DNA from: Diplonema japonicum
Lineage: Eukaryota; Protista; Euglenozoa: Diplonemea
Reading direction: 5' to 3'
Assembly: GCA_964019335.1 (NCBI GenBank)
Contig: OZ025741.1
Coordinates: 248,001 to 312,000, forward strand
Length of the DNA stretch: 64,000 bases
Shown: positions 1-64,000 of the stretch, one piece after another
Numbering within the stretch: position 1 is the first letter of the stretch
Layout: the number at the start of each line of letters is the position of its first letter
Notes under the pieces: model-generated
What the model was told of the DNA's origin: nothing
The model's database searches: none
The model's input: only the letters and a program-made list of their open reading frames with translations
Position numbers and translations under genes: made by a program

Positions 1-3000
1 GCCTCGAAGCGAGGAAAGCGGCGGCGTTGTTAGCGGTCTTAGAGCTGGCTTCACGCTCCTTCCGTACCCTGTCCTTATAATAAGCTGTAGTTGAGAGGAG
101 GGTGCTCTTCAAGGCGTCCACCTGCTTGCGGAAGGGAGCAAGGAGGTGGTAAGAGCGCAGCTTGCTGAAGTACCTTCCCTGAAGAGTAAAGAAGGCGGCA
201 CGTGCCATCTGAGTGACCTTACGCCTTTTCATGACCAGTTTGATGAGCAACGCGAACGAATATCTAAGAATAGTTTTCTTCGTGGTTAGTAAGACAGCCT
301 CGCAGGTTCTTGTCCGGACGGCTCGGGAAGACAATTCCCTTCGCCTTCTCCGTTTTCTCTTGGCCACAGCGGCAGCGAGGGCTTCGAAGGTGGTTTTAAG
401 CTGTATTTTTCCGATTTTTTCCATCAGTAAACCTGAAACCATCCGCGCCCGGATTCGTCTGGCGTGGTGCATCCTCCATCTCCTGAAGGTCACCGCCCTC
501 AGCACTCCTCTCGATGCCTCGAGAATCGACTTCAGCTTTACAAAGTACCTCTCCGTGCTCGTTTTATTTTTGAGCCCCTGCAACATGGCCCTGCACCGCC
601 CGTACCTGGACACGTGTGAAAAACCTTTCAGTTTTGTGTAGCACCTCCTCACCAGGTCCATGTTCCTTGTTCTGTTCATCGCGAGCTTGCGGTAATACCT
701 TCTCAGGACCCCAGTGGCGCATGTGTTGGATTGGTAGAGGGCTACGGATATTGTTCTTCTGCGGGTTCTGATGGTCTTCACCCATTTCACCCATCGTGTG
801 TAACCCCATTTTAACAGGTTTACAAGGCAGTTTTCATGCATTGAACGGGAGACCATCGCCATCCTCCTGGTTTTCTTCACGGTCGCGCCCCATTGGCCCC
901 AGCTGTGGAACCGTTCTCTGAGCAGGGCCGCGTGCGAGCTTTCAAGGATTCGGGCGGTGGTGGTTGTGTTACGTTTGTTCGCGGCAGTGAGGGTAGTCCA
1001 TTTGGAGAAGATCGACAAGAGGCACCGTTTTTCGTTGATCTTGACAAGGTTTTCCGCAGTTTTCACATTTGTCTTTCGGGACACAGACCATCGCAACCAC
1101 TTGCCGTACCCTTCCTTGGCAAGGGTGTTTCTCGTGACGGCGGCGAGACCTCTCGCAGCGGTCCCACGATGCCGCCTCACAACACGATAGAGAGAGATCT
1201 TACGAAACGAAGCAGAGATCAATGAAGCACGTGACCTCGCCGTGAGGTGGCTTAGAGATACCTCACGAGCAAGAAGGGCTGTCCTCCGTGAGACCAACGT
1301 GTTTTGGGTTAAAACGTGGCTTAGCAAGGTTGTGAACCTTGAAGAAACCAATTTCTTTTGAGCTTGCGACGCCAAGGCACCCGCGGCTTTGTGCTCGAAA
1401 TGGTTCTGCCGGGATTTCTCATGGTACACGCGAAGAGCTTGGAATCTACTTGCCATCATCCCGCACAGCACACGGCGCTGAAGTTCTCCAGCGGTTTTCC
1501 GCTTTGCGTGTGCAAGATTTCTTCTGACCAGCAATGTCTTGAGCCCATCCATACCGTGCTGTAGGACCTCGCGGTGTGCCCGCTGCAGGATTGTTGCGGT
1601 TGCGATTTGTGATTTCTTTCTGATCCTCACCCACGTCTTCCATGTTTCCAGCCTGTCGCGGCGAATCGCCTCCCAGGACTTCCTCTCCAGAACCCCGCAA
1701 CACTTCTCAAAGAATCGCTTCCTCATAGCCCACCGCCTCCACACATCATAAAAGCCCTTTCGTATCCTATACACAGTAACCCTCGAGAGATGCGAGGCGA
1801 TACGACACACAGCACTTCTTGAGAACGCGAAAAACTTAAGAGTGTAAAAGTACCGAAGCAGCACGGCACGGTGGGATGCACCGCGAAGCGATGTTGAGGC
1901 GCGGGCCAGCCTGTATCTCCGGCTGGAAAAGGATTTCATAACGGTGAAGAACCGGTGCAAAAAAACGCGGCGGGAAGAGAGGGAGAGAAAACGAGCGGTG
2001 CGGGTAGAGTTCGACCGGCGGAGCGAGTTCCTCTGCAAGGAACCGAAGTATCGGGAAAGGACAGGGTTTGCAGAGGCAACCGATGCGTGATGCGCAGTTT
2101 TCCTTCGGATGACACGGCTTCGAATAAGGAAAACCCATCGGGAGTAGAACCGTTGCAGTGTTTTGACTTCAGATAGTGACTCCAGTTGGTAGCTAGCGGA
2201 GGCCCGAGCTTCCAATCCGTTGAAATGCAAAGCAACTGCCAGCTTGTGGGCGGTTCGGTACCCTAGCAGCGTGGAAAAGGTTTCAGCAAGCCGCCGAACA
2301 AGCGTGGAGCGCAACAGCGTGTGGCATATTCTCTTGTTGCGAACCGTTTTCCGTGTGAAGGCCCGCATTTTTGCGTAGTACCGCAGCATTGTTGTTCTCT
2401 CGCACGTCACTTCCATTTTCGCCATGGCCTTTCTCGCTCCTCCACGGCGGCTTGCCTTCAATGCCCATTTGTAATATAGTTGTTTAACGACGCTCGTCCG
2501 CCTTGCCAGCTTTGAATTAGCGGACTCTAACGGTGGATACACGACCACAGGCGAGGTGTATGCTTTTATTTCCACCCGTTTGAGCAGTTTTGTGTAGTAC
2601 CTCCTGAGCATCAGCAGGCTTCGCACTGTATTGAGGGCGGCAAATACCTTGTGGGATCCGTCTGTTCCTTTCCGTGCCACCACGATCGCCCATGATTTCC
2701 ACAGGTTGTAGTGGGTCCGTAGAAGATCTGTGGCGGTATTGGTGTGGAGTATTCTGACGAACTCGCGTGTTATCTTCTTGCAAGCGGTGTATTCTCGTTG
2801 GTTTAAGGTTCTGTTGGCGGCCAGCCTGCTCCAAGACCTTCTCATGAGAACCCGCTCGGTCGCGCCAGATAAAACCCGCGAGATTTTGTCCCATTGGTGA
2901 ACGTTGCGTTTTGTGCGCGTTCGCCGTGCGTACCTTGTCCAGTCCGTCCAGCATCTTCGGAGGGCGAGAGTTGAGGTTGTGGTCGACAGGAGACGCGATA

Positions 3001-4225
3001 CCTTTGCAAGGTGGTGGGTTGCTTTTGAGTTCTTGCATTTGCCTTCAGCAAATCCCACCCAGTTCACCCAGCATCTTCGGAGGACGGCAGTCGAGACAGC
3101 CTTCGAGAAAGCCACCGACACCTTCGACAACTGCGTGTTCGCAATCCTCGCACGATCCGCTTTCCGTGTGAAAGATTTCCGTGTGAACGCTGTCCAGTAC
3201 GCCCAACACTCACGGAGGGTGGACGTTGAAACAGCGTTAAAAAGGAGGCGGGAGATCTTCGTGGTTTGAATTGTTATCCTATCACGGCTCATGTGTATCA
3301 CAAACCCGGTCCACGCTGTCCAGTATCGTCGGAGGGAAGACGTTGTGGTGGCGTGGGATAAGACCCGGGAGATCTTTGAAAGACACCGTGTTTCATAGCA
3401 TTTTTGAAGCTTTTTGTCGAGCGCAAAACGGGTCCATTTCCCCCAGGACGGGCGGAGGGCGAGGAGCCGCTTGTCGTGGCACACAAGATTCGAGAGCCTG
3501 GTTGAGAACTCGGTTTTTTCATGGCAGGACCTGAGCACGGAATGCCACGACACATAATACCGGTGGAGCAACACCGTCGATGATTTCTTACAAAGAATCT
3601 CTGAGACAAGTTCCATGCTGTCGTTGTAAAGCGGTAACTGGGAGTTGTCCGCCATGTTCCTTGCGATGAGGACCACGCTCAGCCACGTATTATAGTACCG
3701 TGCCAAGATGTCCTTGCAGGCTTTGGAGTAGAGGATGCACGACACCCGCCGCTCTGTGTCCTTCCCAACCGGCTTCCGCAGCGTCACACAGGATTCCCTC
3801 AACACGACAACAGCCTCCAAAAGCGGAAAACTCGGCGATCTTGTCACGCTTCTCCCTTTGCCCTGTACCCTTTCTATCGACTCTATAAGTGAAGTAGCCC
3901 GTTGCCCTATGCTTGATGACGTGCTGTCTGTGTAGATAGGAGGCGGTCGCATAGACACGGATCTCCTCGGTTGCATGCTCGGTGGTGGCTCAAGAACATG
4001 TGGAGACTCGGGTGGTGTGTCAGGCTGTTCTGAAAAACCCCCCAACACACCATCGAATAATATCGGGGACTCGTCTCCAGACAAAAAAAGCGGCCTCGAT
4101 CGCTTGCCTTTCTGATTTAAAACTGCTTGGGTCCCACCAGCATTCCAATCCACCGTGCGAGGGGAACCCGACCTCCGACTTATGCCTGACACTAACGACC
4201 CGGCTCTTGAAGTCGGAGTGTCCAT
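1..4225 (-). CDS. Sfi1-like repeat protein (putative centrin-binding scaffold), >1408 aa, 3' end beyond window
   Basis: Manual translation from ATG 4225 (MDTPTSRAGS...) stays open to position 2. Basic helical units of ~30 aa recur with L-R-R-(Y/C)-(W/Y)-x-x-W cores (LRRYWTAW, LRECWAYW, LRRCWVNW, LRRCWTDW, LRRYYTKL, LQRFYSRW). Probably missing from the ORF track because it has no stop in the window. Confidence 0.75.
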   Translation of the reverse strand, partial: MDTPTSRAGSLVSGISRRSGSPRTVDWNAGGTQAVLNQKGKRSRPLFLSGDESPILFDGVLGGFSEQPDTPPESPHVLEPPPSMQPRRSVSMRPPPIYTDSTSSSIGQRATSLIESIERVQGKGRSVTRSPSFPLLEAVVVLRESCVTLRKPVGKDTERRVSCILYSKACKDILARYYNTWLSVVLIARNMADNSQLPLYNDSMELVSEILCKKSSTVLLHRYYVSWHSVLRSCHEKTEFSTRLSNLVCHDKRLLALRPSWGKWTRFALDKKLQKCYETRCLSKISRVLSHATTTSSLRRYWTAWTGFVIHMSRDRITIQTTKISRLLFNAVSTSTLRECWAYWTAFTRKSFTRKADRARIANTQLSKVSVAFSKAVSTAVLRRCWVNWVGFAEGKCKNSKATHHLAKVSRLLSTTTSTLALRRCWTDWTRYARRTRTKRNVHQWDKISRVLSGATERVLMRRSWSRLAANRTLNQREYTACKKITREFVRILHTNTATDLLRTHYNLWKSWAIVVARKGTDGSHKVFAALNTVRSLLMLRRYYTKLLKRVEIKAYTSPVVVYPPLESANSKLARRTSVVKQLYYKWALKASRRGGARKAMAKMEVTCERTTMLRYYAKMRAFTRKTVRNKRICHTLLRSTLVRRLAETFSTLLGYRTAHKLAVALHFNGLEARASASYQLESLSEVKTLQRFYSRWVFLIRSRVIRRKTAHHASVASANPVLSRYFGSLQRNSLRRSNSTRTARFLSLSSRRVFLHRFFTVMKSFSSRRYRLARASTSLRGASHRAVLLRYFYTLKFFAFSRSAVCRIASHLSRVTVYRIRKGFYDVWRRWAMRKRFFEKCCGVLERKSWEAIRRDRLETWKTWVRIRKKSQIATATILQRAHREVLQHGMDGLKTLLVRRNLAHAKRKTAGELQRRVLCGMMASRFQALRVYHEKSRQNHFEHKAAGALASQAQKKLVSSRFTTLLSHVLTQNTLVSRRTALLAREVSLSHLTARSRASLISASFRKISLYRVVRRHRGTAARGLAAVTRNTLAKEGYGKWLRWSVSRKTNVKTAENLVKINEKRCLLSIFSKWTTLTAANKRNTTTTARILESSHAALLRERFHSWGQWGATVKKTRRMAMVSRSMHENCLVNLLKWGYTRWVKWVKTIRTRRRTISVALYQSNTCATGVLRRYYRKLAMNRTRNMDLVRRCYTKLKGFSHVSRYGRCRAMLQGLKNKTSTERYFVKLKSILEASRGVLRAVTFRRWRMHHARRIRARMVSGLLMEKIGKIQLKTTFEALAAAVAKRKRRRRRELSSRAVRTRTCEAVLLTTKKTILRYSFALLIKLVMKRRKVTQMARAAFFTLQGRYFSKLRSYHLLAPFRKQVDALKSTLLSTTAYYKDRVRKEREASSKTANNAAAFLASR

Positions 4226-4231
4226 TTCCTT

Positions 4232-4263
<32 letters not shown>

Positions 4264-4590
4264 CGGTTTGTAAAGGGTAGTGTGGGTATGACAAAAGGGA
4301 AGGGGGAAAAAAGGTAGACATTCGATGAGCTTTTTCAAATGCTTGCAATCGTCCCCCGACCCGGCCACCGCGTACAAGCCCTGCGGGCCGGCCAACTTTT
4401 TCACGATGTGTTTTTCAGTCGTCGGCCACCAAGGCGGGTCGTTCAAGATCCGCACCCTCCCTGCATCACTCTCAAGATGGTCCACCATCGCCTGTAAAGG
4501 ATCTGGGGGCTTCTTGTGCAACAAGTGAATGAGCAGCTCGTTGAGAAGGTGGGGAATGCGCATCTGAGAAGAATACTCTGTGTTATCCAT
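4192..4590 (-). CDS. Small protein or exon with RIIa/Dpy-30-like dimerisation-docking motif; 3' end unresolved
   Basis: MDNTEYSSQMRIPHLLNELLIHLLHKKPPDPLQAMVDHLE fits the D/D pattern. The end of the ORF reads through an intron-like A-tract. Confidence 0.55.
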
Positions 4591-4745
4591 TGGGGATTTT
4601 CTTTTTTTTTTTTTCCTCCCACCTTAAAAAAAAAAAAAAAATACCGCCATCCCCCTTTCCGGCCCTCAGTTAAAAACAAAAATATATATATATATATATC
4701 AACAAGAGAACAAAACAAAAATAAAAAAACAAAAAAATAAAAAGT

Positions 4746-6494
4746 CTAAACAGGGGTAGGGAATGCCTCCGGGTGCATTGTAAGCGAAACGTTAGGTGTG
4801 GTCATGATGGCTACAAGCCTGAAGGAAGGGTTGGGAATCGACACCGGCGGGTGAACATCGAGAGTAGCAACGGAAGATCTTTTGGACGGGTGGGAAGGCA
4901 TCCTGTGGCAATAGAGCTTTCCGGTGGTAAATTGTCCTCTGTAAAGATGTAAATGCAAGCCCAACCGATCACCATCTTGAAAATCTCCAAGCCCGGCAGT
5001 GCAATTCGGAAGAGACTTGTGATGCGCAAATGGGGATAAACAGACCCCCCACGTCCCAGGCTGCTTCCCGAGCGAACCACATATTTTCAACCCATCACAT
5101 GTCACGCCAATCATACTCGCACCGGGTGAACCAGATACAGTGACTTCCCAATAATGTGTGGGAAGAGTAGTCACGATGGAAGTGCTCAGCATAACGTGGC
5201 GGTTTGTGCACGAGGTGACCATCGGCTGAATGGTGAGACCGTCTTTGGAGAATGCAACGCTGCATTTTGTTGATGAGCTTTCCGGACGGACCCAGTGAAC
5301 AGTGGGCTGCTCCGTTCTATCCTTAGCGATTTTTCTTTTAACCGGTGCAACGGGCGGCGGCGGCACCGGATCAGGTGTTCTTATTGAAACAGGCGACACT
5401 CCTCGAGGAATCGGTGAAAGAGACATTTGTTGTGTTAAAATTGAATTTTCAGACGTTAGTTCTGCCACGGTTCGGATGAGGTCTATGGGTTCAAGGGTGG
5501 TTTGGGTGTTTGGGATTAATTGCCGTTCGACAAGATGGTGTATTGCGGCCTGCCACGCAGGGTTGTGGCAATTCACAGCCGCTTCCAAGCAAGCGATCTC
5601 TTTGTTCAGTTTAACACGCGCATCGTCGGCCTGGAGGATGATCTCGTTCAGCGAGGCAACTTTGGAGTTGTGCGCCTCGCGTGCTTTCTTCACAAGCAAA
5701 ACCTCTTTTTCGCGAAGGGCTTGTATAGCAAGGTCAGTTTCCTCCCCGAGCAGTTTTATCTCATTGTCGAGGTCGGTGGACATCGATTCAAGGTTTCCCA
5801 TTACGGAGTTTACAGCGTTGTCGGTAGCCGTGCGGGTTCTTTTTTTTTGCTTGCTTATGGTTCGCATTTCTTCAGCGTCGAAGGGTGTCGGGGTGACGGT
5901 TCCCAAAATACGCCCGTTTGCCATTATCGACACGGTCGGCCCTGTCTGCGAAGGTATCAACGAGACCTCGCTGAGATTCTTCAAAAGATTCACCAACGCC
6001 GGGTCGTCCGACCGCGGAACAATTTCTTTTTTAACCGCAGTTGCTTTCGGTACCGCAGTTGACACTCGCATCTTCGGCACCCATATGATCCCGTTTGTAC
6101 GTAACGATGCAATTACTGGGTTAAGCCCCGGGAATGGGTCTAGTTTTACTCGTAAATCTGTTTCTAGGTCTGATTTGACGTGTTTTTTGTAGAGGTTTTG
6201 GACTTCCGTCCACATTCCTATCGAAACGACGGCGCGTGTCGCTTTCGTTATTTTTTCGATGCTTGTTTGGCAGCCCGGGTCTAACAGCAGGCACAGTGCG
6301 TCTGTCACCTCGGAGACGAGCACCATGTTCTCCCTCTTTATGGTTTCCTCTTTTTCTTTTATCTTGGCTTCTAACTGGGCTTCGTTCTCCCTCTCTTCCC
6401 GCAACCGTCGTTCCTCCTCTCGTAGGCGTCGCGCGCGTTCGTTTTCCTCGCGCACTGCCGCCGCCCGTTTGGCGCCACCGAATAAAGTATGCAT
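4746..6494 (-). CDS. Coiled-coil plus C-terminal SPRY/B30.2-like domain protein (582 aa)
   Basis: Start MHTLFGG follows A-tract-AG-CC. C-terminal HYWEVTV...SMIGV...LG...TWG...GDFQDGDRLGLHL is SPRY-like. Confidence 0.7.
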   Translation of the reverse strand: MHTLFGGAKRAAAVREENERARRLREEERRLREERENEAQLEAKIKEKEETIKRENMVLVSEVTDALCLLLDPGCQTSIEKITKATRAVVSIGMWTEVQNLYKKHVKSDLETDLRVKLDPFPGLNPVIASLRTNGIIWVPKMRVSTAVPKATAVKKEIVPRSDDPALVNLLKNLSEVSLIPSQTGPTVSIMANGRILGTVTPTPFDAEEMRTISKQKKRTRTATDNAVNSVMGNLESMSTDLDNEIKLLGEETDLAIQALREKEVLLVKKAREAHNSKVASLNEIILQADDARVKLNKEIACLEAAVNCHNPAWQAAIHHLVERQLIPNTQTTLEPIDLIRTVAELTSENSILTQQMSLSPIPRGVSPVSIRTPDPVPPPPVAPVKRKIAKDRTEQPTVHWVRPESSSTKCSVAFSKDGLTIQPMVTSCTNRHVMLSTSIVTTLPTHYWEVTVSGSPGASMIGVTCDGLKICGSLGKQPGTWGVCLSPFAHHKSLPNCTAGLGDFQDGDRLGLHLHLYRGQFTTGKLYCHRMPSHPSKRSSVATLDVHPPVSIPNPSFRLVAIMTTPNVSLTMHPEAFPTPV

Positions 6495-6496
6495 GG

Positions 6497-6536
<40 letters not shown>

Positions 6537-7197
6537 CATGCAGCCCTGAAGACTTTTGCGAAGGATTGTTAATAGACAATACCAATATTAGCGTTCTGCT
6601 AAAAAAAAAAAAAAAAAAAAATCAGGAATAGGTCCCGCAGGGGGGGTCGGTTCGGAGGAGCGGCTTCGCCAGTGATTTCCAACGATTGCAAAAAGAGGGC
6701 GTTTTGCGACAGTAAATTGTGATTTTGGCGCGGTTCTTTTTTTCCGAGTGCGAGTGTGCCCTCTTTCGACTTTTTTTTTTCATTTCCCGAGGGGCAAAAA
6801 AAAAAAAAAAAAAAATAAAGAAAAGAATAAAGAGAAAAAAAGAAATGAATAAGGTTGCGGAGGGAGAAAAAAAAATTTGAGAAGGAGAATAGAATTTTTA
6901 GAAAGAAAAAATGAGGAAAAGGGGAATGGGTGGGGGTCTAAAGATGGTAGGAGGTGAGGGAAAAAAAATGGGGGGGGGAAAGGTGTCTTTGAAGGAAACC
7001 TGCAGTATGTGACAGGATCGCCTAAAAAAGAGAAAAAAATTTTAAAAAATCTAATTTCATGGATCTTCCCTTCTTTTTTTTTTCTCCATTCCTTCCCCCC
7101 CCCCCCCCCCCCCCCTTGCGAAAGAATTGAGATACCAAGGAGGGGGGGAAAAAAAACGGAGAAAAAAAATTCTTTTTTTAAAAAAAATTTTTTTGGG

Positions 7198-7231
<34 letters not shown>

Positions 7232-7318
7232 ACACTAAGAGGCATGGCGAATCTGAAGCCGATGTACCTTCGAGATCCCGATGGGGGAGGGGGGGGGGGT
7301 TTTTTTTTCCTTCTTTTT

Positions 7319-10300
7319 CTAAGACGATCTCCTCTTCTTGTGCTTCTTACCATCGTCGTCTCGGTCGCGCTTTCTCTTCTTCTTCGTGGATTCTGACGAG
7401 TCGTCTGAGCTGTCATCAGAGGAAGCTGCCCCACTGCTTTCATCATCGCCCGACCATTCATCGCTAGATGAATCGGAGTCAGAATCCCCTGAGTAAACCT
7501 CATCACTGTCGCTGTCGCTGTCGCTGTCAGATGACCCGCTACCAGAGGACGCATCAAGATTAAACATGCTCTCCCAACCATTGTTGGAACCCCAGGCTTC
7601 CCAGTTCCCCGATTGCTCCTCTTTGATGATCTCTTTCAGAATATTCGTCCAGAAGTTTGATTTGTCGCTCTCGTAGTACTGTTGGATTTTTTTTTTTTTT
7701 TTTTTTTTTTCCCGTGAAAACAAACCTTTGTGTTGTACTTATGACACAGAGCATCCTTTAAGAACGCCAGGTACTGAACCGGGATATTTGTAATCTGTTG
7801 AACAGGGATGCGGTAGTCCTTCATCACGAAGACGGCATCGAAACTGCTTTGACCTGAAAAAAGTGAATTAAAAAAGTTTTTTTTTTTAACCCATAAAGGA
7901 CCGGAACTGAATATTTCAGCTAAAAAAAACTTTTTTAATTCTGCTAAGGCATTTTTAGTGCTCTGCATGCCCACTCTTTAAAGAGGGGCCTTATTGCGCG
8001 ACTTTTTTTATACTGACGCTATATCGCCCGTAAATTTTTGCATCCAAACTGCAAGGGGAGAAAAAAAATAGTGGCACAGACATTGTTTTTTTTACACCCC
8101 ATAAGGAGTGCCGAAAGTACTTCTGAAGAAGGGTCAAAATCGAGAAGGTGGGGAGGAAAATATTTCAAAGAGGCAGAGCTGCTCACCGAATATCAGCACC
8201 AGAATTACTGGATTGTCTTTGACAACTGCTTTCGCTTGTCCCATTGTTGATACGGATTTACAATGCGGATTTCCACTGCATGGGGACCATCAGGAAAACC
8301 CGGAAATTGCTCCCAGAATACCATTCAGTGTCAGCAAGTGTGTGGCAAAGAAATCTTGTCAAACAACATCATCGCAAAAGGGTGGCACCCACATCAAGTG
8401 TTCCCCGCCGGAGCCTAAGATACCTACCCCTCAGGGTGCACCTTCACGTGCCAAGGGTGCACCTTCACGTACCAAGGGTGCACCTTTAATGTGTCCTGAA
8501 AAGATGCAAAAGGCACGGAATTGCACTGTGTGCAACAAATTAGAGAAAAAACGCACCCAGGCCATGTTCTCGTGCAGAGACTGCAACGTAGCAATGTGCC
8601 CTGTTTCGAATTTTTTCACATTAACGACACCTTAAAAAACCACCTGAAATCCTCTTGAAAACCACTTGAAAATAGAAATACGTTTAAATTGGACAAGTCG
8701 CATATCTGCGGCACCTCGGACCTTGTGTTCAAAGAACGGCCATAAGTGGTGAAAAAAAAATAACCAGCCCACCCTGCACGCTGAATAAGCGCTGCTTGCC
8801 GAAACCATGGAACCTCCAGATAGCATGTGCCCTTTGCAAGAGCTGTTTCTCTCAAATGCTGCTCTACCACCAAAGTTGGGGCGTCTGGGGCTGAAATGCA
8901 GGCCGCTTCGCGCTCCAGAGACAATGGGGTAGTGAAAATAATATAGGTACACACCCTCTAACTCCACCCTCGCCATTTTATTTTGGTATTTGAACGAAAA
9001 GTTCAAAATCGACTTTTTAGACGAAAAATAGCGGTCCTTTATGGGTTAAAAAAAAAAAAAAAATACCTTGCACCACACGCTCGAAGACCACCACCTCAAC
9101 CATATCCATGGAGAGGCAGAAGATGCTGCTGTCAAGAACAGAGTTGATCGTGGAAGGGGTAGTTGAGATGTAACCCATTCCGCCTTGCCCGCCGCCGGGA
9201 GCACCTTCGAAGTAGCCATCCGGGTACGGGATCTCAACTGTGCCTTCTGGGAGCTTCCCGGAAAGGCCTTTCGCGAAGCCTACGAATTCCTTGTTGATAC
9301 GGTCGATGATCCGCTTTTCAGCTTCCTCGTCCATCTCGTCCTCCCGTTCGGAGGTGCGGTTTCGCGAGCTGATATTTTCCCCCTCGTTGCGAACTTCGGT
9401 GTAAACCTGGAAATCTTTTGTTTTTGCACTATCGGCGTACAGTTCGATGGGCTTGTGGAGACGAATGTGAACGGCAGCGTATCTGTCATGTTTGTTGGTG
9501 TGGGGAGCTGCAATGACGTGTTTGACGTTGCTGTAAAGGATGTCGATGGGTTTCGGGATGACCTTCGAGCTGAACCTGAAACCGTTCTCGTGCGCCTCGA
9601 AGTCTCCGAGGGGCTTCGTCATGCCCTTACCACTGCCCACCTTCGGCTTCGGGTACACGTTTCCGAGCTTCGCACCGCCGCCGGGCTTCTTAATCAACCC
9701 GCTACAGTCCGCGACCTCTTCCTTAACAGAGTCTGACTTTTTAAGAGCGTTGATTATGTTTCTAATATGCGCGCGGATTTTCTCCATTTCGGCGGTTCGA
9801 GTTATGTCGCATTTGTAGCAAAGCTCTTTGATAAAGACGTGTTTGGGGTAGAGGTTGTAGGGTGTGAAGTTTGTGTTGGCCTGAGCGTTTTTAAACTGCA
9901 GTCTCAACACGTAGCACCCCTTGGACGTTTCTTGTTTCGTGTTGACAATCGTTGAAATGTGAATCGGGACAGATCGTCCGTTGATCGGGAAGTACACAAC
10001 CTGCTTTGAAAGATCGATGTCCAGGTCTGTTGTTTCCTTCATTTTTCTTGAATCGACAAGGTTGGTGAGTTCGCCTCTTGACAGCTTTCCTGCTGCCGTT
10101 GTGTCTTTGGCTTTTTTCGCTTTGATGGCTTCTTTGGTGAGCCCAGCGGTTGCTTTTCTGTTAGCAAGGAGGATCTCCTGTTGCTTCGAGAGCCATTGCC
10201 CGCCTCTGCTTAACTCGTAGTTTTCGGTAGTCTTGCGCTGTTTGATAACTTGTTTCTTTTCGGGTTCGCTTTCTTCTTCACCGTCATCCTCATCATCGAT

Positions 10301-11535
10301 AAGATGTGTGGATTCGGCTGCGACCTTGCAACCTCCTGTGAGAACGCTTTCATCTTCTCCTCCATCCTTCATCACAGCAATAGTGTCTAGTATTTCAATA
10401 ACGTACTTTGAATCACTGTCCTTAATAGGGAGGTTTTCCAGTCGGACTCTGATGATTACAACGTTGCCTTCTTCGATGGTGCCTGGTGAGTCTTTTGCGA
10501 TGGTGAGGCCGGTGTCCTTCCATTCCACGCCGGTTCCGAAGCCGAGTTCGATGTGGAGGTGTTTCCTGAGCTGTTCTGGAGGTGTTTCGGCAGCCTGCTT
10601 CCAAACATCTGAGATTTTCACGGATGGTTTCAGGCTTTTTATGAGAGCTGAACGGACAGCTAACGCTGCATCGTACGCCGCCTTCTGCTCCTCAGTCGGA
10701 TTTATTAGAAACGTCCGGCCAACTACTGCACAGTATTGCCGCCATCTGACACCAGCCACCGCAGTGACGTTGGTCATGTTTAGATTGTCGGTGTTTGGAG
10801 TTCCGGGGAATTCAGCGGTATAGTTTCCAGACTGGATGGTTGGTGCGAAGGCGGCGGAGATCTCCTCCACATCGTCCATGCCCTTCATTAAGGATGGCTG
10901 ATCGATCCAATCAGCTAGTTTGTTGGAGAATTTCTCGTGTGTGATCTTCTTCTCCATTTCAAAGGTTTTTTGCAGCTCCTTCACGACGCCCTTTGCGAAC
11001 AGGGATTTGCAAAACGCCCCGGCTTTTTTGTGCATGGCGAGTTCTTTGTTGTCCTTCACCCTGAGCATCGTTGTCATTTCTGTTTTGAGATCGACCTGCT
11101 CGATGGGCTTCATCATCTCTAAAAATTTCTCGGCGTAGTGTTCGCCTTTCATATGTTTCAGATCGTCCTTGATGACACCTACCTTGCCGGTACCGATTTT
11201 GGCGAGGATTGCTTTAAAGGGTTCGGTATTGACGTCTTGCTTGGCGTTGCAGGTTAGCATCGTGATGCCGGGAACGCCCACCAGGTTTGAAAGCGATTTC
11301 TTCTTCCCCGACGCAATGTAGATCTCGTCCTTCAGCACCACGATGATGGTGTTGGCAAGCTCTGTTCTGGTCAGGAAGACCTGCAGGGAGTACGTCGTCA
11401 GGTACTCCGGCATAAATTCTTCGGAGTGTACCCCCCTCACAACAACCAACCCCTCCACATCCACAGGGAGGTTCGCCCTGATCAACCCAACACGCTGCTT
11501 GAACAGCGGCGCATCAATATATCCATCCTCGGCCA

Positions 11536-11536
<1 letters not shown>
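7319..11536 (-). CDS. SPT16: FACT complex subunit Spt16; join(7319..7678,7726..7853,9067..11536), 985 aa
   Basis: N-terminal peptidase M24-like fold, GDFEAHENGFRF, FERVVQG|QSSFDAVFVMKDY continuing across a GT-AG intron, then YYE...FWTNILKEI and an acidic/basic tail. Exon phases are consistent. Confidence 0.93.
7890..9045 (+). mobile_element. Non-autonomous piggyBac-family transposon inside SPT16 intron 1
   Basis: Perfect 14-bp TIRs CCCATAAAGGACCG (7890-7903 and 9032-9045) with TTAA on both sides (7886-7889, 9046-9049). Frameshifted transposase remnants YWIVFDN, GTIRKTRK and a Cys-rich tail CTVC...CRDCNVAMC. Confidence 0.92.
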
Positions 11537-11572
<36 letters not shown>

Positions 11573-12067
11573 CCTTCTTCCCCCACTTTTTTTTTTTTTT
11601 TTTATTTCCCATGGGTTTTGGGCACTGGGTTCGCGTTTTTAACACAAAAAGTCGTGAAGACAGAATGCCACCAAAAGGCCGAGGTGGAGCCTCCACGAGG
11701 GCAGTTCCTGGGCAGGCTCCCTCAAAAGGGGGGGTCTGGCGAATCCACCAGGCAAGGAGAAGCGGTGGGCGACCTAGCCGGCAGGCCAGGGGTGGTCCGG
11801 AAGGTCCAAGACGTAGGGAGCCGAGGTAGTCAGGAACGGCACCGTACCTTCTACTCCACCGAAGATACAAAAGAAAGCAATCGGATGGCAGTGAATGCCC
11901 TGGCGCGAGCCATGGGCCGCGTGATCTGTGTGTACACAATCCGGGACGAGCAGGGAGGAAGTTTGTTCCTAAAAAAGAATCTGCACATACACTTTTTTTC
12001 TTCTTCTTTTTTTTTTTTTTTTTTCTCTTTTTTTTTTTTTCTTTTGTTCTTCTAATTTTTATTCTAG

Positions 12068-13219
12068 TTATTCCGTTTTCGGTTTTGAATCCTCTTCGCC
12101 GAGGGCTGAAATGGCCGACACCGCGGACTGGACCCTGTTGAAAACGGGGCACAGGATTTTGTAAGACAGGTAGAACAGAAACAGGGCTGCGGTGAGGGCG
12201 GTCAAGATGAGCAGGATCCGCAAGGCTGAGGTGTAAGCTTCCTCCGACTGAACCTCCCGAAGACGAACGTCATGGCTGGCAATCCTTGAGGCAATGATGT
12301 CCCGTCGCGATGCGGTGAGTAGGGTTTGCGCCTCTCGTTCCGACGCTTGCGTGGACTGCTTATCGACAACATCAACATGTGTCTTAAGCTCCCTCACGAC
12401 ATCTGTAAGAGCAAGAAACTTTCGAAAGTACAAAACATGCAGCGCTGCCCGGAATGTTGGCGCGGAGCTCTTCTCCACAAACAGCACCTCAGGGATCGAT
12501 CCTTGTAATGCGTCTCGAAGCTGTCCCGCCATCCCTCTTGACTTCGCCACTTCCACACCAGTGATGACAAGCATGGGTTGCATTGGGTACCCATCTACTG
12601 TACGCAGCTCTTCATAATCCTTAACAGTGCTTTCTACGGCTCGGTAGTCGATTTTCAAGGCGGTGGCGGTGTTTGGAAGGAACGACAGCAACCAGTTCAC
12701 CACAGACCGTTTCTTTGGTGGTTTTTGTTTTTGACTTTGTAAATACGCGGAGGCAGGTCGTGCAAGAAACACCGCGTCTGGGGAGTGTGCTACTATGGCA
12801 GAAGCGATGACTTCTATTTCAGATGAAACAACAGCTTGGAAGCACCACCGCAAGGAAGCCTTTGGGACCATTGTTTTGAGCAAGCCCTCGTTTACCTTCA
12901 GCCTGTCTGAGATGAACGTTGTGGTCGAATCAACGCAGAGAGGTTTTCCCGCACCGACAGTCGCCTTTAGTCCTGATACCCCCTCGGCAGACACAGATTG
13001 CAGGGCCTGCAGCCCGCCTGCTTCGGACCCCACCAGTAGGATCTTCATCTTCCCACAGCTTTCTGTCTGGGTTTCCAGTTCTTTCCGAAGGGCGGCAGCG
13101 TTGTCTGTAAACTTACCGTCCTTGCATACTGAAACAGGCACGGATCCACTGCATGAAGCATGTTCCACTGACGCGAATGCATGTGCAAGGGCTAGGAGAA
13201 TGGCTGGTATAAAGCTCAT
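12068..13219 (-). CDS. Hypothetical membrane protein (signal peptide, C-terminal TM helix), 383 aa
   Basis: Long ORF with hydrophobic N-terminus MSFIPAILLALAHAFA and TM segment ILLILTALTAALFLFYL. Confidence 0.75.
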   Translation of the reverse strand: MSFIPAILLALAHAFASVEHASCSGSVPVSVCKDGKFTDNAAALRKELETQTESCGKMKILLVGSEAGGLQALQSVSAEGVSGLKATVGAGKPLCVDSTTTFISDRLKVNEGLLKTMVPKASLRWCFQAVVSSEIEVIASAIVAHSPDAVFLARPASAYLQSQKQKPPKKRSVVNWLLSFLPNTATALKIDYRAVESTVKDYEELRTVDGYPMQPMLVITGVEVAKSRGMAGQLRDALQGSIPEVLFVEKSSAPTFRAALHVLYFRKFLALTDVVRELKTHVDVVDKQSTQASEREAQTLLTASRRDIIASRIASHDVRLREVQSEEAYTSALRILLILTALTAALFLFYLSYKILCPVFNRVQSAVSAISALGEEDSKPKTE

Positions 13220-13379
13220 TTCATTTTTTTTTTTCTTCTTCTTCGGTTTTCTTTTGTTAACGTAAGAGGGGGGGAGGAAAAGAAGGAAAAAGAAGAAGAA
13301 AAAAAAGAAGGAAAAAAGGGGTGTGTTTTTTTTTTTTTTTATTTATTTTTATTATTTTTTTTCTTTTGTGTAAATCTTT

Positions 13380-13652
13380 TTACTTCGCCAACCCAGCCAT
13401 TACATTAACAGTCTGTGTTGTTGAAAATTGCAGCCAGCCTCCAATACCGGCCTCCCCTGCCGCGCCAGCGGGCGGGCCGCCTTTATGTATTTTGCTATTC
13501 TTCTCCACAGAGCCATCTCCTCCGGCTGCAGGAGGTGCTGGTGTATCGTTCAGCACTACGCCGTTAACAGGGCAGGTCCCAGTGGGTGGGTGGCATCCGG
13601 ATGCACATGGGTAGCGGCTACACCGTGGGATGTAGCCCCCTAGGTAGGCCAT
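13380..13652 (-). CDS. Small hypothetical protein (90 aa) or terminal exon
   Basis: GC-rich island behind an A-tract-AG; only this frame is open (MAYLGGYIPRCSRYPC...). Confidence 0.35.
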   Translation of the reverse strand: MAYLGGYIPRCSRYPCASGCHPPTGTCPVNGVVLNDTPAPPAAGGDGSVEKNSKIHKGGPPAGAAGEAGIGGWLQFSTTQTVNVMAGLAK

Positions 13653-14122
13653 GAGTCCGCCCCCCACCCCGCCCTCTTTTTTTTTTTTTTTTGTGTTGTT
13701 GTTTTGCGGCGAGCACAGCATCTCAAAAAAAGAAAAAGTGGACAGAAACAAATACGGGTGGTGGGAGGGGGGGAAGGAAAAAAGAGCTGGCGTAAGGGCA
13801 ACAATGGGACTCTCGACGTGTGATTTTTATCGTGCGCGACAAGCACATCAGTCCCTCGAGACGGCCTTGATCACACCGACGGGGGTTGCCCAACAGTGAC
13901 CATCTCTAATTTCTAAGTCTGAGAATTCGAAGGGTGCAGAGGTCGGCATAATTTCTTTTTTTTTTTCTTACATTGTTTAGCGTGCGCAATCAGAATACAG
14001 TTTTTTTTTTCTTTTTTTTGTAAAACGCAATAACGCCAACATTTTTCTTCCCCCAATTTTTTTCTTTATTTCTTTTTTTTTTTTTTTGATAACTGCTACT
14101 TTCTGTTCATCATATTAAAAAA

Positions 14123-15002
14123 TAACTATTTATTTAGTGAATATAAGATCCTATGGTAGTGGTTTTGACGAGTGAGGTAATTACTTCACTCGCTTCGCTC
14201 GTGAAGTAATGACGGTTATATCACGAGCGAAGCGAGTGCTATAACGTTTAACGAGTCAAAACTGCCACCACAAGTGAAATCATCAATCTTATATTCACAA
14301 ATACGATATTTTATTTAACGACAGCAAAATTTGAGTGGGTGGGAGGTACAGGTGGTACCAATTACAACAGGTGTCGGATATGTGCCTCGATAGTGCACAT
14401 GTTTAGCGTGGCGGACGATGCCATACCTCGGTGCTAAAGAATTCTGTCATTTGCTCTTGGGTAAAGATGTTCGCTTTTTTTGTTGACTCGCCTTCTTGGA
14501 GCCTCTTGAGGGGGACCTTTAGTCGGGGGTGGTCTTGCAACTGCTTGTTGTAATTCCTCCTCACAAACGAGTTTAGCCTTGAATAAGCCGCCCGGACTGA
14601 ACGGGCAGCAGGCCTTGCTTCATGTCGTTGAACTAGAGAATAGAATCCTCTTTTTTCGGACGGGCCCTTCTTTTCCTTCCTATAATTATGAAACACACAA
14701 AAGCGTGCCCACTCCTTTTCGTATGGCTCTTGGAAGGGGGTGAACCCTGCTGCGTCCGCCTCTTGTGCAGTCGGGCTCTTGCCTATCCCAAAGGAACCTT
14801 GGTAGGAATTCTTGGAGGGTTTTGCTTAAATTAGGCCCAGGAGTGAAATAATATTTCTTATTTTAACGCTATCAGAATTTTTTCACTCCTGGGCCTAATT
14901 TCTTTTAGAAGTCGGAGCGTGAAAATAAAGTCAGGAGTGAAATAAAGTGAATTTTTTATTTTCACTCCCACCCACGAAAATTTTGATGGAGTTAAAATAA
15001 AA
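14123..15002 (-). mobile_element. Crypton-like tyrosine-recombinase element, copy A (internally deleted)
   Basis: TAACTA terminus; nested hairpin ~14131-14303; imperfect IR pair 14309-14345/14965-15002; perfect 21-bp IR 14828-14848/14881-14901; YR N-terminal remnant YEKEWARFC...RAAYSRLNS...KKANIFTQEQMTEFF. Confidence 0.75.
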
Positions 15003-15189
15003 AAAAAGTTTTTTTTTTCTTTTTAAACCACGAAGCCCACTGGCTAACAACCGAAAAAGTCAATTTCTCAAAAAAAAAAAAAAAAAAAAAAAAATGGCAG
15101 CATTTAACCATACAAAGCGTTCTTTTTATGGAGAAGTGACCTCTGGAGACATTCAGGCCCACGAGAATGGCAGGTCGCAGAACGGTTAC

Positions 15190-16256
15190 TTAATCAGCGA
15201 TAAACGGTGTAATGAGCATTTCTTCAGAGCAGGAATCTGGAGCCATGTATACCACAGGCCGAAGAGGTTGACGAAGAGGGCTCTGCAAGGGCTCGGGAAC
15301 GGGCGTGGATTCGTGAAGGGACGAGAGATCGAGAAACCTGTTGTGCAGCGTAGGGTGGGTCGAGAATATATCCGATAAAGCCACCAAAACAGAGTGCAGA
15401 AAGGAGAGGTCTTCAACAGGTTTGAGATCGTTAAAATCGTTCAGCGTGACAAACACATGCTCCAGCACCTCTGGACCGGTGGGAAAGTCCGACGCCCGCA
15501 TAATATGAAAAGCAATCTCATCCGCCTCGGATTCAGCTTTCTGTGAAGAGGAACAGTCGAGCAGATCCACAACCACACCATTCGTATCTTTTTTACGAAA
15601 GAACGACATAAAAAAATTCGCCACTGCGCTGGCAAGCTCCTTTTCAATACCATGCCTTGCTATTGCATGGCCTATCTCATGCGAAAGCACAAAATATAAT
15701 CCGACAACCGACATCTCCCGTATCAGGGAATCATGGACAATAATTTTCCCGGACGGCGCGCAACTTGCGTTAAGAGAATTGTCCCTCACCACGCACACTG
15801 TCCAGTCCCACTTGATGCAGGTTTTCAGATACTGGTGGGTTTCAGCCTGTTCCTGAAGAATGCTAAGAATTCCATTTACTATGTAAACTACTCGTTGGGA
15901 GTAAGGGTGGTCACTATGGTAGACTTCGCATTCTTGTGAGTGATAAGCCAGGCTTCCGATTATCTCGTCCACCCAGTCTGGGAGGCCGATGAACTGTACT
16001 CGTTTCGAGAAGGGGATCTCCCGAGAGTTTGCCTTCCAGAAGGCGATTCCCAAGATTACAGCGAGGAGCTTCCCCCAATGGCGTTTTCCCGTGCTCCGTG
16101 CCGTTCGAGAGTACGTGCCCATGGACACCCCGTACCGCCTCAGTTCTGTTCTCTCTGTTCTATTAAACTCATTCCCAGAATGATCATAGTCATAAGTCCT
16201 GAATAGCCTCTTGCCGAATATCCTTAAAACTGGTCGTTTCACGCACCTTTGAAGCA

Positions 16257-16257
<1 letters not shown>
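15190..16257 (-). CDS. OMA1: Oma1-like mitochondrial M48 zinc metallopeptidase
   Basis: NASCAPSGKIIV, HEIGH zinc motif, ESEAD, STHP; basic N-terminal presequence. Confidence 0.85.
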
Positions 16258-16289
<32 letters not shown>

Positions 16290-16400
16290 TTTTTTTTGTT
16301 GTGTGTGTGCCTTTGTGTCTTTAAAGGGGAGAACAAAAAAAAAAAAAAAAAGAAAGAAAAAAGAAGAAAAAAAAAAAAAGGAAAATTTCTTTCTGGTGGT

Positions 16401-16440
<40 letters not shown>

Positions 16441-17920
16441 GGAGAGAAAAAAAAAGGGGGTGAGACAAGAGAAAAAAAAAGGGGATGGGAAAAATAGCTT
16501 TTTTTTTTTTTTTTTTTTCTTTTTTTTCCTCCAAAACATGAAAGAAAAGGGGGTATGTGCGCGCTGTGGGTAAAGCTCCTGAGTCAACAAATTGTGTGAA
16601 CGCGTGATGGGAGGGAAGGGGAAGACACCGGGGGAGTAAAGGAGGGGGAGGGGGGGGGGGGAAAGAATTAGAAACGGGATATAAAAAAAAAATAATAATA
16701 AATAACCCTTCCCTCCCGTTCACCACCTGGTCCTCTCTCTCGTCTTTTTTTTTTTTTTTTTTTTTCAAAAAAAAGGGGGGGATACATATGGGTCATTTCC
16801 TTTTTTGGGTTTCTTTCTTTTCTACCTAATGAATAATCGCACAATGGTGGTGGTGGTGGTGGGGGAGGGAGGGAGTCTGCTATTTGCCACGCATTTCTTT
16901 AAAAGATTTTTTAGTTTTCTCAAAAAAAAAAACTTTTTCCCCCGCCTTTGGCAAGGTGTCAAACCCCTCGAGGTTCCCCCTTCCCTTTTTCTTTTTTCTT
17001 CATCTTCTTTTTTTTGCAGAATCTTTATCGAAAAGCTTTATGCATGACAAATAGCAGAGTAACTAACCATCTAATTATACTACCCCCCCCCCCCCTCCCC
17101 TCCTTTTTTATATTACACCCTTTTCAGGTGCGTGCCATATTGCAAAGTAAAAAAAAAAAAGAAAAAAGAAAAAAAAGAAAGTACCCCCCCCCTCTCCCCC
17201 TTGATCTTGCATTGGAAAAGCTGTTTTGAAACCGTATTTCAGATTAATAAAATCTGGGGGGGGGGGGGATTTCTTTTTTTTTTGAAAAGGTTGGAGTAAC
17301 ATAAATAAGATAATTTTAAATTTGACCGGACGCAAATGTATACGGTTTCAATTATTGGGACTTTCTTTTTTCCAACACCTTTGATAGCAACAAATGAATG
17401 GGAAGAGGGGGGGGGGGGAATCGATACTGCAAGGCCTCTTAAAGGTTTTTTTTTACTTCTTTCCGGCTTTCACCTCTAACCTGTTCTACAGCAAGCTTTT
17501 TGCTCTTATCTTTAACCGGGCAAATTAATTTAATTTAATTTAATTTAATTTAATTTTATTTTATTTTTTTTCTTTTTTACTTCGGAGGGGATAAAGAATT
17601 AAGAGGGTTACAATGATATGCTGGCGGCGTGGGGTGGGCCTTAGTGCAACGTGTGTGAGTAATAAAGAAAAAAAAAAAGGAGGGGGGGAAACAAAAGGGG
17701 AGAAAAAAGCGGAAAAAAAAAGTACCCCAAAAAGTGGTGTAAATGTGTTTTTTTTTTTTTTTTTTTTTTTTTAAAGCCTCCTGGGAAACTCTCGGGAAAA
17801 AAAAAAAGGGGAAAAAAAAAAAAAAAAAAGAAAGAACAAAAACAGCGCTTTCTTCCCCTCTTTTTTTTTTTTTTTTTTTTTTGTTTCATTCTTTGAATTC
17901 GAACTTGCATAACGAAGTTT

Positions 17921-18888
17921 CTAGGGCAGCAATGTAGTTTCAAGAAGCTTCTCCTCGTGGAGTGGGTACTCCGTCACGGCAAGAAGCTCGAGCTTTTCGC
18001 CCTCGAATGGTACGGCAACAGACTTCATGGCAAAAAGAATTCTGAAGCCGGACACCTAAATAAGACACATAACTGCAAGATTCATCATCTTTATTCACCC
18101 CTTTTCCCCTACCCTTTCTGTTATTTGTGCGAATAATAACCTTTTTCTTTTTTTTTTTTTTTACAGTTTTGCAATGAAGCTAATTTTCTCTCGTCTTTTT
18201 TTTTTTTTTTTTTCCTCTTTCTTTTGCGAGGTGTCTTGAAACAAATAAAAAATAAAATAAAAGTTCTTTTGCCCGATTACCTGACATCGTAAACAGGTAC
18301 CGGTAAAAAAGCCTATATGTGGTTGTGAGTATATGAGTGCAAGAAGAAGGGGGGAAAAAAAAAAAGAAAAAAAAAAATGAACAGGGGAGGCTGCGTTCGT
18401 TTTCTTATTCTTTTTTTTTGTTTTTGTTTTCCCTCCTTTTTTCCCCCTTTTTTTTTTCCCTTATTCTTCTTCCTCAAAAAAAAAAAATATAGTGGGGTAA
18501 GTTTCCTTTTTTTTTTGATTGGCTAAAAAGAGGGGTGGGGATCATAAATAACATTCTTTTTTTTTTTGAATTAAAAAAAAAAAACAATTATTTTCTTCTC
18601 CCCCACCCACCCCTGGTAAAAATATCATCTTGGCATACCCTTTAATTGATTTCAAATACTGTAACTTTAAAAAAAAAAAAAAAGAAGAAGAAGAAGCAAG
18701 ACCCCGGTGCTTACTTGAATGCGCAGCTAGGGGAGGAGGGGCTTTTTCTTTTTGTATTTTTTTTTTCTTTTTTGCAACAGAAGGATGATTTATTAATACA
18801 ATGTAAAAAAAAAAAAGAAAAAAAAAATAGTCTGGATACCCTGCGCGGAAGCCTTAGAAAGGGTCGCCCGCAGAGGGCTTTTGCTCAT
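17921..18888 (-). CDS. Candidate micro-exon gene; join(17921..18055,18281..18312,18715..18726,18840..18888), 75 aa
   Basis: Four complex islands in low-complexity DNA, bounded by AG/GT, with compatible phases and no internal stop. Confidence 0.3.
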
Positions 18889-19078
18889 ACGATCAATGTT
18901 TTGAAGCAATTTTCATGGGATTGATTCCGCACCTGCTGTGCCAGGACTTACTACTTACTTCCCTCTCCTTCTCAACCCCTGACAGGAACATGGCTGAAAA
19001 AAAGGAAAGAAAGGTCGTTTGGAACGTTAAACACCATTACTATTTTTTTTTTGTCCAACTACTCATAAAATAGAAGAT

Positions 19079-19137
<59 letters not shown>

Positions 19138-20202
19138 CTTTTCTTCCTTTTAACTTAACATCCTGAAACCACAGTTTATTTATAGCAGGTAAAAAAAAAT
19201 TGGGGGGGGGGAGAGGGTCCCAGGAGGGACTGCGTCTGTGAACTATCTCCCACCCCCCTTTTTTTGTTATTTTTTTAACACCATTATATTAGAGCCCATG
19301 TACGACCCAAAGCTTTTTCCTCTTCCTAGCTCACCAGAAAAAGGGGAAGGAAAGAAAGAACAGAAAAAAAAAAAGAGGGGAGAGGAAGAGAACCACAGAA
19401 AGTACTTACTGAAGAGAAAAAAAATGTAGGAAAAACCAGAACTACGGAAAAAAAAAGTGGGGGTGGGGGGGGGGGGGTGGAAGGGGAAAGATAGCAAAAC
19501 ATAGAAGAATGAAAGAGGAATAGATTCCCTCCCCCCCCCCCCCCCTCCGTTATTTTTTTCTTTTCTTACTCTCACCGAGGGTATATATTTCTTATCGCTT
19601 TTTTTTTTTTTTTTTTTTTTTTTCTTGGCAGGGGTTTTTTTTTTCCTCCAACACGTTTTGCATAATTGAAGGGAAAAAAAAAAAAAAAAAACACCCATAT
19701 CACACACCATCCATTCAGAAAAAAAGTAGGAACCTACTCTGTACTACAATTTGAAATCACATGTGGCACCGTCCAACTAACACTTCTCGATTCCGGGAAG
19801 TATATATAAAGAAGAAAAAAGAGAAAGGTTGAAACATGCGATCTCAAACATGAAACTACAAGAGGTTCTTTTTTTTTTTTTTTGAGAGACTTTTTTTCTT
19901 TTTTTCTCTTTCACTTCTTTTACCTTGAGGCCAATAAATCTCCACAAGAATCCCACCCCCATACCCCCCCGCCCCCCCAGCAAGAAAATAAGGAAGAAAA
20001 AATAAAAGCTCCCCCCCCCTTTTTTTTTAAAACAGTTCTTTTTTTTTTTGTGTTGCGCACGGGGAATGGGTGGAGGAGGAAGGTGAGAAAGGGGGAAAAA
20101 AAAAAATTCTCCAAATGACAGTGGGGGAGGGGGAGACAAACACTTCAGTTTTTTGTTTATTTTTTTTCTTTCTTTCCTTTTTTTTTTTTTTTTTTCTTTG
20201 TT

Positions 20203-20504
20203 CTAATGTGTCCCATCCCTCAGGCTCTCCCAGTGTGCCTTGTTCTGTTCACACTGGTGAACCATAGGTTGAAGGCAAGGGAGCAGCTGGGCCATGTCTT
20301 CAAACATAGGAAGCACAATATAATTCATAAAAGAAATTTGCCCCTTTGAGAAATCAGCGTTATGCTTGCGCCGATCCATGAATGGTGAAACAGTAATGGA
20401 CAGCCTCTGCTCTGCGTCTCCTTGAGTGTAGAACTCAGATGCAATACATTCAGCCCATCTAAGGTACAATTCCTGCGGCCGGCTACAGTTGCTTATGTCG
20501 GCCA

Positions 20505-20547
<43 letters not shown>

Positions 20548-21186
20548 CTTTTTCTCGTTGTACCTTTATCGCCATCACCATGGCCAGTCTAACATCGTCG
20601 CGTCTCGAGTGCCAGTCAGGATTCTCGGCGAGCCTTCTTCTAAACTGTGAGAAGATCTTGGCATGGTTCCCCATGTCAGTCGAGAGCAACATCTCCACAA
20701 TGGTGTCCCGCACCTCCTTCTTCTGGTCGTCATTCAACGACGCCAAGATATTGTACTTAGGGTGCCTCATCATCTCAAAGACACAGGCACAGTGGTGGTT
20801 TTCAAGAATCGACCTTTTTTTTTTTTTTTTTTTTTTTTTTTTCTTCCCGTATACCTATCGTTATACAATATCCCAAGGTATGCTTGTGTTTTTGTGTGGA
20901 AGCTGTTGTTGAAGCCAGGATGGTCATAGTCGTGAATGCCAGCTGCTATGACTGCTGCGAACTCGTCTTCCTTCTTCATTCGCATCAGGCTGCCCATCTT
21001 ACCGGGGCCGATGATGTAGTGAGTGCACTGCAGAACATCTGCCGCGTGCGTTGCGTTATGGTAAGGATTGTCGTGATAACCCGCCGTCACCCCGAGCCAA
21101 AAATTTTTCAGGGTAACCGGGTCGATCGAGAATAGGGAACAGAGGTTGTATTTGTAGGTGAGGACCCACGCTGTTGTCAGAAGCGC

Positions 21187-21227
<41 letters not shown>

Positions 21228-22314
21228 ACGTACCTCCTTCAGTCAATTTGTCGAGATCGAATGGGTTGAAGTCAATCTCGTCGATGTTGTCCATGCATTG
21301 CAATACTTTCATTGCGATCTCCTTGTCTCCAGTGGTTTCCAGGATGCTCTGTATGTTCGGGTCCGTGGGGAGAATCTTCAAAGGTGACCGTTCCTGTGTG
21401 CTCTCAAACTTCGTTGTAAGGAGCTTCAACATCCCTTGATCACACGTTATCGTCGCGGGGTCATGTTCCTTCGCCCACTGGAGATGCTGGAACGGACGTG
21501 CCCCGCCTTCATTATACAGGCCGTCCAAATGATGGATAGCTTTCCCGTGAAGGCAGTATTTCTTCGCTTTTCTAACATTCTTTTCAATCCGTTCGACCTC
21601 TTCTGTTGCTTCGAGTTGGACTTGGTTCGCTTCACGCGCGTCTTGCCGAAGATTCTCAACCTTAGGGAAAATGAGCTCAATGGAGTTTAAAATATCGTCT
21701 GTTTTTGCCTCGCACAAATTGATGTTTGCTTCTGTCGCTTCAAGAAGGTCCTCCGAGGGCGCGCGTTCCCTCTTTCGCGACGCATAGGAGTCGAAAAACG
21801 GGAGGAAAAAATACGTGAATGTCAAGGACGATTCATTGCCGAAATTTGCGAGCTCGATGGGGAGAAGGAGGCGTTGATCTTTGCTTGTTTTTAGCGAGAT
21901 ATCGAGACGCCGCTTGTTCCCAGTTGTGGCGATTGCACGGGGGGGTTCGCCTTTAATGAAAGCTGATGTAAATGCGCGCCAAAATGTTACCCAGGAAACA
22001 TTAGCTGCGCCTGTAGCTTTCCAGTCTGCGATTTCTGAATCGGCCATTGTCTTCACCCAGACCGTGCCGGAGACATCTCTGCAGACAACGGTCAGACCAC
22101 CAAGATCGGTGTCAGCAGGGTAGGTTGCCAGGAAGTACACTTTCCCGTCCTGGTCGACCTCTTTCATGATTGGGGAGTTCATGTACCTTTCCTTCCCGGA
22201 TCTCGGGCCCGTTTCCTGTGCTTGGGGCGGGCTTCCTCGTCTTGTCGTCTTCTCCCCCACAACCTCCGTCCCGTCCGCCTTCGTCCTCGCAGGCTTCGTG
22301 GCCCCGCAACCCAT
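20203..22314 (-). CDS. Class I 3',5'-cyclic-nucleotide phosphodiesterase; join(20203..20505,20564..20813,20855..21188,21234..22314), 655 aa
   Basis: YHNATHAADV and HDYDHPGFNN are present. Splicing restores LYNDR|SILENHH and IK|MADISN; EFYTQGD and QISF follow. N-terminus MGCGATK suggests dual acylation. Confidence 0.92.
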
Positions 22315-22468
22315 TTTATACAACGGGGGGCAAAAAAAAGAGAGGAGGGGGGGGGTGTTTTATTTAATCGTGTTTTTTTTTATTTTATTTATTTTTTTTT
22401 TTTCGTAAACCGAAAAAAAAAAATCGGGGAGGGGGGAAGGGGGTGGCAGGGTGTTGCCTGTGTGTGTG

Positions 22469-22500
<32 letters not shown>

Positions 22501-22854
22501 TTTAACCCTGAACAGCTCTCTTCTAAAAAAATTTAGGCTAGAACAATAAAAAAAAAATCAGGCTTCATTTTATGTCTGGCCGTGAAATAATCTGTCCCCC
22601 CCCCCCCCCCCCCCCCCCCCTCATGCTTTTCAGCTAAGCGTTGCTGAGCGTGAAAACCCAAGTACTTTATTTCACGCCCAGCCAGTTCGTACAAACAAAG
22701 GTAAAAAGTGGCCCGAACAGTGATGGAAGACACGCTCTTAACAGCCGGCTTACAAGGAGTGGCGACAACAGTGCACAGAAATGCGTTTGAATGTTGACAT
22801 CCAGTTGCCACACTCAGCACAGAATTTTTTTGCGAGAGCAGCTCATCATTAAAA
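22501..22854 (+). mobile_element. Crypton-like element, copy D (short relative of copy C, opposite orientation, no terminal hairpin)
   Basis: Both ends match the IR arms of copy C. Contains the GGGCGTGAAATAAAGTAC motif (reverse complement) and KVARTVMEDTLLTA, matching AKAVMEDTLPTA of copy C. Confidence 0.65.
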
Positions 22855-23413
22855 TTGCGGCTTTTTTTTTTCTTCCAGCAAATGTTACAACACAACAACA
22901 AGAAAGAAAATACAGGAATGGGGAAAAAAAAGAGGGGGGGTTAAAATGAGGTGGAGAAAATATAAAAAATGAGGGGTTTTTTTTTTCCTTTCTTCTCGGC
23001 GGCGAAGTTACATCTAAATAAAGAAAAGGGTGGCAGTGAGGAGGGGTAACCATTAGTCTCTAATAGGAAAAAGGGAGTAAAAAAGATCTAATCAATATAG
23101 AGGGGGGAAGGAAATTGGTTTTTAAAAGGCGAAGGGGCTATACAATAAAATAAAATATTTAAAAAAAAAAAGAATAGCAATGAAAAGGTAAAGGTAACAA
23201 CTATAAAAAGAACCCCCCACCAAGGAGGGTTTAGGGGGCGGGGGTGAGAAGGGAGGAATCTATCTAAAATACGAGTATCTTTCTTAGAACCAATTTTCAT
23301 TTTTTTTTCCTTCTTCTTTTCCCCCGGGAAAATTATTAAAAAATCGACTCATATTTTTCAATTCTTGAATTTTGCGTGCTTCTTTCTCTTTTTTTTTTTT
23401 TTTTTTTTTTTGT

Positions 23414-26378
23414 CTAAAGATTACCAAACTCATCGCTCAACCGGCCACGCTGAATTTGTTTTTTTTTCCCCCTCTTTTTTTTTTTTTTTTTTTTTCCCCA
23501 AACAAAATACCTTTGCAGTCTCCTCTTCATTTGCTTGGAAGGATCTCTTACGGCTTCTCGAGGCCGGCTGTAATATTATCAATTATTGCATTTTTTTTTT
23601 TTTTTTTTAAAACCCTTCCCATCATACCTCTTGTAAAGCCGTATTTTTCACAGACTGGTCCACGCCAGCCCCAGACTGCTGCATGAACGAGGGAATGGGG
23701 TTCGGTGTCGAAGATTCCAGCGAAGCTATTTGGCTTAGTTTCCTCTGCCTTCTCCGCTCTTCCAACGTAGCACGTTCACCATCAGGCGTCCCAGAAGTCA
23801 TAGCCTCATGCCTTGCCGAAGACATCGTATGCTTTAAGAAAGAAGGGGTAGCTTGTCCCGGCGTCTTAGCCGCCTGCTGGGGTGTGGACGACTGTATCCT
23901 CGGGGTGTTCGGCCCACCCCTTGGCGTGTTCACACTGGTGGACTCCTCTTCGGTCTTCTTAAAAGCAGACCTGGAGCTCAGCGTTGCTTTCATGTATGAG
24001 GGTATAGCCCCCGGAATCATTGTGTTGGCACGCCTCATGGGACGTGGCGGATGCTGCTTCCTACTGTTTTGGCTGTTGTTCGGCGCAACACGAACCTGCT
24101 GCTGCGGTGCGGAAGGTGCGGGTCCTGGTATGCCAATTGCAGGCACGGTAGCTGCTGGTAGCGGTGCCACGTTTGGAACAACAGCAGGGGTCGTCGTGGG
24201 TGGTACGGGTGCCACTTGTACTGATGTGGACTCGCTTCCAGAGCTCATATTGGTGTCCCCGCTTTGGCTTCTCTTGTCCATGCCTGTTGACCTTCTTGGT
24301 TTCTCCAAGTAGTTGATGCCCAGCCCTACACTAGGGCGTGCCTTCTTCGTGCTGCCATCCGGTTCATGCATGCACACTGTCATGGTGGTCAGTGTGGTGG
24401 GGGTGAAGCCCTCGGGCATGGCATCTGCGTCGTGTTTAGAGGGTGTCAGGTGTTTTTTGTCAAGCTCGTCGTTGCTGAGCAGGTCCTGCACGCTGCTTGT
24501 TTCGACTATGTCTGACAGGGTCTTCCACTTCTTCCCCATCTCGAGCTGTTCCCTTATCCCCGCCACGTCCTTCGCGTTGCGCTGTTTCAACATTTCTTCG
24601 ATGTTTTTGTTGGTGTCCATCCATGATCCTTCCAAGTCGTGGTAGCGCTGTTCCCAGTACTTCTCGCGGGACTTGTGATATTGCAGCCAGGAGTCGGCTT
24701 GGAGCTTGTCCATCCTAGCGGAGTATGGGAAGGCAACGCGTTCGGTGTACCTCTGGTCGGCGGGGGTGAGGAAGGGGATCTTGTTTTTAAGCTCGAGATC
24801 TGCTTTGTTGATGTTTTGGAGGTCCGCCTTGGCGTTTGAGATTTCACAGTCAGCGACGGACACCTGCGACTGCATCATGACGATGTCGGCTTGAAGAGTA
24901 ACAATACGGACAGGCTCCTGCCCGCCTTTCGCTGCACTGGAGTGCTTCCAGCGAAGGATCTCCGCGTGGGTTTTCCTCAGTTTTAAAAGCGTCTCGCTCC
25001 GGACATGCTCGTGCTCCGCGATTTTCTTCGCCACCTCGTACTGGTTTGCGGCGACCCCGCGCATTTTCTCTTCCAGATCCAATGCTTCTGGCGACACGCT
25101 TTCCTCGGTGCCCTGTTTCCCCGCCTTTTCCATCAGAGCTTTCGACGCCGTTCGTTGCTCGGTCAGCTGTTCCTGAAGGTAAGCAACTTGGTTCTGCAGG
25201 TTCTCAATAATGGATTTGTACCTGCTTACGTGAGCGTGGACGGTGGTCTCGTTTTTCTTCAGCGTCACCTGAATGTTCTTAGCACGGTTGGCGTATTTCA
25301 GCGCGTTGTGCGTGTCCTCGTACGTCAAGAAGGAAGGCGATATGTTGGTGATCATGATGGTCTTGCAATTCCCGCCAAGTGAATCTTTCAACATCCTAGT
25401 GAGCTTCGAGTCTCTGTACCCAATGTATGAACCTGGTTTCGACGATGCAAGGGCATTGATAACGTTACCGAGAGCAAGGAGAGATTTGTTGATATTGGCG
25501 CCTTCTTTAAGACGGAGACCGCGGTTTTCAGTTGCAGCCGCACGTTCAGAACCAGCGAGATCGATGAGCGAGAGTTTTCCGACTTGAGATGTGGTGTCGA
25601 CACCAGAACCCTTGGGTTTCGTCTGCACGAGGAGCTGCAGGATGGCGTGGGAACGGCTTGATGCTTCGTTGACGTTGGTCTCTGCTTTCACGCGTTTCCC
25701 GTTTCCTTGTTCGACCAGACGCATGACATCTTTACCGTCTACTGGTTCCCACCATGTTAGCCCTGCAACTTGGCCGCCTTTTTCACCCTCTCTGAAATCC
25801 AGGGCACGCTGTTCTTCAGAGAGGAGGTCTCTTATCGTTTCGTTGTACACCTCGCTGTAGGAAAGTTGAAGGACTACGTCTTGGCTTTCCTTGTGAGATT
25901 CCGCCATTTGAAAAACTTCCGCAACTGCCATGGGGATGACCCCGGGCATGGATTGCTCGTCGCCCATCATTGTGTACGTCTTCCCAGCGCCGGTCGCTCC
26001 ATAGCAGAATACACTGCTGTTGTAACCGTTGAAGATGGACGGTAAGAGATCCTTGACCGTGCCGTTGAAGATGTCCAGTTGTGACGATGTTGGGCCATAT
26101 ACCCTATCGAAGACGTATGAGTGCGGCTTTCTACGTTTTGTGCCTGCATGGTGCGCGCTGTCCTCTTCTGGGTGCAGGAAGATGACGTCGTCCTGTACTT
26201 CTACAATGTTCTTGTGTTTTGACTGGGAAAGCTCAAAGGTGTTCTCTGGCCGCACTCTTATCGCAACTTCTATCCTCGCAGCCATGCCGGTGTCCTCAGC
26301 CGGTGGTGGAGGAACTTCCTGCTGCAAACCTGGTGACGGTTGTACCTCATGCTGTAGAACTTCTCCGTCCACTTCCAT
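23414..26378 (-). CDS. Kinesin-8-like (KIF18/KIF19/Kip3-type) motor; join(23414..23449,23511..23567,23628..26378), 947 aa
   Basis: YGATGAGKT, SSRSHA, LIDLAGSERA...RLKEGANINKSLLALGN, YEDTHNALKYANRAKNI. Two short terminal exons splice in phase. Confidence 0.88.
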
Positions 26379-27117
26379 GTTTTGTTGTTGTTGTTGTTTT
26401 TTTTTTTTTTTTTCTTTTTTTTTTTTTTTTAACCCGTTTTCAAAAGAGAGAATAAATGAAAAGAAACTCGATAAAATTTCAGTGTGCATGGGGGTGCTCA
26501 CTGTTCAGGTAGAAATGCACACTAACCGGTCACCGTTCTGCGGTTGCTGTCTGGTGCCTGCGGTGGCTGTTTGTCGCGATGAGATGGACGGCATCTGGGC
26601 GAGAAACATTGCTTTTTGGAGTCGTGCTAGGTAGGGGGGGGTTTGGCTCGAGGAGAAGAGTGGTCTCCTGTTTTAGCCGTGTGCCGTCGGGCCCCCAAGA
26701 TGTCGAAGGGTATGCACCCTTGATTTGGCGTTGGCGGGGAAGGCTGACCTTCCACAGCGTGCTGAGCATTTCTGGATGCGACCCAAGATGTATCGCATCC
26801 TTGCGGCCTTCTCCGTGAGCAGGTCTTGATCGTCGAAGAAAAAAAAAGGGAAGGGGGGAAAGATGAAGTAGAGCGAACGAGGAAAGAAAGGCTGCCTCAA
26901 AAAAAAAAAAGAATTTAAAAAAAAAGGAGAGGGGGGTATCTTCGCACCGCCCTCCCTTTTTTTATTTTCATTCTTTTTTTTTTTAAATATTTTTTTTTTT
27001 CCCTCCCATTGGGTAGGGAACGGGAAAAAAAAAAAAAAAGAAAGGCGACAAAAAAAAAGGGCGGAAAAAAAAAAAAAAAGTCGATGTCACAGAGCCGCAG
27101 GCCCCTAGAAGAAGGGG

Positions 27118-27260
27118 AGGGGGTATGGCCAGTACTAGGTATCTCTCAGTTTCGGACATATCTCGCAACTCCTCCAGGTGCTGTCCTCATCGATAGGCGA
27201 GAGGCACCCTTCAATGGCTCCTACTAGTGTCAGCAGGTTGGAGAGTACTGTTCCCGACCA
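27118..27260 (-). repeat. Dispersed fragment homologous to the 3' part of the pogo-like element at 57318-58753
   Basis: 27231-27260 is the reverse complement of 58414-58443 with one mismatch. GAAGGGTGCCTCTC and GCGAGATATGTCC are also shared. Confidence 0.7.
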
Positions 27261-27448
27261 CAAAAAAAAAAAGATTTTAACGGCTGGCGCTTGTTGTCCG
27301 ATCGCGCAATACTATCGCGCAAACCAGGTAGCTCACAACAAGAAGCTGTGCCATGCTGTTAGAATGCTGACCGACTCTGTCAAAACGTGAAATAATTTCT
27401 TGATATTTTTTTTTTCTTACCACAAAAAAAAAGGGGGGGGTCGAATTT

Positions 27449-27985
27449 CTACCAGCTCCCGGGAGTAGGCAGAACAACGATTTTATCATTCTTGTTCTCA
27501 GAGTGGAACTGAAGGTTCATCCCTTGGCAGATGCAAGTCATGCGATGGGTGGTGGGGGTTGCTTCACACTTTGAAGATGCGAGCCACCAGTTGTGATAGT
27601 CAGCATAGCGCCCCTTCCCCATGCGGAAGTTTGTGCAGACTGCGGTGCGGCCCCTCATGGTGATGGTGAGGTTGCCGAAGACAGCAAATTCGAGTTCATG
27701 GGGGAGGGGTTCTACCTCGTGTTGGGTGGCGAGAGCGTTCACTACTGCCAGCCCGTCGATGAACTCTGCTGCGACCTCGGCACTTCGCCTGTCACCGCAT
27801 CTCACGTTCACACCGTTCTCCTTATGAGAGACTCCTTCCCACTTCTCCCCTTTGCCTACTGCGTGGTACGTGGCTTCGAACCGAGCTGTGACTGTCACGT
27901 TCGACTCAAAGTACATCCAGTTGTTCTTCACCTCTGCGGAGACCACAGAGGCCATCATCAGGCAGACTGCTACTATCGTTTTCAT
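27449..27985 (-). CDS. Secreted 178-aa protein of unknown family, tandem copy 1
   Basis: Signal peptide MKTIVAVCLMMASVVSA; clear paralogue of 28693..29229. Confidence 0.85.
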   Translation of the reverse strand: MKTIVAVCLMMASVVSAEVKNNWMYFESNVTVTARFEATYHAVGKGEKWEGVSHKENGVNVRCGDRRSAEVAAEFIDGLAVVNALATQHEVEPLPHELEFAVFGNLTITMRGRTAVCTNFRMGKGRYADYHNWWLASSKCEATPTTHRMTCICQGMNLQFHSENKNDKIVVLPTPGSW

Positions 27986-28631
27986 TTTTTTTTTTTCTTT
28001 TGGTTTGGTTTTCTCCCCCCCCTTTTTTTTATTTGCTTGTTTTTTTGTGGGGGTTTCATATTTTTTTTAAAAAAAAGGAAGGAAAAATTCGGACGGTTTT
28101 CCGCTAGCAGATTGAGCAAAAAAAAAGGGGGGGGGGAGAAGAAGATGAGGGGAAGACGTTATAAGGCATCACAGTATTTTCTTTTTCTTTTTCATTTCGG
28201 TAGACCAGCCGGAAATCAGGCCATGATCGGAAATCTCAAATTGCTGCGTGTCGGGATTTCAAAACCCGACGGTGATCGGTTAACGGGTTTCTTTTTTTTT
28301 TTTTTTTTTTTTTCTTGTGAACATTGTGAACGAGGCCCATTTTTTAAGAAGGAAAAAATAATGAAAAAGAATTTACTACGGTCTTTTTGTGGGCGAGAGT
28401 AGGGGGAGGGGGGGACGGGAGCGAGAAAAACTGCATAGTGAAAATCCCAATGAGCTTTTTTTGTTTTGTTTTCTTTTTTTTTTGTTTTTTTTTTTTTTCT
28501 CCTCCATCTTTCTTTCATTTCCAGCAGCGGCCTTGCAGGCCTGTGCGGATCCGAAAGAAGAAAGAAAAAATGGAAGAGAAAGAAAAAAAAAACCAGAAAA
28601 GAAAGCCAGATTTTTCGGCTTTTTCTACGAT

Positions 28632-28675
<44 letters not shown>

Positions 28676-28692
28676 CTTTTTTTTTTTGTTTC

Positions 28693-29229
28693 CTAATTGC
28701 CAGGAGTAGGCAGAACAACGATTTTATCGCTTTTATTCTCAGAATGGAACTGAAGGTTCATCCCTTGGCAGATGCAAGTCATGCGATGGGTGGTGGGGGT
28801 TGCTTCACACTTTGAAGATGCGAGCCACCAGTTATCATAGTCAGCATAGTGACCCCTCCCCATGCGGAAATTTGTGCAGACCGCCGTACGCCCTGCCATA
28901 GTAATGGTAAGGTTCCCGAAGATGGAAAAGTCAAGTTCGTGTGGGAGCGTTTCTATTTCGTGTTGTGTTGCGATTGCGTTCACCACTGCTAGCCCGTCGA
29001 TGAACTCTGCTGCGACCTCTGCACTCTTCTTCCTTCCACACTTCACGAGTACTCCGTTCTCTTTGGCCGAGACACCTTCCCACTTCTCCCCCTTTGTTAC
29101 TGTGTAGTAATTGGCCGAAAAATTAACAGTGACAGTTACATTCGACTCAAAGTACATCCAGTTGTTCTTCACCTCTGCGGAGACCACAGAGGCCATCATC
29201 AGGCAGACTGCTACTACCGCTGTTTTCAT
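28693..29229 (-). CDS. Secreted 178-aa protein of unknown family, tandem copy 2
   Basis: ATG at 29229 follows an A-tract; many synonymous differences from copy 1 with the frame preserved. Confidence 0.85.
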   Translation of the reverse strand: MKTAVVAVCLMMASVVSAEVKNNWMYFESNVTVTVNFSANYYTVTKGEKWEGVSAKENGVLVKCGRKKSAEVAAEFIDGLAVVNAIATQHEIETLPHELDFSIFGNLTITMAGRTAVCTNFRMGRGHYADYDNWWLASSKCEATPTTHRMTCICQGMNLQFHSENKSDKIVVLPTPGN

Positions 29230-29253
29230 TTTTTTTTTTTTTTTTTTTTTTTT

Positions 29254-30718
29254 GAGAATAACTACAAACACGACAAGCGAATTTGGATTTTCCACCAAAC
29301 TCTGTAACCTGTTTTTTTTGCCCTTTGTCCACGGTAACTCGAATATATTTCTCTATTGTTCACGGAAACTTGCAATTTCATATCCACCTAACACGTTTTC
29401 AAAATATTTTGTCCACGGTAACCACTTTTGAAATCCACCAACCACGGCAACTTGGCATATTTCCACCATCCACGGTAACCTCGAAAATTATTTCCCATCA
29501 TCCACGGTAACCTCGAAAATGTTTCCCACCATCCACGGTAACCACCAAGGCTTTTTCCACCTTCCACGGTAACTTCAAAAATTATTTCCATCACCACGGT
29601 ATCCTCGAAAAGTTTTTCCACCTTCCACTGTCCTTTACTTGACTGACTCCAAACCTTTATCACTACTTACCACAGCCTTCTTTGATTTATTTTTATTCAC
29701 AACCACGTTGCACGGCGTTCTAACTGACCCCCTGGCCAAGGACACCGTTTTCGCCACAATTGTGGGGACGGCGGTGGCCCTGTTTGGGTTTGACGAACGC
29801 AGAGCCAAGCAGAGCGTCAGAAAAAACAACCGTGCCACCATTTCTTTCCCTGTTGGCAATTGCAACATGCGGATTTGCGCCGCTGTCTCCACCAAGAATG
29901 ACGCAAGCCACAGTTTCGAAAGTGGCAAGCACACAACGTAGGTGGGCCTTGGGTTCTGCTCAAAGGGCCACAGTCTCTTTCTCTGAGTGGTGCCCAGGGG
30001 GGGGGGGGGGGGGTGAGTGTGCTGCAGGGTTGGATGTGTTGAAAACACCCTGCGTCCACGTTTGTGCTGTGGCCCGCGGGGCACAAGAACCACTTGGATC
30101 TCCTTCCCAAGTGTTTGCGGGTCGCCGCTTGGCGTTTAATGTATTTCGCCACCCCCCGCCCGCCTTCTGTCAGGGTCCTGTGTGAAGATAACCTCAAGCC
30201 CCCCGTTGTAACTCAAGAACGGGGAGACCCTCGTTGGGGGATAAGAGGAAACTGAGCGAAGGAGGGGACACACCTGCGGCAACTGCAAGAAAGTGGGGCA
30301 CAATGCCCGTTCTTGCAAGAACCCCCACCACTCGACTGCTGCGTCACAGCCGCAGACTCCTAGAAGTGCTCTTCTGAGCTGAAGCAGACCCAGCTAACGA
30401 AGTGTCATAGTGTAGAGTCATCCCCCCCCCCCTTTTTTTCCTTTTGCCTAATCATTTATTGTTGTAGTGCGTTCTATATTTCGCCAAATAGTCAAAAAAA
30501 CGAAAATGCGAAAGGTTCCGTGTTTGGTGGAAATTCGAAATTAGGTTTCCTAGAGGAAACTTTTGATGGTTTACAGGGAACGGTGGAAAATTGAAATTGG
30601 GTTTCCGTGTTTGGTGGAAATTCGAAATTAGGGTATCATTTTTGGTGGGAAAAACGAAATTGGGTTTCCGTGTTTGGTGGAAAATTTTCATTTGGTTGTC
30701 GTGTTTATAGTTTTTCTC
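29254..30718 (+). mobile_element. Degenerate Mutator-like (MULE) element with inverted subterminal repeat arrays
   Basis: TIR GAGAA(T/A)AACTA(C/T)AAACACGACAA. ~30-bp unit arrays at ~29290-29630 (TTTCCACCATCCACGGTAACC) and inverted at ~30510-30685. Remnants of a SWIM finger (C...KTPCVHVCAV) and a CCHC knuckle (CGNCKKVGHNARSC). Confidence 0.8.
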
Positions 30719-31540
30719 TCTTTTTTTTTTTTTTCTTTTTTTTTTCCCCCCTCCTTGGAGTGTTTCAAATTTTGATGAAAATACTGTAAAGGGGAACGCA
30801 GACTGCTTGCTAGGACGTGCCATTTCAAGGCAATTCTGCGCGTCGTTCTCTAGTGGGAAGCTGAGCATCCGCAGATTATTTGCATGGGTAAAACCAGCTA
30901 TACAGCAATAAGAAAAAAATAAAAAAAATAAAAAATAAAAAATATGTGGACCTCGTTATGGCACCCGCAGAGCGCTTATTGGATATCACTCACGACACTC
31001 GCGGAGAGGATCGGAGGATGAACCAGACAAGGGGCGGCATCAACAAGACATCACACATCGAACATTGCAGGGGAGAGAAAGAGAGAGAGAGGGAGAGAGA
31101 GGGGACAAATATTTCTTTTTTTTTTTTTTTTTTTTTTATTTTCTGATACTCAGAACGCAAACATGGAAAATAAAACATTTTATCTTGCTTCTGCATAGAA
31201 ATATTTGGAAGAGAGGAAAGGGGGGGGGAGAACCGAGATTTCGAAGCGGAGAAAACAAAAAAAATCAGATTGTTTAACCGAAATGGCAACGTAAAAAGGG
31301 GAAGGGGTGAACGAAGGAATGGAGGAAACAAAGAAAAAAAATAATAAGAGGAGGGAAAGGGGGGGAAAAAATTCCCCTTTTTTTTTCCCCCTCCCCTAGG
31401 AATTGTAAGGTGGGGGGGGGGGGGGGGGGGGGTTGCGGGAAGAGGTAGGGGGAAGAAAAAAATAAATAAATAAAATGATAACAAGCATTTCTTTCATTAT
31501 TCTTTTTTTTTTTCTCTTAAATTCTTAAAATACTGGACGC

Positions 31541-34500
31541 TTACTGCTGCTCCTTGGCTGACAAGTCCTCCTCAGCAGGGTACGGCATGACAGTCTCACG
31601 CACTACACGGTGGAGGACGAAGCACAACGAGATGGTGAGCATGCCCCAGGCGTAGATGGTGAAGGCCCAGGAGTAAGAAGGCCTGGTGATGTACTGCAGC
31701 TCACCGTGAAGAAGCGCCATGCCACCACCACGCGACTCCGAACGGGCAGATTCGTCCAGGAAGAGGCACCCGTAGGTGTTGGTAGACATCTGGTTGGTGT
31801 GCGCCCAGGCCGCAAGCACGAGGATCCACGCGAGGGTCAAAAACGCAGCCGACACAAAGATCATCTTCCCGAAGACAGCATGATGGGGCAGGAACGAGTA
31901 CAGGACCACAGCCACCATACCAATGCCAAGGAACAGTGTCCCCGACACAGCAAGCCCTGCAACGGTCTCCATGTCGCCCTCGAGGTCGCCCTTGGGGCAG
32001 ACATCGCCGATCTTGCGGCAGTTGTCGCCGCCTTCAAAGGTGGAAGTCTTGGGGAAGGCGCACTTCGGGGCGGAGAAGTCGGAGAGCGTCACGTCCATCT
32101 GCACAACGTGCACCTTCGAGTGCTCTGCGAAATCCCCAGACTCAGCCAGCACAACGGTGTGCGAGTTCGCGATGAACATCCCCTCCACAGAGCCGCCGGT
32201 GATCTTCTCCGCAGCGCCCTCCACGCTGTTCACGTCGAACACCTTCTTCGTGGTCACCGCCTTGATCCCTGCCGCAGCGAGGTTCACAGCAGGGTTCAGG
32301 GCCAACGCACCCCCAGCCACAACCACCCTCTCGATGGAGTCCAGCGTCGCATCGGAAGCAATGTTGGTACCGGTGGAGAAGTCGGCCTCCCTCAGGATTA
32401 CGGAGACGCCTGCGGGGCCGGACGTCGCGCGCTCCATCAGCAGAACCTTGTCGTCGCTCAACCAAGCAGCGGCACTGAAGCGCACGTCGGCCTGGGTGTT
32501 CGTGGCGTTCCTGAGCGAGGCAGGGTACTCACCCTCGGCGTCGCTGAGCAGCACCACCTTCTGCATGATGACAGAGGGGTTGGCGTAGTCGGTCACGTTC
32601 AACATGATGCAGCGCACGGCGTTGGAGTTCAGCAGCGTTGCGTCCCCACCGGTCAGGGGCGACTCAAGGCAGGCAACCACCTTGTCCTTGTCAGCGTTCA
32701 CAGCGAGAGAGCCGAAGCCCCTGCCAACGCGTCTCTGGCGGTAGATGGCTGGGATCACGGCCTTCACGTTAGCACCACCCCCAAGGGCAGCAGCGTCCGA
32801 GGTGTAGATGGCCTGGATCTCACCGGCAGCGTTCCAGATCGCGATCTCGGGACCGAACTGGTCGGCACCGATGAACATCCCCTTCCCGAAGGCCTGCACG
32901 TCGCCCATGTTCAGCCCGAAGCTGGCAGGGGTAGCCACAACGGTGTTGGCGGGGCAGGTAGCGACGGTCCAGCCGGCGGCACCCCCGACGCGGGTGACCT
33001 CGTTGTCGGTCGTCGAGAGGCCGGCGAGGACGTTGTTGCCGCTGTACTTCAGGTTCGCCCAGGAGTCGACGTGCACGACGGTAGAGGAGGCTTCGTTGGT
33101 GTACGTGTTGCCCAGCCTCAACTTCGCAACGGCGGGGGAGAAGCCCTGAAGGGCAAGCACGGTGGCGCCGTTGCAGTCAGCAGAAGGACCGCGGCCGGTC
33201 ATGGCGTACAGCTCACCGCTGCAGTAGTCGTAGGTGAGGCCGCTGAGGCCAGGGGCGTCGTTGCAGAAATCACCGGTACCGGTGGCGCAAGGCTGGCTGC
33301 AGTTCGTGCAGGTCAGGTCCGTGGTGAGGTCGGGGTTTACAGTTCCGGCAAGGGGCTGGGCAGGGAGCGTGTAGCTGGTGAGCTTCTTCTTGGAAGAATC
33401 AACGAAGTGGTTGTCGTGGGGGAGGACGTTCACGTCGCCGGAGCTCACCTCGTTGGCCAAGCTGAAGTCCCACGTAGCTCCGTTCTGCTCTTGCTCAAGG
33501 ACGTGGAAAGTGAAGCTTTTCAGGGGCTTCATGCACCTCTCGGCGTGTCCGGCCCTTGCCTTGCAGGAGTTGATCTGGGGGCACTCCACAGACCAAGCGT
33601 GCGACCTGCAGCCCGCCTGCGTGCACCTCGCCCACGCGTTGCTGTACACCTCATCGGACTCGTAACCGGCACTGCAGCTGAGCTCCAGTTCGGAAGCGCA
33701 CTGGGCAATGAAGGTGGCGTTGCAGTTCTGCGGCTGCGAGGCGAAGCTGTGGTCCTTCTTGAAGTCGTCGCTGCACATCTCCCAAAGACCAAGACCGAAT
33801 TCCTTCCTGCCCCTTTCCTCCTGTGCGTACCTCATACGCCTCCACTGCGAGGTGGGCAGGGCAAGGGTCATGGCAACGAACGCGAGGATGCACAGACCCC
33901 AGGCTCCCGCTGACTGAGGCCAGTCCGACACCGTTGCGGCAATCCTCTTCGCCTCCTCCTCCTTCAGCCTCATCTCCTCCATGTCAACCTTGTCCTTTTC
34001 CAGGTCACCGCCCCACAGCTGCATGAAGTTGGGGAGCTTCTTCCCACACAGCTCTTCGGCCCTGAGGATACTTCCCCTGGTGAGGAGGTCGGCCCTGTTC
34101 CTGCGGACCCAGATGAGGACGAGAATGCTGAAGACGATGATGGCGACAGGGACCCCGACGGCAACGAGCACCTCCCAACCAGCAATGGAAAGGGCGATGA
34201 CGAGACCGGGCATGGCAAGGAAGGCAAGCAGAATGTAGGCAACGGGGAACCAGCGGAGGTTGGCGGCGGTATCGCCCATGAACTTGGCGAGGGCGAGGGG
34301 CACGGGACGGAGGGGCCAGATCATGAACCACACCACTGTCCCGAGGACGTTGAAGAAGACGTGCTCCAGGGCAACCCTCATCCCAATCACGACGTTGTCG
34401 CTCGACAGGGCAGACAGCACACCGGTCACAGTGGTACCGATGTTGGCACCGTGCGTCAGGGCAACGAGCTTCTCAATGTGGATGAGACCGATCCCGACAA

Positions 34501-35788
34501 GGGGCGTCAGAGTCGAGGTGAAGACAGAGCTGGACTGCACAAGGATGGTGCACCCGGTACCGAAGATCATCAGGATGTAGTTGTCCAGACCACCGCACGA
34601 GCGCAGGATAGGGTGCTTGAAGTCGATGTTCAGGAAGTACCTGGTCCACGAGGCAACGCCACCCTTCAGCACGGACTGGAGCAGCTTCACAAGCAGGAGC
34701 AGGCAGGTGGTAAGCATGGTGAGGGACACGAACAGCAGCAGCACACCAGCGTCGTCGTCGGAGATGGGGGTGTCGCGGAGCACGTGACCGGACTTCTGCT
34801 TGATGATGGTCTTCTTCTCCAGCTTCTTAACCTCGTCGTTGGAGGAGGCCTGCGCGATCTTCTCGATAAGCTTCTTGTCAACAGACACCACGCGGCCGGA
34901 GGCAGGCTTCGTGATCTTCTTGATGAACTCCACCTTCTCACGCTTGTCAGTGCTCAGGTTCATCGAGTCCACAGCCTCACCAGCGAGCTCCTTGAGGAAA
35001 CCGGACGCAGCCTCGAGGGGGAGGAACATCCCCACGGTGAGCCAGTTGAACATGTCGTGGAAGACGGCACCGGTGAAGGCCCTCCTGTACTCGGCGGGAC
35101 TGTTCAAGTGAGCAATGGACACAATGGTGTTGGTGACGGAGGTACCGATGTTGGCACCCATCACAAGGTACGCTGCGTCCTCAACGCTGACAAGCTCCGC
35201 TGCCGCCATCGAGATGACGATGGACGTGGTGGTCGACGAGGACTGCATCAGCACCGTGGCGAGGATACCGATGGCGAGCCCTGCAACGGGGTTCGACAGC
35301 AGCTCGCTCTCACGGAAGGCCCTCCCGGAGGACTTCCCGCCGAGGATCTTGAAGGCGTTCCCCATGAGCCCGAGGGAGATGATGAACATGTACAGCACAC
35401 CCCAGATGCTGCAGAACTTCACGAAGTTCACCACAACAGTCTCAACCTTTTCCAGGGGGGTGAGGAACTTCCAAGGTGTGCCCGTGTCAGCCATGGCCTG
35501 CAGGGCCCACACGTCCCCCACCGTCTCGTACTCTGCCCTCGTCATGAGCTTCAGAAAGGCCTTCTCACACTCGGCTTCGCAGTCGAAAGGGTCCCCACCC
35601 AGGATGTCCTTCCCCATAGGGCACTCCCTGAACTTCTCGTAGTCCACGAAGCACGACCCGTGCACGTAGTAGCGGTCCCCTGCCTTCCATGCCTCGTCTG
35701 CCTTTGCCTCGTCGGGAATGGGCTCCGAGCTGAGCTGCTGCGGTGTCTCCCCCTGAGGGGTTTCTTTTGGATGGTCTTCTTGCGTCAT
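31541..35788 (-). CDS. SLC34-type Na+/phosphate cotransporter fused to a claudin/amastin-like four-TM module with an extracellular esterase-like-phytase domain, 1415 aa
   Basis: Two QSSS repeats (LMQSSSTTTS, LVQSSSVFTS), GANIGTSVTNT and GANIGTTVT. Then a TM with W...GLGLWEMC, ADQFGP, RGFGSLA, LESPL, VEG and three terminal TMs. Intronless, visibly GC3-rich. Confidence 0.85.
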   Translation of the reverse strand: MTQEDHPKETPQGETPQQLSSEPIPDEAKADEAWKAGDRYYVHGSCFVDYEKFRECPMGKDILGGDPFDCEAECEKAFLKLMTRAEYETVGDVWALQAMADTGTPWKFLTPLEKVETVVVNFVKFCSIWGVLYMFIISLGLMGNAFKILGGKSSGRAFRESELLSNPVAGLAIGILATVLMQSSSTTTSIVISMAAAELVSVEDAAYLVMGANIGTSVTNTIVSIAHLNSPAEYRRAFTGAVFHDMFNWLTVGMFLPLEAASGFLKELAGEAVDSMNLSTDKREKVEFIKKITKPASGRVVSVDKKLIEKIAQASSNDEVKKLEKKTIIKQKSGHVLRDTPISDDDAGVLLLFVSLTMLTTCLLLLVKLLQSVLKGGVASWTRYFLNIDFKHPILRSCGGLDNYILMIFGTGCTILVQSSSVFTSTLTPLVGIGLIHIEKLVALTHGANIGTTVTGVLSALSSDNVVIGMRVALEHVFFNVLGTVVWFMIWPLRPVPLALAKFMGDTAANLRWFPVAYILLAFLAMPGLVIALSIAGWEVLVAVGVPVAIIVFSILVLIWVRRNRADLLTRGSILRAEELCGKKLPNFMQLWGGDLEKDKVDMEEMRLKEEEAKRIAATVSDWPQSAGAWGLCILAFVAMTLALPTSQWRRMRYAQEERGRKEFGLGLWEMCSDDFKKDHSFASQPQNCNATFIAQCASELELSCSAGYESDEVYSNAWARCTQAGCRSHAWSVECPQINSCKARAGHAERCMKPLKSFTFHVLEQEQNGATWDFSLANEVSSGDVNVLPHDNHFVDSSKKKLTSYTLPAQPLAGTVNPDLTTDLTCTNCSQPCATGTGDFCNDAPGLSGLTYDYCSGELYAMTGRGPSADCNGATVLALQGFSPAVAKLRLGNTYTNEASSTVVHVDSWANLKYSGNNVLAGLSTTDNEVTRVGGAAGWTVATCPANTVVATPASFGLNMGDVQAFGKGMFIGADQFGPEIAIWNAAGEIQAIYTSDAAALGGGANVKAVIPAIYRQRRVGRGFGSLAVNADKDKVVACLESPLTGGDATLLNSNAVRCIMLNVTDYANPSVIMQKVVLLSDAEGEYPASLRNATNTQADVRFSAAAWLSDDKVLLMERATSGPAGVSVILREADFSTGTNIASDATLDSIERVVVAGGALALNPAVNLAAAGIKAVTTKKVFDVNSVEGAAEKITGGSVEGMFIANSHTVVLAESGDFAEHSKVHVVQMDVTLSDFSAPKCAFPKTSTFEGGDNCRKIGDVCPKGDLEGDMETVAGLAVSGTLFLGIGMVAVVLYSFLPHHAVFGKMIFVSAAFLTLAWILVLAAWAHTNQMSTNTYGCLFLDESARSESRGGGMALLHGELQYITRPSYSWAFTIYAWGMLTISLCFVLHRVVRETVMPYPAEEDLSAKEQQ

Positions 35789-36477
35789 TGTTTCTTTTAT
35801 TTTCTCTTAATAACCTGTCGGTGGGCGGGGTCGGGGATTTTATATAAATATATATTTTCTTTAATCTTTCGTTGAGAACAAGAAATAAAAAAAAGAAGAA
35901 AAAGAAATTTGTTTTGGTAAATTGCATTTGTGGCTGGTTGAAGAATGGTGTGAGAAAAAAAAAGGGGGGGGGGGCAGAGGGGGGCACGAGAAGGTCTACT
36001 TTTCTTTAAAAAAAAAAAAGGAGAGATAAAAATTATGAACGGGAAAGACAAAAAAAAGGGGATGGGGGAGAAGGAAAGAGGGAAGTAGAGAAGGGGGGAG
36101 GAAATTCTTTTGTCGCTCAAGCGGTGTTTTTATTTCCCCTCCTCGACCCACTACCACTAAGAAGGATGGGAGTTGCGCTCCACGTTCTAGCATGATTCCT
36201 CTTATCCAGACCGAGAGACCGGGTTAAAATACCCACTCACTGAGCACATTGTTTTGTACAAAAAAGAGGGGGGGGGGGGTGAGACTCTTCTTGTCTCTTG
36301 TATCCTTCTTATCCCCTTCCCCGCTTCTCCAGTCCCTTTCGCGGGGAAAGACAAAACATATTTAAAGGAAGTGAAAGGGGAGGAGCTACAGAAAGGGGAG
36401 GGGGGGGGAGGGGCCGTATAGAGCATGAAATGGTATCCCTACTAAAAACCACGAGCTGGTGGTTCGGCGGCAGAACG

Positions 36478-36508
<31 letters not shown>

Positions 36509-36533
36509 ACTAGAAACAAAAAAACAAAAACCC

Positions 36534-37597
36534 TCACTCAGTCTGTTTTCTCCGCCGATCTCTCCTCCTGACAGGAGAGTTGGTGGCCTTGGTGCGGTCA
36601 AAGGAATGCACGGACTGCGTGACAGGGATGTTGGCGAGAGAAGGCAAGGTAGCGTTGATGAGATCAGAGATATCCGGCTGCCTTTCGTCAAACCACAGTA
36701 TGAGAACGCAGGTACTCGCCATGATCTCTCGTAGGTGCGGGAGGGACTGCACCGTGATACCGTTAACCGTGCGTAGCTCCCTCCCGATCATCCTCTTGAG
36801 GCCTGCCTGGTCGGCAGCTCGGCCCTCTGTTGATTAGTTGTGGGAAACAACAAAAAAAAAATTTTTTTTTTTTTTCTCCATACCACCAACTGCTTCTAAT
36901 CGTGACCCATTCCACTGAGCGCCCATTGGGTCAAGCGGGCCCTTTATCATGAGGACCTCTGCGTCGTCCTTGTCCCTGTCTTCGTCGCTGTACCATTGCT
37001 CGACTTCGAATACTTCGCTGAGCCTGCCTTCGGCCAGCACAACCTCCGTGTGATCCTCACCGAAAAGCTCTAAAAACCCTTCCCTTGCTCTTCTTGCCAG
37101 CAAGAACGACTCAATGAGACGGGCTGTTATGTGTGGGTTTTACTTGTTGGGGTAGGGGGGATACCTTGTTCAAACACCACCAGTGCCAGTTCAGAGAGGG
37201 CTGTCAGGGTTTCAATGCGGTTCATTCCGTAGAGCTGGAGGAGACCTTCGACTGCTCGTCTTGAGTGGACCTCGATTTCAACCTTGTCCGGGCCGCGCAG
37301 GTCTTTCAGGACAAGTGCGAGATTGTGGTGGACGATGATGTCTCGGAGCTGTTTGCTGTTCTTCCCTTCGTCTGGCCGGATGCAGGACCGTAGAATCATC
37401 GCGGCATCCTCATACTGGCCTGGGTATTTTTTTTTTTTTCTTTCTTTCTTTTATTATTTTATAATTTCCTTACCATCGTCATGCAGCACTGCGCATCTGT
37501 TGCAATTCGCATAACAAATGTAATCGCTCGGCACGTCGTCAGACTTCTCCAGCAGGTTGATGACCTGCGTCCATTTCACTTCAGCTTCGGTCAGATA

Positions 37598-37635
<38 letters not shown>

Positions 37636-37700
37636 CAAAAACAAACCTGCCTGTGAAGCGTCATGGCCTCCCCCCACACCCCGCTCCACGAGGCGTGCAT
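36534..37700 (-). CDS. TPR-repeat protein with PDZ-like domain; join(36534..36826,36884..37123,37165..37419,37474..37600,37647..37700); 5' end uncertain
   Basis: Four GT-AG introns of 41-57 nt give one frame. HNLALVLKD and ETLTALSELA are TPR-like; GAQWNG..LEAV...AADQAGL...LRTVNG is PDZ-like. Confidence 0.75.
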
Positions 37701-37936
37701 TTGCTTCTCGAAGTCTGAGAGTTCGGGTGCCAGCAGGCTGCCGAAGTTGCTGTAGAGGGGGTCCTGTGGGATTTTTTTTTTTTTTTTTTTTTTTTTGTTA
37801 CAAATATTTATCTTTCAAAAAATGATTTTATAACTATATGCAACTTGTGCCGAGCAAAAAGCTTTCGCAGCTTTTTAAAAAATCTTTTTTTTTTTTGCTC
37901 GTGCGAACAACAAAGACATATAGTCATAAAGAATTA

Positions 37937-38578
37937 TTATTTTTTTTTTTTTATTTCCAAAAAAAAACAAATACACACCACACACTGCCGCCGTCTGTGT
38001 TGAATGTAAGAATCATCTGACGAGGCTTCCGAAGACTCCCTACGGATGTCTTCTAAGTTTATCCCAATGGACTCCTTGTCGCTCATAGGCGGGGAAGCTT
38101 CGGAATGATACGACGAATCAAGTTGAGAATGTGGTTCGCTGAGTGCGGCCGCGGAGGAGAGAGACTTTCTCCTCTTGCTACGTGGGGAGGAGGCAAGAAG
38201 CTTTGTGATGGCTTCTGCGTTGACCTTGGAGGACCTGCGCTTGTCACGGTGTTGCCCCCAAGGCACAGCAGGGATCTCTGATAATTTCCGTACCCTCTCC
38301 CTGTCTTCCCTTGTGAATGACGAGTTGCTGCAGCCCACATCCGAAATATCATCATACGACTCTTCCTTCTTGTAGGGAACGGGTGTGTCCGTTTTTTGCG
38401 GTACGGCGTTGGCCGCCTCGCTTGCCCGTTTCTTCTCCTTACAAAACATCCTCTTCTCATCTTTCACGGTGGAGTCTCGTTCTTCTGCGGGCGGCGCTGG
38501 CTTAGGCTTCTTCTGAGGTGCAGATGGCTTCTGCGAGCCAGAAGGCCTCTGCGATTGTTTGCTGTCGCAGCAGCCCAT
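37937..38578 (-). CDS. Ser/Lys-rich hypothetical protein with N-terminal acylation motif; 3' end uncertain
   Basis: Starts MGCCDSK behind A-tract-AG; the tail runs into intron-like sequence. Confidence 0.65.
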   Translation of the reverse strand: MGCCDSKQSQRPSGSQKPSAPQKKPKPAPPAEERDSTVKDEKRMFCKEKKRASEAANAVPQKTDTPVPYKKEESYDDISDVGCSNSSFTREDRERVRKLSEIPAVPWGQHRDKRRSSKVNAEAITKLLASSPRSKRRKSLSSAAALSEPHSQLDSSYHSEASPPMSDKESIGINLEDIRRESSEASSDDSYIQHRRRQCVVCICFFLEIKKKK

Positions 38579-38758
38579 TGCCCTCTTTTTTTTTTGGCAC
38601 CCCCCTCCTGCCCCTGTAAATAGATGCGGTATGAGGTTAAGGAAAAACGAAGATTAAGCAAAACAAAAAATTAAAGCAGGAGGGGGGGGGGGGGGGGGGG
38701 GGGGGGTTCTTCCTTTCTCGTGGAGTTATCAATAAAATCTAAGGGCGGGGCGGTTTCG

Positions 38759-38788
<30 letters not shown>

Positions 38789-38790
<2 letters not shown>

Positions 38791-41503
38791 AGTCGAACCA
38801 GAAAACGAACAGAAACCCCCACAGCACGAGCGATAACAGCACCAAAAGTTCCATGTGTTGAAGCATGCGAGTCGTACGGGTGGAACGGAGCTGATCCCGC
38901 AGTGTGTGGCAGACGGGGGCGTGCTGGAGCTCCGTGGTCGAGGTGAGATGGAGGTCCTTACACTCAGTGGAGCAGTACGACACCATAAAGCACACAGTGC
39001 AGTCGATGAAAGGAGAATCGTCAGAGGAGGGGACGTACCGCTTGCGGCAGAAGGCACAGATCGTGTTTTTGGAGTTGGAAACGGTGCCCTCGTGAGAGGA
39101 GCGAATTTCAGCCCACTTCACGCTTTCTGGCACAGGCTCCCTTGTCGACATTTTATGAGCGGCAAGTTCATCTGCGAGAGACTGTGCCAACCTGCGTTTA
39201 GAGGCCTCTCGGGCTAGGTCGAACCGACGCCCGAATTCTTTATTGAACCTTGCGATGTGTGCGGAGTCCGCCTCCCAAGCCTCGACGAGCTGCTCGAAAC
39301 CCGCATTCTCCGTCTGATGGGCCAAGATGTTCGAGCAGAGCGCCGATGCTATCTCGTTATTCTTGCTGTCTCGCAGGACCTCGGTGAAAAAAACATCGTC
39401 TCTCGCCATGAGCCCCGCCGTGGGTGAATCGTACAGGGCAAGCCTCGAAAGAAGCAGCAAAATCGCTCGATTTTCAGACGGGAGCTTGCGTGCTTTCTCG
39501 ATCAGTTTTGGTAGAAAGTCGGGCGTGGCGGCGATGTCAGCCGCGATCGATGGAAGCAGCGCCACATCACACAGAATCTTAACCGCAGACGGGACGTTGA
39601 TAGTGGACCTGCACGAAACACCAGAATCATGGTGGAGCAGAAGCTTCGGCATGTCCACACCAGTGTCAAGCCCGCAACACCTCCAGAATATTGTCAACAA
39701 GTACCTATCGTCTGTGGCCGTGAATCTGGAAAGGCACCCTATCAAAACCCTGTATAAATCCCGTTCTTCGTCAAGCGCAGGTTCCGAGATGATCCTCCAA
39801 GCCGTGTCAAGCATCCACGGGCAAATCTCCGCCACTACTCTGTACATCTCTTTCGATTCCAACACATCGACCACACCGCCTACAACCAAACACCCGATCG
39901 GCACTGTGTAAAGACTGTCCTTTCCCGTTGTGATGTAAGCTTTGACCAAACCGACCAAATGGGGAAGGATCGCCTTGGCGGTGTTATGTTCGATGCTTTG
40001 TCTGTACAGCCCCATGACGCCCATGGCTGATTCGTTGAGAGGGGTTCTTGGTTCGGTTCGAGTTAGAATACCAGCTACGATTGGAAGGAGGGTGGTTGAC
40101 TTTTCCCTGAGGACGTACTCCTTGATGGTTTTATCGTTGGTATCTGCGGAGAGGGTTAGAGCGGTGAGGATCTGTTCGTACGCACCGTCATAACGAGGGC
40201 TCGACGTGAAGCTTCGCAGCAGGTCATCTACTAGAATATCCGTCCATCGCAGTGCGGGTACAGTTGCGTCATGGCACGGGAGCAGTGCAGACATCAACAC
40301 TGCTACGTTACAAGCTAGTTCCGGTGTGTTTATCACGATTTTCTTCCTGGCAAAATCCGGTATTACACCAACTATGGACCCCACCCCGACCAGTTCCTTG
40401 CAGCACATTTCACTGCTTGTTGCAATGTTGCCCAACACACCCGTTAGGTGAACCAACAACCCGACTTGCGATGTTTCGCTTAACAACAACAACCCAATAC
40501 AATGTAAAATCCGGTATTTCGGGTCCAATATCCGCGAAGAAGCGGTTTTCTGTCGTGAAGAAACGGCGAGTAAGGACCACGCTTCGACGGGGGGGGGCTC
40601 CAGACAGAATTTTTCGAGGGCGAGCGACTCCGCGACCGACGGCGCCAACGATGGCGACGAAGAGAGCTCCAACAACAGCAGCACCGCTTCGCGTTTTAGA
40701 ACATGGTGTGCATCTTTTGTACAAAACGCAATGTGGTTAAGACCCTTCAAGACCTCATCTAGCATTCCATCATCAAGAATAGGCATCGGCCGTTCATAGA
40801 ACGGCCGTAAAATCCCGCAAAACCAGTTTGAGAGGATACGTATCGCTAAGTGAACGTCCTCAACAGCGGTTTCCTGAAAGGTCCCGGTAAATTTTTGATG
40901 CGCTGCGAGCATTAAACCCAACACGCGTAGATCGGGTTGTTTGATGAGGGAGTGCGCGCCGAGAGAATTTGAAAAATGCCAGTATTTTCTCAGCACTGCG
41001 TTTCTCTCGTGAATGTCGGCCAGGGAAAGACGTGTTGCGAGATTGACCTCCGGGATGTTGTATGGAGCTCGTGGGACTGCTGAGCGTTTCCTTGCGGAAA
41101 GTACTGTCAACGATAAAATCTTGCACGCATCTGACATTAGCTGCGTTCGTCGAATCGAACAGTTTCTGAGCAGAGCCTCCATATCAATGGTCTCTCCACC
41201 GGTTTTTAAAACCTCTTGAACCACAAATTCGCTGACATTATCTATGACGAAATGGTACAGAATTCTGATGATTCCATCTACTGTTCTGTCGCTGCTGCTC
41301 TCCGACCAGTTGTCACCGCAGACCCCAGGTACCATCTCCCTCTCTTTCAAGATGTTCATCAGGTGTGACATTGCGTCTTGATCGAGCTCTGCGGGGTGCG
41401 CCACGGAGCTGCATTTCTTCTTGATTAGATTCACGAGATCCTCAACGCCCTTTACTTTCTTTTTTCTGTCCTGGGATTTTATCAAAGTGAGGCAGGGGTC
41501 CAT
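38789..41503 (-). CDS. ARM-repeat protein with MYND-type zinc finger and C-terminal TM anchor, 904 aa
   Basis: Leu-rich helical repeats; CAFC...CTVC...YCSTECKDLH...HAPVC; terminal LLVLLSLVLWGFLFVFW. Confidence 0.8.
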
Positions 41504-42128
41504 TCTCTCTCTTTTTTTTTTTTTTTTTTCTCCCTCTCCCCCCCTTTTTTTTTCTTTCGGAATTTTGTATGGTAATGAGGAAAGAAAAAAAAAAAAAAGC
41601 ACAGTGGTTGTGATATAGTCGAATAAAAGGTATAGGGAGAGGGGACAGTGCTCCTGGTTTAACTGTGGGTTTTTTTTTTGAAGTTGATTATTATTAACAT
41701 TCTCCCCCCCCCTTTTTTTCTCCTATTCTTCTTCTTTTTTTTTGAAAAAATTATTTTGGGGAGAAAAAAACTATCCTGGCACTTTTTTTTTTTTTTTTTT
41801 TTCTCGCGCTAAGCGGATTTTTAAAAAAAGAATTATGACCCGAAAAAAGCGTTGTTAAGTCTTGAAAGAAAACCCTGCTCATAAACTATCAACTAACTGC
41901 GCCAAAAACCCTCTCCCTGAACTCACGTTGCTTTTTCTTTTTTTTTTTTTTTAGAGAAAAAAAAAAAAAAACACAGCTTAAGAAAAATTAGGAAAACCAA
42001 AAAAAAAAAAAGAAAAGACCTCCCCCCTCCTTTTCCATCCCGGGTAATTGGAAAAGAAGTATGTAACAAAAAAAAAAAAGAAGAAAAAAAAAAAAAAAAA
42101 AAAAAAACCTCCCAAACAAATCTTTTTT

Positions 42129-42274
42129 TTAAGTCAATGAATAGCTGGAGACCCCAGTACTCGACAAAAAGATCCGGGAACAAAGCGAGCCGCGGTCGGC
42201 CGCGGGTATCAGAGCAGTTGGTGCCCTCCACTCCCACGAGATGTATTGGGTGCCGACGGAAGGGGTTTGGGGAA

Positions 42275-42307
<33 letters not shown>

Positions 42308-43617
42308 CCCTCCACATACAACGGGAACTTGTTCGGGGTCCACCAACACAGCCTCGTACTCCTCCATTTCCAGAACATAGGTCTGCCTGACCGTTCGCCC
42401 CCTTCCGATGAATTTTACCGGTTTGACATCCACGCCCAGTTTCTCGATCCCACGCTTCCTGACCGCGTCTTCGTGAGACTCGGTCTCATGAACATACCCC
42501 GCAGGCAGGCCGATAATACCTGGGAGGGACGAGTCATCACCCGGCCGTGTCACCGTCAACACCATGTTTTGATCCTGGTGTTTTTTTTTTTTTTCTTTTT
42601 TATTTCACTCTTCAGAAATTACTTCACGCACTGGGGGGCCCATTACTTCACGCTAAATCTCATTACTTCACGGTGAAATAATGGCCTGTTTTCCGTGAAG
42701 TAATAGGGGGTTTCCGTTAAATAATATGCCTCGGTAGGCCAATTTTTGCCTCGGCCCCAGGTTCAGCTCAATTGGCCAACTTTTGCCTCGGCTCAGTTCC
42801 AAGTTGGACTACTTTTTCCTCCCAATTTGCCCACTTTTGGCTAGGCCTTGTTCCCAGTTTCTGGGGGTAACTCTTCTGTGGGTAAGGGTAACTTAGTCAG
42901 CTTACCCAAGCTCCCCAAAAGACTTCAAAATACCGAAGCAGCAGAAGAAAAGGAGCCAGCGGCCGCGCCAGGTATGGGAAGGCCTGATTAGAGATGGTGA
43001 CAGTGGCAATGCCAGCGACAGCGGCAGCTCTTAGTCAACAAAAGGAGGAAAAACAACTTGTATTGTAACCTTTGTAACCCCTCTCTTGTTGTACCCCTTG
43101 TCACCCTGTTGTGCCCCTCGTGGTGAAGTAATTTCAGAGTGTCGTGAAATAAAACCACTTACCTACCGCCAAGTAATGCTTTACCGACCTCGAGGTAACG
43201 GTAAAGTCATTACTTGTTGGCAGTAAATAGCTATTATTTCACTCTTCCTCATTTTCTTCACTCACTAGGGGCCTCATTATTTAACGCGAAATGGCCATTA
43301 TTTAACGCAGGGCCCTCGTGCAAAAAATTCGGGAACTCGAGTTAAATAATGACTCATTATTTGTTGGCAATAAATAGCTATTTTTTTTTTTTTTTTTTTT
43401 TTTTCCACACCTTCGGGTTTCTGATCGCAAATGCAACTGCGTGCCGAACAGGGAGAACAGTCTGCACACCGGCGCCATTCGAGCACCCGCCTTCCCCTTT
43501 CAACGCGAAAACTAGCATCATGCATACTATTCCGATCGCCACAAAGATCAACCGTGAGCACAACGGTGTCTTGCTGGGAATAGACTGCTGTGTTGCCCCC
43601 CGCAGTAACTGGTGCAT
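42129..43617 (-). CDS. Nudix hydrolase with N-terminal signal anchor; join(42129..42275,42320..42574,43411..43617), 202 aa
   Basis: Splicing joins AVAFAIRNPK|DQNMVLTVTRP. Variant Nudix box GLPAGYVHETESHEDAVRKRGIEKLGV; C-terminal TQYISWEW...GSLCSR. Confidence 0.8.
42599..43380 (+). mobile_element. Crypton-like non-autonomous elements E (42599-43233) and F (43228-43380) in tandem inside Nudix intron 1
   Basis: IR pair 42599-42627/43124-43153; repeated ATTACTTCAC/GTGAA(A/G)TAA motifs; terminal hairpin ~43170-43217; TAGCTA at 43228-43233 and 43375-43380. Confidence 0.65.
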
Positions 43618-43729
43618 TTTCTTTTTAATTTTTTTTTCCCCCCTCCCCACCCCCCACACCGTGTCTGGATTGTGTTGTGGGGGGGTTGCGGGGGAAAAAG
43701 AAAAAAAAGAAGAAGAAAAAAAAATACAT

Positions 43730-44197
43730 TCAATACGCAATTTTTTGAAGAGATCTTTCAGTCTGGTTGATCTCCTTCCGTAGTCTGGCCGTTGTTCTTT
43801 GTCTTGTGAGTGCTTCTTCTGTGAGCTGTCGCTGTAGGAAGGCGTTCTCCGCGATCAGTAAATCTAAAGTGTCGTTGAGGTCTTCTGCAAGGTCTGTGGT
43901 GTGCTGGCATTGTGTGCAGCCTGCCTTGTCTTTCATAAGAGTGATGGTGTCTCGCATTTCTAGGTTGTCTGCCTCTAGCTGTCTCATTGTTTTGTGTTGA
44001 ATGGCGTTGCCTGTTGGGGATACCAGTTCGTAGCCCAGGTTGTGCTTGTCGCACCTCTTCAAGGCCTCCACCACAGCATCATACTCCTTGTCCATCCCCC
44101 ATGCTGCTCCCCAGGCTGCGCCCCCGTTGCTATCCTTTGCTACCGCAAAGGCTTTGTAGTTTTCTTTTGTCAAAAAGTCGTCGTAACTCTCTTCCAT
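43730..44197 (-). CDS. Hypothetical protein with DUF4189-like N-terminus and coiled coil
   Basis: YKAFAVA...WGAAWG...AVVEALKRC, followed by a heptad-rich C-terminus. Confidence 0.65.
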   Translation of the reverse strand: MEESYDDFLTKENYKAFAVAKDSNGGAAWGAAWGMDKEYDAVVEALKRCDKHNLGYELVSPTGNAIQHKTMRQLEADNLEMRDTITLMKDKAGCTQCQHTTDLAEDLNDTLDLLIAENAFLQRQLTEEALTRQRTTARLRKEINQTERSLQKIAY

Positions 44198-44521
44198 GTT
44201 AACATCTGTCTGGTACACTGCTGGCACGCGTGTAAGAAAAATAACAAAAAAAAAAAAAGAAAAGTGAGGGGAAACTTTTTCTGGGAGGGGGGGAAAGAAG
44301 AAGAAAAATATTTAAAAAAAAAAAAAACAGGGAGAGGGAACACTTTTTTTTTTTTTTTTTAAAAAGCTCTTCTTCTTGATCAAAAAAAAATACCAGGAGA
44401 AAAAAAAAAAAAAAAAAAACCCGAATCATACCCAAAAAAAAAAAAAAAAAAAAAAAAAAAAACACTTTCCCGGGAGTAGGAGGGGGGGGACAAAAGGGGG
44501 GGGGATAAATAAAAAAAAATC

Positions 44522-45053
44522 CTAAAGCCCTGCGAAGGAAGTGTCCTTCTTGGGTGCGGGAAGCCCGGTACCATAGTTGCTGGTAAGGCCGAACCCGGGG
44601 CGAGCACCGTCGACAGAGGCGTTGGGCTGTTTTGTTTTGAATATGGAAGGAAAAAAAAAGGGGGGGAAATACCTTAGGGATGAAGGGGTACACGGCACCG
44701 AACAGGACACCCACGGTGACGACGGTCCACGACTTGCGCTTGTTCATCATGGCAGAGAACTGCTGGGTGGTGATGTCCCACGGCCTACGGGTGGACCTCT
44801 GGTACAGAGATGCGGGGGGGAGGGGCTTGGGCACCTTCGCCTCTGCCGAGGGCATCCTGACGGGGTACGACGCGTAGTCCCCGAGAGTGTTAGTGTACAA
44901 CTTCAGGTTAGGGTTGGGCATCTCAATACCGAGGGGCTCCTGGGTGGTTTTCCCGTCTGCTGCAATGTGCGACGTAATGGACACGGGCCCCACAGTCTTG
45001 TTGGGCATCATGAAGGTGAGGTCAGGGTGGTGAACGCATTGGGTACCGGACAT
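44522..45053 (-). CDS. Hypothetical single-TM protein; join(44522..44626,44673..45053), 161 aa
   Basis: GC3-rich ORF; a 46-nt GT-AG intron joins FIPK|PNASV; one hydrophobic helix. Confidence 0.75.
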
Positions 45054-45111
45054 TTTATTATTTCTTTTTTTTGCCTCTTTTTTTTTTTTAGAATAGATAT
45101 CACCTGTGGTG

Positions 45112-45142
<31 letters not shown>

Positions 45143-47679
45143 AGTTTTTGGAGAAAAAAAAAGGGGGGGGAAACAATAGAAATATGACGGGGAATAGATG
45201 GTTGAAGGGAGTGGTCGAAAGAGAGAGGAAATAAAGGGAGTGGGGGGGAGAGACTACGCGCCACATCGATTTTTTTTTAAATTATCGGGCTTTAAAAAAA
45301 AAAAAAAAAAGTGTAAAAAAAGAGGGGGAGGGGAAAAAACATGAGGGAAGGAGAAGGGAGTGTGTGCATGTGGGGAGGGAAGAAAGTGGCCTTCGGGGGT
45401 GCATGCTCCCCCAAACCTTGTTTTACTTTTTGTTTGTTTTTGTTTTCCCTAGAGGACAGGATGTAGGAAGGGAGGAAAGTACCGATGAAGCAAATGAGTA
45501 AAAGAGGGGAGAGAGAGGGAATAATAAAAAAAAGGAGAGAAGGGGAGCAAGCAGAGGGAAGAACTGGGTGAGTAAAAATTTATAAAATAAAAAAAATAAA
45601 AAACAGAAAAAAGAAAAAAGAGCGCAAAGAGGAAAACGGGGGGTAACCTAGCAGTTCTATTTTAAGCTACTATAAAATCTCTTAATTCTTACTCCCAGGG
45701 GGGAAAAGGGGGGGGCATTTTTTTTTTTTTTACCGGGACTAAGTTCAGAGATTTTACAGTAAGTACTGCGCTGTACTGGGTACAGTGGTATTGTATTTTT
45801 TTTTTGTTTTTTTTTTTTTTTTTTTTTTTTTCTTTTTTAAACTTTTTGGAGCAAAGAAAACAAAGAAAAGATTCTTTATTTTCTAGTGGGGTATTCCTTT
45901 TTTTTTCTTTTTTTTTCTTTTTCTTAGGGATTTTCTCCCTCTTTTCTCTCCTTTTTCAAATAGTCATATAGGGATGGGGTAGGGGGGGGATAACAGTTAA
46001 CTTGTTTCTAGTAAGATCAGAGTTTTCTTTTTTTTCTTTTCTCTTTTTTTCCTCACAAACATTTATCGTTCGCTTTTTTTTTTTTTTTTTTTTTTTTTTT
46101 CTTCCTTTTCTTTGCCTCCCTTTCTTTTTTTTTTTCTTTCTTGTCCCCGGCTGCTGCAAAATATATATTTTTTTTTATTTCTAAAGAAAACACGTCACAA
46201 AGGAAAGGAATCAGCAAAACCGGAAGGGGGGGAAGAAAAAAAAAATAGCAAACGTCCAGGGAATACAGAAAAGGGCGGGCGGGTAGTGGGAGTGAGAAAC
46301 GAATGAAGAGAAAAAAAAAAGAAAATTGGAAAAAAAAAGAGAAAAAAAAAAAAAACTGGAAAAAATCTAACTGCTACATTCTTTTGAAGAATAGGGTACG
46401 GGGAGAAGGGGATAAAAAAAAAAAAAAAAAAAAAAAGTAGGCATTTAGCATTTGTATGAGCACACGGAACAAATCCTGAGACAGGTACTGCATGCCACCA
46501 ATACTCTTGTTCTTTTTTCTTTTTTTTTTTTTTTTTGTTCTTACAAGAAACTGAGTAGTACTTGTTAAATACAAAAAAAAAAAAAAAAAAATCAAAAAAG
46601 GAATTAGGTGAAGAGGCAGAAGAGAACACGTTTCATATGCTCCTCCTGCTGCAACGGGAGCCTGCCAAAGGCCCCGATAAATAGAAGCGGGGGGGTTTTG
46701 ATCACTATGACGGGGGGGGGGGGGGGGGGTTATTGGAGGGAAAGCCCCTTCCGATCGGGTATCGCACATTTAAAAAGAAGGAGGGGAAAAAAAAAAGAAG
46801 GAAAAAAAAAAGGAGGGGATAAACATCTCTATCGAGGGTTTCTCTCACTGCCATTACGACCAGTAGAAAAAAAGAATGACTGCCTACGGGAGGAATCGAC
46901 TTCTTCTTCTCCTTCAGAGACAGCTCTGGGGACAAGCGGCAGCCTCAAGGATCAGTTTTTTTGTTTTTCTTTTTTTTTTCTTTTTTTTTCCCCCCTTCAA
47001 CCCAATATTGCATTTTTCGAATTAGAAAGAAAAATGGAAGAGAAAAAGAACTGGAGCACAATAGGTTGAACTGTAAAAATAAAATAAAAAAGAGAGAAAG
47101 AAGGGGGGGGGGGGGGGGAGAACAACTCTTTTTTTTTTTTTTTTTTTTTTTATAAGTTCACTTTCGCAGTTAAACAAGAGGGAACAAGGGAGAAATAAAG
47201 AAAACAGGCAGGGAAGGGAAGGGGTGTGGGGTATGATGGATAGGTGCCCTCCATACTTGGCTAAGCTATTAGCAGGGAAAACAAAGAGGGGGGGGGGGGG
47301 GGGAGAAGAATGTAAGGAGGGGGACTATCCCCCACCCGCTTTCTTCCCTTATTATTATTTTTTTTTCTTGCCTTTCCTTCCGCATTTAGGGCATAGTTGT
47401 GCACTGGTAAAAGACAATAGAGAGAAAAAGATTTTTTAAAATAAAGAAAAAAAAAATGCCTTTCTGTTTCACCAAGCTACCCTTTCTCCCCCCCCCCCCC
47501 CCCCCCCTCTCTCTCTCTTTCAAAAAGAAAAAAAAATGTTAAGAAGAGGTAAGGTGCTTCTACCCCGCCTCGCTATCTGACAAAGACATTGCCACATCAT
47601 AAGAAATGGAATGAATTAGGGGAAAAATTCGAGAGACAGACAAGGGGCGACGGGGGAATAAAGGTGAAGAGAAGCCAGG

Positions 47680-47724
<45 letters not shown>

Positions 47725-48215
47725 CCATCTCCTTTTTAAATGTTTTAAGTAAAATAAGTATTGTGTAAGTGAGGGGTTTTTAAAGAAAATTCGATAAGGT
47801 TTTAGTGCGCAGGGTGTGCTCACTTGTAAGGAAAAAAAAAGGGGGGGGCAAAGTCTTAATAAAGAGGAATGTAGAACCCATCAATTTCATTGGATGCTCC
47901 TCATGTATGTTTTGTTTTTCTGTTTTCCCTTTTCTCTCTTCAGAGTTCCAGGGGGGATGGGGATTAAAAAAAAAAAAAAAAAAAGGAAAAAAAACATAGT
48001 GATTGGGTTTTAAAAAATAAAGGGGAAAGGATAAAGAGAGAGAGAGAGAGAGCTGGGTAAAAGGCTAAAAGAAATTAAAAAAGAAGATGGGGGTGTGTTC
48101 CTCGTCAGGAGTTCATGCACCTTCCCTTTCTCTTTTTTTTTCATTCCATCTTTACCCCTTTCCCACACTATCTCCCAATAACGGTGCCGTCAAGCCTAAG
48201 AAAGCAAAAAGGGGG

Positions 48216-48246
<31 letters not shown>

Positions 48247-48478
48247 GAACCTTCCGACCTTCTCTTAGAGTTTCTTCTTCTCTTATTCTTTCTCGTTTTT
48301 TCGAGAAGGGGGATTTGGGGGCATTTTTTTTTTTTGTAGTTTTTCTTTTTTTAAAAAAAAAAATTCAAATTCCTCCATTTTTTTCTTACGCTTGTTTTTT
48401 TTTGGGGGGGGGAGAGGCTTTTTTTTTTGTATCACACACAAACTTCCCAACGGGAGGGGAGGGGGGAGAGCTAACTCT

Positions 48479-50429
48479 TCACGCCTGTGTAAATTGATCA
48501 AACTGGTAATGCTGCTGCTGCTGATGATGATGATGCACAGGGGGCACTCGGGGCATGGTGGTCATCGGTGCCATTTTCTGGTGGAAAGCAGGAGCCTGTA
48601 CCATATTCTGTTGTGGGAACGGGACATTAGGGCTCCCCAGGAACTGATGCCCAGTGTGGTATAACTGAGTAAACTGAGGGGCCGCCTGGAAAGTGTTAGG
48701 CATCGATGCTGGCGTCGACGTCGCACTAGTAGAAGAGTCGTAACCCAAGGGGAGACCACTAGCAGGGAAAGTACCAAAGGCTCGGAGGTCAGGGCTCTGA
48801 TCGAAACAACCATGGTTTGGGGAGTACAAAGAGGCCTGTGACTGTGGGGAGTAAGTGGTATCACTGGATGCAATTGTCTCCGCGCCGCGAACCTTCCTCT
48901 GGTTCTTGGTGTTCATCTTCTTGTTTGCGTTCCCCTTCTTGTCCTTGTCAGCCTGCTTCTGCTTCCACTCCTCAAGTTCGGCGGGTGTCACCTGGTCCGA
49001 TAGCTTCACTGTGCTGTCCTGCAACACAATGAACCTGTCAGGCCTCTTCTTAAGCAGTGCCCTCACAGCGTGGTTCGATGAAGCCACAGCACAGAATTTT
49101 TCACCCGTCACCTCCTTGAACTTCGCCATGAGCAACTTCATCTGGATAGGCCTCTGCCTGATAACCGCTTCCACTTCCTCCAACACACAGTGCACCAACC
49201 CTGCCTTCCACGTTGCCGTCTGCTGGTCCCTGTTCTTGAGGCACTCTTTCGGCCTCCCGGTCTTCACATCGAACATGTCTGAGTAGTGCAGCCTCCCTTC
49301 GTGCGTGTTGCAGTGTGTCAGGTTGTTTCCGGCGATTTCTTCTTCCGAGTAGTAGAAGATGTGGAAGTTGGAGTGCGCCTTGATGAAGTTGTGGAAGGAT
49401 CCGCTGTAGTTCTTCTTTATAACACGCTCATTGATTTCGGGGAGGGTTTCCTTGATATGGTCCTGCACCTTCACAACAGGCATCGACCCCACGTGCAGGT
49501 TGAGCAAGGGGTTCAGCAGGTGGCTTCCGATCTCCCCCAGAAGACGGCGTTCCTCGGGCGACACAACAGGCGTCTCCGCCTGCTGGAACTGCTGTTGAGG
49601 GGGTTGCGCCTGAACTTGTTGCTGGGTTTGTACCAGAGTCTGAGCCAGAGTTTGAGCCGGAGCCTGAACTTGGGCTTGTACCTGGACTTGAGCCTGAGTC
49701 TGCATCTGCGCTTGCTGTGCAACAGCCGCCTGTGCATGCTGCTGCATCTGCACCTGGTCTGCAACTTGCTGCAGGTGCAAGCTGCCGTTGTATACTTGCT
49801 GATGCATCCGGTGGATCCTGTGCTGCTGCTCGGCGAGGCATGGCTGCTGTTGTGCCATCTGTTCCATCTGCTGCCTCAGCAGCATCTCCTGCTGCTGCTG
49901 GTGCTTGTACTGCTGGCCACGAAGGTAACCGCTCTGCTTTTTTATTCTTATTTTTGTAAAAATCTTTTTGAAATACCTGGATAGCCTGAGGGCTGAGACT
50001 AGCGCTAAGAAGGTCAAACAAGTTGGTTTCCTGAGGCTGCATCATATCCTGAAGCTGGAGAGTGTCGGTGCTAGCAGCGGGGAACTCCCCACTTGCTAGG
50101 TTGTAGGTGTACACATCTTCCTCAAGTGGCGAGTAAGATGCGGCTGTGGGGAATGCCATCCTTAGTCCGCACTGGTGGCGGGACGTAGTGGCAGTCTGCA
50201 TGGCCTGCGGCGTCATCAGGACATGATGGCTAGGGGTTGGAACGCTGCGCGCCGGGCTAGGAAGCCCCCTCGGTGAGAAGGTGCTGAACTGGGCCAAGAC
50301 ACCAGACACGTCAACAGTAGGTGCACCAGGCCTCTGCAACTTCCTCTTCCTCGGTTCGCTTGAACTGCTTCTCTTCTTCGCCTCGCTGCTCACGCTGTTC
50401 GAGGAATCGTTTGAAAACCTACGGCCCAT
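48479..50429 (-). CDS. Gln-rich protein with winged-helix/OST-HTH-like central domain; join(48479..49933,49977..50429), 635 aa
   Basis: A 43-nt GT-AG intron joins two overlapping ORFs (QAIQ|SGYL). YSGSFHNFIKAH..FHIF is wHTH-like. Confidence 0.75.
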
Positions 50430-50599
50430 TTTTTTAATTTTTTTTTTTTTGAGTTTCGGGTGAAAAAAAAGAGAGAGGAAAAGAAAACGACCGTGTGTAA
50501 AATCCTGTTTAAATGAGTCCGGATGGAAATGGAGCAGGGAAAAAAAAAAAGCCGGATAAACATAACTAATAATACTGTGTAATGAAGAAAGGAGGTGGG

Positions 50600-50833
50600 C
50601 TACATGGGAACGAGCCCGATACCTCCCGAAGCGTGTGTTTCTTGTAGTCCGAAGTCGGCTGTGGTGGTACTACGTGAGTGCATCGAGACTTTAAAGCGCT
50701 GTTTGGACCCAGGCACCGAGGGCGGTGCGTCGTCTGGAGTTGCCAGGCGTACATGCTTGTGTAGAGCAGGGAGTCCACTGGAGTCTTCTTGTTTGAGATC
50801 TTTCATGAGCAGCGCTTCAAAATCTAGCTTCAT
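50600..50833 (-). CDS. Small hypothetical protein (77 aa)
   Basis: Coding-like island with ATG and stop; no recognised motif. Confidence 0.35.
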   Translation of the reverse strand: MKLDFEALLMKDLKQEDSSGLPALHKHVRLATPDDAPPSVPGSKQRFKVSMHSRSTTTADFGLQETHASGGIGLVPM

Positions 50834-50976
50834 ATTTTAAAAAAAGAAACCTATGATGATCGTAAACCTAATTCCGAAGAAGAGGAAAAATAGTCCTGAC
50901 CAAACCAATCCCTATAAAATAAAGAAGAAAAAAAAAAGGAGATGAAAAGAAAAACTTTTAAAAAAAAAAAATGATC

Positions 50977-53907
50977 TCAGTCAAATCTATGGCCAGGACG
51001 GACGCCCATCTCACGGAGCTCCTGACGAAGCTGGTCTGCCTTGGAAGGATCGGTCCGTGCTTGTTCGATATCTGCAGCAAGAGAGTCCTCCCAGGCTGAG
51101 AGTTCGGGATCCTCAGCCCTTGCTTCGTCGCGTTCCGATTTCCTGTATTTCTTTTCAGATCGCTCCAAGGACGCAGCCTCGATCGGGTTAAGAGTTTCTA
51201 CAGACTGGGCGAAGGTGTTCGGCATGTCACCCTGCACCCACTCGTACCGCCCCACGCCTGATACGTGTGGCACTAGAGCTCCCGGGTAACCCTGTTTCTG
51301 GATGCCCTTCAAGATACGTGATGACGCCTTCTGAACTCTGAACCGCTCTTGTGTGCCGTGTGGCGTGCACACATCGATCGTTCCATTCGCTGCCACTGGT
51401 CTCACTACCCGCGAATACCCCCACGACCTGTCTCTAAACGCCTGAATGTATTCCTCCGTCTCTTTGTGCACCGCCAGGTAATCTTTGGTCTTAAGCTTAT
51501 CCCCGTACCCTTTCCACTTTCCTACCATCGGCGACATATTCAGCTCTGTCTCTGGGTACTCCATGTACTCGTCTTCATCATACAGCTCCTCTGGCACGCG
51601 TCGCCTGTTGTCACTAGACCACAGCTTTCGCTCTTCCTTGTCCTCCAGTACTTTCAGGATCCTAGGGTCCGTTTTCATCTTCGCCGGGTTTTCTGTCACT
51701 ACAGTGGGTTCTACGTCGGGCACATCCCGCAGTGCCTTCTTGGGTACAACCTCATTCCTCGCGATAACACAATAGCTGTATGGCTCTTCGTTGTGCGTCT
51801 TGTGGCTGTGAGCCCAGGTCTCCACGAAGGACGGTTCGTACCTGGCAACGGAATGGCACGTACGAAGGGCTTTGAACCTCCTGCCCTGTAACGAGTACTC
51901 AACGGGACAGCGAAGCTTGTCGTGGGGGCAAGGGGCAAGAACTGTGGGTTGCACCTCCCACGGACCAACGTCTTTGTACTCTTCCAAGATGGTGCGGCGG
52001 GCGTCCAAGACAAGTTTGAAACCAGCAGGTGTACCTGCCTCGATGATGACGAGGATGCCTTCGCAGTGCTCCCAAAGGGATCGAATGGCGTCAGCGCGCA
52101 AAGATTCTGACTGGAACTCTGAGAGTGTGTAGACGCAGGTCACAAGGTCATGTGTCGAACTCGCCCCAGCACCGTCAGGAAGGAATTTCTTCCACGTGAC
52201 ATGAGGTGCAGCGTGCACCAAAAAGTCCAACCCGTAGTTAGTCATAGCGGAGGAAGGCTCGATGGCTGTGATCTTGCTTAGAATCTCTCGGTCCCTCTTC
52301 TCCCAGTCGTTGTATACGATGGCTTTGTCCTCTATGTCCTCTTCGTGCAACTTGGATGATTCCAGTTCCCTGTCCGGTTGGTCATTCTCAGACTTGCTCA
52401 CTAAGTACTGCATTGCGGAGTACGGCCTGTATGACGGGTCGCGCTCCATCTTCTGTTTCTCGACATGTGCGAAGTAGCTTCCTGCCCACTTCTCACGCAC
52501 GTCAAACCACTTAAGGTAGATATCAGTTCGGATGCCTTTCTTGTCGAGCTTTTCAGCTTCGTCCGGGATGCCGTAGTCCGAATGGTCCTTCTCCAAGAAG
52601 TAGTCTGATTCTTCGAAGCTTTTTGTCTTTCCCGAGTACATCCCTTCACCAAGGAAGTCCTCGTCCAGACCGTCTGACGTCTCCTCGCCCTTCCATTTTT
52701 GTGATCCGTTCCACACTGAGTCCTTCAGGAGTTCTTTGCGTTCTTTAACCGCGTCATGCACCTCAACCTCGCTCCCCGACGGCAGCAAGCCCTGCGAAAC
52801 TTGCCTTTCTGCTTCCGCGGCTTTCCGCTCCAGTTCGGTGATCTCTTTGTTCACCACGTCCGAGAGAATACTCCGCAGCAGGACATCGTTGTGTTTTGGG
52901 TGTTGTAAAGCTGCTCTTTCATCGCCTTGCTCGAACTTTAGATTGGCGTACTTTTCGCTTGTAGTGGTGGCTGCATGCGGGCTAATACCTTTCCACACTT
53001 CAACAGCTGTAAAAATAGAGGTACCCAAACCCGAACCGAAGTCAAGTTGGGATCTAGGGAGAAATTGCGGGCATCGAAGAGCGATCTCGCCGAATACCCG
53101 AAGCAGCACAGCATAGATTGGGAACGTCCGGTAAGCAACGTAGGCCAACCCATCGCCTTCCCCGTAGGTTAAGGGGCGGAAGGTGGGGCTGTCAGGGAGG
53201 TCTTTGGATTTCATCTCCATTCTCTTGGAAATCATGTACCGGATGTTTCTTGCAGTGCGGGCATCATCCTTGGCATAAATGGAGGCTTCACGCGCTTGGC
53301 GCAGCTCTTCCAGAGTTAGCTTCAACGGCTCACCATCACGACCCTCGAACACATAACCTTTACGCTTCAAAATCTCGATGTCGCTGGAGTCATAGAACTT
53401 GTGAAACATGGACTCTTTCATCTTGTCATCGAAGTAAGGGACAGACTCACGAAGGTGGTGACGAAGCATTCCTTGCGGTGCACTCTTTACAATGTCGTAC
53501 CACCTACTTAAAGCAATAGGGTGTAGTGTGGTGCGTGCACTGTTGATCTGCGTGCAGAAATCTTTCTGCACAACAGTTTGCCGCCTTTCTGGGAGAGAGA
53601 GCGCGTACTCTTTTAGTTGCCTCATAACGTGTGGTCCCCTGTCGACCAGGGTGGCAAGCTTCTTCTCCATTTTTTTCTCATGTGATGTTTTCAACTCCTT
53701 GGGAATCTTCTTTCCTTGTTCTAACAGCGCCATCCTCTTCTCTCTCAGCAGTTGCCCCGCTTCTTCCCTCTCCTTCGATGTCATCACAGGCCTCGTCGTC
53801 ATGTCATTCCGAATCTTCTTCTTCGCCCTCATCACCTCGTTTGCTAACGTCGTCCCCGCCTCCTCCCTCGTCTTTGTCAACCGGAGGATTCTGCATCGTG
53901 ATAACAT
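50977..53907 (-). CDS. RSM22: Rsm22/METTL17 (mt-SAF1-type) mitoribosomal SSU assembly methyltransferase-like protein, 976 aa
   Basis: YVAYRTFPIYAV, LDFGSGLGT, LVIIEAGTPAGF, APCPHD..CP...CH, EEPYSY; presequence MLSRCRILR. Confidence 0.88.
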   Translation of the reverse strand: MLSRCRILRLTKTREEAGTTLANEVMRAKKKIRNDMTTRPVMTSKEREEAGQLLREKRMALLEQGKKIPKELKTSHEKKMEKKLATLVDRGPHVMRQLKEYALSLPERRQTVVQKDFCTQINSARTTLHPIALSRWYDIVKSAPQGMLRHHLRESVPYFDDKMKESMFHKFYDSSDIEILKRKGYVFEGRDGEPLKLTLEELRQAREASIYAKDDARTARNIRYMISKRMEMKSKDLPDSPTFRPLTYGEGDGLAYVAYRTFPIYAVLLRVFGEIALRCPQFLPRSQLDFGSGLGTSIFTAVEVWKGISPHAATTTSEKYANLKFEQGDERAALQHPKHNDVLLRSILSDVVNKEITELERKAAEAERQVSQGLLPSGSEVEVHDAVKERKELLKDSVWNGSQKWKGEETSDGLDEDFLGEGMYSGKTKSFEESDYFLEKDHSDYGIPDEAEKLDKKGIRTDIYLKWFDVREKWAGSYFAHVEKQKMERDPSYRPYSAMQYLVSKSENDQPDRELESSKLHEEDIEDKAIVYNDWEKRDREILSKITAIEPSSAMTNYGLDFLVHAAPHVTWKKFLPDGAGASSTHDLVTCVYTLSEFQSESLRADAIRSLWEHCEGILVIIEAGTPAGFKLVLDARRTILEEYKDVGPWEVQPTVLAPCPHDKLRCPVEYSLQGRRFKALRTCHSVARYEPSFVETWAHSHKTHNEEPYSYCVIARNEVVPKKALRDVPDVEPTVVTENPAKMKTDPRILKVLEDKEERKLWSSDNRRRVPEELYDEDEYMEYPETELNMSPMVGKWKGYGDKLKTKDYLAVHKETEEYIQAFRDRSWGYSRVVRPVAANGTIDVCTPHGTQERFRVQKASSRILKGIQKQGYPGALVPHVSGVGRYEWVQGDMPNTFAQSVETLNPIEAASLERSEKKYRKSERDEARAEDPELSAWEDSLAADIEQARTDPSKADQLRQELREMGVRPGHRFD

Positions 53908-54078
53908 CCTCGCCTCTTCAAACCTATATGGTGATAAAGGTTTGAAAGGAGTAAAAAGAACATGAAAAACTTCTGGCGCTTGTTTGTTTGCGCACCAATC
54001 AGGGGAGGGGGAGAGGAAAAAGCGGCACACCAGTTCACGACTACACTTATTGATAAAAATCCCCGGCCAGAAATCATG

Positions 54079-54150
54079 GGGCGTTTAGCTCAGTGGAAGA
54101 GCGCCCGTTTCGCATACGGGAGGTCGAGGGTTCGAACCCCTCAATGTCCA
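54079..54150 (+). tRNA. tRNA-Ala, anticodon CGC
   Basis: Acceptor stem GGGCGTT/AATGTCC with G3:U70, D arm TAGCTCAGTGG, anticodon arm CCCGT-TTCGCAT-ACGGG, GGTTCGAACC T arm, then an oligo-T terminator. Confidence 0.95.
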
Positions 54151-54171
54151 CCTTTTTTTTTCTTTTTAGAA

Positions 54172-54823
54172 TAGCTATTTATTGGGTTTAACGAGTAGGG
54201 ATCTTAGTTCACAAGCGAAGCCAGTGTAAAAAGCTACGAGTTAAACCTGCCACCACAAGTGGAATAATGCTCTTATTTTCACTAATACGTTGTTTTATTT
54301 AACAAGAGCCGGGTTTGAAAGGGTGGGAGGTTACAGGGTTGGGATTTGAGTTACAGTGTGTGGGAGATACAACGTCGCTAAATTTCAGTTTGTGTGACTC
54401 TTTTGTCCTCATCCCGCTTGCAAACATGCAAGCTGCATATGCCTGACACACGTTGTAGGGGTCGCTGAATTTCACTGCCAGATACTCTTTCATTTGTTCC
54501 TGACTTAACACCGAAGCTTTTTTTCGCCTCATGGCCTTCTTCAAAAGAAGTGCAACCCCGGGAAAGCTCTGCATTTTTTTACCGAAGTTTCGTTGGGTGG
54601 TGGCGTTGATCTTGCTGTAACTTGCCCTAAACCTAGGTGGAATAGGTGAAATTAGGCCCAGGAGTGAAATAATGTTACATTATTTCACGCTCGAACATTA
54701 TTTCACTCCTGGGCCTAATTTCAAGGTAACTGGGAGTGAAAATAAAGCTGGGAGTGACATAAAGTAAAATTTTATTTTCACTCTCACCCTTGAAAACCCG
54801 GCTCGAGTTCTTTAAAAAATAAA
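54172..54823 (-). mobile_element. Crypton-like element, copy B (internally deleted)
   Basis: TAGCTATTTATT terminus; IR pair 54293-54329/54781-54823; the same AAATTAGGCCCAGGAGTGAAA palindrome as copy A; YR remnant KKASVLSQEQM...SGMRTKESHKLKFSDV including the first catalytic Arg motif. Confidence 0.78.
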
Positions 54824-55276
54824 AAGATCACAGGCATATTTCATTGGTTGTTTTGTGGCTTCTTCATGTTCTACTGGGGATGTTTGGTTCAGTAGTAGTT
54901 GGTTGAAGAGGATTATAGTCTACTGCTTTGAAAAATCGCTTTGAACATGCTAGCCAATGACGGGTTGTCAAAAGGGCGGGGGTTTGTAGCCACCCACTGA
55001 TTAAGAATAAGAAAAGAGTCGGCAATTGGTTGTTTGTAAGCCGGTTAACCTAAGGTTATGCCGACTCTTTTTAGCAAAAGACAATAGTCGTTGAAGCAAA
55101 AAAAGAAAACTCGATAATTTATGTGCGATGTAATTCTGTTTAGATTCAGGGCAGTAGGCCACCTGCAGCACCTGCATCTACCACCCACTAAGTTTTTCAG
55201 GCTATATTAGAATGGGGAGAGAGAGAGAGAGAGAGAGAGAAAAAAGAGAGGTGAATGGGGAAACGAAACATTGATA

Positions 55277-55928
55277 CCGTAAAACAATAAATTACCGGTC
55301 CGCAGGAGCTACCGGTAATTTTTTTTTCCTTCCGGACGTTTTTTTTTTTAAAGCACTGGTTACCGACGACTCGACCAGGTTGTCACAGAGACCCTATCCT
55401 GGTTATGCCTCGGTCATAAAATGATTGCCTACTAGGTCCAACCCTGATGGACTTTTCTATTGGTCATGTCCCACTTGAGGGGACCCTTCTCGGACCCCCT
55501 CCCTATAGAAGGGGAGGAACAATTCGTACGGCACGCTTGTCTCGAGGCCTCTCTGAGATTGGGTTTCCCGGGGCAGGCTTGGACATTGATCTCCTGCGCT
55601 TGTCTGGGGGTAAGGTGGGCGGAATTGTCAGCGTTCAAAAAGTACGCTTGCCAACCCAGTTAGTCAATGTCCCCTGTTGCATTTTAAAGTTGAAGATTGA
55701 TAAGAGTAAAGCGTCTGGAACGTGTTCAAAGTTACTTGGTACTGTCTTGTGAAATACAATAACCACTGGATTTGCAGAAAAAAAAAGAATTAAGCACTAG
55801 GCGCACGGAATACTTCTGTTTCATTTTCTTTCTTCATCACAAAAAAAAAAAAACTCCTTACGAAATGTCGCTGATTTTTTTTCTTTTTTTTTTCTTCCGG
55901 TAAATTTCCGGAATTAATTTGTTTACAG
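55277..55928. mobile_element. Non-autonomous Tc1/mariner-superfamily (pogo/Tc2-like) element
   Basis: Imperfect TIRs C(C/T)GTAAA(A)CAA...CCGG flanked by TA; the TIR resembles that of 57318-58753. Confidence 0.65.
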
Positions 55929-57317
55929 TATTTGCTTTTCTTTTTTCATTTTTGTACATGTATCTTGCAAAAGGACCGAGGCACGTTAGACAGAGAGGGG
56001 GAAGAAGAAGAAAAAAAAAAATGTTGTGCCCGGCTTTCGCTCACTGGGGAGCCATTGTCAGCTATTATACAGGAAGCGTAAACTAAAATAATAAGTGGGT
56101 CACCGCAACACAATACTGAAAGGACTTACCATAACAGGAAATGAAAGAAACAAAGAAAGAAGAAGAAGAAGAATATATAAAAGGGAAGGTCCTCCCTTTT
56201 AGCTAGAAAGAGGGGGAGGTGTTGCGCGTAAGATGCATGCATAACTCCCCTTCCCCCCTTCCCTCTTCATTTAATTCACGCCATAAGGACAGGAAGCTGT
56301 GAAGAGGGCAGTCGTGTGACGCGAAAAAAGAAGAAAAAAAAAAAAAGAAAAAAAAAAGAAGAATGACTTTGGTTGCTTCATAAACCGTCTGGCGTACGAG
56401 CAACTTCTTAACCGCGCTAGCTGAAATGATGCATGGATGCGAATTTCGGCCTTCTGGTGTACCCCTTAAATCGTTTAGGTGCACCTATCGATCTTAATGC
56501 CACGGATTCTGCCTCTTGGTGTGATGTTGTCATGTACACCGTCAGCTCGAAGTTTACCACTAGTTCTAGTCTAGTTACTGATTCCTGCTTGTTCCATTCC
56601 AATTTCGTGAGCCACTGACTTAAAAAAAAAGGGGGAAGAAGAACCCACCCCAAGAATAAAAGAAACAAAATATCAAAAAAGATGTAGAATCAGAAAAAGA
56701 TAAGGGGTGGGAAGGGAGAAGGGAGGGGGAATCGCTATGGAATGGAAGGGGTGGAGCGAAAAGAAATATTAAAACCTAGTTTCAACCTGGTTTTTTTTTT
56801 TTTTTTTTTTGCCTGAAAGCTATTTTTTTTTTCTCTTTTCACAACCTTTTTTTCCCCCTTTTCGTTTTTTTTTTTTTTTCTTTTTTTTTCTCTCTCTTTT
56901 TTTTCCTTCTTTCTTTACTTTTTTCTTCTTTCTTTTTTTTCCCCGGGTTATTTTCTTAGCCAGAAATCCACAATGTTCGTTGAAAACCCAAGGTCATCCA
57001 AGGTTTCAAAACCCACAGTTTTATTATTATTATAGGCCACGGAAAACAACCCGTTGCACCGTTTGGAAGACAGGAAGGTACCTCTAAGGATCGCACAACT
57101 TGTTCATGCAAACGATGATTTCAGCTGGAAAGCTTAAGCGATAATTCACCGTTGAACGAAAACCTCTGACACAGCATCATGCCATGCTCGTCATAAAAGC
57201 TAAATGGCACGCCTGAGAGTCATACGGCCCGATTGTGGGATGGGGCTAGTTTTCTCGAGGTACGCTCATGTCCTTCCGAGTGCAACAAAAAAAAAAAAAA
57301 AAAAAAAAAAATAGCTA

Positions 57318-58753
57318 CTGTAAAACAAAAAATCACCGGAAGATAAAATGTCCGGAAGCTCTGGCGGTCCGGATATTTTTTTCTTCCGGACATTTTTTTC
57401 CTGGGACCCCCCTTTTTTTTTAAAGGGCTGGACCCGAAAACAGATGAAACTAGTGTCTGTAGCAAGAGAAAATCAAACGAAAATCAAAGAATTGAATTAC
57501 GGACTTTTCCAGATCCTGATTGTTCACTTCTACCACAAGCTTGTTGAACCGAACCACTTCTTGCTTGCTTTAGGGTTGTTCTTGTGCTTTGCGGGTTTGC
57601 GTCATGGAGCCAATGTCCAGTATATCAGACGGGAAGCACCGCTTTGGTAGCTCCAAGGTCGATCCCCCTGCCGCACCCGTTACTGCGGGCCGCAAGCCTC
57701 TTCTGAACAAGGAAGAAACAACAAAGCTCTTTGTTTGGATCCAGGTGCAGAACGGAAGGGGGGTGCCGGTAGCAGCGTCGGGCATCTGCCTGTATGCAGA
57801 GGGCCAACCAGCTGTGCCCCAAGCATGGCATCACAAGACGCCGCCCAACAATAGGGAAGTCTAGCAGCCCCAAAGACACCCAAGCAGCGAGGAGGTTCAC
57901 ATGGATCAGGCCGGTTGACCTGAAACATGGACCAGCTGCTGCCACTGGGAAGAAGACGAAAAGGGGTCCCAAGGTTGTCAAGGTTATCTGTTAGGGATTT
58001 GGGACAAGCGCGCCGTCACCGGACAGTTTTGCGTTTCCCTGTCTGGCAAACTGCACCCGCGGTTTTGTATATCGAAATCTCACTGGGCCACCCAGTAAAC
58101 GCTTCGGCTCTGGGTAAAAGATTTGTTTCTCCCCTTTGCTACAACCTCATCGATTCATCGGGCTGAGCACCCACCGAGCCCATCCTACTCATCATTGATG
58201 ACTACAATGTCCACACTACGCAGGCTTTTGTGAACTTGTTTTCAGAAACAAACGTTCACTTAGCGTTTGTCCCCCCAGACTTCACCTATTTGTGCCAGCC
58301 CAAGACTTGCTGAGGCCGAGGCCAGGCGCACTGCCAAGACTGCGAAGGCAGCAAACAAGACGGCCAGACATGCGGACGGGTTAGCCCTTTCCTCGCCCCT
58401 TTTTTAGTTTTATTGGTCGGGAAAAGTACTCTCCAACCTGCTGGGACGCAGTCATCGAAGGGTGCCTCTCACCTGAAGATCCCTTCAGTCACCTGAAGAG
58501 GCCAGCACTTGGAGGAGTCGCGAGATATGTCCTTCCCCTTTTTAGAGCATGCAGCTTTCGTCGGATTTGAATTTTATTTTTGCCGTTCTTAAGACTCTTG
58601 CAACAGAATATAAGTTTTCCAGACAGAGGGTACAGTGCGTAGGGCAGGCTAGGTACCCCCTTAGAAAAGTGCCCAAAAAAAATGTCCGGAAGAAAAAATC
58701 ACCGGATGTTTCGGCGGTCCGGATATTTTATCTGGTGGATTTTTGTTTTACAG
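57318..58753 (+). mobile_element. Degenerate pogo/Tc2-like DNA transposon
   Basis: ~80-bp imperfect TIRs starting CTGTAAAACAAAAA, TA on both sides. DDE_1-like remnant PILLIIDDYNVH...LAFVPPDFTYLCQP at ~58177-58300. Confidence 0.85.
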
Positions 58754-59494
58754 TATTTAATGATTTAATTATTAAATGAAAATCAGATAGCCTGATTTCA
58801 CGCGTGGGGTCCCCTTTTTGACTCGTTTTTTTACTTCACTCGCTTCGCCCGTGAAGTAAAATCACTCGTCAAAAAGGAGGCCCCACAAGTGAAATCATGC
58901 TCTGATTTTATTCAATACTGCATTTTATTTAATGATGAGCTGCTCTCGAAAAGAATTTAGGTGCTAAGTGTGGCTTCGCTGCTGCCTGCTTGTAGCGGCG
59001 CAATGTGCGAGTCTTTACTGAACACGGCACTGGGTTTGGTATGATCAATTCGGCGAATTGATGTTGACGTTTATGTCAAACGTGATTCTGTGCACTGCTG
59101 AAGAAGTGGGCTGTGTCGAAGGGGGCAGGACTGAAGGGGCGTGGGTTTGATCGAGTGGTAGGTGCAAAACCTCTCCCACTCCTTCTTGTAGGCTATTTTG
59201 CTTGCCGTTGGAAGCGTGTCTTCCATCACAGCTTTAGCTTCTTTCTCGAGGCTGATGCCCTTGGCTCGCTTCCCGGTCGCCTTCGGTTTTCTTCCCATTT
59301 TGCTAGAAATGACTGTGGGCGTGAAATAAAGTACCTGATTTTCACGCCCAGCAAAATCAGCAACGTTTAGCTTAAAAACATGAGGAGAACATGAGAATCA
59401 GATACTTTATTTCACGCCCAGGTCTGGGCGTGAAATAAAGTGAAACCTGATTTATATCTTCCGGCCTAAATTCTTTGAGAGAGCTGCTCAGAAT

Positions 59495-59498
<4 letters not shown>
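58754..59498 (-). mobile_element. Crypton-like element, copy C (terminal TAGCTA left at 57312-57317 by the pogo insertion)
   Basis: Long hairpin ~58770-58917 capped by TTCACTCGCTTCGCCCGTGAA; IR pair 58928-58961/59465-59498; GGGCGTGAAATAAAGT palindromes; YR N-terminus TLPTASKIAYKKEWERFC. Confidence 0.75.
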
Positions 59499-59528
<30 letters not shown>

Positions 59529-59531
<3 letters not shown>

Positions 59532-61160
59532 ACCCGTTTCACTACCAATACTGACCACACGGCATGGGGTGCCTTGGGTGCTAAGGCTCAGCGCCGAGAC
59601 TACTCGGAACTGTTTAGCTAGAGAAGGGACACTCGCAAGAGCGGCTTGGACCGCCGTTTCCTGAGCCCTGCTCGTTTTTTGCTTCTTGGTGCTAAGGAGC
59701 GTCGGGGTCCAGGTACAGTTCCCTGAGTAGTAGAATTTTTGCAACGACAGCCTGGTCCCTATTGCGGAGACAATGTCGTCAAAGGCTTCTCCTCCGATTC
59801 TATTGTTAGAGATGTCCAACACCAGAATCGAACACCTTTCTAAAAGAAGCTTCAAAAGCCGTGCCGAGTTTTGCCCCGCCGCGTTCCCAGCAATGTTCAA
59901 ATACCTCAGCCGCATCCCTTTAACAGAAACCCCGTTCAACACCGATGTCAGCAATTCTGAAACCCTCGCGTCCCCAAGATTATTATACGAAAAATCGAGG
60001 TACTCAAGGGTGCTTTGCTTTGACAGGTATTTTATCAGTCTTGAGAGCCATTCCACGCTTGTCGAAGACGGTACCCCAGGTGATTTCTCGGGGCATATGT
60101 TGCATCGGGCCAGGCTCAACCCCGACAAGCTCGAAAGTTTCATGATCTTGAGAAGCGCGGTTATTATCCGAGAAGTTATTGAGGTGCACTTTGAAGGGCA
60201 TTCGGGAAGCGTAATCATTCGAAGCTGGTCTTGGGAAGCTGCGGTAACAGAGTTAAAAGTGATCCCCGACAAAATCGAACAGGTGATCTCTTGGATGTCC
60301 GCGTGGTCAGCGTCGCAGTCTTGGCTAGCACAGGAGAAGATGGATGAAGACCGTTTTTTGGTGGGAAATGCTTTTGAAAGATTGAGGTGCCTGGTTCGCA
60401 TTCCGCTCTTCTGAAGATCTTTAAAAAGATTGCCAAGCCCTTCTGTCAACGGGACAGGGCCCTCTTCAAAGCCAACCTCTACGAAAGTAACATTTGATTT
60501 TCCCACGATTAGAGTGCTAAGATCCTGCGAAGCGGAATCGAACCAAGGATCGTCCACCTTCATTTTTTTGATCAGAATCCTTCCATAGCCTTTGAAATTC
60601 TTGGGGTTTATGTCGTTCCTTTGGAAAGCCAGCTCGTTCCGGATTCCTTCCGATGTGATTAGGTCATTCCGGGTAGCGTCTTGGAAGTCCTCCACGGGTT
60701 TGAAAATCTTGTTGTCGCCGATCTTGCCCACGACTTCTGACGGGTAGCTGTCCAGTTCTGTGTAGAACTGCAAGGACCTCGCGAGATGAAGCTCTTGCTC
60801 TCCTTTTGTCCCTAATTCAGACATTAAAACCTGCAGTGCTTCTAACGACAATTTGTTTTCTATGATACCGCCGTTTGCGATGTAGTGGCATATTAGGATC
60901 CGTTTCATGTCTTCAATCGCTTTCTCCGATGTGCAGGTTCCGTATTTGTCTTTATCATTCAGGGAATTTGATAACTTCTGAAGGCATATCTTCAGCACGT
61001 CGATGCCGTTGTCGTTGTTCTTGCGCAGCTCTTTCACGAGATCTTCTAAAAGCTGGCCTGTTTGGTGAGGGACATCCCCCGCGCTAATGATGCTGCTGCA
61101 CCGGCTCAGCGGGTTCGAGATGTAGGACTGCTCCGGCGCAAAATCCTCTATTGTACCCAT
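59529..61160 (-). CDS. RNI-like leucine-rich repeat protein, ~543 aa
   Basis: LEYLDFSYNNLGD, LRYLNIAGNAAG, ILVLDISNNRIGG. Start taken at MGTIEDF; upstream ORF text is low-complexity. Confidence 0.8.
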
Positions 61161-61172
61161 TTTCCGTGCATG

Positions 61173-61203
<31 letters not shown>

Positions 61204-61215
61204 ATGTGTAGTGCT

Positions 61216-61251
<36 letters not shown>

Positions 61252-62583
61252 AGGGTAAGTAAAGTTTGCTTCATGATTGCGGTATAAAAAAAAAAGAAAA
61301 AAAAAGAAGGAACGGGTTTGAGGGAGGAAGAAGAAACATGTTTTGTTTGCCAAGTATCACAAGGGTGCTGGGTTGGCAGCCGTGTCGAGGGGGGAAAAGT
61401 CAGCCTACTGGAGACTGAACCCGTGATGTTATTTCTTTTTTTAGCCAATACAGCCCATGCAATTACCAGTGGCAAAAAAAAAAGTGTAAATGAAGGGGAG
61501 GGGGACGGTGGTGTAAGTTGAGGAAGAGAGGAGAAAAAAAAAGGGGGGGGGAGGTTATTAGATAGAGAGGGGTTTGAGAAAGGGTTGTGGTGACGCTCTT
61601 TTTTTTTTTTTTTTTTGGTTACCCCTTTTTTTTTCCTTTCCCGTTTCGCGTCGGGGTGCGAAGGACCAAAGGAACTAAGACACAAATTCTTTTCCTTGGT
61701 GCTTCCTTCGTTTTTTCTTTTTTTTTTTTTGCTGATTCCCATGTGTTAATGCAGTTATAAAACAGAAAAACCAAATAAAATAAAAGGGAAAGTTTTTTTT
61801 CTTTCTTTTTTTTTTTTTGGGTGCTCGGTTGCAGCCTCAAAATATTCTATTTTTTCTTTCTCTCTTTCTATTTTCTTGCTTCTCCGCAAGAGGAGAAACA
61901 AAAAAAGAGAAAACCTCTGAATAAGCGATGCCCTCCTGGTATGATGCTTCAACGGCAAGTTGTTGGTCATGAATCCCCGTTTTTTGAAAGGTTTTCTCTA
62001 ATCAAAAAAGAAAAAAAAGTTTTTTTTTTTTGACTCCATGTCTTTGTTAATCGCACGGATCAAGAAACGGCTGAGAAAAGGGCAGGTGTTTCTCCCCCCA
62101 TTATCCTGCTGGCACAAGCCTACGTCAAGCCTTTATTTATTTTTATTTTTTTTTCTTGAAAAAATACAGTTTTAAAGAAATGAAAAAGAGAAAAAAAAAA
62201 AAAAAAAAAAAAAGAAATTAGTTCAGAATTCTTGTGTTTGTTTGTTTGCTTGCGTGCCTAGCCAGGATTCACATCGTGTGCCCTGAAGCGTGTAAGCTTC
62301 AAAACCTGTATAAAATCAACTAGAGCATTTTGACGAATAGGTAGATAATCGTTAATACAGAAGGGGGGGGAGAAAAAAAATATATAAAAAAAATCTTTTT
62401 TTCAATCTTTACCATTCCCCTTTACCCTTTCATTTTCTTTTTAGTCCGGCTTCGGGTGCTTAGTTGCAGCCTCAATTTTTTTTTTCCCCCCCTTTCCAAT
62501 TTTGTTATTTCTTCTTTTTTTTTTTTTCCGAAAAGAGAATGAACGAACTAAAAAAAAAGAAGAAAAAGAGTTCCGGGGAAGGG

Positions 62584-62617
<34 letters not shown>

Positions 62618-62883
62618 AAGAAAGAAAAAAAGAAAGAAAAAGAAAAATAGAAAACAAAAGAGCATATTCTTAATAAGAGAGGAAGACAAACAAAAACAAA
62701 ACCAAAAAAAAGAAAAGAAAAAGAGAGAGAGAGAGAGAGAGAGAGATAGATAGATAAATATGTAGAACGCTTAGTTGGCCCATTGGAAGGGAGGTAAGGC
62801 CACGTCCGAAGGAACTCTAAGGAGTTTAAAAAAAAAAAGAAGAAGAAGAGGAAAAGACGACCTACATTAGTAAGAATCTGCGT

Positions 62884-64000
62884 TTAATGCCCAGCACACT
62901 CACAAGCACCCACAAGAGGATTCCAAGCACATTTGTGACTGGGGTTCTCAGGGCATGCATTGCCACAGGTGTCTTTGGAGTAATCGCTACACTTGCGGGC
63001 AGGAGGTCTGCACGAGCAGCTGGACTGAGCAGCGTCCCAGTGACACGTCATGTACCGGTTCTCTGGGCACTCTTGGCCGTAGCAAGAGCCCTGCGACACG
63101 AAGGAGGAGCAACTTGCGGGCCTTTTGCACCCGCACGACCCCTCTGCCCACACACACTCCGAGTTTACATCTTCCGGGCACACACCATTACACAGCCCTT
63201 TGTATGTAATGGCTGCACAGCTCTGCGGTCTCTTCTTGGCGCATCCACAGGTTGCCATGTGAGGGCTCCACACACACTGCGAGTTGGGGTCCTCAGGGCA
63301 CATCCCTACGCAGCTCGACGGGTCACCGTAGTCAGAACACCCTTGTTTCCCACACGCACACCCGCCTTCTTCTTCGTCCCACTCGCACTGGGCAGAAGGG
63401 TTCTCAGGGCACGCCCCCAGGCAGGATTGTTTAGCCAACCCTCTGCATGTGCGCAGTGCTCTTCTGAAGCACCCGCACATGTTACGTGCCCTGTCCCAAT
63501 GGCAAAGGCTGTCAGGGTTCTCAGGGCACACCCCATGGCACTCCCCGGGTGTCGCGTGTTCGGAACATTTGTGCGCAACAGGTGCACACCGGCACGTCGC
63601 CGAGCTGCCGTCCCACTCGCATGTGCTCAGGTCGTCCTCCGGGCAGACACCCCCGCACAGTTGGGGTTCTGTAATGTCCTGGCAGCTGTCCAGTCCGTTG
63701 TCAAAGCACCCGCAGTGCCCGTGCTGCCACACGCAGAAGCTGCCCAGGTTGTCAGGGCAAACACCTCTGCACTGCTCGGCATTGGCGATGTCAGAGCAGT
63801 GCTTGATCTTTTCGGTGGGCACTGGTGTTGGGGCAGCGGTGGGTTTTTGCATGCATTCGCATTTTCCCTGTAGTTCGTGTCCATGATGATGATGATTGTG
63901 GTGCACACGCTCATAGCTCCACACGCAGTCATTGCTTGGGTCCTCTGGGCAAGTGCCTCTGCATAGCTCTTCAAAAGTGATGTCCCCACAACTGCCCAAC
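62884..64000 (-). CDS. Cysteine-rich tandem-repeat protein, probably extracellular; 5' end beyond window
   Basis: Nine ~37-40-aa units of pattern C-x6/7-C-x-G-x-CPE-x4-C-x-W-x4/6-C-x-C. Confidence 0.85.
   Translation of the reverse strand, partial: LGSCGDITFEELCRGTCPEDPSNDCVWSYERVHHNHHHHGHELQGKCECMQKPTAAPTPVPTEKIKHCSDIANAEQCRGVCPDNLGSFCVWQHGHCGCFDNGLDSCQDITEPQLCGGVCPEDDLSTCEWDGSSATCRCAPVAHKCSEHATPGECHGVCPENPDSLCHWDRARNMCGCFRRALRTCRGLAKQSCLGACPENPSAQCEWDEEEGGCACGKQGCSDYGDPSSCVGMCPEDPNSQCVWSPHMATCGCAKKRPQSCAAITYKGLCNGVCPEDVNSECVWAEGSCGCKRPASCSSFVSQGSCYGQECPENRYMTCHWDAAQSSCSCRPPARKCSDYSKDTCGNACPENPSHKCAWNPLVGACECAGH

Follow-up and report, generated by a model that had tools for sequence, protein, structure and literature searches.

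A diplonemid SLC34-type phosphate transporter joined in one chain to a claudin-fold tetraspan bearing a probably non-catalytic PF13449-family propeller

The window analysed here is a stretch of 64,000 nucleotides from Diplonema japonicum (contig OZ025741.1, positions 248,001 to 312,000). Its reverse strand holds one uninterrupted reading frame in which, according to the translation and the Pfam matches, an SLC34 core, a four-TM (tetraspan) module and a PF13449-type ectodomain are joined in one chain. The single open frame described in the earlier note is confirmed (1415 aa without a stop), its coordinates were good to within a few codons, and all the motifs it named are found in the translation. 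The features are, in the order of the gene and by window position:

35874..35985 (-): possible trans-splice acceptor region upstream of the ATG, a candidate by sequence pattern; two polypyrimidine tracts (35947-35985 and 35874-35909), then an AG
31541..35788 (-): whole reading frame, 1415 aa plus stop codon
35441..35788 (-): cytosolic N-terminal extension, aa 1-116, with the diplonemid-specific Cys-containing motif Y.HGSCFV.YE.F..CPMG.DI
34091..35440 (-): SLC34/NptA-type Na+/Pi cotransporter core, aa 117-566 (Pfam PF02690, QSSS, GANIGT)
33917..34090 (-): charged cytosolic linker, aa 567-624 (58 aa), leading in frame from transporter to tetraspan
33848..33916 (-): tetraspan TM1, aa 625-647 (hydropathy; helix 10-30 of model m492273069868)
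33509..33847 (-): start of the outer loop, aa 648-760; claudin-type strands with P..QW..(M)RY...GLGLWEMC, then a Cys-rich helical subdomain
32045..33532 (-): segment missing from the short forms, aa 753-1248; pre-propeller stretch, propeller and post-propeller piece
32087..33394 (-): PF13449-family beta-propeller, aa 799-1234 (Pfam, own HMM, fold match), with degenerate conserved residues
31601..31969 (-): tetraspan TM2-TM4, aa 1274-1396 (hydropathy; model helices 653-683, 690-718 and 756-784)

The fusion is real and the gene very probably encodes a single polypeptide, on the evidence of a full-length transcript, the recurrence of the layout among diplonemid genera, its paralogs, purifying selection and a uniform GC3. 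The D. japonicum Trinity transcript P0176 spans the whole protein from end to end at 99.6% identity, and the search of euglenozoan transcriptomes proposed in the earlier note recovers the same architecture from diplonemids. It occurs in at least five diplonemid genera, with complete-ORF transcripts from four; named carriers are D. japonicum, D. papillatum (5 genes), Rhynchopus euleeides, R. humris and Namystynia karyoxenos, and this genome alone holds at least six paralogs, whose ectodomains diverge fast (30-84% identity). In paralog comparisons dN/dS is 0.05-0.21 over all parts, indicating purifying selection, with 0.05-0.08 for the SLC34 core, the part with the strongest conservation, about 0.20 for the propeller and 0.10-0.15 for the linker, the last from the two closest pairs of paralogs. 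The strong GC3 bias reported earlier is also present (0.82 for the whole ORF versus 0.52-0.62 for 10 ORFs nearby) and runs evenly along the gene, at 0.78-0.84 in every part. As euglenozoan genes are known for polycistronic transcription and trans-splicing, the long frame could instead be expressed as a transporter and, separately, a tetraspan-propeller protein, if an internal trans-splice site or proteolysis divides them, and precursors could be the source of the assembled transcripts. This is very improbable given that the frame is continuous, that the linker is under purifying selection, and that the identical fused order is found in distant lineages including the dinoflagellate-type short forms described below; a pattern scan placed polypyrimidine tracts on both flanks and none within the ORF, and the uniform GC3 and the complete-ORF transcripts of four genera argue in the same direction.

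The N-terminal half is, from its sequence, most likely a working SLC34-type Pi importer, and its coupling to Na+ is suggested by the match to the solved SLC34A2a (9z60; E 9.4e-109). PF02690 (Na_Pi_cotrans) matches in two stretches (1.1e-28, 100.4 bits, Pfam cutoff 29.1), and each repeat carries one QSSS (aa 182, 35234-35245; aa 418, 34526-34537) and one GANIGT, both invariant across 23 homologs, which bears out the complete two-repeat core recognised before. The Cys motif of the N-terminal extension is conserved in the A1 consensus and also in the plain SLC34 paralog L009, while the extension is short or missing in the dinoflagellate-type short forms. The linker measures 44-71 aa in all homologs.

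Hydropathy places the SLC34 core at aa 117-566, a TM at 625-647 and three TMs within 1274-1396, which together with the model gives a four-TM layout with a big first and a small second loop and both ends predicted to be cytosolic. The orientation follows from the cytosolic C-terminus of SLC34, by which the linker is predicted to lie in the cytosol and the first loop to face the cell exterior or a lumen. This topology fits either side equally well, and since diplonemids are phagotrophs the protein might reside in an internal membrane (food vacuole, lysosome or acidocalcisome) and export Pi from digested prey, with the Cys-rich loop and propeller lumenal, a reading that the expansion to at least six paralogs with fast-diverging ectodomains would also suit. 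It is nevertheless considered unlikely: those SLC34 proteins that have been characterised work as importers in the plasma membrane, powered by a Na+ gradient that sea water makes large, and no targeting signal was identified. An outward-facing first loop is the likelier orientation.

Some 21 Cys and four sequons for N-glycosylation lie in this loop of about 625 aa, in agreement with the long loop and Cys-rich segment of the earlier description. It is entered through the signature ...PTSQWRRMRY...GLGLWEMC (aa 645-672, with aa 665-672 at 33773-33796), so that the expected GLW followed by a Cys after TM1 is found at 667 and C672; the pattern P..QW...Y...GLW..C is one which we take to resemble the claudin consensus. 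Across 23 homologs there is no variation at the signature residues W649, G665, G667 and C672, nor at R661, P686, C689, C705, Y715, C727, C736, H748 and C752. The secondary structure of predicted models assigns the strands and helices of aa 648-760, and the Cys-rich helical subdomain is common to the diplonemid fusions and the dinoflagellate-type short forms. The second outer loop is short, with two strands and C1341, and the three further TMs end in SYSWAF (at 1371), as had been read from the sequence.

As modelled, the tetraspan has the claudin/PMP22/TARP four-helix fold with an outer sheet. The comparison was made on the homologous short form P0204, whose model reaches a pLDDT of 85-95 over the tetraspan and to which the C-terminus of the window protein aligns by BLASTP in two pieces, aa 623-752 (8e-17) and aa 1249-1398 (2e-15). 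With the P0204 tetraspan as Foldseek query, the listed ranks 1-50 consist almost wholly of TARP chains and AMPA-receptor/TARP complexes, with GARLH4 in addition and TMt 0.66-0.80 for the best TARP chains. In an independent VIA-wide structure search the best 8 matches all belong to the claudin/PMP22/TARP superfamily (Z 13.9-15.7), among them TARP gamma-7/-8/-3 (Z 15.7), the Cav1.1 gamma subunit (Z 15.5), MP20 (Z 15.2, 166/166 aligned) and claudin-15 (Z 13.9, 171/181 aligned); superfamily matches overall lie at Z 13.3-15.7 with almost the whole target covered, values to be read against a chance level for helical bundles of also about Z 13. Of the earlier “claudin/amastin-like” label, the claudin-type fold and the W..GLW..C signature stand and family membership at the sequence level does not. 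The Pfam claudin models (PF00822, PF13903, PF06653) do not reach threshold, with Claudin_2 at E 0.07 (13.3 bits versus a cutoff of 29.1, TM1 region only), and these models match none of the 23 homologs or short forms. Amastin membership, hinted at by one language-model neighbour (score 0.86), was rejected, as Pfam gave no match to PF07344 at E up to 10.

The likeness of the fold to TARPs, Cav gamma, MP20 and claudins suggests, by analogy, that the tetraspan is a tethered auxiliary subunit of the SLC34 half. Claudins also mediate contacts, NHL and YjiK-like propellers are frequently binding domains, and the ectodomains diverge fast between paralogs, all of which would agree with a module serving mainly in adhesion to or recognition of prey, particles or cells, with phosphate transport secondary and merely co-localised. 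We consider this quite improbable, because the closest structures are channel auxiliary subunits and not junctional claudins, because the tetraspan is kept in short forms that have no propeller, and because the transporter core is more conserved than any other part of the chain.

The earlier statement that the chain of known SLC34 proteins stops shortly behind its last TM does not hold, as dinoflagellate-type proteins carry the same tetraspan without the propeller. These are an unnamed protein of Prorocentrum cordatum (P0002) and the metagenomic P0020-24 and P0201-208; the short forms are 800-865 aa long and have no counterpart of aa 753-1248. Since SLC34 and tetraspan thus occur together without it, the segment including the propeller is probably a diplonemid-specific insert. 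No description of the SLC34-tetraspan-propeller layout was found in the searchable literature, and likewise none of the short forms.

The phytase-like (PF13449-type) ectodomain of the earlier note is present as far as family and fold are concerned. PF13449 matches at aa 847-1214 (2.7e-13, 50.9 bits, Pfam cutoff 27.6), and our own HMM of 64 standalone members matches at 6e-71 over states 28-432 of 439; the motifs ADQFGP (975), RRVGRGFGSLA (1019), LESPL (1041) and VEG (1189 and 1201) lie within this region. The AF2 model has a pLDDT of 76, and every top match in Foldseek and VIA is a propeller, so that the fold expected of the loop was recovered, with YjiK (3qqz) as closest structure (Z 19.3, rmsd 3.0, 231/243 aligned). 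We know of no function for YjiK, and the match hence offers no functional lead. Membership in the beta-propeller phytases proper (3-phytase, PF02333) was rejected, this family being absent from the Pfam matches at E up to 10. In this assembly the PF13449 domain was found within SLC34 fusions only.

What sets the window propeller apart is the loss of the most conserved polar residues. Nine positions conserved to at least 90% in the 64 standalone members are replaced, namely (HMM state to window residue) D86 to G865, D170 to N960, E172 to G962, E187 to Q977, S191 to E981, R204 to I994, N233 to G1022, E237 to G1026 and D409 to S1217; seven of them (D86, D170, E172, E187, N233, E237 and D409) are 90-96% conserved. 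In every other SLC34 fusion most of the nine have likewise changed. By contrast, the acidic set is whole or nearly so in P0025 (three domains), P0032, P0029, P0027 domain 2 and bacterial members, and the non-fused diplonemid PF13449 members keep the conserved polar set. The structural Gly/Pro/Arg residues of the family are retained in the window propeller. For PF13449 we found neither a solved structure nor an active site that had been mapped, so that "catalytic", if applied to the lost residues, would be a reading from conservation.

An active phosphoesterase or phytase ectodomain that frees Pi from organic phosphate beside the mouth of its own transporter would have several points in its favour. 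The Pfam threshold is passed and the whole family HMM spanned, the propeller is under purifying selection, and the family is tied to phosphorus scavenging: P0034 is a PF13449 domain fused to a PhoA-type alkaline phosphatase, and a Nodularia member is up about 45-fold (log2 5.5) under P limitation. The annotation of one Nodularia member reads atypical alkaline phosphatase, and PhoAaty, the atypical alkaline phosphatase of phytoplankton, is a Ca/Mg/Mn-activated enzyme (PMC6723241), although the PhoAaty-PF13449 link, and hence the activity of canonical members, depends on the annotation of that single gene. The PhoAaty class is marked by four conserved D/E-rich motifs. Within the window gene's own clade four conserved acidic positions are kept (E1119, E1153, E1202 and D1219), which leaves a reduced or altered site possible. 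Catalysis is all the same unlikely: in the window protein G, N, G, Q, G, G and S stand at the seven acidic and Asn positions, the replacing residues vary between fusion lineages, so that an alternative chemistry is not conserved either, and G989 and W1109 are the sole invariant propeller residues among the fusions. With its conserved acidic and polar set lost, the propeller is probably a non-catalytic binding domain rather than a phytase; of the earlier proposal that the domain binds or hydrolyses organic phosphate, hydrolysis is not supported, on account of the replaced Asp/Glu/Asn/Arg set.

The model we favour, with a probability of roughly 0.6, is an SLC34-type Pi importer covalently joined to a claudin-fold auxiliary subunit that bears a non-hydrolysing propeller. 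The N-terminal half would import inorganic phosphate, most likely with Na+, and the C-terminal half would act as a tethered subunit of the claudin/PMP22/TARP fold, whose outer loop has two layers, the Cys-rich subdomain and then the propeller inserted in diplonemids only. The propeller would bind some ligand without hydrolysing it, and the tetraspan would probably serve the transporter in the way TARPs and Cav gamma serve channels, by stabilising, trafficking, clustering or tuning it. A wider and doubtful extension is that tetraspans of the claudin/TARP fold are ancient, pre-metazoan proteins that assist solute carriers and channels alike as auxiliary subunits, and that the diplonemid SLC34 is a ligand-gated transporter or transceptor. 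If so, the propeller, as a dead enzyme, would be the sensor for a phosphorus compound or particle outside the cell, with the tetraspan passing its signal on to the activity, clustering or turnover of the transporter.

Compared with known systems, the window protein shares with SLC34 (NaPi-II) and bacterial NptA the two inverted repeats, each with QSSS and GANIGT, and differs from them by its diplonemid-specific N-terminal Cys motif and by a C-terminal excess of about 850 residues, made up of the linker, four TMs and the large ectodomain, the whole solved SLC34A2a chain having 646 aa. With the dinoflagellate-type short forms it has in common the SLC34 core, linker, tetraspan and Cys-rich subdomain, including 15 invariant residues in aa 623-752, and the difference is the propeller segment that they are missing. 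The PF13449 family is matched over the full profile by a beta-propeller with the motifs T.RGP,.RGF. and SPL, but the domain is here inserted in a membrane-protein loop instead of being secreted, and the nine most conserved polar residues are replaced. YjiK, an SdiA-regulated domain (PF06977), shares the propeller fold at only 13% identity, and the Pfam family of the window domain is PF13449 rather than PF06977. With TARPs (stargazin), Cav gamma-1, GARLH4/LHFPL4, MP20 and claudins the tetraspan shares the four-helix bundle and an outer beta-sheet formed from loops 1 and 2, even though it stays below the threshold of the Pfam claudin models, and like TARPs and Cav gamma it would, by analogy, assist a membrane transport protein as its auxiliary subunit. 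It does so not as a partner associated in trans with a channel but in cis, as part of one chain with a secondary transporter, and its first loop has grown by a Cys-rich helical subdomain and, among diplonemids, a propeller of about 440 aa.

The SLC34 fusion gene is a 1415-codon open reading frame without interruption on the minus strand of the window (31541-35788). That a transporter, a tetraspan and a PF13449-type part share this one chain, as the earlier note had proposed, is borne out by Pfam, hydropathy and motif search, and every motif it named lies where it was said to lie. In Pfam, both Na_Pi_cotrans (PF02690, 1.1e-28, two stretches) and Phytase-like (PF13449, 2.7e-13, aa 847-1214) score above their curated thresholds. 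The strong GC3 bias reported for the gene is also real: its GC3 is 0.82, evenly spread over all parts (0.78-0.84), against 0.52-0.62 in ten neighbouring ORFs.

Features of the window protein (window 31541-35788, minus strand; aa numbering)
aa 117-566: multi-TM core (hydropathy)
aa 182 and aa 418: QSSS
aa 625-647: single TM, followed by a long hydrophilic stretch (hydropathy)
aa 667: GLW, then C672
aa 975: ADQFGP
aa 1019: RRVGRGFGSLA
aa 1041: LESPL
aa 1189 and aa 1201: VEG
within aa 1274-1396: three TMs (hydropathy)
aa 1371: SYSWAF

The transporter half (aa 1-566) matches the solved SLC34A2a (9z60) with an E-value of 9.4e-109, and in both repeats neither QSSS nor GANIGT varies among 23 homologs. 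From its family membership, this half would be expected to import Pi coupled to Na+. Ahead of the core, aa 1-116 (35441-35788, minus strand) carry a conserved cytosolic N-terminal motif with four cysteines, Y.HGSCFV.YE.F..CPMG.DI...C...C, for which Pfam gave no family match; it is common to all diplonemid fusions and the plain SLC34 paralog L009, and is missing in the short dinoflagellate-type forms that lack the propeller.

The same architecture was found in several diplonemids when euglenozoan transcriptomes were searched, as the earlier note had suggested: in full-length searches it occurs in D. japonicum transcripts, in five genes of D. papillatum (DIPPA_19218, 19196, 19221, 23782 and 07814, each annotated just as "hypothetical protein"), in Rhynchopus euleeides and R. 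humris, and in the hemistasiid Namystynia karyoxenos. Of these, D. papillatum is a species with reported genetic tools (PMC7200600). One assembled D. japonicum transcript, the Trinity isoform P0176 (1417 aa), covers the entire fusion ORF and, compared in blocks of 100 residues, is 99.6% identical to the window protein throughout; this places the genome in D. japonicum or a near-identical strain. Several of the other isoforms (P0001, P0175, P0177, P0178) are mosaics of the paralogs L001 (the window gene) and L003, with identity switching block by block, and transcriptome-derived sequences of this family therefore need care.

The 62.5-Mb assembly of the window holds at least six full-length fusion paralogs: L001, L002 (G000:C94:83797-88038, ~195 kb off on the same contig), L003, L004, L005, and L006, 36 kb from L001. 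The coding sequence of L002 is 99.6% identical to that of L001. Similarity in the flanks is only 70-80% over the ~600 nt next to the stop codon, and there is none farther out or on the upstream side; the pattern suggests homogenisation confined to the coding sequence (gene conversion) rather than an assembly duplicate. The genome also carries a plain SLC34 gene, L009/L010 (G000:C77:266202-267695), which encodes ~505-519 aa with 56% core identity and neither tetraspan nor propeller. dN/dS between the fusion paralogs stays under 1 throughout: 0.05-0.08 in the SLC34 core, 0.10-0.15 in the linker (two closest paralog pairs) and about 0.20 in the propeller; the whole chain, including the joint between transporter and tetraspan, is therefore under purifying selection. 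Polypyrimidine tracts (at least 18 of 20 bases) occur in both flanks, with two of them, followed by AG, 85-200 nt upstream of the ATG, and none was found inside the 4.2-kb ORF. That the two halves are nevertheless made as separate products is very improbable.

The short forms are 800-865 aa long (the Prorocentrum cordatum model P0002, and the metagenome proteins P0020-24 and P0201-208, at 55-64% identity to P0002) and consist of SLC34 core, linker, TM1, a ~115-aa Cys-rich loop and TM2-4. Against one of them, P0204, the C-terminal half of the window protein splits into two aligned blocks (aa 623-752, 8e-17; aa 1249-1398, 2e-15), and aa 753-1248 have no counterpart in P0204. In the tetraspan/loop region aa 623-752, 15 residues are invariant over long and short forms. 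Two protist lineages that are far apart thus have the transporter-tetraspan fusion in common; for the propeller, later insertion in the diplonemid line is the simplest reading. The public model P0002 (2167 aa) strings together nearly three tandem short-form copies and is probably a tandem gene array fused into one model.

The nature of the tetraspan had been described as claudin/amastin-like. Sequence profiles do not place it there: Claudin_2 reaches an E-value of only 0.07 in the TM1 region, below the Pfam threshold, amastin gives no Pfam match, and neither family is matched above threshold in 23 homologs and three short-form fragments. Protein language-model neighbours of the short-form tetraspan (0.83-0.89) offer a lead only. 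The fold was examined on the homologous fragment P0204 rather than on the window protein, with an AF2 model whose pLDDT is 85-95 within the tetraspan. Nearly all Foldseek matches listed from the PDB are TARP chains or AMPA-receptor/TARP complexes (gamma-2, -3, -5, -8), together with GARLH4, and the top TARP chains have TMt values of 0.66-0.80. An independent VIA-wide structure search gave the following top matches, to be read with the caution that Z ~13 is attainable by chance for helical bundles.

VIA-wide matches of the P0204 model
TARP gamma-7, -8, -3: Z 15.7
Cav1.1 gamma subunit: Z 15.5, rmsd 1.9
MP20: Z 15.2, 166/166 aligned
GARLH4: Z 14.6
Claudin-15: Z 13.9, 171/181 aligned
Claudin-19: Z 13.3

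The best eight hits of this search all belong to one superfamily and cover their targets nearly completely, outer sheet included. Unlike the sequence profiles, the predicted fold thus does place the tetraspan among claudin/TARP-type proteins; the claudin part of the earlier description stands at the level of fold, and the amastin part found no match in Pfam. These structural elements recur when the C-terminal half of the window protein itself is modelled (pLDDT 76, pTM 0.70): four long helices, four short strands behind TM1, and two in the second loop. The sequence ...LPTSQWRRMRY...GLGLWEMC, which follows TM1, resembles the claudin signature.

Within the loop, model residues 181-628 (aa 797-1244) group with β-propellers in both Foldseek and VIA-align, which supports the propeller fold that had been proposed.

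Propeller matches of the loop
YjiK C-terminal domain (3qqz): Z 19.3, rmsd 3.0, 231/243 aligned; best match
Glutaminyl cyclases: Z 17
NHL domains: Z about 15
DFPase, PON1, Drp35: Z about 13

phmmer, run over 1.8 billion representatives, returned 198 relatives. An HMM built from 64 standalone members aligns with the window protein from state 28 to state 432 of its 439 (6e-71), which makes one complete domain. Neither the C-terminal half nor a profile of canonical PF13449 proteins found a solved relative in the PDB by sequence. In the window's assembly PF13449 was found inside SLC34 fusions only, a count that is a lower bound.

At the most conserved polar positions of the family (90-96% conserved in the 64-member HMM), nine residues are replaced.

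Conserved polar residues (family HMM state) and their replacements in the window protein
D86: G865
D170: N960
E172: G962
E187: Q977
S191: E981
R204: I994
N233: G1022
E237: G1026
D409: S1217

The structural motifs around these positions (T.RGP, G...G,.RGF., P, R1059 and EG) align unambiguously. Every SLC34 fusion examined has lost most of the same positions, with replacements differing by lineage, and the acidic set is kept wholly or nearly by the non-fused diplonemid proteins P0025 (three domains), P0032, P0029 and P0027 (domain 2) and by bacterial members. The clade of the window gene retains D1033, R1059, E1119, E1153, E1202 and D1219. As the family is without a solved structure, the lost residues can be called catalytic only by their conservation. 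On this sequence comparison "phytase-like" most likely stands here for a catalytically dead binding domain; the annotation, attractive as it is, is probably wrong, and so is hydrolysis, one of the two functions (binding or hydrolysis) proposed earlier. Papers tie PF13449 to phosphorus scavenging, and a recombinant dinoflagellate atypical alkaline phosphatase (PhoAaty) is described as activated by Ca2+, Mg2+ or Mn2+ and as having conserved D/E motifs (PMC6723241). No named dinoflagellate alkaline phosphatase, which would tie PhoAaty to PF13449, was found among the propeller's relatives. An active surface phosphoesterase is unlikely, given the nine replacements.

The C-terminus of SLC34 is cytosolic, and therefore TM1 of the tetraspan would run outward; an RRNR motif stands directly behind the last TM of the SLC34 core. 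The ~625-aa loop, in which ~21 Cys and four N-glycosylation sequons occur, would then face the outside or a lumen. The latter placement leaves room for Pi export from a vacuole or lysosome, with the ectodomain in the lumen, a reading that we consider doubtful. In the reading we prefer, with a probability of about 60%, an auxiliary subunit of claudin/TARP fold is tethered to a Na+/Pi importer and displays, in its loop, a non-catalytic, ligand- or partner-binding propeller. The tethered subunit would stabilise, target, cluster or tune the transporter, and the propeller would bind its ligand or partner without catalysis. Among paralogs the propeller is the fastest diverging part (30-84% identity, against 79-97% in the SLC34 core); such fast divergence under remaining constraint fits diversified binding. 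A role in adhesion or recognition has only a slim chance of being the right account.

Elsewhere in the window (1-64000), ORFs of at least 330 aa all lie on the minus strand, except where they run antisense to the fusion gene or to ORF 62884-63999. This bias agrees with a gene cluster read in a single direction, of the kind that other Euglenozoa have. Pfam identified the following ORFs and gave no match for 4746-6539, 12068-13219, 38789-41602 and 44199-45266.

Window ORFs with Pfam matches (minus strand)
9017-11536: SPT16
15190-16257: M48 peptidase
20770-22323: cyclic-nucleotide phosphodiesterase piece
23622-26501: kinesin
50977-54030: Rsm22

Between 42000 and 49000, GC is low (0.38-0.46) and GC skew strongly positive (up to 0.25), and the sequence is dense in single-base runs (A or T, 26-43 nt long) as well as T-rich or A-rich short repeats.

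Diplonemids rank with the most diverse and abundant of the ocean's heterotrophic protists, and to our knowledge their phosphorus acquisition is almost unstudied. Public databases list the fusion solely under unnamed or "hypothetical" proteins, and a literature search on diplonemid phosphate transporters, cotransporters and phytases and on PF13449 found no description of it. In marine metatranscriptomes, such "phytase-like" genes could be miscounted as organic-phosphorus hydrolases. Each of the three parts, SLC34, claudin-fold tetraspan and PF13449 propeller, is of a known kind; the combination is undescribed in searchable papers, above all the joining of a claudin/TARP-fold module to a secondary transporter. 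This makes the fusion a direct handle on the roles of such tetraspans outside animals and on whether secondary transporters use them. As far as we know, the claudin/TARP fold has so far been seen in proteins that assist animal ion channels as subunits of their own; here a phosphate carrier is permanently joined to such a module, in at least six copies in this assembly, in five in D. papillatum, and in simpler dinoflagellate relatives.
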